DNA from: a virus
Virus record (IMG/VR): IMGVR_UViG_3300025096_002712
Location: 1-64,000 of that record
Length of the DNA: 64,000 nt
Reading direction: 5' to 3' (one strand)
Shown: piece after piece, positions 1-64,000 of the stretch
Numbering within the stretch: position 1 is the first letter of the stretch
How the letters are laid out: each line of letters opens with the position of its first letter
Translations under genes and position numbers: made by a program
Notes under the pieces: generated by a model
The model's database searches: none
The model's input: only the letters and a program-made list of their open reading frames with translations
What the model was told of the DNA's origin: nothing

Positions 1-286
1 AGATACTTTTATTCAATATCATTACGATAGTGATTTAGATGGATTTCCGACAGAGCCTGAAAACTCACTTCTCGATTCCACATACCGAGAAACCATACTA
101 AGTGATGGTAGAACACCAGATATGTTATTTAGTGGTGATTTACCTTACAATACAAACAACAATCCATATACTTATTATATAGAAAACGATACGAGTGAAC
201 ACGGGTGGGTAACTAATAGAATGATAGTTACTGATTTAGATCCCGATAGTCCATCATACGAGGAATATGTAATAGGAGAACTTTAA
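1..286 (+). CDS. 3' part of a hypothetical protein, possibly the C-terminus of a pilin-like protein (5'-truncated)
   Basis: Frame 2 is open from base 2 to TAA at 284-286 (DTFIQYHYDSDLDGFPTEPENS...YEEYVIGEL*). The TAATG overlap couples it to the pilin-like gene. Confidence 0.6.
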   Translation, partial: DTFIQYHYDSDLDGFPTEPENSLLDSTYRETILSDGRTPDMLFSGDLPYNTNNNPYTYYIENDTSEHGWVTNRMIVTDLDPDSPSYEEYVIGEL

Positions 287-681
287 TGAACAAAGGATAT
301 ACTATGATGGAAATGGTTATAGTAATTCTTTTGATTGGTATTATGAGTGCCATAGCAGTACCAAGATTTGAGAGAAGGATTGAGTTAGAAGAACTCAGAT
401 TTGAAAAACAATTTACTTATCAGATTTGGGAAGAATTAGAATTATATGCCAAAGAACAATTAGAATTAACAGGAATGGAAAGTTGGCCCACTCATCCACT
501 TTCTGTTTTAGGTCGTACAAGAAATGTCATAATTACTTTTCCGTTAGGAATACCTGATGAAGATAATGAATGGCAATTTGATGGAACTAAATTATATCAT
601 AGGAGAAAGAATAATGAGGTTTGGTATTTCACCTATAACCCTGATAACTTTCATTTGTCTGAACATCCAATTAAGCTATAG
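286..681 (+). CDS. Type IV pilin/pseudopilin-like protein (prepilin N-terminal cleavage/methylation motif)
   Basis: N-terminus MNKG|YTMMEMVIVILLIGIMSAIAVPRF matches the class III signal: basic leader, G at -1, aromatic at +1, E at +5, hydrophobic helix, then P. Upstream AGGAGA SD. Confidence 0.85.
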   Translation: MNKGYTMMEMVIVILLIGIMSAIAVPRFERRIELEELRFEKQFTYQIWEELELYAKEQLELTGMESWPTHPLSVLGRTRNVIITFPLGIPDEDNEWQFDGTKLYHRRKNNEVWYFTYNPDNFHLSEHPIKL

Positions 682-1267
682 TCAAGATACTTTGGTAACG
701 ACACAATGGCCTCATATTGCTCGTGTATCCGATTTCAAAATGGGTACATTCAGAGGAACACCTTGTGATGATACAGAATATAGAGATGACAATGGTTCAC
801 CAGCTTGGAAAAATTATGGTGGGTGGTTATCTGAATGTGATTCATTATGGACAACATATAATGATTCGGTATTTACTGAAAGAGATAAAATCAGAAGAAT
901 AGAAAAGGCCAAACAAGATAGTATTGATATGGCAAATATAGATTTTGATACAGAATTAGATTTAGATGCCATGTGGGATAATACAGTTTGGAATGAGATA
1001 GTAGATATTCAAGATACCGAAGTATATGAAGTAGAACAAATAACAGCAGTTGCTGGTGTTCGTGGAGCAGAAGCCGAAGATGAAGCGTTACATCACTTAT
1101 ATTACAGAAGGAGTATGAAAGGGATTGCATTAATAGACTTACAGACAGCTTATGGTAAGTTACGAAATAAGAAATCAGAACTGATCAAAAAAGATCCTGA
1201 TCATCCCAAATTAGAAAAGATAAATTTTCTATTATCTCAATTGGAAATAAAGATAAAAAATACTTGA
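614..1267 (+). CDS. Putative secreted hypothetical protein
   Basis: Track ORF is 557..1267. The more likely start is ATG 614, preceded by AGGAGA at 601, giving the signal-peptide-like MRFGISPITLITFICLNIQLSYS. Contains a TAVAGVRG motif. Confidence 0.55.
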   Translation: MRFGISPITLITFICLNIQLSYSQDTLVTTQWPHIARVSDFKMGTFRGTPCDDTEYRDDNGSPAWKNYGGWLSECDSLWTTYNDSVFTERDKIRRIEKAKQDSIDMANIDFDTELDLDAMWDNTVWNEIVDIQDTEVYEVEQITAVAGVRGAEAEDEALHHLYYRRSMKGIALIDLQTAYGKLRNKKSELIKKDPDHPKLEKINFLLSQLEIKIKNT

Positions 1268-1292
1268 CTTTTATAGTTTTTTTTCGTAGATT
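1264..1292 (+). promoter_or_regulatory. Sigma70-type promoter candidate (TTGACT-N17-TAGATT)
   Basis: TTGACT at 1264-1269, 17-nt spacer, TAGATT at 1287-1292, about 30 nt upstream of ATG 1321. Confidence 0.5.
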
Positions 1293-1320
1293 CCAGTATA
1301 GATTGGAAAGGTATAATTAA

Positions 1321-1773
1321 ATGAAATTAGAAGAACAAAAAATAGAATATATTATAACAAGTTTAATCGTAGTTATATTATTAGTAACTTTTTGGCCAAC
1401 AAGAGAAGTAATAGTTACAGAACAAGTTTATGTTGGTGAAGAAGAATTTAATCAACATCCACTAATTGCATGGCCAGACACTCACGAAAAATGGAATGGT
1501 AAAGAAGGTGATATAGTAAGAGTAAAATATAGAGTAACAAGTAGAAATACAAAGTTATGGATGTTTGATGTAAGTACTGGAAAATTAGTTCACGAACAAT
1601 CGTATCACCGAGATCCGTGGGAAGATAAACATAGAGATTTTACTTATGTTTGGAAACTATATAAATCAGAACGAAGTGATTATATACCACCAGGAACATA
1701 TGAGATAATAATTGGTGGAATGTATAAACCAACATCCAATGTTGGAAAAATAACCACCATTATAACAATTTAA
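1321..1773 (+). CDS. Membrane-anchored protein with an Ig-like (FlgD-Ig-like) domain
   Basis: N-terminal TM segment (IITSLIVVILLVTFW), then a beta-rich domain ending W...YIPPGTYEIII. Confidence 0.5.
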   Translation: MKLEEQKIEYIITSLIVVILLVTFWPTREVIVTEQVYVGEEEFNQHPLIAWPDTHEKWNGKEGDIVRVKYRVTSRNTKLWMFDVSTGKLVHEQSYHRDPWEDKHRDFTYVWKLYKSERSDYIPPGTYEIIIGGMYKPTSNVGKITTIITI

Positions 1774-1780
1774 CCGCAAA

Positions 1781-1814
1781 AAAAAGGGGAAATAAATTAA
1801 TAGTTCCCCTTTTT
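1781..1814. terminator. Bidirectional intrinsic terminator
   Basis: AAAAAGGGGAA...TTCCCCTTTTT inverted repeat with A/T tracts on both sides, lying between the convergent genes 1321..1773 and 1831..2052. Confidence 0.8.
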
Positions 1815-1830
1815 CATTATCCGATAATAG

Positions 1831-2052
1831 CTATTTACGGAATAAACCCACCAACACCAACAATGCGACAAGTCCAGCAAATCCAGATTCGCCGAATTGA
1901 TTTATGATTGATGTCAGGTTACCAATAACATTTACACCAAAGACTCCACTTCCGAACAATACTTCACCAACGGCTCCTATTGCTACAAAAGAAATGAGTA
2001 GGTGAGCTATATCGTCCACCCAACCTTTGACTAATGTGATGACTTCCTTCAT
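1831..2052 (-). CDS. Small hydrophobic two-TM membrane protein (73 aa)
   Basis: Two hydrophobic Gly-rich segments, basic C-terminus, GGAGA SD upstream on the minus strand, and its own terminator. Confidence 0.75.
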   Translation of the reverse strand: MKEVITLVKGWVDDIAHLLISFVAIGAVGEVLFGSGVFGVNVIGNLTSIINQFGESGFAGLVALLVLVGLFRK

Positions 2053-2118
2053 TAGTTATCTCCCGTTTATTTTTCTTATCATTTAACAAAAAAGGGATTC
2101 TTAACTTCCGTTTTCTGT

Positions 2119-2138
2119 TGTCGAAATATCTTTCGACA
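2119..2138. repeat. Perfect 8-bp inverted repeat TGTCGAAA-N4-TTTCGACA
   Basis: Read directly. It lies in the divergent intergenic region next to a minus-strand TATTTAT motif. Confidence 0.7.
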
Positions 2139-2257
2139 TAAATAAATATAGTATATACATTTTTTCCATTTGCAATATATATGCACTCATTTTTCAGTTA
2201 TTTTATATTTATTTATGAGTTATAACATCTATTTTTAATACAATATAAGGAAATAAA

Positions 2258-2650
2258 ATGAGCAAAGATTACGAATTATTTGAAGGTAAGTCACTATCAT
2301 CATTATTTCAAGACATTTATGATAATTCTAAACATAATAAAACCCAATTAGAAATGTTGGTAAAAGAAGTTACAAGTTTTATCAAGGACGGAGATATGGC
2401 TATTCAGTTGATTCCTATGATAAAAGAGTATTTGGAAATAAATGTAAAGAATGATGAACAATTAATTAAGTTGGCTACAATAGTCCAACGATTAATTTCT
2501 GCAGAAAATAAAGGTGGTGCGGAAGCAGAGTTTGGTTTATCAGAAAAAGAAAAAGAACAATTACTCAAAAGTATAGATGATGTAGTTGTAGATATACAAA
2601 AGAAATCAGACGAAATTACGGATGATATTAAAACAGTCAAGGATAATTAA
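2258..2650 (+). CDS. Hypothetical helical phage protein
   Basis: 130-aa ORF with an AAGGA SD; first gene of the structural operon. Confidence 0.7.
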   Translation: MSKDYELFEGKSLSSLFQDIYDNSKHNKTQLEMLVKEVTSFIKDGDMAIQLIPMIKEYLEINVKNDEQLIKLATIVQRLISAENKGGAEAEFGLSEKEKEQLLKSIDDVVVDIQKKSDEITDDIKTVKDN

Positions 2651-3972
2651 TGGCATATTTAACAACTGCTGGTCCAAAATCTTCTAAGGAAAAACCATAT
2701 ACTGGAAAGCGTTTAGAAAAAGTCGCAACAATATCTGATGTTCATAATGAAATTGAAAAATATGGAACACCTTTACCAGGCCAGTTTTTTTATGAATTGG
2801 AAGTTGCTGAAGTATTGGAAATATATTTAAATCCTGATAGTTTACCTAAAATACCTAATCCAGCAAATCCAGACGGGGATGAAATAGCAAATTGGGATTT
2901 AAAGGGATATATTAAGGCAAGAATGGTAGAGGTTAACGGTGGTGTTATGGATATTAGACTTATTAGACCGATGAGCCCAAATATAAATGATTATCCACAA
3001 CCAGGTGAATATGTTGTTGTTGGTAGATTTTTTGATGAAGATTATTACATGGGTAAAGTTGGTATTATTAATCATGTAAACTCAAATATACAAAAAAATA
3101 GAAGTCTTGGAGATTATGGACCAGGATATCGATATCCATATCAAACAAAATATTTTTCAGCCAATCGTAGAATAAGAGATGTTGTACCCTATGAAGGTGA
3201 TATTATATTTAATGGTAGATTTGGTCAGTCGATAAGACTTGGAAGTAACATATCACAAGTTACAGAATCAATTTTAAGAGGACCTGGTATAGAAGAAAAA
3301 CCCATTGAAGATACAGGAAAAATAAATTCACCGAACCTTATTTTTAGAACAGGACAATCAAGTGGATCAAATACTACGAATGATTGGGATTTTAATGATG
3401 TTTTATATAAAAATAGATCGGTAAGAGAAGATATTAATAACGATGGGGCTTCTTTGTGGATGACTACAAAACAAACCGTACCATTAGAGTTTGCAGCAAA
3501 AAGTTTAGTTAAACAAACAATAGAACTTCCTGATGAGGAATCATCTAAAAAATTAGAAGGTAAACAAATAGTTTTAAACTCAGATAGAATAGTTTTTAAT
3601 GCAAGAAAAAAAGAAATATATTTATCAGCAGGACATAGTGTAGATATATCTGCAAATAGAAGTGTTGTTGTAGAAGTACCAGAAGATGGTGGTGTTCAGT
3701 TAGGAACATTAAAGGCAACAGAACCGGCTGTTGGGGGTGATGTATTGATGGACATTATTGATAAACTTATGACATCAGTACAACAATTTGCTAGTAAATT
3801 AATACCTACGACTGGAATAACAACCGTTCCTGGATCACCTGTACCATTGAGTCAAATAAATGTAGCGGCAGGTGGTTTGATGTCGGATATGATACAATTA
3901 AAAACACGATTAGAAGAACCAAAAAGTAAAACTATAAAGGTTGGTCATATGACTTCACCAGTTATTAAATAG
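2650..3972 (+). CDS. Putative baseplate spike/hub protein (gp5/gpV-like OB-fold plus beta-strand repeats)
   Basis: N-terminal 'YPQPGEYVVV' OB-fold-like motif; 'GRFGQSIRLGS' and 'GKQIVLNSDRIVFNA' beta-strand motifs; located upstream of the gp25/gp6-like genes. Confidence 0.55.
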   Translation: MAYLTTAGPKSSKEKPYTGKRLEKVATISDVHNEIEKYGTPLPGQFFYELEVAEVLEIYLNPDSLPKIPNPANPDGDEIANWDLKGYIKARMVEVNGGVMDIRLIRPMSPNINDYPQPGEYVVVGRFFDEDYYMGKVGIINHVNSNIQKNRSLGDYGPGYRYPYQTKYFSANRRIRDVVPYEGDIIFNGRFGQSIRLGSNISQVTESILRGPGIEEKPIEDTGKINSPNLIFRTGQSSGSNTTNDWDFNDVLYKNRSVREDINNDGASLWMTTKQTVPLEFAAKSLVKQTIELPDEESSKKLEGKQIVLNSDRIVFNARKKEIYLSAGHSVDISANRSVVVEVPEDGGVQLGTLKATEPAVGGDVLMDIIDKLMTSVQQFASKLIPTTGITTVPGSPVPLSQINVAAGGLMSDMIQLKTRLEEPKSKTIKVGHMTSPVIK

Positions 3973-3981
3973 GGGTAGAAA

Positions 3982-5361
3982 ATGCCAATAAGATGTAAAA
4001 GTATAGCAGCACAAAAAGTTGATTTAAATGCAGGCGATAAAATAATATCTGGATGTGAATTATTAAAGGGTAGTATTCTTGTAGATGGTGAAGAAGGATT
4101 CCCACTTCAGTTTATTGATAAAGATGGATTTGCAGGAAGTGATGGTGCAACTGTTTTATGGCCCGAAACAGGAAATGATATTTTTCAATATTCACCCAAA
4201 GAAAAGGTTCCAGTAGGAACTTATATACATAAAGGTCAAGTATTGGATGATGAAGAATGGTTTGATGCTCCACATACGGTACAAAATGAAGGGGCTATTG
4301 CAGGACCTCAAGGTAGTGATATGTTGGGAGGCGGTACAGGACCATTTGATGATACAGTAGAACCAACTCAAGGTACACCACCAGAAGTTGCACAGCCAGG
4401 AGCTGGAGAAGGATTTTGTGATAAAGATGGTATTTTCCCTGGTGAGGAAGATCAAAGTTGGTTAGATGATTTATTAAATATGAATCTTCCAGATTTAAAG
4501 ATGTTTAATCTAACTGGGTTTACAGCATATATTACAAAACAATTAACCAAACTTTCTTCAGCAGTACAAAAAGTTCAACAAGAAGTTGATAAACTTGTAG
4601 CAAAGGCCAAACTCGATCCAGATGATATTTGTAAAACACCTATACCTGAGATTATCAAATGGTTACAGGATTTTATCAAGGCGATGATGAAATTGATGCC
4701 AATTTTGATGAAGATATTACAAGTAATTAAAATTATAAAAAGAATTTTAAAAATTATTAGGAAGATTTTAAAGTGGACACCACCATTCGTTGTTCCACTA
4801 ATAGAGAAACTATTAGAGTTACTTTCTCTAATGGGATTAGTAGATATGGTTGTAAATTTATTGATTCAGACGGTTGGTAGATTTATGGCAATATTACCTA
4901 TATTACAGGCACAATTAATGGCTATTTTAGCACAATGTGCAGGACAAGATTTAACAGATAAAGACTCTTGTGAAGCGGCAGGTGGAACTTGGATAGAACC
5001 AGAAGATGTTGCAGCACTACAAGAAACACTTAATCAATTAACAAGTGAAGCAAATGCAATGGCACAAATGTCAAGTGGTGACGCTTCAGATGCAGGTGGA
5101 GATGCAGGTGGAGAAGATGGTGTACCAGAATTAACAGTTGGTGCAGCAGATGGAGATTCAGTTGGATTTTGTTCAATACCATATCATTCAACACAAGAAG
5201 AATGTGAAGAAGCAGGTGGAACTTGGACACAGGTAGATGTCGATACAGATTTTAGTAAAGTAGATACTTCTTCACTTACTAATGAATTGGCAAAACAAAT
5301 ACAAGAATTGGATCGTTGTTTTGCAGATCCAGATTTAGAACGATATTTAGAAGAGTTATAA
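3982..5361 (+). CDS. Hypothetical virion-associated protein with a long amphipathic helical region and two CExAGGTW repeats
   Basis: Acidic N-terminal part, hydrophobic/basic helical middle, and DSCEAAGGTW / ECEEAGGTW repeats. Confidence 0.6.
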   Translation: MPIRCKSIAAQKVDLNAGDKIISGCELLKGSILVDGEEGFPLQFIDKDGFAGSDGATVLWPETGNDIFQYSPKEKVPVGTYIHKGQVLDDEEWFDAPHTVQNEGAIAGPQGSDMLGGGTGPFDDTVEPTQGTPPEVAQPGAGEGFCDKDGIFPGEEDQSWLDDLLNMNLPDLKMFNLTGFTAYITKQLTKLSSAVQKVQQEVDKLVAKAKLDPDDICKTPIPEIIKWLQDFIKAMMKLMPILMKILQVIKIIKRILKIIRKILKWTPPFVVPLIEKLLELLSLMGLVDMVVNLLIQTVGRFMAILPILQAQLMAILAQCAGQDLTDKDSCEAAGGTWIEPEDVAALQETLNQLTSEANAMAQMSSGDASDAGGDAGGEDGVPELTVGAADGDSVGFCSIPYHSTQEECEEAGGTWTQVDVDTDFSKVDTSSLTNELAKQIQELDRCFADPDLERYLEEL

Positions 5362-5377
5362 TATAAAGGAGATAACA

Positions 5378-5872
5378 ATGAAGAAACAAGAACTAATAAA
5401 GATAATAGAAACTGTAGTTCGTAAGGAAGTTAAAAAACAAATGAATGAGATATTTATTAAAGATAACGATTCATCTTCGCTTACTGAATTAGTTTCAGCT
5501 CCAACACCGAAACCAAAGAAAGTTCAGAAACCAAAAAAAGAGGTTCAATATACATCAAATGAGGCACTTAATAGAGTTCTGAATGAAACTGTTGGTGGAG
5601 TTCCACAAGGAGAAAGTGGTGGATATGAAACTATGGGTGGTGGAGTCTTTGATAGCAGTAAAATAAATGATATACTTGTTAGAGAAACTGGTTTGGGAAA
5701 TCCAGAATCAGTAAAGGAAAAGAAACGAGAAATAGCAGCAGTTGATTCTATTAAGAAGGCTGGTGTGAATGTTGACCAAGTTCCTGACCATGTAACAAAT
5801 GCATTAACAAGAGATTATTCCGCAGTTCTTAAAGCTATAGACCAAAAGAAAAATAATTCTTTTCGTCCATAA
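5378..5872 (+). CDS. Hypothetical phage protein
   Basis: 164-aa ORF with a strong AAGGAGA SD. Confidence 0.7.
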   Translation: MKKQELIKIIETVVRKEVKKQMNEIFIKDNDSSSLTELVSAPTPKPKKVQKPKKEVQYTSNEALNRVLNETVGGVPQGESGGYETMGGGVFDSSKINDILVRETGLGNPESVKEKKREIAAVDSIKKAGVNVDQVPDHVTNALTRDYSAVLKAIDQKKNNSFRP

Positions 5873-5882
5873 GAGGTGAGTA

Positions 5883-6905
5883 ATGGCATTAGATAAAAAT
5901 TTTTTAAAATACAAACTTGAAAAAATTAAGAATGATGATATTTTTAAGGATCAAGATACTGAGTCTAAGCGTAGACAACGAAAAGAAAACGCTAAAAAGG
6001 CACGAAAAGAGGCAGATGCAATTCATTCTTATATAACTGGAGTGGATGAAAAACAAGCATTATCAAATAGATCTTTTATAGAGCCAGATAGTATGCCGGG
6101 TAATCTATTTATATCAGATATAGGACAATTAAGTTTAACTCAAGTAGATGGTCCTAAAACGAAATCATCAAAAATACTGGCATTATTAAATAGACATAAA
6201 AACTTTTCTAACGCAAATAGTGTTCGTAAAATAAAATTAAAAGCACTACAGAAGATTTTCGATGGTTTAAAGTTAGTTTTTCAAAGGAATAAAATATCAC
6301 TTGAAAAAAATCTTGAAGTAAAAGGAAATGTTGAATTAGGTGAAAAAATAACGATAGGTAAAGATGGAATTGTAGGAAATAACTTTAAAGTTGGTCGCGT
6401 ACTTGATACACGAAATTTAGTTGTTAGGAATGAGATAATTATAAAAAAAGATTTGAAGATAGGTGGTAATACTAATATATTTAAATCATTAAAAGTTAAT
6501 GATAATATTTCTGTAAAGAAAAGTGGTCATGTAAGGGGTAATTTAAAAATTGATGGAGATATAGAGCTCGGTGGGGAACTTAATTTTGTAGATGTGGCAG
6601 GTAGACAAGGTGTAGCACCACAGAGTTTGACTCCAAATGGATATGTTGAGTTACCTGGAGGTGTGATAATGCAGTGGGGAACGGATACGAGAAATCAAGA
6701 TGAAGCTTATATAGTTAATTTTCCAAAACCATTTCCAAACGCAGTTTTTTCAGTTATGTTAAACAGACAGGCGTCAAATGATGCCGGGCAGAATAAAACT
6801 TGGGCAGTAACAGCAACATTACCTACTACAACGGGATTTACCATTGATAGGGACGATGATATTAGTGGTACACAAACAATGAATTGGTTAGCAATAGGGA
6901 ATTAA
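5883..6905 (+). CDS. Tail-fibre-like protein with beta-helix repeats and a C-terminal gp53-like/H-lectin-like domain
   Basis: Short periodic 'NLEVKGNVELG' repeats. The C-terminal 'NGYVELPGGVIMQWG...VNFPKPFPNAVFSV...WLAIGN' is typical of fibre-tip domains. Confidence 0.65.
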   Translation: MALDKNFLKYKLEKIKNDDIFKDQDTESKRRQRKENAKKARKEADAIHSYITGVDEKQALSNRSFIEPDSMPGNLFISDIGQLSLTQVDGPKTKSSKILALLNRHKNFSNANSVRKIKLKALQKIFDGLKLVFQRNKISLEKNLEVKGNVELGEKITIGKDGIVGNNFKVGRVLDTRNLVVRNEIIIKKDLKIGGNTNIFKSLKVNDNISVKKSGHVRGNLKIDGDIELGGELNFVDVAGRQGVAPQSLTPNGYVELPGGVIMQWGTDTRNQDEAYIVNFPKPFPNAVFSVMLNRQASNDAGQNKTWAVTATLPTTTGFTIDRDDDISGTQTMNWLAIGN

Positions 6906-6916
6906 GGAGAATATAA

Positions 6917-7345
6917 ATGGGAGCAAGAGAAAAAGATTTAAATCCAGATACTTTTATTGGATTAAAACTTCCATTGGGATATTCAGATTCAGGATATTTC
7001 AAACAAACTAAAACTACAATTGAACAGGCAAAATATAATATTATTAATTTAATGAAAACTGTTCCTGGAGAAAGACTCGGCCAGCCAGCTTTTGGATCCT
7101 TGTTACAGAATATATTATTTGAACCAATGGATGGAGAAATTGGAGATAGGATAGAGGAGGCAATTAGAGATACACTTGCAAAATGGTTGCCATATATTAA
7201 TATTACAAATATAGAAGTTACTCAACCAGAACACGATAATAATAGAGTTAATGTAGCCATAGATTTTGGGTTGTCATTTGAACCTGATAGATTCGAAAGT
7301 GTGTCAATAGACTTTGAACAATTCGAATCAGCTATTAAAGAATAA
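6917..7345 (+). CDS. Baseplate wedge protein, T4 gp25/GPW-like
   Basis: 'NIINLMKTVPGERLGQPAFGSLL..ILFEP' and 'IRDTLAKWLPYINI' are gp25-family motifs. Confidence 0.85.
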   Translation: MGAREKDLNPDTFIGLKLPLGYSDSGYFKQTKTTIEQAKYNIINLMKTVPGERLGQPAFGSLLQNILFEPMDGEIGDRIEEAIRDTLAKWLPYINITNIEVTQPEHDNNRVNVAIDFGLSFEPDRFESVSIDFEQFESAIKE

Positions 7346-7356
7346 GGGAGAAGAAA

Positions 7357-9288
7357 ATGGCTAAAGCAGTTAGTAAAGAAGTAAAATATTTAAATAGAGA
7401 TTTTTCATCGTTTAGATCTGGATTAATGGATTTTGCTAAAACATACTTTCCGAATACATATAATGATTTTAATGAGTCAGATCCAGGTATGATGTTTATA
7501 GAAATGGCATCATATGTTGGTGATGTTTTGTCATATTATATTGATGAACAATTTAAAGAAAGTATGTTAGCATTTGCAGAAGAAAAGAAAACCATATATG
7601 AAATTGCACAAGGTTATGGATATAAACCAAGACAATCTTCACCAGCCACAGTTGAATTAGATGTTTTTCAAACTGTACCCGCAAGTTCAACTATAGTAAG
7701 TTCAAATGGTTTACAACAACCAGATGAAGATTATTGTCTTACAATACCAGCAGGAATGCAAGTAACTTCCACAAATGGAACTATTTTTAGAACATTAGAT
7801 GATGTAATATTTAGTGATTCAAGTTCATTGAGTCCAAGACAGGATGATATTTATGAGGTTGATAATAATAGTAATGTTAGTAAGTGGTTATTGAAAAAGA
7901 GTAAAATTAAAGCAGTTAGTGGAACGACAACTACTGAATATGTTCAATTCGGAGCAGCAGAAAAATATAAAAGAATAGCCTTACAAAATACTCCAGTATT
8001 AGAAATAATTTCAGTAACGGATAGTGATGGAAACAAATGGTATGAAGTTCCATTTTTAGCACAAGACACAGTTTATTCAGATTTTCAAAACAATTCTAAG
8101 AACTCTCCTGATTTAGTTTCTGGAAGAAGTTTTGCACCATTCCTTTTAAAACTTGTAAAGACATCAAAACGATTTACAACTTTTATTAGACCCGATGGTA
8201 GAACAGAAATGAGGTTTGGTTCTGGAGTAGCAGCTGGAGCGGACGAAGAAATTATTCCAAATCCAAGTAATGTGGGTTCTAATTTACCAGGAACACCAAG
8301 TTTCCTTGATACATCATTTGATCCAGCAAATTTTTTAAACACAGAAACTTATGGTCAATGTCCAACTAATACAACACTTACAATTAAGTATTCTTATGGT
8401 GGTGGAGTTGGTGATAATGTAGCTTCAGGAATGACAACGAGTGTTAGTCAAATGAATGCAGAGTTTGATAATTCTGTGACTTTAAATAATAATTTAAAAT
8501 CAATTTCACAGAACTCTGTAGCAGTAACAAACCCACAACCCGCAACGGGAGGGAGTGGAGCAGAAACACTTGAAAATGTTAGAACAAATGCATTAGCTTA
8601 TTTTCAAGCACAAAGTAGAGCAGTAACTAAAGATGATTTTATAACTCGTGTATATTCATTACCAGCCAAGTATGGTAATGTAGCAAAAGTTTATATTATA
8701 CAAGATGAACAAGTTGCAGCAATAGACCAGAATACGGGAGATACAACATATCAGGCTAATCCATTAGCACTAAATATGTATATGTTGGGATATGACCAAA
8801 ATAAAAAATTAGTTAATGTAAATAACGCAGTGAAAGAAAATGTAAAAACATATTTAAGTCAGTATAGAATGATGACAGATGCAGTACAAATTAAAGATGC
8901 TTGGGTATGTAACATTGGTATTAGATTTGCTATTTTTACTAAGAAGGGATTTAATAAGAATGAAGTGGTGTTTAATTGTGTTAATAAATTAAAAGTGTAT
9001 TTTCACGCAGATAAATGGCAAATAAATCAACCAATAATTTTAGCTGATGTTGTTTCGGAATTATTATCAGTTGAAGGAGTTGCTTCCGTTGTAAAACCAC
9101 AGGCTGGTAGAGATGAGTTAATTATCGTTACTAATAAGTGGGGTTCCGCACAGGGATATTCTAATAATATATATGATATTAAATCTGCAACTCATAATGG
9201 AGTAGTATATCCATCTGTTGATCCGGCAATTTTTGAACTTAAATATCCTGATAGTGATATTCAGGGTAGAGTTTTAGGAGATATCTAA
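7357..9288 (+). CDS. Baseplate wedge protein, T4 gp6/baseplate-J-like
   Basis: 'DFNESDPGMMFIEMASYVGDVLSYY', 'GYGYKP' and 'ATGGSGAETLENVR...QSRAVTKDDF' motifs; directly follows the gp25-like gene. Confidence 0.85.
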   Translation: MAKAVSKEVKYLNRDFSSFRSGLMDFAKTYFPNTYNDFNESDPGMMFIEMASYVGDVLSYYIDEQFKESMLAFAEEKKTIYEIAQGYGYKPRQSSPATVELDVFQTVPASSTIVSSNGLQQPDEDYCLTIPAGMQVTSTNGTIFRTLDDVIFSDSSSLSPRQDDIYEVDNNSNVSKWLLKKSKIKAVSGTTTTEYVQFGAAEKYKRIALQNTPVLEIISVTDSDGNKWYEVPFLAQDTVYSDFQNNSKNSPDLVSGRSFAPFLLKLVKTSKRFTTFIRPDGRTEMRFGSGVAAGADEEIIPNPSNVGSNLPGTPSFLDTSFDPANFLNTETYGQCPTNTTLTIKYSYGGGVGDNVASGMTTSVSQMNAEFDNSVTLNNNLKSISQNSVAVTNPQPATGGSGAETLENVRTNALAYFQAQSRAVTKDDFITRVYSLPAKYGNVAKVYIIQDEQVAAIDQNTGDTTYQANPLALNMYMLGYDQNKKLVNVNNAVKENVKTYLSQYRMMTDAVQIKDAWVCNIGIRFAIFTKKGFNKNEVVFNCVNKLKVYFHADKWQINQPIILADVVSELLSVEGVASVVKPQAGRDELIIVTNKWGSAQGYSNNIYDIKSATHNGVVYPSVDPAIFELKYPDSDIQGRVLGDI

Positions 9289-10811
9289 TGCATTATTTTG
9301 AATACTCAACGAAGGATACAACAATATATGAAGTAAGTTCAAGTATGAATACAGGACTTGATGAGATACTTGAAGTTAGAAAAGATATGAATGCAGATGG
9401 GACGGTGGTAAATGTTTCTCGTGCACTTATAAAGTTTGATTTAACTTATATTTCTAAATCTATATCTTCTGGATTAATACCATCTTCATCAATATATCCA
9501 AAGTTTTATTTAAATCTATATGACGCAAATTCATCTGAATTAAACATATCTCAAAAATTATATGCATATCCAGTAAGTCAATCTTGGGATATGGGTTCGG
9601 GAAGAACAAAAGCAAATCCAGCCATAGTAGATGGGGCAAGTTGGAAGTATAGAGATGGAGATGCAAATGCAACTCCTTGGTTGGGAACTTATTCTACACT
9701 ACAAGGTAATACTTTTGCAAGTGGAACTTTAACAATATCAAATGGAGATTTTGATAATCAAGAAGTTACTATCGGTGGAGTTGATTTTGTATTTGTAAGT
9801 GGTTCAACTTCTGTGTTTAATAATAGCTCAACAGAAATATATGTATCTTCTGGATCAACTGTAACGGGTTCTATTAATAATTTACGAAATGTCATTAATG
9901 TTAGTAGTTCTTTACATGGATTGGTAGTATCAGCAAGTATTGTTACGGGTACACCTAATAAACTGATATTATCTGGAAGTTCTAAGGGAACTACATCAAA
10001 TTATGCAGCAGCTTCATCATCAGGATTGTTTTCGTTTAGTGGAACTAAAACTCTGGCGTTACAGGGTGGAACTGATGCGACTACTACATTGTCAGGTGGT
10101 GGTGGAACTTGGTTTAGTGGAAGTGGATACCGAGCTTCACAATCTTTCTCTCATCAAGCAGCAGATGTTAGAATGGATGTAACTGATCTTACATGGAAAT
10201 GGTTAGGTGGTACTATAGCAAATGAAGGATTTGTGGTAAAACGAAGTGGAAGTTTAGGAAACTCAAATTCAAATGCTGAGGAAGGAAATACTACAAAATA
10301 CGGCCATTTTTCATTTTTTGGTAGGGAAACCCATACGATTTATCAACCAACATTAGAAGTAGTTTGGGACGACTCAAAGTGGACAACAGGTTCTCTGTCA
10401 GCACTATCATCTACTCATTTAGAAGATATGGTTCTTTATATGAGAGGGTTTAGACCAGAATACAAAGAAAAATCAAAAGTAAAATTTAGAGTGGTTGGTA
10501 GAGAAAGATATCCAGAAAAGTCATATTCTACAAGTGGATATAGTACTGGGTATAATACAGTTAAATATTTACCAAGTGGAAGTAGTTGGTATCAAATTAG
10601 GGACGCCTATTCAGAAGATATAATTGTACCTTACGGAAGTGGTTCAAAAATAAGTTGTGATTCAACTGGAAATTATTTCAACTTGTGGATGGATGGATTA
10701 CAAGCAGAAAGATTCTATAGAATTGAATATAAGATTGTAAGTGGAAGTGGGACATCAGATGAAACCGTTCAATATTTTGATGAGAAACATTCATTTAAAG
10801 TAACGAGATAA
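9288..10811 (+). CDS. Virion protein with a DNRLRE/CBM96-like domain and a Ser/Gly-rich insertion
   Basis: 'KDTTIYE...NTGLDEILEV...SRALIKFDL', 'AYPVSQSWDMG' and 'QPTLEVVWDD' motifs. Confidence 0.5.
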   Translation: MHYFEYSTKDTTIYEVSSSMNTGLDEILEVRKDMNADGTVVNVSRALIKFDLTYISKSISSGLIPSSSIYPKFYLNLYDANSSELNISQKLYAYPVSQSWDMGSGRTKANPAIVDGASWKYRDGDANATPWLGTYSTLQGNTFASGTLTISNGDFDNQEVTIGGVDFVFVSGSTSVFNNSSTEIYVSSGSTVTGSINNLRNVINVSSSLHGLVVSASIVTGTPNKLILSGSSKGTTSNYAAASSSGLFSFSGTKTLALQGGTDATTTLSGGGGTWFSGSGYRASQSFSHQAADVRMDVTDLTWKWLGGTIANEGFVVKRSGSLGNSNSNAEEGNTTKYGHFSFFGRETHTIYQPTLEVVWDDSKWTTGSLSALSSTHLEDMVLYMRGFRPEYKEKSKVKFRVVGRERYPEKSYSTSGYSTGYNTVKYLPSGSSWYQIRDAYSEDIIVPYGSGSKISCDSTGNYFNLWMDGLQAERFYRIEYKIVSGSGTSDETVQYFDEKHSFKVTR

Positions 10812-10814
10812 AAA

Positions 10815-11270
10815 ATGCCATACGATTCAGAAGCATTAAAAACAAATGAGTTTTATCAAAACTTAGTTAGAAAAGATGAAAAAAAATATGTTGATTTAAT
10901 AAGAAAAAAATTATTAGATGGTGATATAAATACTGGTACTTTGAGAGATGCAGATACAGGAAATATTTTATTGTTTGAAACTGTAGTACCTGGTGAGGGA
11001 TCCAATGGTTTAAGTTTTAATCCATCAAGATTATCAAAAAATATGGATAGACAATATTTGTCCAAGGCAAAACCATCTGGTAAGAAGAAAAAATCAGGAA
11101 AAAAAATAAAAAAAGGTAAAAAGTTTTCTAAGGAAATAAAAGAGAAAAATGAAATACCAGTCCAATCTACAGGTAGATTACATACATTAGTTAAGCCTTG
11201 GGGTGTTGGGTATTTTGATTACGATACTTCAGATGAGAAGATAATAGATAAAGAGTTTACGGAATTATAA
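10815..11270 (+). CDS. Hypothetical virion protein with a Lys-rich insertion
   Basis: 151-aa ORF containing KPSGKKKKSGKKIKKGKK; translationally coupled to the giant gene downstream. Confidence 0.6.
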   Translation: MPYDSEALKTNEFYQNLVRKDEKKYVDLIRKKLLDGDINTGTLRDADTGNILLFETVVPGEGSNGLSFNPSRLSKNMDRQYLSKAKPSGKKKKSGKKIKKGKKFSKEIKEKNEIPVQSTGRLHTLVKPWGVGYFDYDTSDEKIIDKEFTEL

Positions 11271-14200
11271 TGGCTAAGAAAAAGTATTTAACTGCTGATC
11301 CACTAAGTGGAAAATTATCGAGGATTAATCCTAAAGATTTAAAATTGATAAATGCTAAAGGATTAAATGATGGTGATCCTATTGCTCTTTATGGAACTTT
11401 AACTACCGATATAATAGAATATTGTGTTTATGATAATAGTGATAACTATTTGGGTTCTGGTGAACTTTTGTATCCTTTTGATGACGAGTTAGATGTGGGT
11501 GGTCATGTTAGAGGACTTGGGTACAATCGTGGAACTTATAAAATAGTTTATAATTTTTTAAGACGAGTTGGTGGATCAAATAATGTAGTTTTAACGAAAA
11601 GAGTAGATAAAAGTATTTGGAAGGGCGCATATTATATAGATACTGATGGTAAAGTATATGCTGGTACGATGGATGAACCATTGTTGGACGAGAATGATGA
11701 ACAAATAGAACTTATCATTCAAGATGATAAATATTGGTTACAAGAAGTTTCTCCATCTCGAACTGAACTAAGACTTAGACCAAATCCAGGAATAAATGAC
11801 CTTGATTATCATGAACAATTTAGATTATTAGGTTATACTTGTTTAGCCTATTCTGATATAAGTGGTGAATCTTATATAATAATCAGTGATCCAGCTACTT
11901 CAGTAGAACAAGGTAAGAGCGAAAAAATCAATGAAACATCTTTTGATAATAGAGCTACTTTAGTTGGTAATAATATTAAATTAGATGAGGCAATGATAGG
12001 TGGTAATCTTATTGTACGAGATGCATTTATTATAGATACTGAAGAAACTCCAGAAGTAATATCAAAATATAATCCAATAATTGAAACAGATCAACTTTCT
12101 ATATCTGAAAACTTAGTTGATAATGGTGCATTTGAATCACAAAAATTGGCAGGTAAACTTATCCATCCTGAATCAGATACTAATTACCAACTTGCAGATT
12201 TTTGGAATCCTGGAAATAGTAAATATGTTTTACGAACAAAAGGTCAAGCCGTACCAGATGGAGTAAACAGAAATAGTTATACAATAGATATAAATGGTGC
12301 AGAAGGTGAAACTTATGTGTTAAGTTGTTGGGTATGGTACAATGACCAGTGGCCAGAACACGAAAAAGAATTATTTATTACAGACCAATCAGATAGTGCT
12401 GAAGTAACAGGGATAAGTGAAACTAAGGAAGTGAATGGAAGAACTTGGGAAAGACACTATACAAGAGTAACACCAACATCTGCAGATGGAAATTTTAAAT
12501 GGTTTTTGGGAAAAACCGATACTGTAGAAGCCGGGCCGAATGCTAGAAGGTATATAACAAATATACAATGTGAACCTGGATCACTAACATCATTACCCAC
12601 ACCTTATATAAATAAACCAAGAACTGAAGAAATTGAAGTTACAACTACTGGTAAAATTACATTTAAAAATGACGGAAGTTCAGAATATGTTGAAACTATA
12701 ATACCAGATGAAGATGAAGGATTTACTGATAATATGGTTGGTGGTAAACTTACCATTAAAGATGCCGTAATTTCAGATGAAATAGTACGAGAATCAACTG
12801 AAAGGATTGCACTTGAGAATATTCCAGTTGATAATACAGATGCATTTAATATAAGAGATAATGGAAACGAGGGAGAGTTTCATAAAAGTCCATTTCATGG
12901 AGTTACGGACGCTGAATCCAATGAATTAAAAGTATCGTTACAGGCAAAAGATGAATATTGGTTATATCATAATACAACTATGATTGGGCAGTATGAAATT
13001 CCAGAAGAAGTAAGAGAAATTGATGATTTGACGATAACTAATCGTACTGGTATGACGATTAGAGATAATGGAAACGAGGGAGAGTTTCATTATACCAGAA
13101 GTCCTTTCCACAATTTTCATCAGATATCGGAAACAGAACAACCTAAAAACACTTTAAAGTTTACACTACAGGTTGATTGGCAGTTTACCCTAATCCATAT
13201 TAAAGGCCCCAATTCTTTAGAAGGTGAAGGAACTGAATATGTTATTCGTGATAATTGGAGATCAAATTGGCAGAGTTCCACTACATATGAACTTACACCA
13301 TCAGTCAGTTCTGGAGATTCAAGATATGTAGATGTAGCTGATAATGATAATAGAAGTATTTATGGGTTTGAACATGGTGATACATTACGATTAAATGCAT
13401 ATAATATAGGAGCTAAAGCAGGATTTTTAGGTAAAATTGAACATGACCTATTTTCAAAAACAGTATATAGAACGGGTGATTCGAAAAAAAATTATGCACA
13501 AGGTGGTAGTGGCACAGTCAATCGTTATAATGGAATATGGAATCTCACCGAGGTAAGTCACGGAGGAACTGCTAATGATTGGAAAATTTGGCATGATTAC
13601 AAGTATGATGAAAAGAAAGAAAAAGTAAATAAAGAGAATAGTTTTTGGGAATCAAAATATATAACCCCTGAGTTATTGTCAAGTAAATGGATATGGGCAA
13701 GAACCCAAGCCAATAGTCAGCTAACTGTTTGGGAGTGGACAAATGAAGATATAGGTGCTGCTATTTTTAAATATCCAGATCCTATATTACATGCAGATGC
13801 AATATCCGTAGAGGGATGGTCTAATGGAGATATGTCCTGGGAATGGGGCCAGCCTGAAACTCAGGTATTTTATAAGACCAGGTGGGCTGGATATCACGCA
13901 AAATGGACGAGAGGTGAAGGTCGAAGTGGTGGAAATACTATAAAGTTTATTGACCAAAACTCTCAATTTCAAAATCCAAATCATACAGGATATACTGGTG
14001 TTGGGTTTGATGAAAATGGAAATCAACTTACTGATACATCTCGTGTTTATTCAGCACGAAATAATCCTGGCCTTAGTGGTGATAGTTGGCAAACATTAGA
14101 ACACAGAGCAATGATTGTTGAACAATATTTGCCAGTTACATTGGCAACTCAAGGAATACAGCCAGGTGATATACTTAAAGTTTCTTGGTGGCAAAAAACA

Positions 14201-17200
14201 GATACTCCAGGAAAAGGTGCAAGAGTTATGTTGTCTGGTTGGAGAAAAGATTTACCATCTCCTGAAGGTAGTTGGTATTCGTATGGTGAGAATGGTCTCC
14301 GCAATACGACACATAATTGGGGCCCTGGTAGTAATTTTGGTCCAGAGTTCATACCAATAGATAAAGAGGGTGTATGGACAAAGGCAGAGTTCACTGCTGT
14401 AGTACCAGAGGCATGGGATTTAACAAAAATGTATCATCCTGCTTATTATGATGCTGATCGTAATATTGGTACTCAACTTAGAGTATATGGTAATTACGGT
14501 CCTGAAGGTATAGTTTGGGTGGAAGATATAAAAATATCCTTTGTTAATTCAGACCAACCAGAAGAAGTAACACATATATATACAGTTCCAAACTTTGAAC
14601 CATCAGATAAATTAAGAGTTAATGTCAAAAATTCAACTGGAGAATCGTTTGGATTTGTATCAAAAATAGAATATAAAGGTGGGGAATATAAAACAGGAGA
14701 TCCATACGAGGATTATTATCCAGATCCAGTTACGGGAGAAACAAAGGTTGTTAATTTACCAGGAACTTGGAAAATTGATGGTGGTGGTGCACTTAAAAAT
14801 AATGGTAAACCTACTGATGCTGACAATGTACTTCCAGACTTAAAAAAATCCGAGTGGTTATGGGATGCAGATGATTCAGTTGAGAAGAGTTTTATATGGT
14901 CTGCGATAGATGGAATTGAAAATTATATATGGCATTATCCTGATCCAAAATTGAGAACTGATGCAATCTGGCCAACAAATTGGAATAATGGGTTTTATAA
15001 TTGGGATTTAACCGATAATACAGATAGGTTTTATCATAGTGGTTGGATAGGACATCATGCTAAATGGGTTGATGGAGATGGTCGAGATGGTGATGCTTGT
15101 ATGAAGTTCATTGATCAAAACTCTAAATTTATTTCATCAAATGACTTAACATATACAGGTTTATATGGTACTGGACTCTCAGACGATGAGGAAATATCAT
15201 TGGTACATAGACCAATGTGGCTTTACCAAAAGTTACCACATACACTCGAAGATAGAGGTATTCAAGTAGGAGATCAACTTACTATCTCTTGGAGACAAAA
15301 GTCAGATACCATTGGAAAAGGTGCGGCAGTTGGATTATTACATAGAAGTCTTGATGGTGGTCAGATGGGTTTCGGAGATGACATAGGAATAAATCATCCC
15401 GCACAAACAGATGATTGGTTAGAATTGACGGATAAACAATGGTTTAGATATAAACCCGTTAGTCAAGAAGGTGAATGGGAAGATGTTAGTTTTGATATAA
15501 CAGTTGATGAAAATACTATTGATTTAGAGGGAGATTCAATTCTCTATGTATATGGTCAATATGGACCTGAAGGTATATTATGGGTAGAGGGATTACAAAT
15601 TAGTAGAACTTCAGATATTATAACTAATTCAACTACTCCAATATTTTCTGATTTTGTTGGTTATATTCAGAGTGTAGATGAAAAGAATAAATTAACTTTG
15701 ACTGATACATATGATAATTTTGTAACCACCAATCTATATAAGGATAATAATGAATTAAATTTAAGGTCTTGGAGTACTTTTGATAATTTTTATGTTGATT
15801 ACACTTCATCACTTGCTACAAGTACCCCAGTATATGGTTCGTTACGCGGAGAGATACATGGAATAGAAAATAATACAATTATACTTTCAGAAGGTTTTAG
15901 GTCATTGGGTGAAGATGCAGGTCATGATTTTGAAAAAAATCCAGATGGATCTATGTTACCATTGGATAGGTGGTTTATTCAATATCCAAAGGATAGAAGT
16001 GAACCTTATAGTAAGTTACTTAAATATGGTCCCAATGAGTTTAGTTTGATAACTAATTTTAAGATAGATAGAGAATCTTATACTGATTATCCATATTCAG
16101 TAGTTTATAAATTATATGAGCCATTACCTGATGCAGTACAAGAAAAAGATTTTATTACTATCGTTAGAGAGATGGCTCCCCCGTTAGAAGAGGTTCTTAC
16201 TTTATATCCATTTGTAGAAGAATGGGTTAGTGATACGGTGTTGAGGACACCTTCATTTACTGGAACAAAAACAACCATTGGAGAGGGAAAAACAGAGTTT
16301 AAGACTTATGATGAGTTAGTATCAACTGATGTTGCTTTGAAAGAGGGTGTAGAAAATGAGATACTAAGTGGAAGTTTGAGTGCAGACATTAATGTAGATC
16401 ATTCTCAATTTTCTAACTTTGTACATTTCGGTTCAGTAGAAAAACGAATAAGAAACTTTAAATATAAATTAGAATTAATAGAACAATATACAGATAGAAG
16501 TGCTTCTCTTGCAGGTGCAGGAAGCTCATCCGCTGGATATTTATCGGTAGTGGCAGATCCAAACAAAGGTTCATATTTAAATGTATCTGGATCAAGTGGA
16601 TATAATCCAGCATTTACTCCAGTAAGTGGTTCATTAACACAAGTGCAGTCTTGGGAACAAAAACGCCGAGATACGATTAATTCGTTTGATAAGTTTGAAA
16701 AATATATGTTTTATGAAAGTTCATCATATTTAAGTGAATCTATTGGAATATCTTATGATAATTCTTGGCCAAAACGAGAAGGGGCAGGAACATATATAAG
16801 TCCTTATTTAAATTATAGAACTACTCAATCAGTTGCAACAACTTGGTTTGATAATCAAATAACATCAGCATCTGCATATGATAGGGAAAATAAAAATAGA
16901 GTACGAAGTCATCTTCCAGTTTTTGTACAAGATGATGACCAAAACGCAGTATTTCTTAATTTTATAGATATGATTGGTCATTATTTTGATGGTATTTGGA
17001 TATACATTAAGGCATTAACTGATATTCATGATAAGAGAGATAAATTAACTGATGGAATTGCCAAGGATTTATTGAAACCAATTGCACAATCACTTGGGTG
17101 GGAAGTCCACGATGGTAAAGATTTGGTATCTCTAAAAAGGTATATCTATGGAATGGAACAGAGTGGTTCTGAAACACCTTGGCAACATTCAATAACTCCA

Positions 17201-19804
17201 GATAGGGATATATCAAGAGAAATATGGAGTCGTGTTATAAATAATATGCCTTATTTCTTAAAAACAAAAGGAACTACACGGGCAATTAAAGGATTGATAA
17301 GTTGTTATGGTATTCCATCAAGTATATTACGAGTTATGGAATATGGAGGACCAGCTTTACCTGGAGTTCCACTTGATACTTTTTTAACGAGAAAATTTAC
17401 TAAAGCATTAAATTTTTACGGGGCATCAAATAATACATATGTTCAGAATAATACTTGGAAAACACATTTATCTGGAAGTAGTGCAACAAGTAGAGTACCA
17501 GATACAGTAGAGTTTAGATTTAGAGCAGCAAGTGGTTCAAATCAAGTATTAGTAAGACGAGGTGATGATTGGGGAATTAGACTAAAAGACAATAGTTCAG
17601 TTGATAATTACGGATATGTTTCGTTTATGTTGAGTGGTAGTAAGGGATATAATGAAGTAACTTCTTCTGAATTACCAGTTTATGATGGAGAGTTTTGGTC
17701 TGTAATGTTGACAAGGACATCTGCATCAGGACATACCTTGGTAACGGATAGTACCAGTCAAAATATGGCATATAATTTGCATGTTAAAAAATATGATGCT
17801 GGTAGAAGTAAACTTATATATGAATCTTCAAACACTTTAGCGGTAAGTGGGGCATTAGGAGCAACATCACAATCATATAATTTAGCTTATTCTGGTAGTG
17901 ATAAAACTGTTACTATTGGTGGTCCTCAAAGTACCTATTTTGGAGAATCATTTAGTGGTTCTATGATGGAATATAGAAACTGGACACAACCACTAAATAC
18001 CGCATCATTTGACAATCATGTAGCAGCCCCAATAGCATTTGATGGTAATTCACCATCTGCTTCATATTTAGATTTAATTACTCGATATTCGTTTGATGAT
18101 GATAAAGATTTAAGTGTGGGTGCGAATAATTGGTTTAGAGATGTAAGTGCAGACCAATCATTTACTTCATCAGCGATTCCATCTGGATATACAAGTGGGT
18201 TAGCATCTGGTACAGATTCACCTACACACTTTTCACGGGTGGTAGATGAAACAAAGATGAAAGTTCCAAACTTGGGTCCAAGTAGAATGTCATCAAATAA
18301 AATAAGAATTGAAGCAGATAGTTTAATAGATCCAGAATTAAGACAAAATCCGATATTAGATTTTGGTAAAAGTATTACAATACCAGCCTATGATACCGCA
18401 CCAATAGATAGTAATAAGCTCGGTATATTCTTTTCACCATCAAAGGCTATAGATGAGGATATTATTCTATCGATGCCCAATCTTGACTTTGACCAATACA
18501 TTGGTGATCCACGAGACCAATATAAAGAACAATATAGTGGATTAGTAGAAGCAAGAAATCTATATTGGAAGAAATATTCAGGTCCAAATAATTTTTGGGA
18601 TTATTTAAGATTATTAAAATATTATGATAGTTCATTATATGAACAAGTTAGAAGTTTAATTCCAGCACGGGCAAATGCTACAGTTGGTATTCTTGTAGAG
18701 CCTACAATTCTTGAAAGAGATAAAATTATTATTGGAAAAGAACCAACTTTTATTAGACAAGATTTACATAGTAAGATAATTGCTACTCAATATATTAGTG
18801 AAAGTGCACAATATCCAACTTATGAGTCAAGTATAAATTACAGTCATCCGTTTAGAATTAATTATCATACACAAGAAACTGGTTCATTTATTTCAGCATC
18901 ATCTGAGTATATACCATTGGATTCTTCAATCAATTATAGTAATCCATTTAAAATTAATTATTATACACAAGAAACTGGTTCATTTTATTCTGCATCAGCA
19001 GAATATATTCCATTAGATTCTCGTATAACTTATGGACGACCATATGTACCTAATTTTTATACTAATGAAAGTGGTTCACTTATTTCAGCTTCAGCAGAAT
19101 TTCAGAACTTAGAAAGTCTTATTAGATATTCAGATCCGTTTAGACCAAATTATTATACAAAAGAAAGTGGTTCATTCTTATCGGCCTCTGCAATATATGA
19201 AGATTTAGGAACTAATCTTAATATTAGAAATCCATTTATGTTAAATAATAGAACTCAAATGTCTGGTTCTATTATATCAATGTCTGCAGATTTTAGTTCG
19301 TGGAATGCACCAAGTGATACTTTGGCCGCCAATGCCAATGGAACGGGTTCATTTGTAATTAAACATATTTTAGAAAGACCAGCATTATATGGTATAGGTG
19401 ATAGAGATACGAGTGGGTGGTATGGAAATACTTTTTATAATTCAACCATACAACAAGGTGCTCAAAAATCTATTAGAGAAGAAGTGATAATGCCACGATA
19501 TGAAAACGGTGTTATATCAGAACTTAATAAAGAAGTTGAATATCACTTTTCATCTTCATTGAGTGCATCTTTAGGTCTATATTATTCATCAAGTTTCGTA
19601 TTATCTGATTTTGATAATAAGTGGGAACACGGACTTGGAACTAATAGATTATTTTATATTGGGTGTGTTCAAGATGGAAATACAACTGTAAGTGATAGGG
19701 GCAATAGATACCAAGATGAAACACCGGCAGTTGATATTACTATTACATCACCGACAAAATTAGTAACTACAGATTCACCATCTACTAAGTTAGATGTTGT
19801 TTAA
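11270..19804 (+). CDS. Giant (2844 aa) baseplate wedge/adhesin protein: gp7/gpI-like core with carbohydrate-binding-like modules and C-terminal repeats
   Basis: 'YFLKTKGTTRAIKGLISCYGIP' resembles the gp7/gpI KGT motif. Also has duplicated Trp-rich jelly-roll-like modules, a LamG-like region (VEFRFR...FWSVML) and about 31-aa tandem repeats. Confidence 0.65.
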   Translation: MAKKKYLTADPLSGKLSRINPKDLKLINAKGLNDGDPIALYGTLTTDIIEYCVYDNSDNYLGSGELLYPFDDELDVGGHVRGLGYNRGTYKIVYNFLRRVGGSNNVVLTKRVDKSIWKGAYYIDTDGKVYAGTMDEPLLDENDEQIELIIQDDKYWLQEVSPSRTELRLRPNPGINDLDYHEQFRLLGYTCLAYSDISGESYIIISDPATSVEQGKSEKINETSFDNRATLVGNNIKLDEAMIGGNLIVRDAFIIDTEETPEVISKYNPIIETDQLSISENLVDNGAFESQKLAGKLIHPESDTNYQLADFWNPGNSKYVLRTKGQAVPDGVNRNSYTIDINGAEGETYVLSCWVWYNDQWPEHEKELFITDQSDSAEVTGISETKEVNGRTWERHYTRVTPTSADGNFKWFLGKTDTVEAGPNARRYITNIQCEPGSLTSLPTPYINKPRTEEIEVTTTGKITFKNDGSSEYVETIIPDEDEGFTDNMVGGKLTIKDAVISDEIVRESTERIALENIPVDNTDAFNIRDNGNEGEFHKSPFHGVTDAESNELKVSLQAKDEYWLYHNTTMIGQYEIPEEVREIDDLTITNRTGMTIRDNGNEGEFHYTRSPFHNFHQISETEQPKNTLKFTLQVDWQFTLIHIKGPNSLEGEGTEYVIRDNWRSNWQSSTTYELTPSVSSGDSRYVDVADNDNRSIYGFEHGDTLRLNAYNIGAKAGFLGKIEHDLFSKTVYRTGDSKKNYAQGGSGTVNRYNGIWNLTEVSHGGTANDWKIWHDYKYDEKKEKVNKENSFWESKYITPELLSSKWIWARTQANSQLTVWEWTNEDIGAAIFKYPDPILHADAISVEGWSNGDMSWEWGQPETQVFYKTRWAGYHAKWTRGEGRSGGNTIKFIDQNSQFQNPNHTGYTGVGFDENGNQLTDTSRVYSARNNPGLSGDSWQTLEHRAMIVEQYLPVTLATQGIQPGDILKVSWWQKTDTPGKGARVMLSGWRKDLPSPEGSWYSYGENGLRNTTHNWGPGSNFGPEFIPIDKEGVWTKAEFTAVVPEAWDLTKMYHPAYYDADRNIGTQLRVYGNYGPEGIVWVEDIKISFVNSDQPEEVTHIYTVPNFEPSDKLRVNVKNSTGESFGFVSKIEYKGGEYKTGDPYEDYYPDPVTGETKVVNLPGTWKIDGGGALKNNGKPTDADNVLPDLKKSEWLWDADDSVEKSFIWSAIDGIENYIWHYPDPKLRTDAIWPTNWNNGFYNWDLTDNTDRFYHSGWIGHHAKWVDGDGRDGDACMKFIDQNSKFISSNDLTYTGLYGTGLSDDEEISLVHRPMWLYQKLPHTLEDRGIQVGDQLTISWRQKSDTIGKGAAVGLLHRSLDGGQMGFGDDIGINHPAQTDDWLELTDKQWFRYKPVSQEGEWEDVSFDITVDENTIDLEGDSILYVYGQYGPEGILWVEGLQISRTSDIITNSTTPIFSDFVGYIQSVDEKNKLTLTDTYDNFVTTNLYKDNNELNLRSWSTFDNFYVDYTSSLATSTPVYGSLRGEIHGIENNTIILSEGFRSLGEDAGHDFEKNPDGSMLPLDRWFIQYPKDRSEPYSKLLKYGPNEFSLITNFKIDRESYTDYPYSVVYKLYEPLPDAVQEKDFITIVREMAPPLEEVLTLYPFVEEWVSDTVLRTPSFTGTKTTIGEGKTEFKTYDELVSTDVALKEGVENEILSGSLSADINVDHSQFSNFVHFGSVEKRIRNFKYKLELIEQYTDRSASLAGAGSSSAGYLSVVADPNKGSYLNVSGSSGYNPAFTPVSGSLTQVQSWEQKRRDTINSFDKFEKYMFYESSSYLSESIGISYDNSWPKREGAGTYISPYLNYRTTQSVATTWFDNQITSASAYDRENKNRVRSHLPVFVQDDDQNAVFLNFIDMIGHYFDGIWIYIKALTDIHDKRDKLTDGIAKDLLKPIAQSLGWEVHDGKDLVSLKRYIYGMEQSGSETPWQHSITPDRDISREIWSRVINNMPYFLKTKGTTRAIKGLISCYGIPSSILRVMEYGGPALPGVPLDTFLTRKFTKALNFYGASNNTYVQNNTWKTHLSGSSATSRVPDTVEFRFRAASGSNQVLVRRGDDWGIRLKDNSSVDNYGYVSFMLSGSKGYNEVTSSELPVYDGEFWSVMLTRTSASGHTLVTDSTSQNMAYNLHVKKYDAGRSKLIYESSNTLAVSGALGATSQSYNLAYSGSDKTVTIGGPQSTYFGESFSGSMMEYRNWTQPLNTASFDNHVAAPIAFDGNSPSASYLDLITRYSFDDDKDLSVGANNWFRDVSADQSFTSSAIPSGYTSGLASGTDSPTHFSRVVDETKMKVPNLGPSRMSSNKIRIEADSLIDPELRQNPILDFGKSITIPAYDTAPIDSNKLGIFFSPSKAIDEDIILSMPNLDFDQYIGDPRDQYKEQYSGLVEARNLYWKKYSGPNNFWDYLRLLKYYDSSLYEQVRSLIPARANATVGILVEPTILERDKIIIGKEPTFIRQDLHSKIIATQYISESAQYPTYESSINYSHPFRINYHTQETGSFISASSEYIPLDSSINYSNPFKINYYTQETGSFYSASAEYIPLDSRITYGRPYVPNFYTNESGSLISASAEFQNLESLIRYSDPFRPNYYTKESGSFLSASAIYEDLGTNLNIRNPFMLNNRTQMSGSIISMSADFSSWNAPSDTLAANANGTGSFVIKHILERPALYGIGDRDTSGWYGNTFYNSTIQQGAQKSIREEVIMPRYENGVISELNKEVEYHFSSSLSASLGLYYSSSFVLSDFDNKWEHGLGTNRLFYIGCVQDGNTTVSDRGNRYQDETPAVDITITSPTKLVTTDSPSTKLDVV
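18790..19290 (+). repeat. About 93-bp (31-aa) degenerate tandem repeat, roughly 5 copies, inside the giant baseplate gene
   Basis: Units such as SINYSHPFRINYHTQETGSFISASSEYIPLD and SINYSNPFKINYYTQETGSFYSASAEYIPLD. Confidence 0.8.
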
Positions 19805-19829
19805 AACAGACAAAAATTGAAAAGGATTA

Positions 19830-19837
19830 TATTTATA
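19830..19837 (+). promoter_or_regulatory. Putative late-promoter motif TATTTATA (representative copy)
   Basis: The same motif occurs in intergenic gaps upstream of genes at 24028, 27387, 27790 and 36305; TATTTAT occurs at 2206, 31441, 51155 and 52760, and on the minus strand at 2142 and 36278. Confidence 0.6.
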
Positions 19838-19912
19838 AGTGAAGAATAACAAGTTTTATTATGTCGAATCTTATAAATTATATAGAATCCGCAGTATATA
19901 GGAGAAAAAACA

Positions 19913-20935
19913 ATGGGATATTTAAATAATTCAAGCCGAACATTAGACGCTATTTTGACAAAGAAAGGTCGAGAGATTTTGTCAACTGGTGGAGATTTTA
20001 ATGTTGCTAAATTTGCACTTGGGGATGACGAAATTGACTATGGATTGTGGGACACAACTCATACAAAAGGAACGGATTTCTATGGTGCAGTAATTGATAA
20101 CTTACCAACCCTTGAACCCTTCAACGATCCTTCAGAGATTATGAAATATAAACTCGTATCGAGGTCAGACGGAGTTCAGGCAATGGCTAAACTAATAGAA
20201 TTACAAGATTCTGTTAGACAATTAAAAAGTCTAAAGTGGTATGCATTAGATGAAGCTGGAGCTGGTGGAACAAGAGTTCAGGTTGGAAACACTAATACTT
20301 TTCTTGGTGTACCTGTTCAATTTGGTGTAGGTCATGTAGATAATCATGAACTTACAGTTGATTATAGTGGAGGACCAGACTCTATTTATTCTAATGGATA
20401 TGCAGGAGAAAGATTTACCTTAACATTATTAGATACAACTCAAGTAGTATTGGCACCACTTTGGGTGGATCCAGCACAGGTAGCTAGCCAACAGATACAA
20501 GAAATACTTGGAGCTCAGGGACCAGGAGCATTTGGTAAAGGTAAAGGAAAAGGTGCACCTAATGCTAATACTTCATCTGAAAGTCAGTATCTAAACATTC
20601 CAGTACCTAATAATGGTACTACTGGTTTATGGTATCCATTTGTACATTCAGTTCAACACCTTTCACAGACTATATCAGACTGTGTGGTGTCTAACGGAAC
20701 TTTTGCACATGCAAATGCACAATTTGCACCAACACAAAGTGGAAGAATTGCTTTATATCCAAAACGACTTACTTCTAATTCAAGTCCAGCAAAAACAACT
20801 TTAGTTGTTACGGGACAGACTTCAGGAGCAGTTAAGGAATTTGATGTTAAGATAACATTTAGATCTACATCATATACACCTTCGTTAGATATAGATGCAG
20901 GAACGGATACTTCACTTGATACATTTACAGGTTAA
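19913..20935 (+). CDS. Baseplate/tail-collar paralog A1
   Basis: N-terminal MGYLNN..DAILTKKGRE...KFALGDDEIDYGLW is shared by four tandem genes. C-terminal VTGQTSGA motif and an internal GKGKGKG. Confidence 0.65.
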   Translation: MGYLNNSSRTLDAILTKKGREILSTGGDFNVAKFALGDDEIDYGLWDTTHTKGTDFYGAVIDNLPTLEPFNDPSEIMKYKLVSRSDGVQAMAKLIELQDSVRQLKSLKWYALDEAGAGGTRVQVGNTNTFLGVPVQFGVGHVDNHELTVDYSGGPDSIYSNGYAGERFTLTLLDTTQVVLAPLWVDPAQVASQQIQEILGAQGPGAFGKGKGKGAPNANTSSESQYLNIPVPNNGTTGLWYPFVHSVQHLSQTISDCVVSNGTFAHANAQFAPTQSGRIALYPKRLTSNSSPAKTTLVVTGQTSGAVKEFDVKITFRSTSYTPSLDIDAGTDTSLDTFTG

Positions 20936-20967
20936 GAAATAATAATAGTTTTTATTAAGGGAATATA

Positions 20968-21687
20968 ATGGGATTTATAAATAATACTTCATATATCCTA
21001 AACGCAGTACTAACTAAAAAAGGTAAAGAATATCTTTCTAAAAGTAGTGGTAATTTTGCAATTACAAAATTCGCACTATCAGATGATGAGATAGATTACG
21101 CGTTATGGAATACGGCACATCCGAAGGGTAGTAATTATTATGGTGCAGTTTTAGAATCTACACCAATGTTAGAACCTTGTGTGGATCCTGAAGTTGTGAT
21201 GAAATATAAATTGTTTACAATGCCTGTGGGTACTAAAACATTACCATACATAACAGATATTACACAATTATTAAAAGTAACTGCAACTGATGGTACGGTA
21301 AATGATAGTAGGTTAAAATCTATTCAAACTGATGAAGGTAGTTGGACACTTACCGAGGCAACTATAAATCCAACAACGGTTGGAGCAGACCAATCTTTTC
21401 AGGATGAAAACTATAGTTTCTTGTGTTTAAATATGAATGTTGTTGATATGAGATTGGGAACTTTAGGTACAGGTGAAGTTTTTGATGATTTACCATTAGG
21501 TGGGGCTATTTATGGTGAAGAAAGTGGTAGATTGAGTACAAAATTAGTTGGGGAATCAATAACTATTAAGGCAAAACAGATGACATTTGATAGAGAAACT
21601 TCTATTATTATAACAGGACAAAAATCTGGAGCTATATATGTACTTAGGGTACAAGTAACATTTGATGACCAAAGGGCTAGTAATTAG
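20968..21687 (+). CDS. Baseplate/tail-collar paralog A2
   Basis: Same N-terminal motif; C-terminal ITGQKSGA motif. Confidence 0.65.
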   Translation: MGFINNTSYILNAVLTKKGKEYLSKSSGNFAITKFALSDDEIDYALWNTAHPKGSNYYGAVLESTPMLEPCVDPEVVMKYKLFTMPVGTKTLPYITDITQLLKVTATDGTVNDSRLKSIQTDEGSWTLTEATINPTTVGADQSFQDENYSFLCLNMNVVDMRLGTLGTGEVFDDLPLGGAIYGEESGRLSTKLVGESITIKAKQMTFDRETSIIITGQKSGAIYVLRVQVTFDDQRASN

Positions 21688-21689
21688 TT

Positions 21690-22178
21690 GTGGGATATAT
21701 AAATAAAACTTCATTGGCAGTGGACGCAATTCTTACTAAAAAAGGTATAGATTATTTAAGAACCGCAGTATTTGGTGAGAATCAAAATGGTGAGCATGTA
21801 ATTACAAAATTTGCATTAGCTGATGACGAAATAGATTATGGATTATGGGATGAAACTCCAAGTGGATCTAATTATGTGAGACCACTCGGTACGATAATTG
21901 ATAATCAACCAATCGTAGAACCAGTAATTACTGATAATGAAATTATGAGTTCTCTATTATTTAAAGAGGGTATAGTATTATCTACTCAACCAGAGGCACC
22001 GATAGTTTCTATTCCTCCAGTAGCAAATTTTAGTATGTTTTCGAGTGGCATACCACCTGTTTCGAAATTCAATATGAAAGCAAGAGATAGTTTAACACCG
22101 ATACCTTTAAAACCTACCCAATACAATAAATCTGGTATGAAGGGAAAAGGAAAAGGACCATTTAGTTTAAAAAATTAG
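21690..22178 (+). CDS. Baseplate/tail-collar paralog A3 (short, with two PPVxxF strands and a KGKGKG tail)
   Basis: GTG start, same N-terminal motif, then PPVANFSM, PPVSKFNM and GMKGKGKGP. Confidence 0.65.
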   Translation: MGYINKTSLAVDAILTKKGIDYLRTAVFGENQNGEHVITKFALADDEIDYGLWDETPSGSNYVRPLGTIIDNQPIVEPVITDNEIMSSLLFKEGIVLSTQPEAPIVSIPPVANFSMFSSGIPPVSKFNMKARDSLTPIPLKPTQYNKSGMKGKGKGPFSLKN

Positions 22179-22186
22179 GATAAAAA

Positions 22187-22744
22187 GTGGGATATATAGA
22201 TAAAACATCATTAACTGCAACAGCACATTTTACCAAGAAAGGTCGAGAACTTTTGGCAGATGCACTGGCAGGTTCAGTAGATGATTCTTATGTTATTACT
22301 AAGTTTGCATTAGGTGATGAGGAAATAGATTATGGACTTTGGGATGAGTCACAACCATCAAACTTACAGGGAAGAATTATTGAGAACATGCCTATACTTG
22401 AATCTTTTATAAGCCAAAAAGAAATTATGAATTCATATGTTATGGTAGAAACCCCAGAAATTACTAATGGATCTTCAATTTCTAATATCTTAGGTCAAAT
22501 ATCACTTGAGGGTGTAGGGGATACAATTGATTTAATACCATCAACTGAAAATTTAGATGAAACTGAAGAATATGAATTTTTTCTTGAAGAAGATAATGTT
22601 GTAGAGATGACAAATCCACACATACCACCAGTTTCAGATTTTAATATGAGCATTAGTATGTTACCACCACCATTGGCAGATTTTATTATGTCTATGGTAC
22701 CAGGATATCCACCTGTAGCTGGTTTTACTATGGAAGAAGCATAA
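22187..22744 (+). CDS. Baseplate/tail-collar paralog A4 (N-terminal part, ending in three PPxAxF strands)
   Basis: GTG start, same N-terminal motif, ending PPVSDFNM, PPLADFIM, PPVAGFTM. Confidence 0.65.
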   Translation: MGYIDKTSLTATAHFTKKGRELLADALAGSVDDSYVITKFALGDEEIDYGLWDESQPSNLQGRIIENMPILESFISQKEIMNSYVMVETPEITNGSSISNILGQISLEGVGDTIDLIPSTENLDETEEYEFFLEEDNVVEMTNPHIPPVSDFNMSISMLPPPLADFIMSMVPGYPPVAGFTMEEA

Positions 22745-22756
22745 AGGAGATAAAAT

Positions 22757-23209
22757 ATGGCAATTTCAGGAATAGTCCCATTAACAGTAGATTTTACTAA
22801 TACATCTATGGGAGAAAATTTATCGTATTCATGGGATTTCGGTGATGGACAAACTTCTATGGAAGCAAGCCCATCACACACTTATGAAGTAGTAGGAGAC
22901 TATACGGTAACTTTAACTACTACAAATAATTACGGAACGGATACTAAGTTAGATTATATTTCGGTTAGTCTTGGAGTAAGTTTACCACCTGAAGGTCCAG
23001 GAGAACCACCAGGAGGTAAAGGTAAAGGTAAGGGTAGCCCACCCGGCCCACCAGCAGGAATATATCAATATGGGGCCGCTGGAGGACCACCAGGAGGTAA
23101 CGGTAAAGGTAAAGGTGCACCACCAGGAGGTAACGGACAAGGACAAACAGGACCACCAGCAGGAATATATCAATATGGGGCCGCTGGACAACCACCAGAT
23201 GAAAAGTAG
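22757..23209 (+). CDS. PKD-domain protein with a Gly/Pro/Lys-rich repeat tail
   Basis: PKD signature 'PLTVDF...YSWDFGDG...PSHTY...GDYTVTLT', its own AAGGAGA SD, and a tail with GKGKGKG and GPPAGIYQYGAAG x2. Confidence 0.85.
   Translation: MAISGIVPLTVDFTNTSMGENLSYSWDFGDGQTSMEASPSHTYEVVGDYTVTLTTTNNYGTDTKLDYISVSLGVSLPPEGPGEPPGGKGKGKGSPPGPPAGIYQYGAAGGPPGGNGKGKGAPPGGNGQGQTGPPAGIYQYGAAGQPPDEK
23048..23188 (+). repeat. Exact 36-bp direct repeat (23048-23083 and 23153-23188) within the PKD tail
   Basis: CCACCAGCAGGAATATATCAATATGGGGCCGCTGGA occurs twice, 105 bp apart; CCACCAGGAGGTAA occurs three times nearby. Confidence 0.9.
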
Positions 23210-23229
23210 AAGAGTAAAGGAGGCTTGTA

Positions 23230-23664
23230 ATAGATACACCATTTGCAAATTTTGAGGTCAGAATACCTTATGTAAATAATGGTTCTTATAATGTAGCAAA
23301 AAAGAATAAATTGTTTCACAGTAATAAAATTGAAATTAGAAAATCTTCATTACAGGGATATGGAGTTTTTTGTACAAAAAATATTAAAGAGGGAGAATTG
23401 TTAGAGGAATGTCATTATTTAGAAGTTTCGGATGATGAAAAACTCGCCAGGTATTATTACAACTGGCCAAGGGGAGAAAAGTTTAAAAAATATACAATTC
23501 CACTTGGATTTGGGTGTATATATAATGGAACATCTTCTTCTGGAAAAGAAGCAAATGTGGATTGGAAAACAGATGTAGATAATGATATTTTTATATTTAT
23601 AGCAATTAAAGATATAAAAAAAGGAAGTGAATTATTATTAGATTATGATTATGGGGAATATTAG
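23230..23664 (+). CDS. SET-domain protein (putative lysine methyltransferase) 1; probable non-canonical ATA start at 23230 (track start is TTG 23311)
   Basis: SET motifs 'SSLQGYGVFCTKNIKEGELLEEC', 'GFGCIYN' and 'AIKDIKKGSELLLDY'. The frame is open upstream to TAA 23215, and AAGGAGG at 23217-23223 lies 6 nt before ATA 23230. Confidence 0.8.
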   Translation: MDTPFANFEVRIPYVNNGSYNVAKKNKLFHSNKIEIRKSSLQGYGVFCTKNIKEGELLEECHYLEVSDDEKLARYYYNWPRGEKFKKYTIPLGFGCIYNGTSSSGKEANVDWKTDVDNDIFIFIAIKDIKKGSELLLDYDYGEY

Positions 23665-23669
23665 ATAAT

Positions 23670-24005
23670 ATGTTAAGTGTAAATCAAACACCAAAAGATG
23701 GAGTAGGACAAGAAAAAACCTTGTATGGTCATGCTGTCAGATTAAGGGCTAAAAATTTGACCACTACGAGAACGACTACTTTAAAAGTAACGGGTATGTC
23801 AAGTGGGGCTGTATTTTATGTTGATATTGTTGTTACACCAAAAGGTACAGGAGAAAAGGCAGTTTTTGGAAAACCTATATCGGCACCCATAGGATTAATA
23901 TCTAATAAAAAAGGTAGAAGAAAAACACCTGCAAGTCAAAAATCTAAAGGAATTGTAAAAGGTGGAACTTTAAGTGGTACAACAACACTTAAAAGTTCAA
24001 AATAA
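23670..24005 (+). CDS. Stand-alone C-terminal domain of the paralog-A family with a basic tail
   Basis: 'LRAKNLTTTRTTTLKVTGMSSGAVFYVDIVVT' aligns with the C-termini of A1 (TTLVVTGQTSGAV) and A2 (IKAKQMTFDRETSIIITGQKSGAI). Confidence 0.65.
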   Translation: MLSVNQTPKDGVGQEKTLYGHAVRLRAKNLTTTRTTTLKVTGMSSGAVFYVDIVVTPKGTGEKAVFGKPISAPIGLISNKKGRRKTPASQKSKGIVKGGTLSGTTTLKSSK

Positions 24006-24054
24006 AAATTAAAATTTTAAAACAACATATTTATATGTAATAAGGAGATAAACA

Positions 24055-25158
24055 ATGGCAGAAGTAAGTAATTTTTTCACACCCATAGAGGATACGGATA
24101 AGAGGACTAATATAATTAGTACCGTTTCGTCGCCTGTATGGTCTGGTGGAACAGCAACATTAACTTCTTTCTATACAGGCTCTACGCAGAGTGCTAGTAG
24201 TGGTGATTATTACTATGACATATACGATAAAGCAGGAAGTGATACTACAAGGGCTGTACAATTTGCAGTTTCGTATGGACACGTTCATGGTAGTGGTTCA
24301 AAATCCACTTCTGCTGGTAATAATCCATCTAAGGCAATATATCGTCAGTTCAGAAACATTTGTATTAAAAACGCTCATAGTGGTGTTAGATTTAATTTTA
24401 ATGCGGACGGAGCTGGTACATCTTATGACGGAAAAGATATATTCGCAATTAGTGTAAACAGAGCACGGTACAGAGAGAAGTTGGATCCAGGAAACTGGGA
24501 ACTACATTTAAGTGGAAGTAGAGCACAAGGTCGTGGCGAATCCGTATTAAAACTCATTGATGATAGTGGTGCAACCGCAGATTCTACAATTAAAGCATCA
24601 CAAAGGAGATTTAATGTAGTTACTGGTTCAATTTCAGATGGAACTTCAAGAATAAAGACAACGGCTGTAAATCAATCAGCAGGTGGTAGTGGTTCATTTG
24701 GATATGTATATCCAGAACTTGGTATTATTGTATTAAATGCAGAAGCAATAGCTTCTCATTCTATCGGATATCATAACTCTGGTTCAGTCGCAGTTAAAAC
24801 AAATGCACTCAATCTTGTTAGGTCAAGTGGTACAAATAATGACAACGCTAAACAATTGGTAGATTGTATCAATAGTGGTTCATACTTTCAAGCAAGAAGG
24901 GAAGAACAAATTAAATCATCTCATTATTTTTGTAGAGTTAAGTCTGGAGAATATAACTATAGTCAAAACCCGACTTATTTTACGGGGTCTAATGCTGAAT
25001 TGAAAAATTCGAGTTTCGTTCAAGATCCAAAATCGTATATAACTACGGTTGGATTGTACAATGATAACAATGAATTGTTAGCTGTGGCTAAATTGAGTCA
25101 ACCGCTGTTAAAATCAAAAGACAGAGAAGCAGTAATCAAAGTACGATTAGACTTTTAG
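24055..25158 (+). CDS. Baseplate/tail-collar paralog B1
   Basis: 'RYREKLDPGNWELHL' and C-terminal 'YITTVGLYNDNNELLAVAKLSQPL..IKVRLDF', shared by three tandem genes. Confidence 0.65.
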   Translation: MAEVSNFFTPIEDTDKRTNIISTVSSPVWSGGTATLTSFYTGSTQSASSGDYYYDIYDKAGSDTTRAVQFAVSYGHVHGSGSKSTSAGNNPSKAIYRQFRNICIKNAHSGVRFNFNADGAGTSYDGKDIFAISVNRARYREKLDPGNWELHLSGSRAQGRGESVLKLIDDSGATADSTIKASQRRFNVVTGSISDGTSRIKTTAVNQSAGGSGSFGYVYPELGIIVLNAEAIASHSIGYHNSGSVAVKTNALNLVRSSGTNNDNAKQLVDCINSGSYFQARREEQIKSSHYFCRVKSGEYNYSQNPTYFTGSNAELKNSSFVQDPKSYITTVGLYNDNNELLAVAKLSQPLLKSKDREAVIKVRLDF

Positions 25159-25174
25159 GAAAAGGAGATTCTAA

Positions 25175-26230
25175 ATGGCTTTTAAATCTTTTAATCCCGA
25201 AGATAGAGCAGAAAATATAGTCAATAAGGTAGCCGAAAGGATGTGGTCGGATAATACCGCAACTTTGACTACTTTCTATACTGGATCTACACAGAATTCC
25301 AATACTGGCAAGTATTATTTAGATGTTCATAAATCTAGCGACGAAAGTACGGATGTACAATTCGCTATATCTTATGGTCATTACGCTGGTTCTGGTTCTG
25401 AAGGTTCGACTACATCAGGAACTACTAATCCTACTAAGGCAATTTATTCACAACTGAAACAAGTTTTATTGCCACCACAAACTACTAAGTTTAATTTTCA
25501 TGGAAATTCAGGAGCAAATTACTATAGCGATGATGTTTTTGCCATTGTTAGTAACAGAGCTCGTTATAGAGAAAAAATGGATCCTGGTAACTGGGAATTA
25601 CATTTAGTAAGTGGTAGTACGACAGTAAAACTTATTGACGATAGTGGGGCAAGTCGTGACCAAAGACTTAAAGCTGCTAATAGAGAGTTTAATATAGTTA
25701 GTGGTTCAATTGCAAACGATGAGTATAGGATAAATACTACAGCATCTGCATCTGCAGCTGCAACTAATTCTGGTTCGTATGGTTTATTCTATCCAGAATC
25801 GGGTATTATTTTATTAAATCCAAATGCATTATCAAATACTCGTATGAATATAGGTAGGGCCTCTGGTTCATATGTCATTCCACAACTTGTAAAAAGTACT
25901 TCTACTAACAATTATGAACATAGAAAACTATTGGAGTCTATACAATCGGGTAGTTATTTTTCAGCACGTAGGGAAGAAGTGAGAAGAAGTTCGTTTTATT
26001 TTTGTAGAGTTGAAAATTCTGAATTTAATCATAGTCAAAATCCATCATTTTTTACAGGATCAAACGCACAATTACTTCATAATTCTTTTATTGCTGAACC
26101 AACAACTTACATAACATCTGTTGGACTTTATAATAATCAAAATGAATTATTAGCAGTGGCCAAGATGTCTAAACCATTTAAGAAGGATCCGAATACCGAA
26201 GCCTTGATCAAAGTAAGACTTGATTATTAA
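25175..26230 (+). CDS. Baseplate/tail-collar paralog B2
   Basis: Close paralog of B1 along its full length (RYREKMDPGNWELHL; YITSVGLYNNQNELLAVAK). Confidence 0.65.
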   Translation: MAFKSFNPEDRAENIVNKVAERMWSDNTATLTTFYTGSTQNSNTGKYYLDVHKSSDESTDVQFAISYGHYAGSGSEGSTTSGTTNPTKAIYSQLKQVLLPPQTTKFNFHGNSGANYYSDDVFAIVSNRARYREKMDPGNWELHLVSGSTTVKLIDDSGASRDQRLKAANREFNIVSGSIANDEYRINTTASASAAATNSGSYGLFYPESGIILLNPNALSNTRMNIGRASGSYVIPQLVKSTSTNNYEHRKLLESIQSGSYFSARREEVRRSSFYFCRVENSEFNHSQNPSFFTGSNAQLLHNSFIAEPTTYITSVGLYNNQNELLAVAKMSKPFKKDPNTEALIKVRLDY

Positions 26231-26241
26231 AGGAGATTCCA

Positions 26242-27369
26242 ATGTTTAAGGATATATCTTCTGATGATAGGTCAATACAAAATTTCAAAACTTATAAACA
26301 ATTCACCTTTACACATTCAGATAGTGGAAGTGGGGTTTTTGGACTTGAAGGAATAAGTGGAAGTTTTCATAATTTCTTAACTGGTTCCGCAGAATCTCAG
26401 AGTTATGGTGTATTTAATGCAGAATCAAAAAGTTTTGGTAAAGATTGGGATACTTGGTATAGTTGTGGAACTTTTCATAAGATACCCCTGTATTACACTA
26501 TAGCTAATTTATATTATAAATACGATAAGATTCCTAATCCTAAATCTACTACTACTAAAATGCCAGTATATACTGCCACTCCTTGGAGTAGAAAAGATCC
26601 ACACGGTAGGAGAGATTGGGGATCAATAATTCCACGACAATTACATAGTTCGGTAAATGTTATAACAATTCCACAAAAATATTTTGGAGAAGAAATTAAA
26701 CCTGGTTCTATTAAACTACTTGACGATAGTGGTGGAACAACATTAGATTTGAGAGACGATGGTCATGGACAACTTTATGATTATCAATATTCAGAAAGTT
26801 TTGCAGCAGGAACTCCAGGTGGTAGTACCAATTCTTACACAGGAAGTGTTGTTGGTAATGTATTTTATGAACATGGTTTAATAACTATTACCGATACTGG
26901 TTCATTATATAGGTCGGCAAGTTTAAAATTGGGATCAGATGGATTTTCCGTGAGATTTAAAGCTACAAAAACATCTACTGAGTATCAGTATTTATGTAAT
27001 ATAAGTAAATATGAATTTAATAGTAGTACAAACCCAAGTTTGGTTAGGGGTAGAAGTGGTAGTATATATGTTCCACATGATGCAAAATATATTTATGATG
27101 GTGATATACAAAAAGGAACTTTATACCCACCACTTTATGCAAAAACTATAGATTTGGTATTACAGGCAGCAAGTAGTTCTTATGATGTAACATATAATCC
27201 AGGAACATTATATGAAAACTTCACCACACATTCAGAATTTGGGACATATATTACAAATGTTGGTTTATATAATGATTCAAATGAGTTATTGGCTATTGCA
27301 AAATTATCAAATCCTATAAAAAATGAAAAAGATTTACCACTTTCATTTTTAGTACGATTTGACTCATAA
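26242..27369 (+). CDS. Baseplate/tail-collar paralog B3
   Basis: 'FGEEIKPGSIKL' and C-terminal 'YITNVGLYNDSNELLAIAKLSNPIK...VRFDS'. Confidence 0.6.
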   Translation: MFKDISSDDRSIQNFKTYKQFTFTHSDSGSGVFGLEGISGSFHNFLTGSAESQSYGVFNAESKSFGKDWDTWYSCGTFHKIPLYYTIANLYYKYDKIPNPKSTTTKMPVYTATPWSRKDPHGRRDWGSIIPRQLHSSVNVITIPQKYFGEEIKPGSIKLLDDSGGTTLDLRDDGHGQLYDYQYSESFAAGTPGGSTNSYTGSVVGNVFYEHGLITITDTGSLYRSASLKLGSDGFSVRFKATKTSTEYQYLCNISKYEFNSSTNPSLVRGRSGSIYVPHDAKYIYDGDIQKGTLYPPLYAKTIDLVLQAASSSYDVTYNPGTLYENFTTHSEFGTYITNVGLYNDSNELLAIAKLSNPIKNEKDLPLSFLVRFDS

Positions 27370-27431
27370 TTCTGCTATATATATTATATTTATATAAGAA
27401 CAAACAATAATATAATATAAGGAGAATACTC

Positions 27432-27779
27432 GTGGACAACCAGGCACAAGGTCTTGTCGAGGGATTGATAGGACAATATGGTTGGTTATTTCTTGTGGGT
27501 GTAATCACACTCATTTTTCAAAATACCATAAGAGAAGCCGTAGACGGCATAATGGTTTTTTTAGGTAACGATTACAACGAAGATGATGTCGTTGAAGTAG
27601 ATGGTTCGCCAGGCCGTATCGTAAGAGTCGGTATATGGAAAACTGTATTCTTTATCTATCATGTATTAGATGGTAGAGTCGTAGGTGGTTCTAAATTAGT
27701 CGTGGCAAATTCTAAGTTAAAAGACTTAAAAATAGAGAAACCATTGGCAAATCTTGATCTATCCAAATACGGAAAATAA
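27432..27779 (+). CDS. Small membrane protein resembling the TM3/Sm-like portion of MscS channels
   Basis: TM helix followed by 'YNEDDVVEVDGSPGRIVRVGIWKTVF', similar to the MscS 'f.vGD.I.i.g..G.V..Ig.r.T' pattern. Confidence 0.5.
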   Translation: MDNQAQGLVEGLIGQYGWLFLVGVITLIFQNTIREAVDGIMVFLGNDYNEDDVVEVDGSPGRIVRVGIWKTVFFIYHVLDGRVVGGSKLVVANSKLKDLKIEKPLANLDLSKYGK

Positions 27780-27827
27780 GTAATTTAGATATTTATAATT
27801 GTAGAGCAACGCTAACTGGAGATAAAA

Positions 27828-29093
27828 ATGAAAAAATTATTAATTGGCATACTTTTATCTACTTCTTTATTCGGCCAAGATTTAATATTTAATTTCTTTA
27901 AATATTCTACTGCTTATGCAGGATTCAATTTATCTTCACCTAAATGGGAAGATGATAGGTATAGATTACAAGTAATTGATCCTGAGACAGGATTGGAAAA
28001 TTATTTAAATGGTGAAGTAACCGTAGTAAAAGATGACCGAGAACTTGAACCAGATTTTGATTTATCATTTGGTTTAAGAAAAATCGGTAGATTCCAATAC
28101 GAACCAAAACGAGGTGTTAAGAATGCTGGTGTTGGTGGTGATTGGTATAAAGGTGATGAAACAAGTTTTAATGAAGCAGCAACAATCGGTAGAGTAAGAG
28201 GTTGGGAGTATTTATTAAAGTATTCCACTAATCGTAGATGGGATGAAAAGTTTGTATCTCAAGAATATTTTTTAAGATATCTTGGTGATTGGTTCATTGC
28301 CAAAATAAAATATACTGATTTTGAGATGGAAGATATTAGATATGCTCAAAGTGATCTTAGATTTAGAAAAGAAATTGAACTTGAAGATGCAAGTCTAAAT
28401 ATTTCTATAGGAATTGGAACTCGTAATCATCCAGCATATGGATTCGCACCAACTGTAATTGACTCAGCTTGGTATTCAGGAGCATGGTGGGAATTCGCAC
28501 AAGATGAGTTCGGTGTAGATGACAGAGGATACAGCACTGATATTAATGGAGATGGTGTACCTGATGGAATGTGGGCTATATATGACAACGGAACAGGACA
28601 AGAAATTGGATATGTAGGTCAAGATTGGAGATGGTTTGATGCAAATGGTAATCTAATGGCAATGACCGATAGAGAATTTTATCAATATCATTTTCCAAGA
28701 TTATTAGAAAATTGGTTTGAGGACCAAACCAGATCATTAGGTAATCAAAGAGAAGTATCATTATCTTTAGGATTAGATTATTATAAATACACAGATAATT
28801 TTTGGATACATGCGTGGGGAAGTGTATTTCCATATCATTATGGATTAAATAAATATTCATATCATAATGCAGTTCGTTGGCAACAACACGATGAAGATGG
28901 ATTAGAACCACAAGATTTTGAATTTGAAGGTAAGGGTTTTGGTCAATGGTTTGATTATGATGTTGGAGCAATTATAGGATTTAAGTTACAAGAAAATTTA
29001 GGATTCTACTCAGAGGGTAAATATTTAAATTATTGGGAAAGACCTTCTTATGAATTAAAGGTAGGATTGAATTATCAATTTATAGGAATTTAG
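27828..29093 (+). CDS. Secreted protein, probable outer-membrane beta-barrel
   Basis: Signal peptide MKKLLIGILLSTSLFG, aromatic-rich alternating strands, C-terminal 'YELKVGLNYQF'. Confidence 0.55.
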   Translation: MKKLLIGILLSTSLFGQDLIFNFFKYSTAYAGFNLSSPKWEDDRYRLQVIDPETGLENYLNGEVTVVKDDRELEPDFDLSFGLRKIGRFQYEPKRGVKNAGVGGDWYKGDETSFNEAATIGRVRGWEYLLKYSTNRRWDEKFVSQEYFLRYLGDWFIAKIKYTDFEMEDIRYAQSDLRFRKEIELEDASLNISIGIGTRNHPAYGFAPTVIDSAWYSGAWWEFAQDEFGVDDRGYSTDINGDGVPDGMWAIYDNGTGQEIGYVGQDWRWFDANGNLMAMTDREFYQYHFPRLLENWFEDQTRSLGNQREVSLSLGLDYYKYTDNFWIHAWGSVFPYHYGLNKYSYHNAVRWQQHDEDGLEPQDFEFEGKGFGQWFDYDVGAIIGFKLQENLGFYSEGKYLNYWERPSYELKVGLNYQFIGI

Positions 29094-29104
29094 AAAGGGA
29101 AAAA

Positions 29105-29707
29105 ATGATTAAAAAAGTATTGACATTATTAAGTATTCTACTTATATTCAGTTGTGACGATAGAGTAGAAGAAATTGGTCCAGAAGTAATGAGAATGTGG
29201 ATTGATGGTGAAGAAGTAGATATAGCGGAAAGGTATGAAAGTGTAACTACATATGGTTCACGAGATACTTATTTGGATTCAACTGGTTCAGATGGAACTT
29301 GGATTGTTCAACAAAAAACAAAGAAGATTTTTGTGATACACTTTCAAAGAGAAGATGGTCGGATAGAACTTTTAAATGAACACTATGCACTTATATATGT
29401 TGATTGGGATGCAGCAAACTATACTACAAGTTTAATTAATGAGGGATTTTATAGTAATCCAGCAACAGATGATAGAGAAATTCAGTTACAAATTGTAGGA
29501 CCTTATGATTATACAATAGGTGCACAAGGTTCTATTACAGAGGTTAAAATGATTTCATCTGGACAATATGCAAGTGGTAGAGTAGAGGGAAGTTTTTACA
29601 ATCCATTTATTGATGCAGAAATGGAAGGTGTATTTGAATTTGAAAATGTATTTATATCAACAGACGAAGAAAACACAGTTTATACTGATATTTCTCGTGA
29701 TGGATAA
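29105..29707 (+). CDS. Lipoprotein
   Basis: Lipobox-like MIKKVLTLLSILLIFS|CDD. Confidence 0.7.
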   Translation: MIKKVLTLLSILLIFSCDDRVEEIGPEVMRMWIDGEEVDIAERYESVTTYGSRDTYLDSTGSDGTWIVQQKTKKIFVIHFQREDGRIELLNEHYALIYVDWDAANYTTSLINEGFYSNPATDDREIQLQIVGPYDYTIGAQGSITEVKMISSGQYASGRVEGSFYNPFIDAEMEGVFEFENVFISTDEENTVYTDISRDG

Positions 29708-29714
29708 GTAGAAA

Positions 29715-30044
29715 ATGATTCCAGGAATAACAGAGTATTTAGTTACAGCGGTATTATTTTTTAATGTCGGACATAAAATAGGATATTGGCAACATTCATC
29801 AGAACATCACAAAAAATTTACAAAACAAATAATTATAGATGATTCTACAAAAGTTGTTAATATTTATGTAGACAACAATGGAAAGTATTGGTCAGATCCA
29901 CATTTTCGTATGGGATATAGTTGGGAGTATGGACTGAACGGTACAAGAGTAATTGTTTTTCATAAAGGTGGTAAAAAGTGGAAAAAGAAATATAATCATA
30001 GGAGATGGAAGAAACATCTCAGAAAGAAAAGATATTGGAGATAA
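29715..30044 (+). CDS. Hypothetical membrane-anchored protein with a Lys/Arg/Trp-rich C-terminus
   Basis: Hydrophobic N-terminus; C-terminal KKWKKKYNHRRWKKHLRKKRYWR. Confidence 0.55.
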   Translation: MIPGITEYLVTAVLFFNVGHKIGYWQHSSEHHKKFTKQIIIDDSTKVVNIYVDNNGKYWSDPHFRMGYSWEYGLNGTRVIVFHKGGKKWKKKYNHRRWKKHLRKKRYWR

Positions 30045-30047
30045 GTA

Positions 30048-30623
30048 GTGGCAGACAATGGACAAAGGTTAGGACAGATATTATGCGACGCCGACATAAT
30101 AACTAAGAGACAGCTAGCTAAAGCAGTCCAGAAACAGGTGCAGGGGGACAAACGGAGATTAGGAGAGATTCTAATTGAGATGGGTTTTGTCACCGTAGAA
30201 GATTTAACAGATGCGATGTTAGATACACATCACGAAGAAAAAGTTGTAGAGGAGAAAGTAGTGAGCCAACCAAAAGAATTAAGTGAAGAGGCAGTATTAA
30301 ATACTAAGTTCACTTTATCAGTACAGACAATGATAGGAGCAGCAACAGGAATTGCGTCTTTAGTTGGTATGTGGTATATGTTACAGGCAGATATACAAGA
30401 AGCAAAAGAACTTCCAAGTCTGGAAACTTTATACTCAAATGAATATCCATCAAGACCAGAGGGTTACAACTGGCCAAGGTCTTATGAACAATATAAAGAT
30501 CAAGTGGGTTCACTTCAAGAAGATATGGATGATGTTTTTGGACAGATAGAAGAACTTGAAGAAACTATTAAAGAACTTGAAAAAGAAATAAAATCACTTG
30601 AACGAAGGAAGAGGGATAAATAG
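30048..30623 (+). CDS. MshEN (c-di-GMP-binding-like) domain fused to a TM helix and coiled coil
   Basis: Tandem 24-aa motifs RLGQILCDADIITKRQLAKAVQKQ and RLGEILIEMGFVTVEDLTDAMLDT, then TM (TMIGAATGIASLVGMWYML) and a C-terminal heptad coil. Confidence 0.7.
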   Translation: MADNGQRLGQILCDADIITKRQLAKAVQKQVQGDKRRLGEILIEMGFVTVEDLTDAMLDTHHEEKVVEEKVVSQPKELSEEAVLNTKFTLSVQTMIGAATGIASLVGMWYMLQADIQEAKELPSLETLYSNEYPSRPEGYNWPRSYEQYKDQVGSLQEDMDDVFGQIEELEETIKELEKEIKSLERRKRDK

Positions 30624-30625
30624 TT

Positions 30626-31030
30626 ATGAATAATAAAACATTAAGATACTTTCTTATAGGATTTGTTTCGGCATTTCTTATAGTATCAAATTTAAATGGT
30701 CAAGATGTTACAGATAAAAACTTTAAGTCAAAAGTAGCAAAAGGATTTGTACTTGTTAAATTTAAGGCAGATTACCAATATGCAAATCTCGATCCTAAGT
30801 TATTGGATGGTGTAAAAGGACACGAGGGATGTGTTATTATTTCAGTAAATCGTGATGATGTTAAGAAAGTAGTGAAGAAACTTAGAATACGAAACTATCC
30901 ATCTTTAGCATTATTCCATAATGGTGATAAGAAGAAAGTTTGGAAGGCAGATATGGACGGTGAAGTAGATATAACTACTGATGATATAAAATCTGAAATA
31001 GAAGATGCGATGGCAGGTGATGTATTCTAA
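30626..31030 (+). CDS. Exported thioredoxin-fold protein lacking CxxC
   Basis: Signal peptide; 'VTDKNFKSKVAKGFVLVKFKADY' and 'LRIRNYPSLALFHNG' match the Trx scaffold, but WCxxC is absent. Confidence 0.65.
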   Translation: MNNKTLRYFLIGFVSAFLIVSNLNGQDVTDKNFKSKVAKGFVLVKFKADYQYANLDPKLLDGVKGHEGCVIISVNRDDVKKVVKKLRIRNYPSLALFHNGDKKKVWKADMDGEVDITTDDIKSEIEDAMAGDVF

Positions 31031-31422
31031 TGATAAAACTCAAATCATTACTTGTAGAAAGAATTGATTATGAAGATACTGCTCGTATGTTGGTCAAACA
31101 CTATAAACTTCGTTCCAAAGTAAAATTTGGTAGAGTAAAAGGAAGTAATGAGGCAGACTACGATTGGGTTAAAGATGTTATAAATCTAAAACGAAACTAT
31201 CCAAGTGTCAAGGAATTCATTGTTTCAGTATTACATGAAATAGACCACGCTAAGATGAGATATAAGATGGGATGGAAAAAATACGAACACGAATATATAC
31301 AAGCAGGAGAAGAAGCCGAACAAAAAGGTGGTGATTTCCACGATGACAATAAATACGAAGAACAAGCAGAACAATGGGCACAAGACGAATATCGAAGAAA
31401 ATGGAAGCGAAAATTTAAGTAA
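31030..31422 (+). CDS. Small zincin-like (HExxH) metalloprotein
   Basis: 'VLHEIDHA' and a downstream 'YEEQAEQWA' third-ligand motif. Confidence 0.6.
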   Translation: MIKLKSLLVERIDYEDTARMLVKHYKLRSKVKFGRVKGSNEADYDWVKDVINLKRNYPSVKEFIVSVLHEIDHAKMRYKMGWKKYEHEYIQAGEEAEQKGGDFHDDNKYEEQAEQWAQDEYRRKWKRKFK

Positions 31423-31455
31423 TTTCAGAAATTAGGGTTATATTTATTTAAGGTT

Positions 31456-31800
31456 ATGAAAACACGCTCAGCAAAGGCCAAAGGTCGAAGATTACAAAAC
31501 AAAATACGAGATTTACTTCTCGAAGAATTCAAAGAATTAGAACCAGACGATATCCGTACAGCTATTATGGGAGAAACTGGTGAAGATATAAAACTCTCAC
31601 CTGCTGCACGGAGAAAAATACCTTATTCGTTTGAGTGTAAAAATCAAGAAAAATTAAACATTTGGGAATCATTAAAACAAGCTGAAGAAAATAGTGGTGA
31701 TTACCCGCCCATTTTGATATTTAAAAGAAACAGAAGTAAAACTTATGTTACTTTAGAATTAGAGGATTTTTTAAAATTAATAAATGATAGATCAGACTAA
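31456..31800 (+). CDS. PD-(D/E)xK nuclease, Holliday-junction-resolvase-like
   Basis: 'KAKGRRLQ', 'GEDI', 'SFECKNQE' and 'PILIFKRNR' motifs. Confidence 0.7.
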   Translation: MKTRSAKAKGRRLQNKIRDLLLEEFKELEPDDIRTAIMGETGEDIKLSPAARRKIPYSFECKNQEKLNIWESLKQAEENSGDYPPILIFKRNRSKTYVTLELEDFLKLINDRSD

Positions 31801-32737
31801 ATTAGCACATCTTATAGATAGAACCATTGGTTCAAAAGGACAGAAACTCAAAAAACAAAATGAGTATATGTATTGGAGTCCATTTGTTTCACATCACAAA
31901 CCTAAACTACAAATCAATATAGTTACTGGTAAATGGCATTGTTGGGTTTCCAATATGGGTGGTCATAATCTGTTTCAGTTATTTAAGAAAGTAAATGCCA
32001 CGAGGGAACAATTTAGTGAACTTGGAACTATCGTAGGTGACAAACCATACAGAAAACGAACTGATGATAGTGAAAAGAAAAATGTACAAGTAGAATTACC
32101 CAAAGAGTTTCTATCGTTAGCATATAAACATCCATCTCCAGTATATAAAAATGCAATGATGTATTTACATAAGAGAGGAATAACACACGAAGATGTTTTA
32201 AAGTATGGAATTGGTTATTGTGATGAGGGGTTATATACAAATAGAATTATTATTCCGTCTTATGATGAAGATGGACAATTAAACTTTTTTGTAGGACGAG
32301 ATATTTTTGAGAGTAAGATGAAATACAGAAACTCACCTACGCAAAAAGACATAATAGGATTTGATTTATTCATTAATTGGGATGAACCTATCGTGTTATG
32401 TGAGGGTCCATTTGATGCAATTGCTATTAAAAGAAATGCCATTCCATTGTTTGGAAAAAGTATTTTACCAAAATTAAGAAAAAAAATTATCGAAAAACGA
32501 GTTAAACAGATATATATATCTTTAGATAGTGACGCTATTGGTGATTCTATTAAAATGGTAGAAGATTTTATGAATCATAATATAGATGTCTACTTTGTTA
32601 AATTAACAGAAAAGGATCCGTCAGATTTGGGATTTGAAAAAGTTACGGAACTTCTAAAAGAAACGAACAAGATGAAGTTTTCAGATTTGATGAGATATAA
32701 GCTTAATGGCAAATCAAAAAGATATATGGAAATTTAA
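31784..32737 (+). CDS. DnaG-type DNA primase
   Basis: 'YLHKRGI', 'NRIIIP', 'FFVGR', 'KYRNSP', TOPRIM 'LCEGPFDAIA' and 'LDSDA', 'KDPSD'. Confidence 0.85.
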   Translation: MIDQTKLAHLIDRTIGSKGQKLKKQNEYMYWSPFVSHHKPKLQINIVTGKWHCWVSNMGGHNLFQLFKKVNATREQFSELGTIVGDKPYRKRTDDSEKKNVQVELPKEFLSLAYKHPSPVYKNAMMYLHKRGITHEDVLKYGIGYCDEGLYTNRIIIPSYDEDGQLNFFVGRDIFESKMKYRNSPTQKDIIGFDLFINWDEPIVLCEGPFDAIAIKRNAIPLFGKSILPKLRKKIIEKRVKQIYISLDSDAIGDSIKMVEDFMNHNIDVYFVKLTEKDPSDLGFEKVTELLKETNKMKFSDLMRYKLNGKSKRYMEI

Positions 32738-32927
32738 TGATAATGAATGGAAGATTCATATCACGAGTGAATCGTTAAAAGATAATTTGCAAAAAAAGTT
32801 TAATCTTGAGAAATCAGGTACTATTTATTATGAGACTGGTAACTTCCAAGAGGAAACTTCATGGGATATCATAGTTCCAAACAATTTAATTAACAAAGTG
32901 AAGAAATACATCAAGGAAAATAGTTGA
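32706..32927 (+). CDS. Hypothetical protein
   Basis: 73-aa ORF filling the gap between the primase and the SbcCD fusion. Confidence 0.55.
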   Translation: MANQKDIWKFNDNEWKIHITSESLKDNLQKKFNLEKSGTIYYETGNFQEETSWDIIVPNNLINKVKKYIKENS

Positions 32928-35900
32928 CAAAAAATGTTGTAAAAGTTCCATTTCGTAAACTAAAACACATTCACCACATATCTGATATACAAATCAGAAA
33001 TCTTAAACGACATAGAGAATATGAAGAAGTCTTTATGCGTTTATACGAAAAGGTCAAAGAAAATAAAGACAATGCAGTAGCTTATATTGGTGGTGATATA
33101 GCTCACTCTAAAACTGAAATGTCACCTGAATTGGTTGACCAGTTGTCAAGGTTATTTAAGAATCTATCTGATATATGTCCTACAATTATTATTGCAGGTA
33201 ATCATGATTGTAATCTAAACAATCGTTCTCGGATGGATTGTCTTTCCCCAATAGTAGATAATTTAAAACATCCAAACTTACATTATCTGAAGGATACTGG
33301 CGTATATAAATGTGCTGATGTATCTTTTGTGGTGTGGGATGTTTGGGATACTAAGAAAGATTATATTAAAGCGAAAGATGTAGAGGGTGATACAAAAATA
33401 GTTTTATTTCACGGAACGGTAGATAGATGTGAAACTGATTTAGGATTTAGATTACCTTCAGATGTGAAGATTACCCAATTCAAAGGTTATGATATGGGAT
33501 TGTTGGGTGATATTCATAAAAGACAACACTTGAATAAAGAAGAAACTATTTCTTACTGTGGTTCGTTAGTTCAACAGAATCACGGAGAAGGATTAGACCA
33601 CGGCTATTTACTATGGGATGTTCCAAAACGAAAATCTACTTATATTCCTGTTCATAATGATTATGGATATTACACAATGGATGTTGATAATGGTAAAGTT
33701 CCTGAAGTAGATGATATGCCACAAAAGGCCAGGTTAAGGGTAAGGGTATCCAATACCGACTCAGTTCAATTAAAGAAGGCGTTGAGTGTAATACAGACCA
33801 AATATGGTATAAAGGAGATAGCTGTTAATCGTACAGACAGATTGACAGAGAGAGTTCGTGATGGTCAATTGGTAGATGTTGGTGATGTTATGAATCCAGA
33901 ATATCAATATGAGTTGATTGAGGATTATTTAGGTAGGAATCATATTGTAGATGATAAAACATTATTAAAAATAAAAGAGTTAAATGATGATTTGAATGGT
34001 AATTTACCTGCAGAAGAAATATCTCGTAATGTATTTTGGAAACTCAAACGATTTGATTGGTCTAATATGTTCAGTTATGGAGAAGATAATATTGTAGACT
34101 TTACAAAACTGAATGGTATTATTGGAATGTTTGCACCAAACGCAAGTGGTAAATCAGCACTATTAGATTCCCTTTCATTCTGTTTATTTGATACATCAGC
34201 AAGAGCATTTAAAGCAGACAGAGTATTAAATAATAAGAAGAATAGTTTTAGTTGTAAGATTAATTTTGAGATAAACGAAACAGATTATTATATTGAGAGA
34301 AAAGGTAAGAAGTTACGAAATGGTCATGTAAAGGTAAATGTAGATTTTTGGATGATTGATGATAACAATGATAAAGTTTCATTAAATGGTGACCAACGAA
34401 GAACCACTAACGCAAACATTCGTAGAGTAATTGGTTCTTACGAGGATTTTGTTTTAACGGCACTATCCCTACAAAACAATTCTACGGTATTCATAGACAA
34501 GACACAAAAAGAAAGAAAAGACTTGTTAGCCCAATTTATGGGAATGGGAGTCTTTGACCAACTTTATACAGCAGCAAATGAAAATGTATCTGATATATCT
34601 GCAATATTAAGAGATTTCAATAAAACGGATTATGATACAGACCTTGCAGAAATAGAGAAGAGTGATACACAATATAAGGTAGTTCAAAAAGACTTACGAA
34701 GTCAGAAGAAAACTTTGACCAATAGACAGAAAGAATTATCAGACCAAGTATTTGGTTTAACTAAAAAGTTACGACCTGTTGATGAATCTATTATGGATAT
34801 AGAAAAGTTAGAAGATGACAAGATAGAAGCGGAAATACAACTTGATTCCATAGACACACGATTAGGTGCAGTAGTAGCGACAACAGAAGAAAACAAGTCA
34901 AAGATTAGTGAACTTAAACACAGAATACAAGAGTATTCTGATAGTAATGTTAATGATAAATACCACGAACTTTCTGAATTGGAAGATAGGGAAAGAGAGA
35001 TAAGAGTTGAAATTGATAAACTTAAAATAGAAGTTCGTAATAAATTAGATAAGATTGATAAACTTGGTAATCTAACTTGGAATGACGATTGTGATGATTG
35101 TATGACTAATCCATTCACACTTGACGCAATGGAAACAAAAGAGAAACTAAATGAAGATAAAGTTCGTACAGAAAAGGTATTGTCAAAGTTAGCTGAAATA
35201 GAAGAAAAGATTGAACATATGGGTGATGTTCATAGTGAAAAAGTTGATTTTGATAGGTCTATTGAAACTTTAAAAAATGTAGAGATAAATCAAAACAAGT
35301 TAGAATCAGAAGAAGTTTTATTATCAGAGAGAAAGAAAAATACATTATCTCAAGTTTCGCTTCAAGAGGAAAAAATAGAAAAATATCACGAAAGTAAAAA
35401 TGATATTGTTTATAATAAACAGATAGAAGAAGAAATAGAAAGTTTAAGAAATTCGGTAGATGATTTAGATTATCAAGTTGATACAATAGATAAAAAGATT
35501 CAAACTATTCATGGAGAGATTCAAATCAATAGAACTAATAAGAAGAATATTATAGAAACTATGAATAAGGTTGAGAACTTAGAAACCGAATATGAAGCAT
35601 ACAATTTTTATATGGACGCCGTCAAACGAGATGGTATTCCATATGAACTTATAGAAAAGGCCTTACCTACGATTGAGGGTGAGGTTAATGATATTCTTGC
35701 ACAAATGGTAGATTTTGGTATTGTGTTAGAAATGGATGGTAAGAATATCAATACATATTTAGCTTATGATGACGATAATGTGTGGCCATTAGAATTGTCA
35801 AGTGGTATGGAACGATTTATATCAAGTCTTGCAATGAGAGTTGGTTTAATAAATGTTTGTAATTTACCACGAGCTAACTTCTTAGCCATAGATGAGGGAT

Positions 35901-36085
35901 TTGGTAATATGGATTCAGATAACCTTAATTCTGTTTATATGTTATTTCAATATCTTAAATCTCAATTCCAATTCGCATTTATTGTATCTCATATAGAATC
36001 TATGAGAGATACGGTGGATTCTTTACTTGAGATAACCAAAGTAAATGGTTTTAGTGAATTAAAATTACCTTCTAAATTTAATTAG
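32924..36085 (+). CDS. Fused SbcD/Mre11 nuclease-SbcC/Rad50 ATPase (gp47-gp46-like fusion)
   Basis: Metallophosphoesterase motifs (SDIQ, GGD, AGNHD, FHG, GDIH), Walker A APNASGKS, coiled coil with CDDC zinc hook, signature LSSGME, Walker B AIDEGFG, VSH. Confidence 0.9.
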   Translation: MTKNVVKVPFRKLKHIHHISDIQIRNLKRHREYEEVFMRLYEKVKENKDNAVAYIGGDIAHSKTEMSPELVDQLSRLFKNLSDICPTIIIAGNHDCNLNNRSRMDCLSPIVDNLKHPNLHYLKDTGVYKCADVSFVVWDVWDTKKDYIKAKDVEGDTKIVLFHGTVDRCETDLGFRLPSDVKITQFKGYDMGLLGDIHKRQHLNKEETISYCGSLVQQNHGEGLDHGYLLWDVPKRKSTYIPVHNDYGYYTMDVDNGKVPEVDDMPQKARLRVRVSNTDSVQLKKALSVIQTKYGIKEIAVNRTDRLTERVRDGQLVDVGDVMNPEYQYELIEDYLGRNHIVDDKTLLKIKELNDDLNGNLPAEEISRNVFWKLKRFDWSNMFSYGEDNIVDFTKLNGIIGMFAPNASGKSALLDSLSFCLFDTSARAFKADRVLNNKKNSFSCKINFEINETDYYIERKGKKLRNGHVKVNVDFWMIDDNNDKVSLNGDQRRTTNANIRRVIGSYEDFVLTALSLQNNSTVFIDKTQKERKDLLAQFMGMGVFDQLYTAANENVSDISAILRDFNKTDYDTDLAEIEKSDTQYKVVQKDLRSQKKTLTNRQKELSDQVFGLTKKLRPVDESIMDIEKLEDDKIEAEIQLDSIDTRLGAVVATTEENKSKISELKHRIQEYSDSNVNDKYHELSELEDREREIRVEIDKLKIEVRNKLDKIDKLGNLTWNDDCDDCMTNPFTLDAMETKEKLNEDKVRTEKVLSKLAEIEEKIEHMGDVHSEKVDFDRSIETLKNVEINQNKLESEEVLLSERKKNTLSQVSLQEEKIEKYHESKNDIVYNKQIEEEIESLRNSVDDLDYQVDTIDKKIQTIHGEIQINRTNKKNIIETMNKVENLETEYEAYNFYMDAVKRDGIPYELIEKALPTIEGEVNDILAQMVDFGIVLEMDGKNINTYLAYDDDNVWPLELSSGMERFISSLAMRVGLINVCNLPRANFLAIDEGFGNMDSDNLNSVYMLFQYLKSQFQFAFIVSHIESMRDTVDSLLEITKVNGFSELKLPSKFN

Positions 36086-36248
36086 AATGTAAAATATTCT
36101 TTGGAGCGGGACGTCCTTCCCGTTCTCTTTTCAAACTTAAAATATGTTGATTAAGTACACCACTCATAGTTGTGCTTTCTTCCCTAACATAGAGCCTAAA
36201 CCAATCCATCAGTCTATCTTCTATTGTGAACGAATATTTCTTCTTCAT
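36078..36248 (-). CDS. Ribbon-helix-helix DNA-binding protein (56 aa, not in the ORF track)
   Basis: Manual translation gives MKKKYSFTIEDRLMDWFRLYVREESTTMSGVLNQHILSLKREREGRPAPKNILHSN*: an alternating beta-strand followed by two helices. A TATTTAT motif lies 30 nt upstream on the minus strand. Confidence 0.7.
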   Translation of the reverse strand: MKKKYSFTIEDRLMDWFRLYVREESTTMSGVLNQHILSLKREREGRPAPKNILHSN

Positions 36249-36340
36249 ACCGATAATATCCTTATTTTATACATACAATAAATAGTAAGAATTACCAAAT
36301 ATGATATTTATAATTGAATAAATCTATTCGGAGATAATTT

Positions 36341-39300
36341 TTGGCAGTTCCAAAACGTATAAATCCACTTATTGGATTAAAAGACCTTGATGTTTATGTA
36401 GAAGATACTGAATTTGATTCAGCGTATTTTAGAGTTTTAGAGTGCCCATCAGTACTTACACAGGGTAAGAGTAGTTTTCTTGTGGGGGGTTCTAATTTTT
36501 TAAAACCTGGAGTTGATGTTAAATTTGAAATAGTTCACGATATAACAAATGAGGTTATTTATACAGAGGCAGTTAGAGGTCATTTAGAAGGAGATTTACG
36601 AAGAGTTTCAATAGAAGTTTATGAGGATATTATTCCTGGTCCTGCTACATTATATATTGTTGGTGAATTAAATCCACAAACTATAGATGTAGAAATTCCT
36701 ATTTCTTGGCAAAATATTTATAATGTAAGGTGGACAAAAAATGTTACGATAAATGCAGCAGGAATCAATACTCAACCTATTTATTTTTATAAACAACCAA
36801 GTATAAATGTATCCGAAATATTCAGGGGATATTTGGTTTCTGATCCACCACCTACAGTTACAACATATTTAACTGGAAGTGGTGATCCACGACAGGGATT
36901 ATCTTCAATAGCTCCTGTTCAAAATGTAACATCTAATGGACAACAAACTACTGCAACTTATCCAGAAAAAGATTTTGCAGATAAAGCAAATTTGGCAAAA
37001 ATTGAAGAAAATAAACCTATAAATAAACTTACTGGTAAACAAGGACATATAGGTAAACAAGGTAAATTATTACAGAAAAGTTCTCCATCACCAGATGATT
37101 ATTTAATATCGGTCAGTAGTATTTCTCCTGTTAGTAGTTCTTATATAGGACATACTTTTACAATTAATAACCCACAAGTTGATTCGTCAAAATTTCAATT
37201 AGATTCTTATCATACAGTTCCAACGGTTTATACTGCATCTGTAATGAAAATTATTGATGAAACTACTTTTGTACCATCGAGTGTTTTTTATATTAATGAT
37301 ACGAGAACAACACCATCAACTCTTGTTCCCGCCCCACTCGGTAATCAATATATTACCGCAAGTTATCAAAACCTACCAAATCAAAATATATCAGCAAATA
37401 ATTTCTTTTCTTTTGCAGATGTAGAGTTATCTGATTTAAGAACATTTAGTGGTGATGTCCACAAAGTTAAAGTTTATGCAAAAAGTGAAGGTTCACTTGG
37501 AGATTTTGAAAAAATATATGATTCACCGATAGAAAGTTCAGAGATTTTATTAGATAGTTCCGACCTTACTCTATTGGGTAATATGGGTTATATTCAAGAC
37601 CTAAGTAGACTTAATTCTTATTGGGAAATATATCAAGGAAGTGATGGAAATGGTGGAAGTGGAACATTAAGTTATAGTTCTGCTTATATTGTTGATTCGA
37701 TGAAAATATCTGGATCAAATACACAATATGATGATGTATTAAGAGTCCAACTAAAAAAGGATGTTAGTTTTGTAGCAGGAAATACATATACCTTTCGAGC
37801 TTCCCTGTATGGGATAAAAGATTCAGTACAAACTATTAATGGAACTACAATAAATGATGGAAAGTTTGAAATATATGTTTCTGGTTCAGCATTTAATAAA
37901 GATACGACAGAGGGTTCACAATGGGGTATTAAAAAATTAAGTGTTCCAGATTTTCCCGATGGAGTTGGTAGTTATAATTTCGGTACAGTAGAGGGAGATT
38001 TTATAGCAGATAATACTGGTACTGGTAGGATTCAATTTAAAGTTCCATCGGGACAATGGTATGTGTCTGATGTTTCTGTTAAAGCATCGGCCGATACTGC
38101 ATTTAATCCAGAATATGTTAGAGTTGTTGCACCTATGCCACAATTATATGCACGGCCAGACCAAGTAAGATTTTTAGTAGAGTTTTACGATGTAAATAAT
38201 AATATAGCAGATTCGGTTATATTTAGTGATTATTTTACATTTCAAGGTGAAAATGTTTCTATAGGTGGAACTGATAATATATTGAGTGGTTCAATGTTCA
38301 TCTCAAACGCTACTGGTAGTGGTATAGAAATGGCTGGTATTGGTTCTGGATTCATTCGTTCTATGGGATATAAAGGATTTACAAGTGCATCTTCTTATCC
38401 AACGAGTGGTTCTGGATTTATGATGTGGAGTGGTTCTGTTTTATCTGATATAACAAGTGATTATACTCAAGGTGGAGTCGGATTAGAATTAGTAGGACAT
38501 AGTGGAAGTTATTTTAAGTTTAAAACAAATCCAAGTGAACTTGATATAAGAACAGATAAGTTTTTTATAGGTCAAGAGTCTATTCAATACATGAGTGGAT
38601 CTGATAGGAATATTGAAATCAGTTCTTCTTTATTTTGGTTAGATCCTAAAAATGATAGACTTATAATAGGTGCAGATGCCACTATTAATGCAGATTTAAG
38701 TGTAAATAATATATTTGCACCCGCTGGTACTAATATTTTAACTGCTAAAGCGGCAATTACATCACAAGGTTTTGCAAAATTTGTATCTGCTTCTATTGGG
38801 GCATTTAAACTTAACAATGATTCCTTGTTTTCTGGACCCCATAACAAACCAAATTTTTACATAAGTGGTTCCGCAACAGGTACAGATTATTTTATATCAT
38901 CTTCAAACTTTCAAGTAAGGGCAAGTGGTGAAGTTTCTGCATCATCATTAAAATTAAGTGGTGGAGATGTTGGTGGATTAACTGTTACTGAAGGTCAAGT
39001 GGCAGTAGGTGAGATTTTAAAATTAAAAGATAGTGGTGATATAACAGGTTCTGCAGTATTACTTGGTGATAAATCTATAAGTCAATATCTACAATATAAA
39101 AATAATTCATTAGTAGTTAGAGGGGATATTACAGTTGATTCTATCACAACACCAGCAACTATAGGTGGGGCAGCATCAACACCAGCTAACGCATCTGCAT
39201 CTATTGATTCGAGTGGTAATGCAATATTTAAATCTGGTTCTATTGCTGGGTGGAAAATAATTGGAAATTTATTATCGGGTTCAAATGCAACATTGGATGC

Positions 39301-42300
39301 AGATGGGGCGGCGTTATATATGTCCACAAAAGGACCAGATACAGATAGTGCGGCAGCATTTGACCAATTAAGAGATGAATATTATATTGATTTTACACCC
39401 GCAGACCAAGGTAATACTACAAATTATTATGTTAAGTTTGGTCCTAATTTTATGGTGGATAGTGATGGTATTCTTATAGCAAGTGGAGCAAAGTTTGAGG
39501 GAACTATAACTGCTTCTGCAGGTAGTATTGGTGGAGCATCAATAGAAAGTGCATCATTGGCTTATTCACCATATTGGAGAATATCATCTTCCGCAGCAAC
39601 AGATGATCCAGTATCGTTTATCTCATCAAGTCAATTTAAAGTTTCTGCAGATGGACGGATAACTGCAAGTGCAGCAAATATAGAAGGAAAGATAACTGCT
39701 ACAAGTGGTAAAATTGCAAATTGGGACATAATAGGTGATACACTTTCAAGTGTTAACGTTTCCAATAAAGGTATCCTACTTGATGCGGATGCATCAACAC
39801 CAATTATTGAAATTAGAGAAGATGATAATAATCGTTTACAATTATATCACACTACTTCTACTAATTGGGGTATTATAGGAAGAGCAGGTGGTACTAATTT
39901 ATTCCGATTGGGGAGTACAAATCAAATTGCAGGTTGGGCAATAAGTGGAAGTTATATTTCTAAGGCTATAAGTGGTTCAGTTGCACATCAAGATTATACG
40001 AGAGTTTATATGTCATCTGTCAATGACAATGCTAAAAATATTACAGAAGGTTTTAGTCTATATAGAAAAGATGAAGATACAGATAATGGAGCTACAAAGA
40101 TAGTTAGACTTGGTGGATTAAGTGATACTACTGATTTACATGCAAATGATGATTATGGTTTACAAGTAATAAGACAAGATACTGCTGGAAATTATTCTAA
40201 CCTTTTATATATTGGTTCGGGAAGTCAAACGATATCTGGTTGGAATATATCAACTACTGGATTTACTAATACTGGAATTGAATTATCTTCAACACAAGCT
40301 TCAATGTCGTTGGGAACTAACCGAGCGATTATTTTAAAAGGTGGAACTGCCAATCCATATATCAGTATTGGTCAATCAACAATTGCTTATGGTGAAGATG
40401 GATTATTACTTGCATACATCGGTACAGATCCAGTAGTTTCTTTTGTAGGAAGTGGTGGTTATCTTAAATTCAATGGTAGTACGATAGATATACAAACAGA
40501 TACTTTAAAGGCAAGTGGTAGTAATATTATATTAGAAGCACCAAGATTTTTCTTAGGTGGACAATCACAATATGTTAGTGGATCCAATGGAAACATAGAA
40601 ATCAGTTCTTCTAATTTTCATCTTACTAATGCAGGCGATGTTACAATGGCAGGTACTGTTACTGCTACAGCAGGTGAAATTGGTGGTTTTAGTATCAGTA
40701 GTGATGCAATTTATTCAGGAACTAATTTTTATTTAAGTGGTTCATCGAGTGGAAACAATTACTTTCTATCATCTTCTAATTTTAATATAAAGGCAAGTGG
40801 AGATATAACAGGTTCACAAGTATTATTTAGTGGTGGTAAAGTTGCTGGATGGGATTTAAGTAGTACAAGAATAACATCTCCTGATGGGGATATGAGATTA
40901 ACTTCGGGTAATCCAAAAATAACAATCGGTACACATACAATAGGAAATGGTCCAGGAATACAATTAGGTTACGATAGTGGTAATACATTAACATTTTTTG
41001 CTGGACAGAGTGGAACGGATTACATAAAATATACTGCTGGAACTGGAGTAGATATAAAAACAGCCGTTTTTAAACTTGATACAGATAATTTAGATATTAA
41101 TAGTGCAAATGGTGGATCTGTTGCACTTGGTACAACACCTAATACAAGTATTAGTGGTACGAATAAAGGTATCTTTATGAGTGGAAGTGGAGATTTCTTA
41201 CTTTATGGAAGTGCTACTAACTATTTTAAGTTTGATGCTACCGCAACTGCTATTGATATTAAATCAGATACTTTTGATTTGGCCACAACAACAATGATAT
41301 TGGATAGTGGAGTAAATAGTGGTAAAATAGCACTTGGAAATACACCACCAACTTCAGTAGCTTATACAGCCAACTCAGGTGTCTATATGGATGGTACTGG
41401 GGATTTTTTAGTTAGAGGTGATGCAAGTAACTATATAAAAATGTACTCCAATACCATTGATATTAAATCAGAAGTATTTGATTTAGATGCAGGTACATTA
41501 CTATTAAGTAGTGCAACCAATGGTGGTAAAATAGCACTTGGTGGAACGCCACCGACAGCATATAATAGTGGTGTGGGTGTCTACCTTGATGGTACAGGCA
41601 AAGCATTAATAGGAAACTCAACTGGTTCTATGGTACAATTCGATGGAGCTACCTTAATAATGAGTGCATCTAAATTTTATTTGGGTGGAAGTAGTCAATA
41701 TGTTAGTGGATCTAATGGAAACATAGAAATAAGTTCTTCTAATTTCTATCTTGACAATAGTGGTAATGTTACAATGGCGGGAACTATTACAGCAACCGCG
41801 GGTGCAATAGGTGGTTCTACTATAACATCCGATGCATTAGCTTATTCACCATATTGGAGAATATCAGCATCAAACGCCACATCAGATCCAGTATCATTTA
41901 TATCATCAAGTGCATTTAAAGTATCGGCTGGTGGTAATATAACTGGTTCATCAGTAAACTTTACGGGTGGTAAAATTGCAGGATTTACAATAGCAACTAC
42001 TGGTATAACATCTACAGGAATTGGTGTACATCCAACTGGACAAACATACGCATTTACTGCTGGTGGGAGTAATGAGTTTAATGTAAAACATAGTGGACAA
42101 ATAACGGGTTCTAATGTAAAATTTACTGGTGGTCAAATTGGTGGATGGGAAATAGATTCTGATGAAATAAAGAGTTCCGTTGTTACTATGAGTTCCGCAA
42201 CTCAAAGGATAGAAGTATCTGATGGAAGTGGTAATACGAGAGTAAGAATTGGTGAAGTAGATACAACTGCTGCAAGTAAATATGGTTTGGTTATTTTTGA

Positions 42301-45300
42301 TGGTTCTGGAACTGCATATAGTGATGAGATAGTTCACCTTGGAGATGCAAGAAATCAAATAGCAAGTTGGTCATTAAGTACATCTCAAATTTCAAGTAAT
42401 AATCTTATATTAGATTCGAGTGGAATCATACAAACATCAGATTTTGCAAGTGGTGTTAAGGGTTGGAGAATAACATCGGCAAATAATGGTGAGGCAGAAT
42501 TTGAAAAGGTTACTATTAGAGGAACATTGGCTACTACTGTATTTGAAAAAGAATCTGTAAGTGCCGTAGGTGGTCAATTATATGTAGCCAATTCAACTAT
42601 TATATCACAATCAACACAACTAGCAGCATCAGATACGACAATGAGTGTTGCAAATGTAGGTGGGTTTACTGGTAGTTACAATAATAATAATGGGGAAGTT
42701 ATATCTATTAAGAAAGTTACCGACACAGGATTTACAACAGAGTATGTTTTAATTCAAAGTGCATCAAGAGATAATCCTTCAAGTGATAAAGATTTAAGAG
42801 GTAAGTTATATGTAGTTCGTGGATATAGTGGTTCAACACCAGCAGATAGTAGTTCTCTTGGAGATGCTGCACAATCAGCTCAGACTTATGAAAATGGTCA
42901 AGTAATTGTTTCAACAGGTCGCGTCAATACTGGATATATTAGATTAAATGCTAATCCAAATGATACTACAACACCTTATATTGATATTGTTGAAAGAACT
43001 GGTTCTGCAATTTATGATGTAAGTTTAAAGGCAAGACTTGGGGATTTAAGTGGTTTAAGTAGTGGATTATTATATGGAAATACTTCTCCTGGATTTGGAT
43101 TATTTACAGAAAATGTATTCTTACAAGGTGCCATAACAGCCACAACTGGTTCATTTACAGGAATTGTACATATCAGAACTGATGCAAGTAATCAGATAAA
43201 AATGGGTACTAATGTTAATGGTAACGCCGATGGATTTTCCTTAAATAATAATAACTTTTGGTATACGACTGGTGATTTTAGAGTAGGTGGTGCTAGTAGT
43301 AATTATTTTTACATATCTGGTTCTACAATAGATATAAAAACAGATACATTAGTTGCAAGTGGAAGTTCAATACAATTAAAAACACCAAACTTTTATTTTG
43401 GTGATAGTTCCAATTATATAAGTGGAAGTGGTGGAAAAGTAGCAATAGTAAATACAGGTACAACAACCATAAGTGGAAGTGCAGTAAATATCCAAACACC
43501 TAAGTTTTATTTTGGAAACTCTCAAAATTTCATAAGTGGTTCAAATGATAATATTAAAATACAAAGTTATGGTACTACAACATTAAGTGGAAGTGAAGTA
43601 ACAATAGAAACTCCATCATTTTTCTTTGGTAAGAAAAGTACACAATTTGTAAGCGGCTCAAATGGTTATGTAGAAATAAGCTCGTCTAAATTTCATATAC
43701 AGGCAGATGGTGATGTCATAGCAAATAATATAACAGCGTCTAATATATCAATGTCAGGTGTTGTAAATGCCAGCGAAGGTGGTATTGGTGGTTGGGTTAT
43801 AGGATCTAATAAGATTTATACAGGAACGAATGAAACTGTAAGTGGATATACATCAGCCAATGGAAGATTAATATTATCTTCAAGTGGTGCAATTCATGCA
43901 AAAGGATTTTATGTTACAAAAGGTGGAAATGCATCTTTTAGTGGTTCTATATCTTCAAGTGAAGGTAATATAGCTGGTTGGACAATAGATGCAGATGAAA
44001 TAAAATCACCTGGTAGTACGGTAGTATTAGACTCAGATTCGAGTAATGGACAAATAAAATTAGGTTCAGCAACAGCTCTTAATACTGGTGATGGTATTTA
44101 CATGGATGGTGGTGGTAACTTTAGAGCCGGCGACGCAAATGGTAAGAGAATTCAATGGGATGGTACTAATATAACAGTAAGTGCTTCTGATTTCTTTTTC
44201 GGAGATAATTCAAATTATATAAGTGGAAGTGGTGGAAACTTAGCCATACAAAATACAGGTACAACAACTATAAGTGGAAGTGCAGTAAATATCCAAACAC
44301 CTAAGTTTTTCATGGGTGGAAGTAGTCAATATGTTAGTGGATCCAATGGAAACATCGAAATCAGTTCTTCTAATTTCCATCTTTCATCAAGTGGTGATGT
44401 TACAATGGCGGGAACTATTACTGCAACCGAGGGAGCAATAGGTGGTTCTACTATAACATCCGACGCATTAGCTTATTCACCATATTGGAGAATATCATCT
44501 TCTGCAGATACATCAGATCCTGTATCATTTATATCATCAAGTGCATTTAAAGTATCGGCTGGTGGTAATATAACTGGTTCGAGTGTTTTATTCGATGGTG
44601 GAAAAGTCGGTGGTTGGACAATTACAGAAAATCAATTAGAGGCCAATAATATTAAAATAAATGCAGCAAGTGGTTACATTGAAGCAGGAGAGTTGAGTAA
44701 TGTTAATGATATTGATGACACATCAGTAGGATTTTTCGCAAATAAAGATGGTGAAGTACTAATTAAAGCTGGAACTTCCGCAAATAAAAATTATATGCAG
44801 TTCAAAAATGGTACTTTAGATATCAATAGTGATAAAGTACATATCAGCGGAAGTCAGATAACATTGAAAACTCCTGATTTTTATTTTGGTGATAGTTCCA
44901 ATTATATAAGTGGTAGTGGTGGAAACTTAGCCATAGTAAATACTGGAACCACAACCATAAGTGGAAGTGCAGTAACAATTGAAACACCAAGATTCTTTTT
45001 GGGTCAGAAAAGTACACAATATATAAGTGGTTCACTCGGAAATGTAGAGATTAGTTCTTCAAAATTTCATTTACAAGCAGATGGTGATGTCATAGCAAAT
45101 AATATAACGGCATCTAATATATCAATGTCAGGTGTTGTAAATTCAAGTGCTGGTACAATTGGTGGATGGAAAATATTACCTGGGGTATTAAAATCACCTG
45201 GTGAGAATGTTATATTGTCCGCATCAAATGGTGGTTATATATCACTTGGTGCAACACCACCCATAACAGCATCAAGTGGTGTCGGTATATTCCTATCTGG

Positions 45301-46468
45301 TTCAGGTGATTTATTAGTTGGCGATAGTGGTGGTAATAAGATTCAATATGATGCATCTGTAGGTTCTATTAATATGAAGTCTCGTACTTTTAATTTAGAT
45401 GCAACAACAATAGTTGTGGATTCTGCTACAAATAATGGTAAAATGGCACTTGGTGGTACACCACCAACTTCTGTTGCATCAACAGTTACTGGAAGTTATC
45501 TTGATGGGTTTGGAAATGTTTTATTTAGACAGAGTGCAGATGATTATTTAAAATTTACCAATAGAAAGTTGGATATGCATGCTAAAAGCTTTTTCTTGGG
45601 TGGAGCATCACAATATGTAAGTGGAAGTGGTGGAAACTTAAAAATATATAGTACTGGAGATACAACACTTAGTGGAAGTTCTGTTACGGTAGAAACACCT
45701 AAGTTTTTCTTAGGTAAACAAGGTTCTCAATATGTAAGTGGAAGTAACAATCTTCTTGAGATAAGCTCATCTAAGTTTCATTTGAAAAATGATGGTAGTG
45801 TTACAATGACTGGTAATGTTACTGCTACTACTGGAGAAATTGGTGGTTATGTAATAAGTAGTACAGCTATGTCTGCTTCATCAGGTGGTGTTATTATTAC
45901 AACAAATGCAAATGCTGACATTTATCAAGGTGGTGGAGCCTATCTCGACAATGTACCATATATGTATGCAGAAAATGCTATATTTGGTGATTGGGATAAC
46001 TACTTTAGAGTTTTTGATGGTAGAATGTACGCAGGTAAAGGAATACAAACTCAGGGAATTTGGTTAGATGCAAATGATACGACCTTAAAATTAGGTGCTG
46101 ATAATCCAAAACTCATGACATACACATCTAAAACTGGAATATTCTTATCGGGATCTGGACATTTTAGAGTTGGTTCACCTACTGGTTCAAGGGTATCATT
46201 TGACACTACAAACCTTATAATAAGTACCAGTAATTTTGATGTTATAGGTGGTGCAGTAACCGCAAGCGCTGGTTCAATTGCAGACTGGACAATTACGACA
46301 TCAAGTTTGGAATCAAACACGGATGACCTTAGAGGACTTAAACTGAAACCAGGGGATAGAGTAGTTGGATACGGGCCCACGGCACATACAAAACAGACTA
46401 TATCTGGTTCGTTTAGTTTTGGAGTTTTACCAACACCTCCAGGTGAAGGTGGCGGAATAGCTTGGTAA
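36341..46468 (+). CDS. Giant (3375 aa) repetitive tail fibre/adhesin
   Basis: TTG start after GGAGA. Many 'G.IGGW.I' and 'QYVSGSNGNIEISSSNFHL' beta-repeats; Ser/Gly/Thr-rich. Confidence 0.75.
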   Translation: MAVPKRINPLIGLKDLDVYVEDTEFDSAYFRVLECPSVLTQGKSSFLVGGSNFLKPGVDVKFEIVHDITNEVIYTEAVRGHLEGDLRRVSIEVYEDIIPGPATLYIVGELNPQTIDVEIPISWQNIYNVRWTKNVTINAAGINTQPIYFYKQPSINVSEIFRGYLVSDPPPTVTTYLTGSGDPRQGLSSIAPVQNVTSNGQQTTATYPEKDFADKANLAKIEENKPINKLTGKQGHIGKQGKLLQKSSPSPDDYLISVSSISPVSSSYIGHTFTINNPQVDSSKFQLDSYHTVPTVYTASVMKIIDETTFVPSSVFYINDTRTTPSTLVPAPLGNQYITASYQNLPNQNISANNFFSFADVELSDLRTFSGDVHKVKVYAKSEGSLGDFEKIYDSPIESSEILLDSSDLTLLGNMGYIQDLSRLNSYWEIYQGSDGNGGSGTLSYSSAYIVDSMKISGSNTQYDDVLRVQLKKDVSFVAGNTYTFRASLYGIKDSVQTINGTTINDGKFEIYVSGSAFNKDTTEGSQWGIKKLSVPDFPDGVGSYNFGTVEGDFIADNTGTGRIQFKVPSGQWYVSDVSVKASADTAFNPEYVRVVAPMPQLYARPDQVRFLVEFYDVNNNIADSVIFSDYFTFQGENVSIGGTDNILSGSMFISNATGSGIEMAGIGSGFIRSMGYKGFTSASSYPTSGSGFMMWSGSVLSDITSDYTQGGVGLELVGHSGSYFKFKTNPSELDIRTDKFFIGQESIQYMSGSDRNIEISSSLFWLDPKNDRLIIGADATINADLSVNNIFAPAGTNILTAKAAITSQGFAKFVSASIGAFKLNNDSLFSGPHNKPNFYISGSATGTDYFISSSNFQVRASGEVSASSLKLSGGDVGGLTVTEGQVAVGEILKLKDSGDITGSAVLLGDKSISQYLQYKNNSLVVRGDITVDSITTPATIGGAASTPANASASIDSSGNAIFKSGSIAGWKIIGNLLSGSNATLDADGAALYMSTKGPDTDSAAAFDQLRDEYYIDFTPADQGNTTNYYVKFGPNFMVDSDGILIASGAKFEGTITASAGSIGGASIESASLAYSPYWRISSSAATDDPVSFISSSQFKVSADGRITASAANIEGKITATSGKIANWDIIGDTLSSVNVSNKGILLDADASTPIIEIREDDNNRLQLYHTTSTNWGIIGRAGGTNLFRLGSTNQIAGWAISGSYISKAISGSVAHQDYTRVYMSSVNDNAKNITEGFSLYRKDEDTDNGATKIVRLGGLSDTTDLHANDDYGLQVIRQDTAGNYSNLLYIGSGSQTISGWNISTTGFTNTGIELSSTQASMSLGTNRAIILKGGTANPYISIGQSTIAYGEDGLLLAYIGTDPVVSFVGSGGYLKFNGSTIDIQTDTLKASGSNIILEAPRFFLGGQSQYVSGSNGNIEISSSNFHLTNAGDVTMAGTVTATAGEIGGFSISSDAIYSGTNFYLSGSSSGNNYFLSSSNFNIKASGDITGSQVLFSGGKVAGWDLSSTRITSPDGDMRLTSGNPKITIGTHTIGNGPGIQLGYDSGNTLTFFAGQSGTDYIKYTAGTGVDIKTAVFKLDTDNLDINSANGGSVALGTTPNTSISGTNKGIFMSGSGDFLLYGSATNYFKFDATATAIDIKSDTFDLATTTMILDSGVNSGKIALGNTPPTSVAYTANSGVYMDGTGDFLVRGDASNYIKMYSNTIDIKSEVFDLDAGTLLLSSATNGGKIALGGTPPTAYNSGVGVYLDGTGKALIGNSTGSMVQFDGATLIMSASKFYLGGSSQYVSGSNGNIEISSSNFYLDNSGNVTMAGTITATAGAIGGSTITSDALAYSPYWRISASNATSDPVSFISSSAFKVSAGGNITGSSVNFTGGKIAGFTIATTGITSTGIGVHPTGQTYAFTAGGSNEFNVKHSGQITGSNVKFTGGQIGGWEIDSDEIKSSVVTMSSATQRIEVSDGSGNTRVRIGEVDTTAASKYGLVIFDGSGTAYSDEIVHLGDARNQIASWSLSTSQISSNNLILDSSGIIQTSDFASGVKGWRITSANNGEAEFEKVTIRGTLATTVFEKESVSAVGGQLYVANSTIISQSTQLAASDTTMSVANVGGFTGSYNNNNGEVISIKKVTDTGFTTEYVLIQSASRDNPSSDKDLRGKLYVVRGYSGSTPADSSSLGDAAQSAQTYENGQVIVSTGRVNTGYIRLNANPNDTTTPYIDIVERTGSAIYDVSLKARLGDLSGLSSGLLYGNTSPGFGLFTENVFLQGAITATTGSFTGIVHIRTDASNQIKMGTNVNGNADGFSLNNNNFWYTTGDFRVGGASSNYFYISGSTIDIKTDTLVASGSSIQLKTPNFYFGDSSNYISGSGGKVAIVNTGTTTISGSAVNIQTPKFYFGNSQNFISGSNDNIKIQSYGTTTLSGSEVTIETPSFFFGKKSTQFVSGSNGYVEISSSKFHIQADGDVIANNITASNISMSGVVNASEGGIGGWVIGSNKIYTGTNETVSGYTSANGRLILSSSGAIHAKGFYVTKGGNASFSGSISSSEGNIAGWTIDADEIKSPGSTVVLDSDSSNGQIKLGSATALNTGDGIYMDGGGNFRAGDANGKRIQWDGTNITVSASDFFFGDNSNYISGSGGNLAIQNTGTTTISGSAVNIQTPKFFMGGSSQYVSGSNGNIEISSSNFHLSSSGDVTMAGTITATEGAIGGSTITSDALAYSPYWRISSSADTSDPVSFISSSAFKVSAGGNITGSSVLFDGGKVGGWTITENQLEANNIKINAASGYIEAGELSNVNDIDDTSVGFFANKDGEVLIKAGTSANKNYMQFKNGTLDINSDKVHISGSQITLKTPDFYFGDSSNYISGSGGNLAIVNTGTTTISGSAVTIETPRFFLGQKSTQYISGSLGNVEISSSKFHLQADGDVIANNITASNISMSGVVNSSAGTIGGWKILPGVLKSPGENVILSASNGGYISLGATPPITASSGVGIFLSGSGDLLVGDSGGNKIQYDASVGSINMKSRTFNLDATTIVVDSATNNGKMALGGTPPTSVASTVTGSYLDGFGNVLFRQSADDYLKFTNRKLDMHAKSFFLGGASQYVSGSGGNLKIYSTGDTTLSGSSVTVETPKFFLGKQGSQYVSGSNNLLEISSSKFHLKNDGSVTMTGNVTATTGEIGGYVISSTAMSASSGGVIITTNANADIYQGGGAYLDNVPYMYAENAIFGDWDNYFRVFDGRMYAGKGIQTQGIWLDANDTTLKLGADNPKLMTYTSKTGIFLSGSGHFRVGSPTGSRVSFDTTNLIISTSNFDVIGGAVTASAGSIADWTITTSSLESNTDDLRGLKLKPGDRVVGYGPTAHTKQTISGSFSFGVLPTPPGEGGGIAW
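41681..44580 (+). repeat. About 270-bp near-identical direct repeats (about 41681-41950 and about 44312-44580) inside the fibre gene
   Basis: Both encode GGSSQYVSGSNGNIEISSSNF...ITSDALAYSPYWRIS...SDPVSFISSSAFKVSAGGNITGS. Partial copies lie near 39540-39650 and 40555-40690; a second family lies at about 43380-43790, 44190-44310 and 44870-45170. Confidence 0.85.
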
Positions 46469-46512
46469 CATAATGAAAAAATTATTAATATATATAATAA
46501 AGGAGTTTTAAA

Positions 46513-47898
46513 ATGGCACAAATTTTACCATTTAAATTAAATATTGAAACCGTAAAAGGCCATACAATATCATATGCAACATCATCATTTGCAAAAACAG
46601 ATGAGGCCGGCCTTAGTGGATCTGTTATTTTAAGTAGAATAGATTCTATGCCTTCTATATCTTATAGTTCAAACGAAGTAATAGGAGGTGCAGCCTCACC
46701 GGCACACACTTTTTCACATGCAAATAATATTTGGATTTCTGCTTCAATGAATAGTACACATCACGGGTCAGGTTCAATTACATTTCATCATACAGATTCA
46801 TCGGATGTGAATGATAGATTAAAAAGATATAGATTTTTTGGTGATAAAGTATGTGCTGTTCTTGGATTACCTTCACGTCATTGGATATATCCAGTCAATT
46901 TTCAATTGTCCGATGCAACTGGTGTAGCAAATTATTTTGCTGGGGATGTATCTGCAGACTCTTTGAATGTTGCAAATAGTTTTAATATGTCACCGCTAGC
47001 CTCATCTACATCACATGTCAGACTTAATGCTACATCAGGAAGTAATGATGTGTTTTTCTTAGTTTCAAGTGGATCAGGTGCCTTTCAAAAAAATATGATA
47101 CAGATTGGGTATAATACAGATGATGATAAGTTTGTTATACGAGGTGGAACTGGAGAAAGTAGTCAAGGGGCTTATATTGATGATTTCATAAGTGTAACAT
47201 CTAATTATGTCGATTCGTGGTATTTCAGACAAAAAGCAGTTACTGATTCTTATATAAAGCTTTATAGTGATAGTTTCACCTATAAATCAGAAGGTGAGGA
47301 TTGTGTATATTTTGAGAAAATATCATCTAGCCCTCCAAGACGGAGATATAGGTTTGGTAATCCAGGCGTCAATGGTGTTCCTTCTGAAGTAGGCATTGAA
47401 TCAGATTTCATTTTTTCTGCATCAGGATCTGCTAATGGTATGAATTATACAATTTGTGCTAAAGGTGAAAAAGATGAGGGTTTTGTTGGAATACGAGAAC
47501 AGAGTCCGTCTTATCCACTTGAAGTTTCCGAGCACGTTTCAAATATATCTATATACGCAGAATATGATGTAGCAGCTTATTCGGATATTAGAGTTAAAAC
47601 GGATATAGAAACTATTACTGAACCATTAGATAAAGTATTAAAATTAAGAGGTGTTACTTTTAGAAGAACTGATGATAGTGCAAGTGATAGAGTAATGATG
47701 GGATTAATTGCACAAGAAACCGAACCTATTGTACCTGAAGTTGTTGTTACAAATGAAAATCCTGAAAGTGGTAAACGATATGGACATAAATCAATTTCAT
47801 ATGGAAACCTTGTAGGATTATTAATAGAGGCAGTAAAAGAACAACAAGAACAAATAGAAGAATTAAAACAACAAGTAAAGGAGATAAAAGATGGTTAA
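46513..47898 (+). CDS. Tail fibre/spike with a C-terminal peptidase S74 intramolecular chaperone
   Basis: 'YSDIRVKTDI', 'GLIAQETE..VPEVV' and 'ISYGNLVGLLIEAVKEQQ' plus a coiled coil. Confidence 0.85.
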   Translation: MAQILPFKLNIETVKGHTISYATSSFAKTDEAGLSGSVILSRIDSMPSISYSSNEVIGGAASPAHTFSHANNIWISASMNSTHHGSGSITFHHTDSSDVNDRLKRYRFFGDKVCAVLGLPSRHWIYPVNFQLSDATGVANYFAGDVSADSLNVANSFNMSPLASSTSHVRLNATSGSNDVFFLVSSGSGAFQKNMIQIGYNTDDDKFVIRGGTGESSQGAYIDDFISVTSNYVDSWYFRQKAVTDSYIKLYSDSFTYKSEGEDCVYFEKISSSPPRRRYRFGNPGVNGVPSEVGIESDFIFSASGSANGMNYTICAKGEKDEGFVGIREQSPSYPLEVSEHVSNISIYAEYDVAAYSDIRVKTDIETITEPLDKVLKLRGVTFRRTDDSASDRVMMGLIAQETEPIVPEVVVTNENPESGKRYGHKSISYGNLVGLLIEAVKEQQEQIEELKQQVKEIKDG

Positions 47899-48181
47899 AT
47901 GGGGTGGTAAAGAAAATACAATAATACCAAAATGTGTATGTCCAACAAGTGGAGTAATATATTTGTCTGAAATAAGACAAGAACTTGAATCAACGAGTAA
48001 TTCAAATGATTATGGTAATGGGCCATGGACTACTAATACGACAACATTAAAAAATTGTAATCTCTTCGTGTATGATAGTAGAAATACTAATTCAGATGAT
48101 TATCCAAATAGTTCAGAACCACATAAGATGACAGAGTGGTATAGTTATCATCATAACGCAACAAGTGGTATGGGGATGTAA
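47891..48181 (+). CDS. Small fibre-tip-associated protein
   Basis: 'PTSGVIYLSEIRQEL...PHKMTEWYSY' pattern of small proteins that follow S74 fibres. Confidence 0.5.
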   Translation: MVKWGGKENTIIPKCVCPTSGVIYLSEIRQELESTSNSNDYGNGPWTTNTTTLKNCNLFVYDSRNTNSDDYPNSSEPHKMTEWYSYHHNATSGMGM

Positions 48182-48594
48182 TGAATAAATTATTTCATAA
48201 TAATAAAATTGAAGTTAGGGATTCATCTATACATGGACGAGGAGTTTTTGCAAAAGAAGATATTAAAAGTGGTGAAATCTTAGAAGAATGTCATTATATT
48301 GTGGTAGATGATGGTAATTCACACGATATGCCACTTTATAAATGGCGTCGTTTAACAGATAGTAATATACAAATTGATGAACGGAAATTTCAATGGCCTA
48401 AAGGTGAAGATTTTGAAAAATATACAATACCATTTGGATTTGGTACTATATACAATAGTGTATTAAACGAAGAAGAAAGAAGTGTTAATTGGGAAAATGA
48501 TTTAGATAGAGATATTTATAGATTTTTTACAGTTAAAGATGTAAAAAAAGATGAAGAACTTTTATTATATTATCATAATGGCAAATTTAAATAA
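48181..48594 (+). CDS. SET-domain protein (putative lysine methyltransferase) 2
   Basis: 'SSIHGRGVFAKEDIKSGEILEEC', 'GFGTIYN' and 'KDVKKDEELLLYY'; clear paralog of SET 1. Confidence 0.8.
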   Translation: MNKLFHNNKIEVRDSSIHGRGVFAKEDIKSGEILEECHYIVVDDGNSHDMPLYKWRRLTDSNIQIDERKFQWPKGEDFEKYTIPFGFGTIYNSVLNEEERSVNWENDLDRDIYRFFTVKDVKKDEELLLYYHNGKFK

Positions 48595-48609
48595 AAAGGG
48601 TAAATAGAA

Positions 48610-49053
48610 ATGGCTTTTACAGATAGAGGAGCATATTTAGATACATCGGAAAGGGTTCACATAGGTGGAACTGGTGATCCTTCTGTATCGTTGAAAGTAA
48701 CAGGTGAAGTATATGTTACAAACAATATTACTGCCTATTATTCATCAGACATAAGTTTGAAAGATAATATCAGACCGATAGAAAGTGCCATTTTTAAGGT
48801 CAAACAAATCAGAGGTGTTACCTTTGATTGGAATAAAAAATCAGGAAAAATTGAACAAGAAAAAGGTCATGATGTAGGTTTAATTGCACAAGAAGTTGAA
48901 AAGGTTTTACCAGAAGTTATTCAGATTCGTGAAGATGGAATCAAGGCAATTGCATATGAAAAGGTTGTACCACTATTAGTAGAAGCCATTAAAGAACAAC
49001 AAACTCTTATTGAGGATTTATCAAATAGAATAAAGACATTAGAGGAAAGATAA
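48610..49053 (+). CDS. Mini-fibre / nearly stand-alone peptidase S74 chaperone protein
   Basis: Only about 45 aa precede 'YSSDISLKDNI'; also 'VGLIAQEVEKVLPEVI' and 'IAYEKVVPLLVEAIKEQQ'. Confidence 0.85.
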   Translation: MAFTDRGAYLDTSERVHIGGTGDPSVSLKVTGEVYVTNNITAYYSSDISLKDNIRPIESAIFKVKQIRGVTFDWNKKSGKIEQEKGHDVGLIAQEVEKVLPEVIQIREDGIKAIAYEKVVPLLVEAIKEQQTLIEDLSNRIKTLEER

Positions 49054-50135
49054 TGGCACTACAAAGTGGATTTAAAATATTAGGTCTAAATATTATAGAT
49101 AGTGGTGGTGGTTATGGAACATCAAAAACTGGTAGTTTGAGAGCTAGAGATCCAGGTCAAGGAAATGGATTTTTAGGAAATTATTATTCTACGGGTGGTA
49201 AAATAGTTTCTGCTTCAATATCAAATAAAGGTAAAAGTTATTCAAGTGGCTCTTGGGTACAACCGAACACGGCGATTAAAGGTGCAGTTACTTCTATTTC
49301 AATTGGAACATATGCAGATCCAGCTACAGGATCTGGTTCAATAATATTACCAAACATTGGTATGGATATATCTATGAGTATATCTGATATCAATAGAGAA
49401 AAGGGAATAGCAGCCACTACTGCAAATTCAGACATTCACGATTTATATGAAGATTTTTCATCAATAGCAGGTTCAGTTCATAGTGGTTTAGAGGGAAAAC
49501 CAAATTTCGATTGGTGGCAAGGAGGTCCAGTTTCACAGTCAGCATCCCATCCTATAAGATTTGATGAATTTTATAATGCAAATTATTCAATGTATGGTGG
49601 TGCAGGTTGTCTTGCAATAGGAACACCGATAACAATGGCAGATGGTTCTACTAAAAATGTAGAGGATGTAAATGTAGGGGATATGGTAAGGGCAGCAACA
49701 GTAAAAGGTATGCCATTAGATTTTGATGATGAAGATACTTGGTCTATTTGGACTGGTGTACCACACGGAAATCCACCTGGTTCAGTATGGGCTACCGCAT
49801 ATTATGATATACAAGAGATAAATCGAGTTACACCAGCAAGTGCGTCAGTTCAAGAGATTTATTTTGATTTTTATGATAATTATTATCTGATAAATGGTTC
49901 TTTAAAGGCAACATATGAACATCCATTTTTTGTATTAAGAGATGGTAGTTATCATTTTAAAACAACAGCCAGTTTGTTACCTGGTGATAAGTTATTCAAA
50001 GATAATAACGAGTTTGAAGAAATAACATCACTTGAATTTGTACAAGAATCAATAGAAACAGTTAATCTTAATGTAGAAAATTTAGATGTTTATTTCGGTG
50101 GTGGTTATTTAATGCACAATGTTCATTCTAAATAG
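49053..50135 (+). CDS. Fibre-tip-like protein with a C-terminal Hint (BIL-type) domain
   Basis: G|CLAIGTPITMADGSTKNVEDVNVGD (block A), TYEHPF (block B), VNLNVE..DVYFGGGYLMHN|VHSK. Confidence 0.8.
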   Translation: MALQSGFKILGLNIIDSGGGYGTSKTGSLRARDPGQGNGFLGNYYSTGGKIVSASISNKGKSYSSGSWVQPNTAIKGAVTSISIGTYADPATGSGSIILPNIGMDISMSISDINREKGIAATTANSDIHDLYEDFSSIAGSVHSGLEGKPNFDWWQGGPVSQSASHPIRFDEFYNANYSMYGGAGCLAIGTPITMADGSTKNVEDVNVGDMVRAATVKGMPLDFDDEDTWSIWTGVPHGNPPGSVWATAYYDIQEINRVTPASASVQEIYFDFYDNYYLINGSLKATYEHPFFVLRDGSYHFKTTASLLPGDKLFKDNNEFEEITSLEFVQESIETVNLNVENLDVYFGGGYLMHNVHSK

Positions 50136-50143
50136 GAGTTATA

Positions 50144-51154
50144 ATGAGTTATGATGTTTATTACTCTACTGGAGGTGGTTCAGTAGTTTATGGTGGAGCA
50201 GATATTTGGGTTAATAATTGGTTACGAGAAGTAGCCCCTAAATTAAATCATCCATCTAAATTACTAATTCATCGCCGTAGACCTGAAAAAGTAAAGGTAG
50301 AATTTGATTCACCAATAGAAGTTGTATGGCAAGGTGATCACCCAAAAGATTTCGAAGAAATAGCCTCGAAGGCTCGTAAGATTCATGTATTACACGGATA
50401 TTATACACCACATAGGATAATAGAAAGTAATAAAGATAAATTAGAATCAGTATGTATTCATGTATCAGTAGATTTATCGTTAAAGGCAGGATTTCAATTA
50501 GGATTACCGAAGTTAATGCATTATGCAGCAAACGCATCTTGGGAAAAGAGAGTTTCAAAATGGGCAAAGAAGGTAGTGTGGATTGGGTTAGATAAGATTC
50601 CATTACATGATGAAGTAGGTATAATTGATTTACCAAATTATTACGAGTTTACACAAAATAAAAAAGTATGTATGAGTAATAAAGTTGGATTTGCAGCAAG
50701 ATGTGAAACTCGTAAATCACCACATTTCTTAGATGGTATTGATAGTTATTCTTTTACCGATCCAGAAGATTGGAGATGGTGGAAATTAAATCTTGGGTTA
50801 GAGTTTAAAAATACTCGGTTATATCAATTTAAAAATAAAAATATTCATTGGTTTTTTAATAGAGAGGATTGGGGAATATCACATAGCTGTCATCTACATG
50901 AACCATTCGGTTATTCTATATTTCAAGCATTAGATTATGGAAAGTTACCTATATTACAAAAAGATTGGCTGTCAAACTATGATTATCCATTCAGAGCTTT
51001 CAATAAGAAAGAGTTTGATGAACAATTACATAATATATCAGAGTTATCAGAGAAAGAAAGACAAGATTATTTGGATGGACTGAGAGATTATTGTAGGAAG
51101 TATGATAATAAGGATGAATGGGTAGAGAAATATTTGGAAATATACAACGCATGA
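50144..51154 (+). CDS. GT-B fold glycosyltransferase (GT4-like)
   Basis: N-terminal 'YGGADIWV', 'FAARCETRKSP' and 'HEPFGYSIFQALDYGKLPI'. Confidence 0.7.
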   Translation: MSYDVYYSTGGGSVVYGGADIWVNNWLREVAPKLNHPSKLLIHRRRPEKVKVEFDSPIEVVWQGDHPKDFEEIASKARKIHVLHGYYTPHRIIESNKDKLESVCIHVSVDLSLKAGFQLGLPKLMHYAANASWEKRVSKWAKKVVWIGLDKIPLHDEVGIIDLPNYYEFTQNKKVCMSNKVGFAARCETRKSPHFLDGIDSYSFTDPEDWRWWKLNLGLEFKNTRLYQFKNKNIHWFFNREDWGISHSCHLHEPFGYSIFQALDYGKLPILQKDWLSNYDYPFRAFNKKEFDEQLHNISELSEKERQDYLDGLRDYCRKYDNKDEWVEKYLEIYNA

Positions 51155-51180
51155 TATTTATTAATAACACACAACACGGC

Positions 51181-51225
51181 ACGCGTATTAGACGAGAATC
51201 GTCTTTTTCATGCGTATTTTTTTTG
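51181..51225 (+). terminator. Hairpin plus U-tract (terminator/attenuator-like)
   Basis: ACGCGT...ATGCGT outer stem and AGACGA-GAA-TCGTCT inner stem, followed by a T run. Confidence 0.55.
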
Positions 51226-51235
51226 GAGAACTTTT

Positions 51236-52732
51236 TTGGCAACACCAACAGATGGAACTAAACTATCATTAGGAAAACTCGGTAGGGCAACCGCCGTAGG
51301 TAATTCCGATTATACTTCTAAGACAAGTCTTAATGATGCTGGCAGAGATAGTGGAACTGATAAAACTAAGGTAAGTGATTTTTACATTGGTTCAGTAGAT
51401 AATACTTTAGATGGTTATCCATATGTGGATGAACAAACAAATGAAACCTATACAATGACTTTCACTAATGAGAATAGTTTATTTCAATCTCGTATAGGTG
51501 GACGACACCAAAACTTTACTTGGAGTGGAAGTGCTTTATTTGCCCCACAATCAAATCAAGATTATACTGCAGTTTTTGCAGCAGGAACAATAACAGACCA
51601 CGCAACACCGAGTGTAAGTGAAAGTAATGTAGTTGTGGACTATGATTTTAATAATTGGGCAGATTCAAACACATTAGTTAGTTGGTCAGGTAGTGGGGCG
51701 AGTGTAATATCAAAGCATACTCTTGTAAGTCAATCACCATCTGGTTCTAATAATTTTGCAGTAAAGTTTAATACACAAGATAGTCATATAAGTCAGTCTT
51801 TAACAGTTAAAGGAAACTCTGTTTATAGAATTAGAGCAATGGCCTCATCTTCTAATCTTGATGAGGGAAATATAAATATGGAAATTAGTGGTGCTTATAC
51901 TCAACAGACATTTAGAGGTATAGCAGGTAACGGTGAATGGAAAGAAACAAGAAATGATTTTTACACGAGTGGTTCTGCAGGAGTAACTCAAACCCTAAAA
52001 CTTACTTTCACTGCAATATCAGCTTCTTCAGACCATAAACCACTATTAGATACGGTATTTTTTGAAAGATGGGAAGGTGCACATATGAGTGATACGAGTG
52101 TAGTTGTATCTGGTAAATATCATGATGCAGGACAGAGTGATGGGTTTAATGACCACGCTACACGATATAATACTGATATTACTAAAACTGTTGAAATACA
52201 AGATACATATGGTGGACTTGCAATAGCCTGTTTCTTACCAGGAACTTTAATATTAATGTCAGATGAAACTACAAAACCCATTGAAGATATTAATGTGGGT
52301 GATGAAGTAATGTCATTAGATTTACCTGGACTTCCAGATGAAGATTTAGGATATTTAGAGTGGAAGGCTTATACAATGAGACCAATGGATAATTTAGATG
52401 AAGTGATAGAAAGGTATAAGAAAACTGCAAATGTAGAACATTTATTTTATGATTATATGGATGGTTATTATAGTATTAATAATGGATACTTAAAAATTAC
52501 GAGAGAACACGATCTTTTTATATATGATAATGGTATGTGGAGATGGATGACACCAAATGAAATAAGTGGTGGTATGAAATTATTTAGTTATGAGGGCGAA
52601 ATAATAAATATAGATTCGATAGAATGGGTAGAAGGTGAAGTTGAAGTTGTAAATTTTGATGTAGAACCATTGGATGTATATTTTGCAGGTGGAGTATTAG
52701 TTCACAACAAAGGAGCAAGTTCTGAACCATAA
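51236..52732 (+). CDS. Fibre-tip-like protein with a carbohydrate-binding-like domain and a C-terminal Hint (BIL-type) domain
   Basis: TTG start after GGAGA. CBM-like 'DYDFNNW...ISQSLTV..NSVYRI...GEWKE'. Hint motifs A|CFLPGTLILMSD...TREHDLF...VNFDVE..DVYFAGGVLVHN|KGASSEP. Confidence 0.8.
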   Translation: MATPTDGTKLSLGKLGRATAVGNSDYTSKTSLNDAGRDSGTDKTKVSDFYIGSVDNTLDGYPYVDEQTNETYTMTFTNENSLFQSRIGGRHQNFTWSGSALFAPQSNQDYTAVFAAGTITDHATPSVSESNVVVDYDFNNWADSNTLVSWSGSGASVISKHTLVSQSPSGSNNFAVKFNTQDSHISQSLTVKGNSVYRIRAMASSSNLDEGNINMEISGAYTQQTFRGIAGNGEWKETRNDFYTSGSAGVTQTLKLTFTAISASSDHKPLLDTVFFERWEGAHMSDTSVVVSGKYHDAGQSDGFNDHATRYNTDITKTVEIQDTYGGLAIACFLPGTLILMSDETTKPIEDINVGDEVMSLDLPGLPDEDLGYLEWKAYTMRPMDNLDEVIERYKKTANVEHLFYDYMDGYYSINNGYLKITREHDLFIYDNGMWRWMTPNEISGGMKLFSYEGEIINIDSIEWVEGEVEVVNFDVEPLDVYFAGGVLVHNKGASSEP

Positions 52733-52789
52733 ATAATATGATTTGAAAGTTTTTTTAACTATTTATTAAAGGATAACAATAGGTTTTAT

Positions 52790-53500
52790 ATGTCAATACT
52801 AAATCGTGGATATATATACGATTCAATAACAAGAAATGAAGATTCAGGTTCAGTATCATATAGATGGACTCATGGTGCTAATGACACTTATATGGGCACT
52901 GGTATATTTTATTATGCCATTCCATATTTTCTAAAGGCACGAGTATGTGTTTGTCTTGGTAGTGGTGGTGGATATGTGCCACGATTGATGGTTGATTGTG
53001 TTCATGAATTAAATGAAGTTGATATGTATGGTGAGAATAAATATGGTGAAGTCTATGTTGTTGATGCGACAAATGGTTTTAATGGTGAAGTTGATTGGTC
53101 TGATGAGGATAGTTTTTTACGAGAAAAGTTTAATCCAAAATTTTTAAACACCACTACGGAAGATGCATTCTATAACTTTTTTGTTAAACGGGATATCAAA
53201 ATAGATTATTTACATATAGATGCAGACCATACTTATGAGGGTTGTAAACTTGACTTTGATTTATATTCTACGATAATGAACGAAAATGGAATTATATCAA
53301 TACACGATACAGATAGAAAATATTGGGAAAACTTTGGAACTTATGATGGAGAGGAACATGATTCCTGTACGGGTCCAAGTGAAGTTATAAATGAAATCAG
53401 TAATAAATGGGAAGTATTTAATTTGTTTGATTATAAAGAAAAAAATGAAGTTTTACCTTCTTCTGGTTTAACTATATTGAGAAGAAAAGATGAGATATAG
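52790..53500 (+). CDS. Class I SAM-dependent methyltransferase (Methyltransf_24-like)
   Basis: 'CLGSGGG', 'IDYLHIDADHTYEGCKLDF' and 'GIISIHDT'. Confidence 0.8.
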   Translation: MSILNRGYIYDSITRNEDSGSVSYRWTHGANDTYMGTGIFYYAIPYFLKARVCVCLGSGGGYVPRLMVDCVHELNEVDMYGENKYGEVYVVDATNGFNGEVDWSDEDSFLREKFNPKFLNTTTEDAFYNFFVKRDIKIDYLHIDADHTYEGCKLDFDLYSTIMNENGIISIHDTDRKYWENFGTYDGEEHDSCTGPSEVINEISNKWEVFNLFDYKEKNEVLPSSGLTILRRKDEI

Positions 53501-55958
53501 ACCAACAAAGTTTACCATAGAAGAACAACAGGATATACGAGAACGATATAGTGAATGGTTAAAACCAGAAAATATTATTTGGGTAGAAAAGGAATATAAA
53601 GATAATATACAATATTATGAATACCAAGAAATAGAAAAGTTTATTGATAAACATTTTAATTTTGCAAAAAGTTATGCAGAAAAAATGTGGGTATTAGAAA
53701 AAATAAAGGATTGGAATTCTCATACTTCTCAATATATTGATAGTAGAATAGGTAATTATAAAATAAATGATTTTAATGATGAAACACTTCAAAGAATTAT
53801 ATTGGAAGAAATAGAACACGGTGGTGCAGAAGGAAAGGGATTTTTAAGTGATTTTATAGAAAATAGAATTAAAGATATGGAACTTTCTTCATTTCAAGAA
53901 GAACTAAGTGTTAGACAAAAGTTGTGTGATTTAGAGTTTCATACAACACCTTATGTTGAAAAAAGAATAGGAGATTATGAAATAGAAGATTTAGATGATG
54001 AATTAGTAAAACGAATAAAATTAGAAGAATGTGAAAAATTAAATAGCCCATTTATATTAAAACAAATAAAAAAACATATGGGAAAAATACATCCTGATGA
54101 TGAACTCTCAAAGAGACAGATATTAAACGAGTGTGAGAAACATACTAATGATTATGTTGCAAAAAGAATAAAAGAATTTCAACCACTAACTTTAAAAACT
54201 GAAAATCACGAAGATTTATATGAACAGTTACAATGGAGAGAAGATTTAGAGCAAATAATTGATCATAGATCTGAGTTTATAGATCAAAATATAAAATTTT
54301 ATAAAGGTCGTGGTGTAGAAATAACAACACCCACACAGGAACTCGAACACAGATTAAAACTTGAAGAATGTGAAAAGTTTAATACAGACTATATTTCAAG
54401 AGAAACAGCAAGATTAAAGGATGAATATTTAATTCGTGATCCACAAGAAGAACTTAAACATAGAATGAATCTTGCATTTTTCGAAGATAATGTAAAGGAT
54501 AAAGAAAAAATAGCAAGTAAAGAAACATTTTGGGATATGATTTCAGTTCATGGATTAGAAAATTTAAATCTACTCAAGGAAGAATTAAATAATGTAGGTA
54601 ATGGTTTTTGTTTAGCAAAATGGAATCAAGTTAGTATTCTTTTACAGACAGGTCAAACTCATAGTTGTCACCACCCAAGACCTCATGTAGTTCCTAAAAG
54701 AGAATTGGAAAACAATCCATCTGCACTTCACAATACATATTTCAAAAAGATGCAAAGAAAGACGATGTTAAAAGGTGGTCGTCCAAAGGAATGTGATTAT
54801 TGTTGGAATGTAGAAGATGCTAATCCAGGAGCATTTAGTGATAGGATTATGAAAAGTGGTGAGGCCTGGGCATTTCCATACTTCGATAAGATTAAAAGGT
54901 CAGATCCAGAAGAAAATACTAATCCATCTTATGTAGAAGTTAGTTTTTCTAATCAATGTAATATGAGTTGTGGTTATTGTGATGTCAAAAGTAGTTCCAA
55001 TTGGCAACACGAAATAGCAACAAAAGGACATTATCCTACGAGTGGAATGTATAACAATACTGAATGGATGGAAAGGGAAGGAATAGTTCCGATACCACAT
55101 ACTAAACCCAATCCATACAGAGATGCTTTTTGGAAATGGTGGCCAGACTTATTCCCAACACTTCATACTTTTAGAATAACTGGAGGTGAACCACTTTTAC
55201 ATAAAGATACATTTAAAGTTTTAGATTATCTAATAGAAAATCCAAAAGTAAATCCTATGTTAGAAATGTCTGTTAATAGTAATTTATGTGCACCACAACA
55301 TTTATTTGAAGAGTTTGTGGATAAAGTTAAGTATATTACAGATAGAGACTTAGTTTGGAATTTTGCACTATTTACAAGTATTGAGGCGGACGGGAAACAC
55401 GCAGAATATATGAGAGATGGAATGGACGCTGATAGATTTTGGAATAACTTAGATTATTTTTTAACCAAATGTCAAAAACCAGAGGCAACTATAATGGCAA
55501 CTTATAATCTTACAAGTGTTTCAACTTATCACGAAGTGATTAAGAAGGTATTTGAATTAAAAAAGAAACATTATAATGGCCAAAGATACAGACATTATGG
55601 TATAATACTGGACACGGCATATCTTAGACATCCAGAGTTCTTACAAGTTCGTTTATTGTCTACACATTGGATTGATAAAATACGAGAAGATGTAAAATTA
55701 ATGGAGAGTTTAGCGGAAGAAAAATATACTCATATTTATGGACATGGACATGCAGGATTTTATGATTTTGAAAGAGAAAAATTAAGACGAGTATTGGATT
55801 GGGTAGATGCCCCACTCGATGATGTAAAATGGTTAATGAAAATGAGGAAAGATTTTGTATTATTTATCGATGAGTTTGATATAAGACGAGGAAAAAACTT
55901 CTTAGAAACTTTTCCAGAGATGGAAGATTTTTACAATTCTTGTAAGAAGTTGATATAA
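53490..55958 (+). CDS. Twitch/SPASM-type radical SAM protein with a long N-terminal helical repeat region
   Basis: CNMSCGYC (CxxxCxxC) and TGGEP; auxiliary Cys motifs FCLAKW, HSCHH and CDYCW; N-terminal repeats 'EEL..R..LEECEK'. Confidence 0.85.
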   Translation: MRYRPTKFTIEEQQDIRERYSEWLKPENIIWVEKEYKDNIQYYEYQEIEKFIDKHFNFAKSYAEKMWVLEKIKDWNSHTSQYIDSRIGNYKINDFNDETLQRIILEEIEHGGAEGKGFLSDFIENRIKDMELSSFQEELSVRQKLCDLEFHTTPYVEKRIGDYEIEDLDDELVKRIKLEECEKLNSPFILKQIKKHMGKIHPDDELSKRQILNECEKHTNDYVAKRIKEFQPLTLKTENHEDLYEQLQWREDLEQIIDHRSEFIDQNIKFYKGRGVEITTPTQELEHRLKLEECEKFNTDYISRETARLKDEYLIRDPQEELKHRMNLAFFEDNVKDKEKIASKETFWDMISVHGLENLNLLKEELNNVGNGFCLAKWNQVSILLQTGQTHSCHHPRPHVVPKRELENNPSALHNTYFKKMQRKTMLKGGRPKECDYCWNVEDANPGAFSDRIMKSGEAWAFPYFDKIKRSDPEENTNPSYVEVSFSNQCNMSCGYCDVKSSSNWQHEIATKGHYPTSGMYNNTEWMEREGIVPIPHTKPNPYRDAFWKWWPDLFPTLHTFRITGGEPLLHKDTFKVLDYLIENPKVNPMLEMSVNSNLCAPQHLFEEFVDKVKYITDRDLVWNFALFTSIEADGKHAEYMRDGMDADRFWNNLDYFLTKCQKPEATIMATYNLTSVSTYHEVIKKVFELKKKHYNGQRYRHYGIILDTAYLRHPEFLQVRLLSTHWIDKIREDVKLMESLAEEKYTHIYGHGHAGFYDFEREKLRRVLDWVDAPLDDVKWLMKMRKDFVLFIDEFDIRRGKNFLETFPEMEDFYNSCKKLI

Positions 55959-56677
55959 TGTTTGGAGTATTAACAAATAAAGGACAAGTTAATTATGTTT
56001 CATTAGATGATTTTATTTCTATTGATAAGATGAATTATTTCGAAACATATTTTGAGAAACAATTTGATAAGTTTTGTAATGATCTTCCACGAATTGTAGA
56101 GAGAAATGGATGGGCTGCAAATGAGTATTCGAAGGATGCTATAAATGATTCAGATAGAGTTTATTTATTCAATTCTTTAATGAGTACTTGGTATGATGAC
56201 ATTATTCCAAGAGATTATGCGTGGAAATTAGTAAAGACATATGTACCTGAATTTGTAGAATATTTATATGACAATGTATTGGATTATATGCATGGGTTTT
56301 TTATAAAACGCGAACTTCACAAGCCTATGGAATTTCATAGAGATTGGGGTGATAATGGACTTGATCCAACAGAAGAAGATTCACGAGGAATGCAGGAAAC
56401 TTGGATATGGTTTAGATTTTCGGATACTAAAAAACTTTATGTTTCAGACATAGATGGTGAACATGATGTTTCTAAAAGAATACCAATGGAATCCTATGGT
56501 GCAGTATTTAATGGGTTAGATTATCATGGTTGTTATGATGGTTCGAGTGGATTTAGTGTAAGGATTAATGGTGGATTAAAACAAAATATCATAGACGATA
56601 CAGGGATTGATGTTACTACTTGGAAAGAATGGTATCCAGCTACTGGTCATTGGTTAGATGAGAAATTAACTCTATGA
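55958..56677 (+). CDS. Putative 2OG-Fe(II) oxygenase/cupin-fold protein
   Basis: HxD (FHRD) ... H (YHG) ... R (FSVRI) spacing typical of DSBH oxygenases. Confidence 0.5.
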   Translation: MFGVLTNKGQVNYVSLDDFISIDKMNYFETYFEKQFDKFCNDLPRIVERNGWAANEYSKDAINDSDRVYLFNSLMSTWYDDIIPRDYAWKLVKTYVPEFVEYLYDNVLDYMHGFFIKRELHKPMEFHRDWGDNGLDPTEEDSRGMQETWIWFRFSDTKKLYVSDIDGEHDVSKRIPMESYGAVFNGLDYHGCYDGSSGFSVRINGGLKQNIIDDTGIDVTTWKEWYPATGHWLDEKLTL

Positions 56678-57528
56678 GTATAAATTTAGTTACAGTTTGT
56701 GGTCATAATACCACAATGTTAAGACATATGTTGCAACATTACAAAGATTTTGTTGATGAAATCTATGTAGTTGTATATTTATCAACAGACAAGGATAGAG
56801 TTTTATCTGAAGTCAAAGAAATCACTCGTGATTTAAATATTGATATACATAAGACGACAGTTGAAGAACCATTTAATTGGACAAGGGTTACGGAGTTATA
56901 TAATGAAACAAAGTTATTAAAACCAGATGATTGGTGGATTGTAGCAGATGATGATGAACTTCATGTATATCCAACACCAATCAATGAACTCATAGAAGAT
57001 TGTGAAGAAAATGGTTATCAGTTTATTACAGGAGCATTTTTAGATAGGATCGGTGAAAGAGGTCGATTCCCAAAGATTGATGATGATAGTGATGTTTGGA
57101 AAGAGTTTCCATTGGCTGGTTCATTTAGATATCCAGTTTCAAATGCCTGTCCAAATAAAACTGTAGTGATGAAAGGTATTATACAAGTCACTAATGGACA
57201 ACATTATGCAATGGTAAACGATTTCCAAGATACTTATGGTGATAGGTGGATGCACGAGTTGAGATATCCAGTCGGTGGGTGTTTTATTCAAGTTCATCAT
57301 TTTAAATGGGATATTTCAGTTATTGATAGAATAAGAGATGTTTCTCTTACAAAAAAAGATTACACATTTCATGATGAATATAAGAAAATGTTTGATTATA
57401 TAATGGATAATTTTGGAACAATTAATATTAGAGATGAAAGATTTATGATAGAAAGAAGTGGTAAAAATTATTACGATTATCCATATTGGGATAAAATAAG
57501 AACACAGGCTATAGAGTATAGAACATGA
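56674..57528 (+). CDS. GT-A fold glycosyltransferase (GT2-like)
   Basis: 'HMLQHYKDFVDEIYVV', DxD motif 'WWIVADDDELH' and 'VHHFKW'. Confidence 0.75.
   Translation: MSINLVTVCGHNTTMLRHMLQHYKDFVDEIYVVVYLSTDKDRVLSEVKEITRDLNIDIHKTTVEEPFNWTRVTELYNETKLLKPDDWWIVADDDELHVYPTPINELIEDCEENGYQFITGAFLDRIGERGRFPKIDDDSDVWKEFPLAGSFRYPVSNACPNKTVVMKGIIQVTNGQHYAMVNDFQDTYGDRWMHELRYPVGGCFIQVHHFKWDISVIDRIRDVSLTKKDYTFHDEYKKMFDYIMDNFGTINIRDERFMIERSGKNYYDYPYWDKIRTQAIEYRT

Positions 57529-64000: not shown

What the first reader, a model, noticed from the sequence alone, without database searches (positions are those of the whole stretch)
19913..24005. SET methyltransferase embedded among virion proteins bearing histone-tail-like GKGKGKG motifs
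Seen: GKGKGKG or KGKGKG occurs in A1 (20534-20554), at the C-terminus of A3 (about 22134-22157) and twice in the PKD tail (about 23015 and 23102). The SET gene follows directly, and the next gene ends in a basic G/K tail (KKGRRKTPASQKSKGIVKGG). Known: SET domains methylate Lys in flexible G/K-rich tails, such as histone H4 SGRGKGGKGLGK. Inference: the phage methylates lysines on its own baseplate proteins, possibly for protease resistance, assembly control or surface properties. The usual SET 'NH' motif reads YNG here and YNS in SET 2, so activity is not guaranteed.
Basis: partly seen in the sequence, partly recalled or inferred. Interest (0 to 1): 0.82.

Follow-up and report, generated by a model that had tools for sequence, protein, structure and literature searches.

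The report
Phage SET methyltransferase beside lysine-glycine tails
A marine jumbo-phage fragment encodes a tiny, apparently intact SET-type protein-lysine methyltransferase in its tail-gene block, and in related phages this gene is found only next to a tail-module protein that ends in Gly-Lys repeats, which suggests (but does not show) that the phage methylates its own tail proteins.

Summary
The 106-kb viral contig has only four GK-repeat sites, all at 20534-23116 (A1 loop, A3 C-end, two in the PKD-protein tail). About 0.07 are expected by chance. The gene at 23311-23664 is a real minimal SET domain: Pfam 42.6 bits, and the best solved match is chlorovirus vSET. Flanking genes include baseplate-wedge and tail-fibre homologues.

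New here: in 31 related loci the SET gene sits between the PKD gene and B1 in 7. All 7 have Lys-only G/K-repeat PKD tails, and 21 of 24 SET-less loci have none. GK 4-mers elsewhere in the module occur almost only in SET-bearing loci. SET1 also has a conserved, uncalled N-terminal peptide (PxANF...PY) that matches the first PKD strand, which the PKD protein lacks.

Caveats: only 3-4 independent evolutionary contrasts exist. Tail and SET recombine as one block. 42 other SET-bearing phage lineages have no GK segments nearby, and 118 viral GK-repeat loci have no SET. No biochemistry exists.

I put enzyme-substrate coupling at about 0.4. Rivals are plain linkage with a host target, or a virion-carried effector like vSET. 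This scan has noted minimal SET genes in virion modules on other DNA.

The parts
19913..20935 (+). A1, first of four paralogs with a shared N-domain (MGYxNxTS...DDEIDYGLWD). GKGKGKG at 20534-20554 lies in a lineage-specific insert of a hypervariable loop.
20968..21687 (+). A2 paralog, no GK motif
21690..22178 (+). A3 paralog. It has two PPV(A/S)xF strand-like motifs, and KGKGKG at 22140-22157 near its C-end.
22187..22744 (+). A4 paralog. It has three C-terminal PxAxF motifs, and the last one (PPVAGFTMEEA) corresponds to the PKD A strand. Two in-frame stops separate A4 from the PKD gene.
22757..23209 (+). PKD-domain protein lacking the first about 19 profile positions (A strand). Its disordered P/G-rich C-tail carries GKGKGKG (23015-23035) and GKGKG (23102-23116), and its only basic residues are Lys.
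23230..23664 (+). SET1, a minimal vSET-like SET-domain lysine methyltransferase. The called start is TTG 23311. A conserved 27-residue N-extension (TPFANFEVRIPYVNNG...) probably starts at ATA 23230, 6 nt after the SD AAGGAGG at 23217-23223.
23670..24005 (+). Small 'Ctail' protein with the C-terminal motif of A1/A2 (TGxSSGAV) and a K/R-rich end. It is an independent gene that sits after A3 in most relatives.
24055..27369 (+). B1-B3 paralog array (24055-25158, 25175-26230, 26242-27369). It is a conserved downstream neighbour, and B1 was used as the phylogenetic marker.
48181..48594 (+). SET2, a second SET gene (51% identical to SET1) between tail-fibre genes. It has no ANF extension and no GK motif nearby.

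Best explanation
SET1 is an active, vSET-like minimal protein-lysine methyltransferase made together with the late tail and baseplate genes. Its substrates are the exposed Gly-Lys repeats of the neighbouring tail-module proteins: above all the disordered C-terminal tail of the PKD-domain protein encoded just upstream, and in this genome also the A1 loop and the A3 C-end. Proposed mechanism, with status. (1) The enzyme binds SAM through the conserved GxG, Y-N and ELxxDY elements. This is shown at the sequence and fold level only. (2) Its conserved N-terminal PxANF peptide, which equals the first beta-strand that the PKD protein lacks, tethers it to the PKD protein by strand complementation. This is inferred. 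(3) The tethered enzyme methylates the GKG lysines of the adjacent flexible tail. This keeps the positive charge while blocking trypsin-like proteolysis or other lysine chemistry on an exposed adhesive tail. This is inferred by analogy with the methylated Lys-rich tail of mycobacterial HBHA.
For: The SET domain is intact. Pfam SET scores 42.6 bits against a cut-off of 22.4. The best solved relative is vSET 1n3j, E 2e-8. The model has pLDDT 90.8 and its best fold match is vSET 3kma, TM 0.75/0.83. G16, G18, Y71, N72 and E107 are invariant and Y112 is at least 90% conserved across 44 homologues.

There are four GK sites against 0.065 expected, all within 2.6 kb just upstream of SET1.

In 31 non-redundant related loci, 7 of 7 SET-bearing loci have G/K-repeat PKD tails with no Arg. 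21 of 24 SET-less loci have no GKG and carry polyQ/N, GGNTGGV, Hint-domain or Arg-rich tails instead (Mann-Whitney p 1e-5; profile search finds no hidden SET).

SET state changes 4 times on the B1 tree, and the tail changes the same way in every independent contrast.

The four SET allele types are only 57-69% identical, and their repeat units differ (GKGKGKG, GKGPNGKG, NGKKGGKG, GNGKGG). The Lys-Gly character has therefore outlasted turnover of the repeat itself.

GK 4-mers outside the PKD tail occur in A1 or A3 of three SET-bearing loci. The 28 SET-less loci have only one conserved site.

The SET1 N-extension with ANF is conserved in all SET-bearing lineages and in independently called homologues. 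A natural A4-PKD fusion (L005) shows that this motif is PKD profile position 4 onward, and the window's PKD match starts at profile position 20.

Precedents: the yeast SET enzyme Set5 monomethylates H4 K5/K8/K12, which lie in GKG contexts (PMC8329514). Methylated lysines have been detected in marine phage virions, in phages said to encode no methyltransferase (PMC13288928).
Against: There is no biochemical or proteomic evidence.

Only 3-4 phylogenetically independent contrasts exist (sign test p 0.25).

The tail and SET are adjacent and recombine as one block: L247 and L447 share 98% SET identity but only 82% in B1 and 67% in the PKD domain. Linkage alone can therefore produce co-occurrence.

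In several relatives the SET upstream frame or ribosome-binding site overlaps the purine-rich GK-coding DNA, which is another possible non-substrate constraint.

L008 keeps a long GNGKGG tail without SET, and L181 and L265 have two GKG without SET.

42 other SET-bearing phage lineages have no GK-rich segment within 10 kb, and their SET neighbours are metabolic or replication genes. None of 118 viral (GK)>=4 loci has a SET gene nearby.

The His of the NH motif is missing.
Confidence: 0.4

Rival explanations
1. Linkage without an enzyme-substrate relation. SET1 methylates a host protein or another phage protein during infection, as most phage SET proteins probably do. The GK tail co-occurs only because tail and SET form one recombining cassette, and because the purine-rich GK-coding DNA overlaps or precedes the SET translation start.
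For: The tail and SET move as a block: SET is 98% identical between L247 and L447 although B1 is 82%, and the reverse holds for L446 and L447. The SET frame or SD overlaps the GK-coding DNA in L247, L182 and L016. In 42 other SET lineages there are no GK segments, and the neighbours include acetyltransferase, glycosyltransferase, helicase, PhoH and thymidylate kinase genes. 0 of 118 viral GK-repeat loci have SET. L008 has a GK tail without SET.
Against: Low-complexity tails turn over quickly in the SET-less relatives, yet Lys-Gly character persists across SET alleles only 57-69% identical, with different repeat units. In the window the GK repeats lie 115-215 nt upstream of the SET start, too far to act as its ribosome-binding site. 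Extra GK sites 1-2.8 kb away, in A1 and A3, appear only in SET-bearing genomes. The ANF extension points to contact with the PKD protein.
Confidence: 0.33
2. Virion-carried effector. SET1 is loaded onto the tail or baseplate, for example through its ANF strand or by binding the Lys tail as a pseudo-substrate. It enters or contacts the host at infection and methylates host proteins, as the packaged vSET of chlorovirus PBCV-1 does with histone H3K27.
For: The closest solved relative is vSET, which PBCV-1 encodes and packages (PMC7019647). Both SET genes lie among baseplate and tail-fibre genes. In distant small phages SET sits directly upstream of the single A gene, and in L120 it lies between giant structural-type proteins. 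The conserved docking-like N-extension fits this too.
Against: There is no evidence of packaging. If the ANF strand fills the same slot as the A4 C-terminal strand, a PKD protein bound to SET1 could not also be bound to A4 (inference). A probable weak ATA/ATC start suggests low, catalytic amounts. This reading gives no reason for the tail to be Lys-Gly specifically unless it is at least a pseudo-substrate.
Confidence: 0.17
3. Inactive SET fold. With the NH-motif His lost, SET1 no longer transfers methyl groups and serves only as a lysine-tail-binding or assembly module.
For: The His is replaced by G/S/T/A across the whole closer subfamily, while distant members keep YNHS.
Against: All other SAM-binding and catalytic positions (GxG, Y71, N72, E107, Y112) stay invariant or nearly so across 44 sequences. 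That is the pattern expected for a working enzyme. To my knowledge active PR/SET enzymes such as PRDM9 also lack this His (own knowledge, not tested here).
Confidence: 0.07

Closest known systems
vSET (A612L) of Paramecium bursaria chlorella virus 1, PDB 1n3j / 3kma
   Same: Both are virus-encoded minimal SET domains of about 117-119 aa with no pre-SET or post-SET domain. vSET is the best sequence match (E 2e-8) and the best fold match (TM 0.75/0.83, 30% identity). Both are late or virion-associated in gene context (PMC7019647 for vSET).
   Different: vSET comes from a eukaryotic virus and targets histone H3K27. Here the host is bacterial (a tailed phage with a T4-like baseplate), the NH-motif His is missing, the C-terminus after the catalytic Tyr is only 5 residues, and there is an N-terminal ANF peptide. 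The candidate substrate is a phage tail-module protein. Dimerisation was not tested.
Yeast Set5, a SET-domain enzyme that monomethylates histone H4 K5, K8 and K12
   Same: It is a SET-domain enzyme acting on lysines in Gly-Lys-Gly contexts of a flexible basic tail (PMC8329514). This shows such sequences can be SET substrates.
   Different: Set5 is a large SMYD-type eukaryotic protein. There is no specific sequence relationship, and this is a resemblance in the proposed substrate only.
Methylated Lys-rich C-terminal tail of mycobacterial HBHA (and Rickettsia OmpB lysine methylation)
   Same: It is a surface adhesin whose C-terminal Lys-rich repeats are mono- and dimethylated. A cited study reports that the methyllysines confer resistance to proteolysis (PMC8467707, citing Pethe et al. 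2002). This is a functional model for why an exposed Lys-rich tail would be methylated.
   Different: The mycobacterial and rickettsial methyltransferases are not SET-domain enzymes. The repeats there are Lys/Ala/Pro-rich, not Gly-Lys. It is a bacterial surface protein, not a phage one.
Protein methylation in Cellulophaga phage virions (mSystems 2026, PMC13288928)
   Same: Marine phages whose structural proteins carry methyl-lysine in free virions.
   Different: The authors state that those phages encode no methyltransferase and suggest reliance on host enzymes. Here the phage carries its own candidate enzyme next to the candidate substrate.
Other minimal SET genes in phage virion modules noted earlier in this scan (cupin-SET fusions before ejection genes; T4-like phage SET with a Met-rich partner tail)
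   Same: A minimal vSET-like SET in a virion gene block, with a neighbouring protein's tail composition co-varying with SET in one case (unchecked AI notes).
   Different: The architectures differ: no cupin here. The ANF strand and the split PKD partner are specific to this clade.

Membership tests
SET domain (Pfam PF00856) protein-lysine methyltransferases | Match to the family profile above the curated cut-off | tested here: met
   SET1 scores 42.6 bits against a cut-off of 22.4 and covers profile positions 1-104 of 105. SET2 scores 34.7 bits.
SET domain (Pfam PF00856) protein-lysine methyltransferases | SET fold | tested here: met
   The AlphaFold2 model has pLDDT 90.8. 302 PDB SET-domain chains match at E <= 0.001, and the best is vSET 3kma_A with TM 0.75/0.83.
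SET domain (Pfam PF00856) protein-lysine methyltransferases | N-terminal GxG SAM-binding motif | tested here: met
   GYG at residues 16-18. G16 and G18 are invariant in 44 homologues.
SET domain (Pfam PF00856) protein-lysine methyltransferases | NH(S/C) motif: the Asn | tested here: met
   Y71-N72 are invariant in 44 homologues.
SET domain (Pfam PF00856) protein-lysine methyltransferases | NH(S/C) motif: the His | tested here: not met
   SET1 reads YNG and SET2 reads YNS. The closer subfamily has G/S/T/A here, and only distant members keep YNHS. I therefore file SET1 as a divergent member. Activity is likely but unproven.
SET domain (Pfam PF00856) protein-lysine methyltransferases | C-terminal ELxF/YDY motif with the catalytic Tyr | tested here: met
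   SELLLDYDY. E107 is invariant and Y112 is at least 90% conserved. It aligns to EEITISY of vSET.
SET domain (Pfam PF00856) protein-lysine methyltransferases | SAM-dependent methyl transfer to a protein lysine | not testable with these tools
   Needs an enzyme assay or mass spectrometry.
Minimal viral SET (vSET-like) | SET core alone, about 120 aa, no pre-SET or post-SET domain | tested here: met
   The core is 117 aa and aligns to vSET residues 3-105. There is, however, a 27-residue N-terminal extension that is not part of the SET fold: the Pfam match starts at residue 43 of the extended form.
Minimal viral SET (vSET-like) | Homodimer; histone H3K27 substrate; packaged in the virion | not tested
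   No complex could be predicted and no proteomics exists. A bacterial host has no histone H3.
PKD domain (PF18911 / PF00801), for the candidate substrate protein | Full-length match to the domain profile | tested here: inconclusive
   PKD_4 scores 64 bits but covers only profile positions 20-79 of 85, starting at protein residue 7. The first strand is missing from this gene. In relative L005 that strand is supplied in cis by the A4 C-terminus, where the profile match starts at position 4.

The most novel reading that the evidence does not exclude
A phage-encoded SET enzyme is tethered to a strand-deficient PKD protein through a donor-strand peptide (PxANF). It methylates that protein's Gly-Lys tail before the PKD protein is handed to the equivalent C-terminal strands of the A3/A4 tail-module paralogs. 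This would be the first case of a phage modifying its own tail-module proteins by lysine methylation with a self-encoded, substrate-docked methyltransferase.
Probability: 0.22. Interest if true: 0.8.

Novelty: new variant of a known kind. Interest (0 to 1): 0.6.

Why it matters
SET-domain lysine methyltransferases are textbook chromatin enzymes, and their roles in bacteria and phages are almost unknown. My searches of the held literature found phage SET proteins mentioned only as annotations (PMC9025141), with no functional study. Yet at least 224 viral contigs encode relatives of this protein.

Methylated lysines were reported in marine phage virions only in 2026, in phages said to carry no methyltransferase (PMC13288928).

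This locus offers a concrete, cheap experiment: one 117-144 aa enzyme, one 150 aa candidate substrate encoded next to it, defined GKG target peptides, and a possible docking peptide. A positive result would establish phage-directed lysine methylation of tail proteins. It would also give a handle on why exposed low-complexity tails of tail-module proteins vary so much between related phages.

Tried and rejected
1. Complex prediction of the PKD protein with extended SET1 and SAM. The job was not folded because chain 1 was flagged by likeness to a class the tool does not fold.

3. A structure model of extended SET1 from a 12-sequence alignment was poor (pLDDT 51). Its disordered N-extension is therefore not evidence. 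I did not use it for fold search.

4. blastn of the block against GenBank phages found no match. tblastn with SET1 found only an unannotated 735-kb uncultured phage at 39.6% identity.

5. The protein atlas returned only 'hypothetical protein, Uroviricota' clusters for A2 and B1.

6. The small gene at 23670-24005 is a separate gene that sits after A3 in most relatives (L010-L016, L166, L246) and after PKD/SET in others.

7. An A4-PKD read-through fusion in the window is rejected. Two in-frame stops (TAA 22742, TAA 22751) and an AGGAG before ATG 22757 separate the two genes.

8. A PKD-SET fusion by -1 frameshift (earlier notes on another genome) is rejected for this window. The SET frame has TAA at 23215-23217, downstream of the PKD stop.

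9. Promoter and terminator scan of 19700-24200 found nothing above the shuffled expectation.

10. Reverse test: 118 viral contigs encode (GK)>=4 repeats and none has a SET gene in the fetched flanks. Forward test in 42 other SET lineages found no GK segment.

11. Reads: contigs from RNA libraries cover parts of A1, the PKD tail, Ctail, B1 and B2, but not SET1. These are contigs, and RNA libraries can hold DNA, so nothing follows about expression.


Full report
WHAT THE WINDOW IS

The window is the first 64 kb of a 106,290-base IMG/VR viral contig, estimated 45% complete. It is 30-35% G+C, and every credible gene is on the + strand. The stretch is near-identical in at least 14 marine metagenome runs from about a dozen studies.

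Upstream of the finding lie several tail-module genes:
- a gp25-like baseplate wedge protein (6917-7345)
- a gp6/Baseplate_J-like wedge protein (7357-9288)
- a protein with a weak gp10 domain-3 match, 27.9 bits against a cut-off of 27 (3982-5361)
- a tail-fibre protein (5883-6905)

Then come a 2844-aa protein (11270-19804), four paralogs A1-A4 with a shared about 90-residue N-domain, a PKD-domain protein, SET1, a small protein I call Ctail, and three paralogs B1-B3. A second SET gene (48181-48594) lies between tail-fibre proteins that carry the endosialidase-chaperone domain. So the setting is the tail and baseplate block of a large myovirus-type phage. The A and B families themselves match no described family.

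THE OBSERVATION

- 20534-20554 (A1)
- 22140-22157 (A3)
- 23015-23035 (PKD-protein tail)
- 23102-23116 (PKD-protein tail)

From composition, 0.065 GKGKG are expected in 34,568 residues. The sites use different codons and have different flanks, so they are not copies of one DNA segment. All sit in Pro/Gly-rich stretches. The A1 site is inside a lineage-specific insert in a hypervariable loop between two strongly conserved blocks. A variant contig in one public run carries an in-frame 9-nt insertion (GGTAAAGGT) in the first PKD-tail repeat, so the repeat number varies in nature while the frame is kept.

THE SET PROTEIN

SET1 reaches 42.6 bits on Pfam SET. Its best solved relative by sequence is chlorovirus vSET (1n3j, E 2e-8, aligned over residues 4-112). 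A model built on 44 homologues has pLDDT 90.8, and its best structural match is again vSET (3kma_A, TM 0.75/0.83).

Across the 44 homologues G16, G18, Y71, N72 and E107 are invariant and Y112, the catalytic Tyr position, is at least 90% conserved. The His of the NH motif is G in SET1 and S in SET2. It is G/S/T/A in the whole closer subfamily, and more distant members keep YNHS. This is the pattern of a constrained, probably working enzyme that has dispensed with one canonical residue. Activity remains unproven.

Relatives of this small protein are common in uncultured viruses: 66 clusters in the protein database and at least 224 viral contigs.

THE CO-OCCURRENCE TEST

I collected loci with the A family, the SET family and B1 as queries. 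I kept 31 non-redundant loci that span the PKD gene through B1.

- SET lies between PKD and B1 in 7 of them: the window, L244, L247, L447, L446, L182 and L016. A profile search of all six frames finds no SET in the other 24.
- All 7 SET-bearing loci have PKD tails built of Gly-Lys units: GKGKGKG; GKGPNGKG; NGKKGGKG...NGKKKG; GNGKGKGKG; (GNGKG)n. The only basic residue in these tails is Lys.
- 21 of the 24 SET-less loci have no GKG at all. They carry polyQ/N runs, (GGNTGGV)n, a Hint domain, a second PKD domain or a long Arg-rich coiled coil.
- Uncorrected statistics are strong: Mann-Whitney p 1e-5, Fisher p 7e-4.
- On a B1 tree the SET state changes four times, and the tail changes in the same direction in every independent contrast. 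There are only 3-4 such contrasts, so the sign test cannot go below p 0.25.
- Outside the PKD tail, GK 4-mers occur in A1 (window, L244) and A3 (window, L446), all SET-bearing loci. In 28 SET-less loci, about 77,000 residues, there is one conserved site in Ctail.

WHY THE CORRELATION IS NOT PROOF

The tail and SET are adjacent and move together. L247 and L447 have 98% identical SET proteins and near-identical tails, although their B1 proteins are 82% and their PKD domains 67% identical. L446 and L447 are 91% identical in B1 but only 65% in SET, and they have different tails. A recombining [tail + SET] cassette would produce co-occurrence without any functional link.

In L247, L182 and L016 the SET upstream frame or ribosome-binding site overlaps the purine-rich GK-coding DNA, which is another possible constraint.

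L008 keeps a long GNGKGG tail without SET.

The link does not generalise. 42 other SET-bearing phage lineages have no GK-rich segment within 10 kb, and their SET neighbours are acetyltransferases, glycosyltransferases, helicases, PhoH, thymidylate kinase and the like. None of 118 viral contigs encoding (GK)>=4 repeats has a SET gene in the fetched flank.

WHAT STILL FAVOURS A FUNCTIONAL LINK

Low-complexity tails turn over fast in this clade, yet the Lys-Gly character has persisted across four SET allele types that are only 57-69% identical. The repeat unit itself has changed over that time.

In the window the repeats are 115-215 nt from the SET start, too far to serve as its ribosome-binding site.

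The extra A1 and A3 sites lie 1-2.8 kb from SET.

A NEW OBSERVATION: THE N-TERMINAL EXTENSION OF SET1

In all SET-bearing lineages the SET frame stays open for at least 27 codons upstream of the called start. It encodes a conserved peptide, x-P-x-(A/S)-N-F-(E/T)-x-x-x-P-Y-x-x-N...K-x-K, directly joined to the first SET strand. Independently called database homologues with ATG starts contain it too (P0008, P0009, P0010, P0012).

In the window a perfect AAGGAGG (23217-23223) lies 6 nt before an in-frame ATA (23230). L244 has the same arrangement. L016 has GGGGG, 6 nt, then ATC. L182 has GTG. So SET1 probably begins at a weak non-canonical start and is 144 aa long.

The PxANF motif is the same one that is repeated at the C-ends of A3 (twice) and A4 (three times). 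Five of the nine matches to the motif in the proteome of the 106-kb contig (35,645 residues scanned) are in those two proteins. The SET1 extension, which is not in a called ORF, adds a sixth copy in this cluster.

In relative L005, A4 is fused to a PKD domain, and the Pfam PKD match there starts at profile position 4, on PTADFTE. In the window the PKD protein starts at profile position 20. A4 ends with PPVAGFTMEEA, followed by two stop codons and a ribosome-binding site.

The PKD domain is thus split, with its first strand on other proteins, and SET1 carries one such strand. SET2 and the SETs of other clades lack it. This is indirect evidence that SET1 binds the PKD protein whose tail bears the GK repeats. 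I could not test the complex.

MECHANISM AND ODDS

Best reading, about 0.4: SET1 is made in small amounts with the tail genes. It is tethered to the strand-deficient PKD protein by its ANF peptide and methylates the GKG lysines of the adjacent flexible tail, and in this genome those in A1 and A3 as well.
- Shown: the intact SET fold and motifs, the non-random and clade-specific GK-SET association, and the conserved extension that matches the missing strand.
- Inferred: binding, catalysis, the substrate, and the purpose. For the purpose I suggest protection of an exposed basic tail from proteases or other lysine chemistry while keeping its charge. This is by analogy with the methylated Lys-rich tail of HBHA (PMC8467707), and with Set5 acting on H4 GKG lysines as proof that such sequences can be SET substrates (PMC8329514).

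Rivals:
- plain linkage with a host or other target, 0.33
- a virion-carried effector in the manner of packaged vSET (PMC7019647), 0.17
- an inactive binding module, 0.07

COMPARISON WITH WHAT IS KNOWN, AND NOVELTY

The enzyme is a divergent member of the SET family and closest to vSET. The one defining feature not met is the NH-motif His.

My literature searches found phage SET proteins mentioned only as annotations (PMC9025141) and no functional study. Methyl-lysine in phage virions was first reported in 2026, for phages without a methyltransferase (PMC13288928).

Earlier notes of this scan describe minimal SET genes in virion modules of other phages, including one where a partner tail's composition tracks SET. 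So the theme has been seen before on other DNA. Those notes are unchecked. I class this as a new variant of a known kind. What is new is the candidate self-substrate, the Lys-Gly tail co-variation, and the strand-like docking peptide.

Noticed in passing
window 22187-23209; L005:6830-7639: The PKD domain is split between genes. A4 ends with the PKD first strand (PPVAGFTMEEA, then two stops and an SD), and the PKD gene starts at Pfam profile position 20. In relative L005 the two are one ORF, with the PKD match starting at profile position 4. A3 and A4 carry 2 and 3 such strand motifs.
   Followed up: partly
window 23217-23310: SET1 probably starts at ATA 23230, 6 nt after AAGGAGG, not at the called TTG 23311. 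The 27 upstream codons are conserved at protein level in five lineages. L016 has ATC in the equivalent place, L182 has GTG, and L247 has an upstream ATG.
   Followed up: partly
L247 vs L447 vs L446 (PKD tail + SET region): The PKD tail plus SET behaves as a recombining cassette. SET is 98% identical between loci whose B1 is 82% identical, and 65% identical between loci whose B1 is 91% identical.
   Followed up: yes
L006:7893-8558, L264:237-911; window 49053-50135 and 51236-52732: Hint (intein-like) domains occur at the C-ends of tail-module proteins. They replace the low-complexity PKD tail in two relatives. In the window they occur in two proteins downstream of SET2, with weak Pfam Hint matches.
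   Followed up: no
L174, L177, L180, L011, L260 (PKD-protein tails): SET-less relatives carry pure polyglutamine runs of 20-30 residues, or (GGNTGGV)n in L166 and L167, at the position where SET-bearing phages have Gly-Lys repeats. This is extreme turnover of one protein tail.
   Followed up: partly
L088, L089, L091, L108 (SET at about 9580-10393): In a distant group of smaller phages a 134-aa SET gene sits directly upstream of the single A-family gene, which is followed by B-family genes. There is no GK motif. This is a second, different SET to A/B-module adjacency.
   Followed up: partly
window 23014 (run X18 contig): A related strain's contig, from an RNA library, has an in-frame 9-nt insertion GGTAAAGGT that lengthens the first GK repeat of the PKD tail by Gly-Lys-Gly.
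   Followed up: no
L005:4640-5593 (A1 homologue loop): The A1 hypervariable loop that holds GKGKGKG in the window holds GGGGNRKKRKPGRGAP in L005. That contig ends before the SET position, so its SET status is unknown.
   Followed up: no
GenBank LR756501.1 / LR756503.1, 692297-692566: An unannotated 735-kb uncultured phage genome encodes a SET1 relative (39.6% identity over 91 residues).
   Followed up: no

Follow-up and report, generated by a model that had tools for sequence, protein, structure and literature searches.

Does a PKD domain that lacks its first strand, encoded beside short repeated copies of just such a strand, reflect a decaying gene or one half of a docking pair? This question is raised by the window that we analysed (64,000 nucleotides, positions 1 to 64,000 of the virus record IMGVR_UViG_3300025096_002712), for which a preliminary description had proposed that a PKD protein without its opening strand is completed in trans by isolated strands on neighbouring proteins. 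The positions given there were right: the PKD gene begins at 22757 behind an AAGGAGA and matches only the later part of the Pfam profile, and two copies of the strand (hereafter tags) in paralog A3, three in paralog A4 and one in the in-frame upstream extension of a SET-domain enzyme were all found where they had been placed (Table 1). We consider strand complementation in trans, i.e., a phage "tag/catcher" whose PKD domain is split between genes, to be the best reading of this locus and a probable one.

Table 1. Genes, tags and translation signals of the PKD gene cluster in the window.
Feature	Position	Strand	Description
Paralog A1	19913..20935	+	Common N-domain and larger C-terminal part; no tag
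Paralog A2	20968..21687	+	N-domain (1-90) and Ig-like beta-sandwich (about 115-235); no tag
Paralog A3	21690..22178	+	N-domain and tail with two tags, GKGKG end
A3 tag 1, PPVANFSM	22014..22037	+	
A3 tag 2, PPVSKFNM	22053..22076	+	
Paralog A4	22187..22744	+	N-domain, first half of A2-type sandwich, three tags
A4 tag 1, PPVSDFNM	22625..22648	+	
A4 tag 2, PPLADFIM	22667..22690	+	
A4 tag 3, PPVAGFTM	22709..22732	+	Ends 3 residues before the A4 stop
Junction	22742..22759	+	TAA stop overlapping Shine-Dalgarno site (TAAAGGAGA), second in-frame TAA, ATG
PKD protein without strand A	22757..23209	+	Pfam PKD_4, AF2, VIA-align, orthologs
Shine-Dalgarno site for extended SET frame	23216..23223	+	AAAGGAGG
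SET-domain protein, read from ATA 23230	23230..23664	+	N-terminal extension of 27 residues; Pfam SET
SET tag, TPFANFEV	23236..23259	+	Lies in the in-frame N-terminal extension of SET
Small ORF	23670..24005	+	Residues 12-60 are the last strands of an A2-type Ig-like sandwich

The PKD protein scored above the curated cut-offs of both PKD_4 (PF18911; 64 bits versus 27) and PKD (PF00801; 52.3 versus 23.5), and its residues 7-66 matched PKD_4 profile positions 20-79 of 85 (E 1.4e-17). As the match begins at position 20, the first ~19 positions of the profile are absent and strand A (profile ~1-18) is missing, i.e., the ORF does not encode a complete PKD domain in one chain; by this alignment the gene break is placed exactly between the predicted PKD strands A and A'. 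Residues 1 to ~70 constitute a PKD fold that begins at strand A', and the tail that follows is rich in Gly, Pro and Lys, with two GKGKG and two PPAGIYQYGAAG motifs. The AF2 model is a PKD-type beta-sandwich that superposed on the PKD domain of 1l0q with VIA-align (Z 13.3, rmsd 2.2 Å, 87 residues aligned), and its pLDDT of >90 is uninformative on the need for a donor, since AF2 would probably be confident with or without strand A. The PKD orthologs are 39-59% identical and their Pfam matches begin at position 19-20; the tag motif was found in 0/86 distinct orthologs and none has its own strand A, so that 86 distinct PKD ORFs encode an Ig-like subunit without one strand. The PKD domain of the window is the only one in the 106-kb record. 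We also considered a pilus-like chaining of PKD on PKD through tag-like motifs in the PKD tail, and rejected it as a general arrangement because the relaxed tags are limited to the lineage of the window and L098 and to L016.

The strict motif PP[VL][AS].F.M occurs five times among the window's 50 ORFs of at least 90 aa (20,660 aa), each time in A3 or A4, as against a mean and a maximum of 0 over 500 per-protein shuffles; the clustering of tags in A3 and A4 is far from chance. Across relatives the tags are 7-8 residues long with the general form P-x-[A/S/T]-[N/D]-F-x-[M/aromatic], and are confined to proteins of the PKD gene cluster, with 163 in 13.7k aa of A4 (67/70 proteins) versus 2 in 79k aa of other proteins. 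Two to three copies stand at the C-terminal end of A4, 29/62 A3-like orthologs have one to three each, 14/55 small-ORF orthologs are tagged, and no tags were found in the A1-like proteins of relatives. The matching donor strand is thus carried by other polypeptides, namely A3, A4, the small ORF and SET. Conservation alternates along the tag (residues 3, 5 and 7, plus P1 and N/D4), and at residues 3/5/7 this is the pattern of one buried beta-strand face. At residue 7 tags are of M-type or aromatic-type, those of A3, A4 and small ORF in any one genome being all of one class, to which the SET tag conforms too (E-[VLI] versus T-F); this covariation coincides with a single deep phylogenetic split and therefore counts as one event only. 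Tag starts are 14-20 residues apart. Since an extended chain of 14-20 residues is about as long as an Ig-like domain, there could be room for several PKDs, bead-like, on one A4 tail. A point against the trans reading is that tags outnumber PKD genes in the window by six to one.

The SET enzyme matched PF00856 over profile positions 1-104 of 105 (E 8.9e-11; 42.6 bits versus a cut-off of 22.4). Its tag, which the preliminary description had noted in this contig, is conserved with the ortholog consensus P-x-[AS]-[NKS]-F-[ET]-[VLIF]-x-x-P-Y; the extension is kept in 10+ orthologs adjoining a PKD gene, and relatives translate the tag, with an ATG standing immediately before the extension in L106, L111/112 and L131. 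The tag is absent from the second SET protein of the window, SET2 (48181-48594), and from distant SETs, and locus searches that took the single sequence of SET or of P0005 as query returned no match. The extension could also be part of the enzyme's own fold instead of a tag.

Our searches revealed the split PKD arrangement in some hundred contigs of uncultured marine phages; it is conserved at 93 related loci with 56 distinct junctions, from many independent metagenomes, and is thus not peculiar to this contig. The common layout is an A4 ortholog that ends in tags, a stop inside the Shine-Dalgarno site, a spacer, an ATG and the strand-less PKD. Among these relatives, L009, L010, L117, L124 and L166 have tag 3 running without a break into a full PKD (Pfam profile 4-78), the tag lying at PKD_4 profile positions 4-10, while tags 1 and 2 are still free and a strand-less PKD gene still comes next. 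The window's A4 tag 3 aligns with PPTADFTE of this natural A4-PKD fusion, which, as an alignment, shows tag 3 to be the predicted strand A; the fused strand of L010 has E at its end in place of a hydrophobic residue, and so is not the same as the free tags. In the PKD tree the fused form is one clade of two rows within an unresolved polytomy. The assignment of tag 3 to strand A was also supported by an AF2 single-chain model of the window's in-frame A4-PKD read-through, in which tag 3 is a strand at residues 180-184 (pLDDT ~70) and tags 1 and 2 form a hairpin of low confidence (pLDDT ~40); such a single chain is biased to close the fold with the nearest strand. Whole solved PKD domains superpose on the model from residue 172-174, e.g., 6aem (residues 2-85 of 84; Z 11.8, rmsd 1.8 Å, 80 aligned) and 4aqo (795-880 of 86; Z 12.0, rmsd 1.6 Å, 81 aligned). 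Based on the fusion and the model, we propose that A4 tag 3 is strand A of the PKD encoded next, and regard it as quite likely that this last tag completes the PKD in trans and so provides a putative fastening.

The putative fastening would work as follows. The PKD protein would be translated from its own Shine-Dalgarno site and ATG just past the A4 stop codon, one tag strand would enter the edge where strand A would pair, and the conserved face of the tag (small residue, F and large hydrophobic) would be buried; the PKD would then be held non-covalently on the tagged protein with its hypervariable Gly/Lys-rich tail displayed. It is possible, and we put it forward with less assurance, that the other tags, that of SET included, use the same putative socket, so that several tagged proteins share a single PKD gene. 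More tentatively still, the strand-less PKD might be a universal adaptor, a "catcher" that threads onto the strand-A tags of four protein classes; several PKD beads might sit on one A4 tail, the SET tag might carry the methyltransferase into the virion or to the GKGKG tail of the PKD itself, which is rich in Lys, and phages of this group might in general be built by assembling domain fragments. The putative docking pair may belong to the baseplate, a placement suggested by its gene neighbourhood, in which there is a gp6-like wedge gene (7357-9288). All of the computational tests able to refute trans-complementation came out in its favour, and of the preliminary proposal the conserved split, the confinement of tags to the cluster, the cis fusion, the read-through model and the conserved SET tag bear out a part; binding itself, loading in multiple copies and docking of SET are steps that we infer.

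The most serious competing explanation, which we hold to be unlikely, is a one-to-one split domain in which the terminal A4 tag alone complements the PKD, and the other tags and the SET extension are otherwise employed, in a small sheet of their own, with another virion partner or in the SET fold. It would account for the fact that the last tag alone abuts the PKD gene and that tag 3 alone is cis-fused in L010, for the slight differences between last and internal tags (residue 3 mostly A versus S/T/A, residue 4 N versus N/D), for the E or T at position 6 of the SET tags and their conserved x-x-P-Y not found in other tags, and for the poorly modelled hairpin of tags 1 and 2. However, the internal, A3, small-ORF and SET tags all keep P1, the small residue 3, F5 and the hydrophobic residue 7, and their residue-7 class switches together with that of the last tag; in addition, L010-type genomes retain a strand-less PKD even though their tag 3 is used in cis, and two strand-less PKDs are encoded in each of L017 and L019.

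It is less probable again that the truncated PKD folds and works alone, the tags being a short linear motif with no bearing on it and merely descended from an old strand A, e.g., one added as a strand to another partner. Strand A is peripheral in Ig-like folds, and PKD ORFs with an N-terminal extension of 60-70 residues occur (L129, L133 and others), in which the N-terminus of the PKD is not free. Against this autonomy, the tags have held the PKD strand-A consensus across a deep radiation and only in the cluster of the strand-less PKD, strand A has been regained by none of the 86 orthologs, and the sole PKD that has a strand A gets it from tag 3.

Covalent joining of A4 and PKD by recoding, through stop read-through or frameshift, comes to mind because the two ORFs share a reading frame in the window, with two TAA codons between them (22742 and 22751), and at 27/56 junctions. 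Ig-like additions to phage structural proteins by frameshift are known, having reportedly been described by Fraser et al. in 2006. A frameshift in the minor capsid protein of K1F has also been described (PMC13370021). Here, however, frame offsets of 0, +1 and +2 are all found (27/12/17), which argues against recoding, and every PKD ORF has its own ATG (56/56), with an SD-like site in 54/56 and a spacer of 10-14 nt in 45/56; the fixed frame relation without an independent start that goes with appended Ig-like domains was thus not found. The window has two in-frame TAA codons and no tRNA gene, hence no suppressor there, and the A4 and PKD genes are apart in L131/L132, where the order is PKD-SET-A4 and both tags and strand-less PKD are kept, i.e., they do not depend on the junction itself. 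We regard recoding as largely refuted and very improbable. Gene decay or an assembly error limited to this contig, for which nothing speaks but the strangeness of a domain in two pieces, is refuted by the recurrence of the same split at so many loci.

The tagged proteins A3 and A4 belong to a family that may have a split domain of its own. Paralogs A1-A4 align over a common N-terminal domain of ~90 residues with the signature MGYxNxTS..TKFALxDDEIDYxLW, which identified 826 cluster representatives at E<=1e-3; sequence searches of Pfam, PHROG and the PDB (the last with the A N-domain as query) gave no match to the family. A2, our reference for the whole-length form, has a C-domain predicted at pLDDT >90 (AF2, 85-sequence alignment) and an N-domain of low confidence, and the best structural matches to its C-domain are generic Ig-like (Z 7.7-6.7, rmsd 2.7-3.7 Å, 88-100 residues aligned), including Big_2 and the Ig domains of T5 pb6 and lambda gpV. 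A4 residues 1-145 correspond to A2 profile 1-146 (hhalign E 1.9e-41) and the small ORF to A2 profile 164-210 (probability 95%, E 3.2e-8), so A4 and the small ORF would together make one A2-type Ig domain, a second split beta-sandwich in the module; the N-domain and half-sandwich of A4 were predicted at pLDDT <50. Identity among A4 orthologs is 53-65%; of the tag positions, P148/F152 never vary and P176/F180 hardly do. In the aromatic-type clade the small ORF lies between A3 and A4 with one tag at its C-terminus. Roughly 40 A4-type clusters were found in 5.8 billion proteins; only one of them has PKD Pfam domains, and a longer fused A4-PKD form was not found among them. PHROGs gave no match for A1-A4, PKD, the small ORF or the 350-aa paralogs, a PDB sequence search gave none for ORF 24055, and the ESM Atlas returned unnamed viral clusters only. 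The cultured Microcystis phage Mel-JY01 and Flavobacterium phage immuto each have a single untagged A protein annotated as hypothetical, and no relative of the strand-less PKD was found in cultured phages. The tagged proteins fall into four classes: the tail-region paralogs A3 and A4, the small ORF as a half-sandwich protein, and the SET lysine methyltransferase.

If the trans-complementation reading is true, phages have evolved Ig-fold completion with a PKD domain, by means of tandem tags on several proteins and an enzyme, and a "truncated" domain beside short repeated motifs may elsewhere too be a docking pair and not decay. It would also supply a small natural peptide/domain pair for protein assembly, of which the M-type and aromatic-type versions may be orthogonal, and the split PKD suggests a testable way for a phage to bring a lysine methyltransferase to its virion proteins. 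In the literature that we searched, no relevant description of donor-strand or strand complementation turned up in connection with phages, PKD domains or baseplates, which, given the partial coverage, is weak evidence of novelty.

The closest counterparts are the chaperone-usher pili (Fim, Pap, Caf1), in which an Ig-like subunit without one strand exposes a hydrophobic groove, and a short strand donated by another polypeptide, with hydrophobic residues in alternation, fills out the fold and joins the proteins (PMC9046445). The phage case, known from sequence, likewise has an Ig-like domain without one strand and the donor strand elsewhere; however, the missing strand is the C-terminal G in the pili and the N-terminal A of the PKD in the phage, and the donors in the pili are a chaperone strand and then the N-terminal extension of the next pilin, whereas those of the phage would be tandem tags, mostly C-terminal, on several unrelated proteins, one of them an enzyme. 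The pili also require a periplasmic chaperone and an usher, neither of which is evident here or expected in a phage structural module; we would therefore say that the split PKD may "work like" donor-strand complementation, and do not file it as a member. A second likeness is to phage Ig-like or PKD decoration (T4 Hoc and frameshift-appended domains), in which an accessory domain on virion proteins probably confers weak adhesion to surfaces or glycans (PMC13370021). Here too an accessory PKD or Ig-like domain would be displayed, its virion display being putative; the known decoration domains are whole and covalently part of a structural or dedicated decoration protein, whereas this one is spread over two genes. 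ColG collagenase and Vibrio PrtV/Epp are examples of proteins with whole PKD domains (PF18911/PF00801); such domains have the same fold at 35-44% identity (Z 11.8-12.0, rmsd 1.6-1.8 Å over 78-81 residues) and, unlike the phage PKD, carry strand A in the same chain. In SpyTag/SpyCatcher (split CnaB2) a beta-sandwich is cut into a strand peptide and a remainder that re-associate, and the pair is used to load proteins onto a scaffold. The proposed phage pair resembles this and related engineered Tag/Catcher pairs in its short strand tag and catcher remainder; SpyTag/SpyCatcher, however, is man-made and locked by an isopeptide bond, whereas the phage split is natural, evolutionarily conserved and presumably non-covalent, with several tags per scaffold.

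Downstream of the gene for a 2844-residue giant protein, four tandem paralogs, A1–A4, share an N-domain of ~90 residues for which Pfam, PHROG and PDB sequence searches gave no match; a PKD ORF, a SET-domain ORF and a small ORF follow them (see table). The IMG/VR record is 106 kb long and about 45% complete, the window being its first 64 kb, and the phage has a baseplate gene of myovirus type (a gp6-like wedge, 7357-9288); a baseplate location of the tagged proteins and PKD is suggested by gene order, the sole hint. A neighboring family of three paralogs, ~350-375 residues each (24055-25158, 25175-26230 and 26242-27369), likewise had no match in Pfam, PHROG or PDB sequences; relatives of the first are encoded by Rhodothermus phage RM378, Flavobacterium phage immuto and Microcystis phage Mel-JY01, in each case beside an A gene.

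Genes of the tag and PKD module in the window
Feature	Coordinates	Description
A1	19913-20935	A-family paralog
A2	20968-21687	A-family paralog
A3	21690-22178	A-family paralog, tagged
A4	22187-22744	A-family paralog, tagged
PKD ORF	22757-23209	150 residues
SET-domain ORF		after PKD ORF, before small ORF
Small ORF	23670-24005	111 residues

The PKD ORF, which holds the only PKD domain of the 106-kb record, matched Pfam PKD_4 from its residue 7 and only over profile positions 20-79 of 85, indicating that this ORF lacks the coding sequence for the N-terminal strand A; this agrees with the preliminary description, which had a PKD gene without its first strand and whose motifs were all recovered in their places in the window. 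A natural counterpart to the missing strand came from one lineage of five contigs (L009, L010, L117, L124 and L166) with an A4 of 269 residues, in which the third tag (a short PPVAxF-like peptide, the last in A4) continues directly into an entire PKD domain (PPTADFTE, then PLNVEFTDTS after a loop of 7 residues); tags 1 and 2 are still free there, and a separate strand-less PKD ORF is retained downstream. Pfam PKD_4 coverage of this cis-fused domain begins at profile position 4, so that the fused tag takes positions 4-10. On sequence grounds, the tag is PKD strand A. We also modeled the in-frame read-through of the window (residues 1-268, TAA read as G, with the ortholog alignment): the PKD part had pLDDT >90 and tag 3 formed a strand (180-184, pLDDT about 70), and solved complete PKD domains superposed from residue 172-174 onward, e.g., 4aqo (residues 795-880 of 86; Z 12.0, rmsd 1.6 Å, 81 aligned) and 6aem (residues 2-85 of 84; Z 11.8, rmsd 1.8 Å, 80 aligned). 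As this is a single chain resembling solved structures, it speaks to the compatibility of tag 3 as strand A, not to binding.

The 20,660 residues of window proteins contain five copies of the strict tag, PP[VL][AS]xFxM, all in A3 or A4, and 500 shuffles of those proteins gave none. Across about 100 loci (dereplicated ORFs), the pattern P-x-[AST]-x-F-x-hydrophobic gave 163 tags in 13.7k residues of A4 (67/70 proteins tagged), and it marked 29/62 A3-like proteins, 14/55 small ORFs, 10/17 SET proteins and 0/86 strand-less PKDs, with 2 tags in 79k residues of all other proteins. This pattern dictates P at tag residue 1 and F at residue 5; beyond it, residue 0 is conserved as P, residue 3 as A, S or T, residue 4 as N or D and residue 7 as M or aromatic, and 2 and 6 vary. 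Positions 3, 5 and 7 share one beta-strand face, as expected for a strand with one side buried in a hydrophobic core, and tag starts are spaced 14-20 residues apart. Within a genome the residue-7 class is uniform across tags: M-type genomes (the window included) have M at the end of their A3 and A4 tags, and aromatic-type genomes have F, Y, W or H at the end of their A4 and small-ORF tags, a divide that represents one deep split and counts as a single event. Running through several protein classes at once, the residue-7 split fits a common tag partner; that the truncated PKD is autonomous and the tags are unrelated motifs we consider unlikely.

Our scans of IMG/VR and JGI metagenome contigs with the N-domain and the A4 alignment identified the A4-to-PKD junction in 93 loci (56 distinct junction sequences), with A4 orthologs 53-65% and PKD orthologs 39-59% identical to those of the window, a considerable divergence. 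The A4 orthologs carry 1-5 C-terminal tags, mostly 2 or 3, the last usually 2-7 residues before a stop codon (TAA in 51/56) that overlaps a Shine-Dalgarno site (TAAGGAG); a spacer of 10-14 nt (45/56) and an ATG (56/56) follow, and the next ORF opens at PKD strand A' with M-x(2-12)-P-L/V-T-V/I-x-F-[TSN]-[DN]-[TS]-S. The strand-less split of the preliminary description is conserved, with this layout at all the loci, and it was this split, rather than a continuous A4-PKD gene, which that description would have taken as refuting it, that was found in relatives. The 5.8-billion-protein collection holds ~40 A4-type clusters, only one with PKD Pfam domains, and a search among its longer proteins found no fused A4-PKD form. 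The two ORFs share a frame in the window, but their joining by read-through or frameshift is highly improbable: two TAA codons intervene, no tRNA genes were found in the window, the frame offset across the 56 junctions is 0 in 27, +1 in 12 and +2 in 17, so that no single such event could join them, and L131 and L132 have the genes arranged as PKD, SET, A4, small ORF, with A4 still bearing three terminal tags and PKD still without strand A, which argues that the parts belong together without adjacency. The split is apparently not explained by recoding.

No ribosome-binding site goes with the listed SET start, TTG (23311); at 23216-23223, 6 nt upstream of an in-frame ATA (23230) that would open an extended SET, there is a perfect AAAGGAGG. 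This 27-residue extension, with the consensus [M/I]-x-P-x-[AS]-[NKS]-F-[ET]-[VLIF]-x-x-P-Y, is kept in every SET gene adjoining a PKD gene and is missing from SET2 (48181-48594), which is a paralog, and from more distant SETs; an ATG directly precedes it in L106, L111/112 and L131, and its tag tracks genome class (E-[VLI] end in M-type, T-F in aromatic-type). Because of the Shine-Dalgarno site, the conserved extension, the ATG in relatives and the genome-class match, we conclude that the SET tag, proposed earlier from the window, is real and translated; it may dock on PKD.

The A2 model (85-sequence alignment) has a low-confidence N-terminal part (1-90) and an Ig-like sandwich (115-235, pLDDT >90), whose top structural matches were generic Ig-like domains: a Big_2 domain (7quz; Z 7.7, rmsd 2.7 Å, 88 aligned), that of T5 pb6 (Z 7.3, rmsd 3.0 Å, 92 aligned) and that of lambda gpV (Z 6.7, rmsd 3.2 Å, 90 aligned), scores low enough to imply a common fold only. 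By hhalign profile comparison, A4 residues 1-145 correspond to A2 profile 1-146 (E 1.9e-41) and small-ORF residues 12-60 to the last sandwich strands (profile 164-210, probability 95%, E 3.2e-8), so that the two would jointly make one A2-type protein; with the two halves of its Ig-like sandwich divided between them, A4 (22187-22621) and the small ORF (23670-24005) are a second candidate for a split sandwich within this module. The small ORF of the aromatic-type clade sits between A3 and A4 and has a C-terminal tag. The A family is widespread, with 826 cluster representatives (E<=1e-3); the cultured phages in which we found members, Mel-JY01 and immuto, have one untagged A protein each and no strand-less PKD.

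Among relatives, the PKD protein varies most in its tail, which can consist of GNGKG repeats (long in some), poly-Q, PPGG repeats, Lys-rich stretches or a Pretoxin-HINT domain. This autoprocessing domain (PF07591; E 2.7e-24 on L011) replaces the Gly/Lys-rich tail in several relatives (L011:7893-8558, L120:2819-3475, L123:2038-2688, L167:703-1356 and L172:1257-2036), starting G|CFIAGT and ending VHN-K plus 2-7 residues, and suggests self-cleavage or thioester chemistry at the tail. In the window, GKGKG occurs four times, at 20534 (A1), 22143 (A3 C-terminus), and 23015 and 23102 (PKD tail), and the SET lysine methyltransferase gene adjoins. The tail also has two copies of PPAGIYQYGAAG (23048-23083 and 23153-23188), loosely tag-like (P-x-G-x-Y-x-Y); as such motifs are limited to the window/L098 lineage and L016, PKD-to-PKD chaining was ruled out as a general feature. 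PPPGF and PPGW motifs recur in A4 and PKD tails of the aromatic-type clade (L016:8001-8627, L169:3001-3621, L172:1257-2036). In a deeper branch (L021:8001-10954, L022:6759-8707) an A4-like protein of 418-426 residues has variant tags (P-[QI]-V-D-F-[EG]-[LM]), and the PKD protein after it, which reaches 557 residues, also lacks strand A and has a long, highly charged Arg/Lys/Glu/Ala tail. A separate short N-terminal module, KLRYxVKWGGxxNTxIPKM, heads some PKD ORFs (L129, L133-L137, L140, L143) and a 350-aa-family protein (further sites L131:2066-2524 and L131:5020-5688), and in the window a 96-residue ORF (47891-48181) directly upstream of SET2; it may represent a further shared motif, for docking or as a substrate, tied to SET.

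With a domain divided between genes, conserved tags, separate translation of both parts and a natural cis version, we propose that the PKD protein would be made with an open edge and take a tag as its strand A, and that this insertion would fasten it to the tagged protein, where it would display its variable tail. Complementation in trans by the last A4 tag is probable; that the same PKD socket serves all tags we suggest tentatively. In its logic such a system would resemble the chaperone-usher pili, which use donor-strand complementation (PMC9046445), and SpyTag/SpyCatcher, an engineered pair. We found no description of such a phage system in the literature searched. Unlike in those systems, it is a PKD domain that lacks a strand here, its N-terminal strand A; tandem tags on several proteins and an enzyme would be the donors, and the module is a phage structural one, with no chaperone or usher evident.
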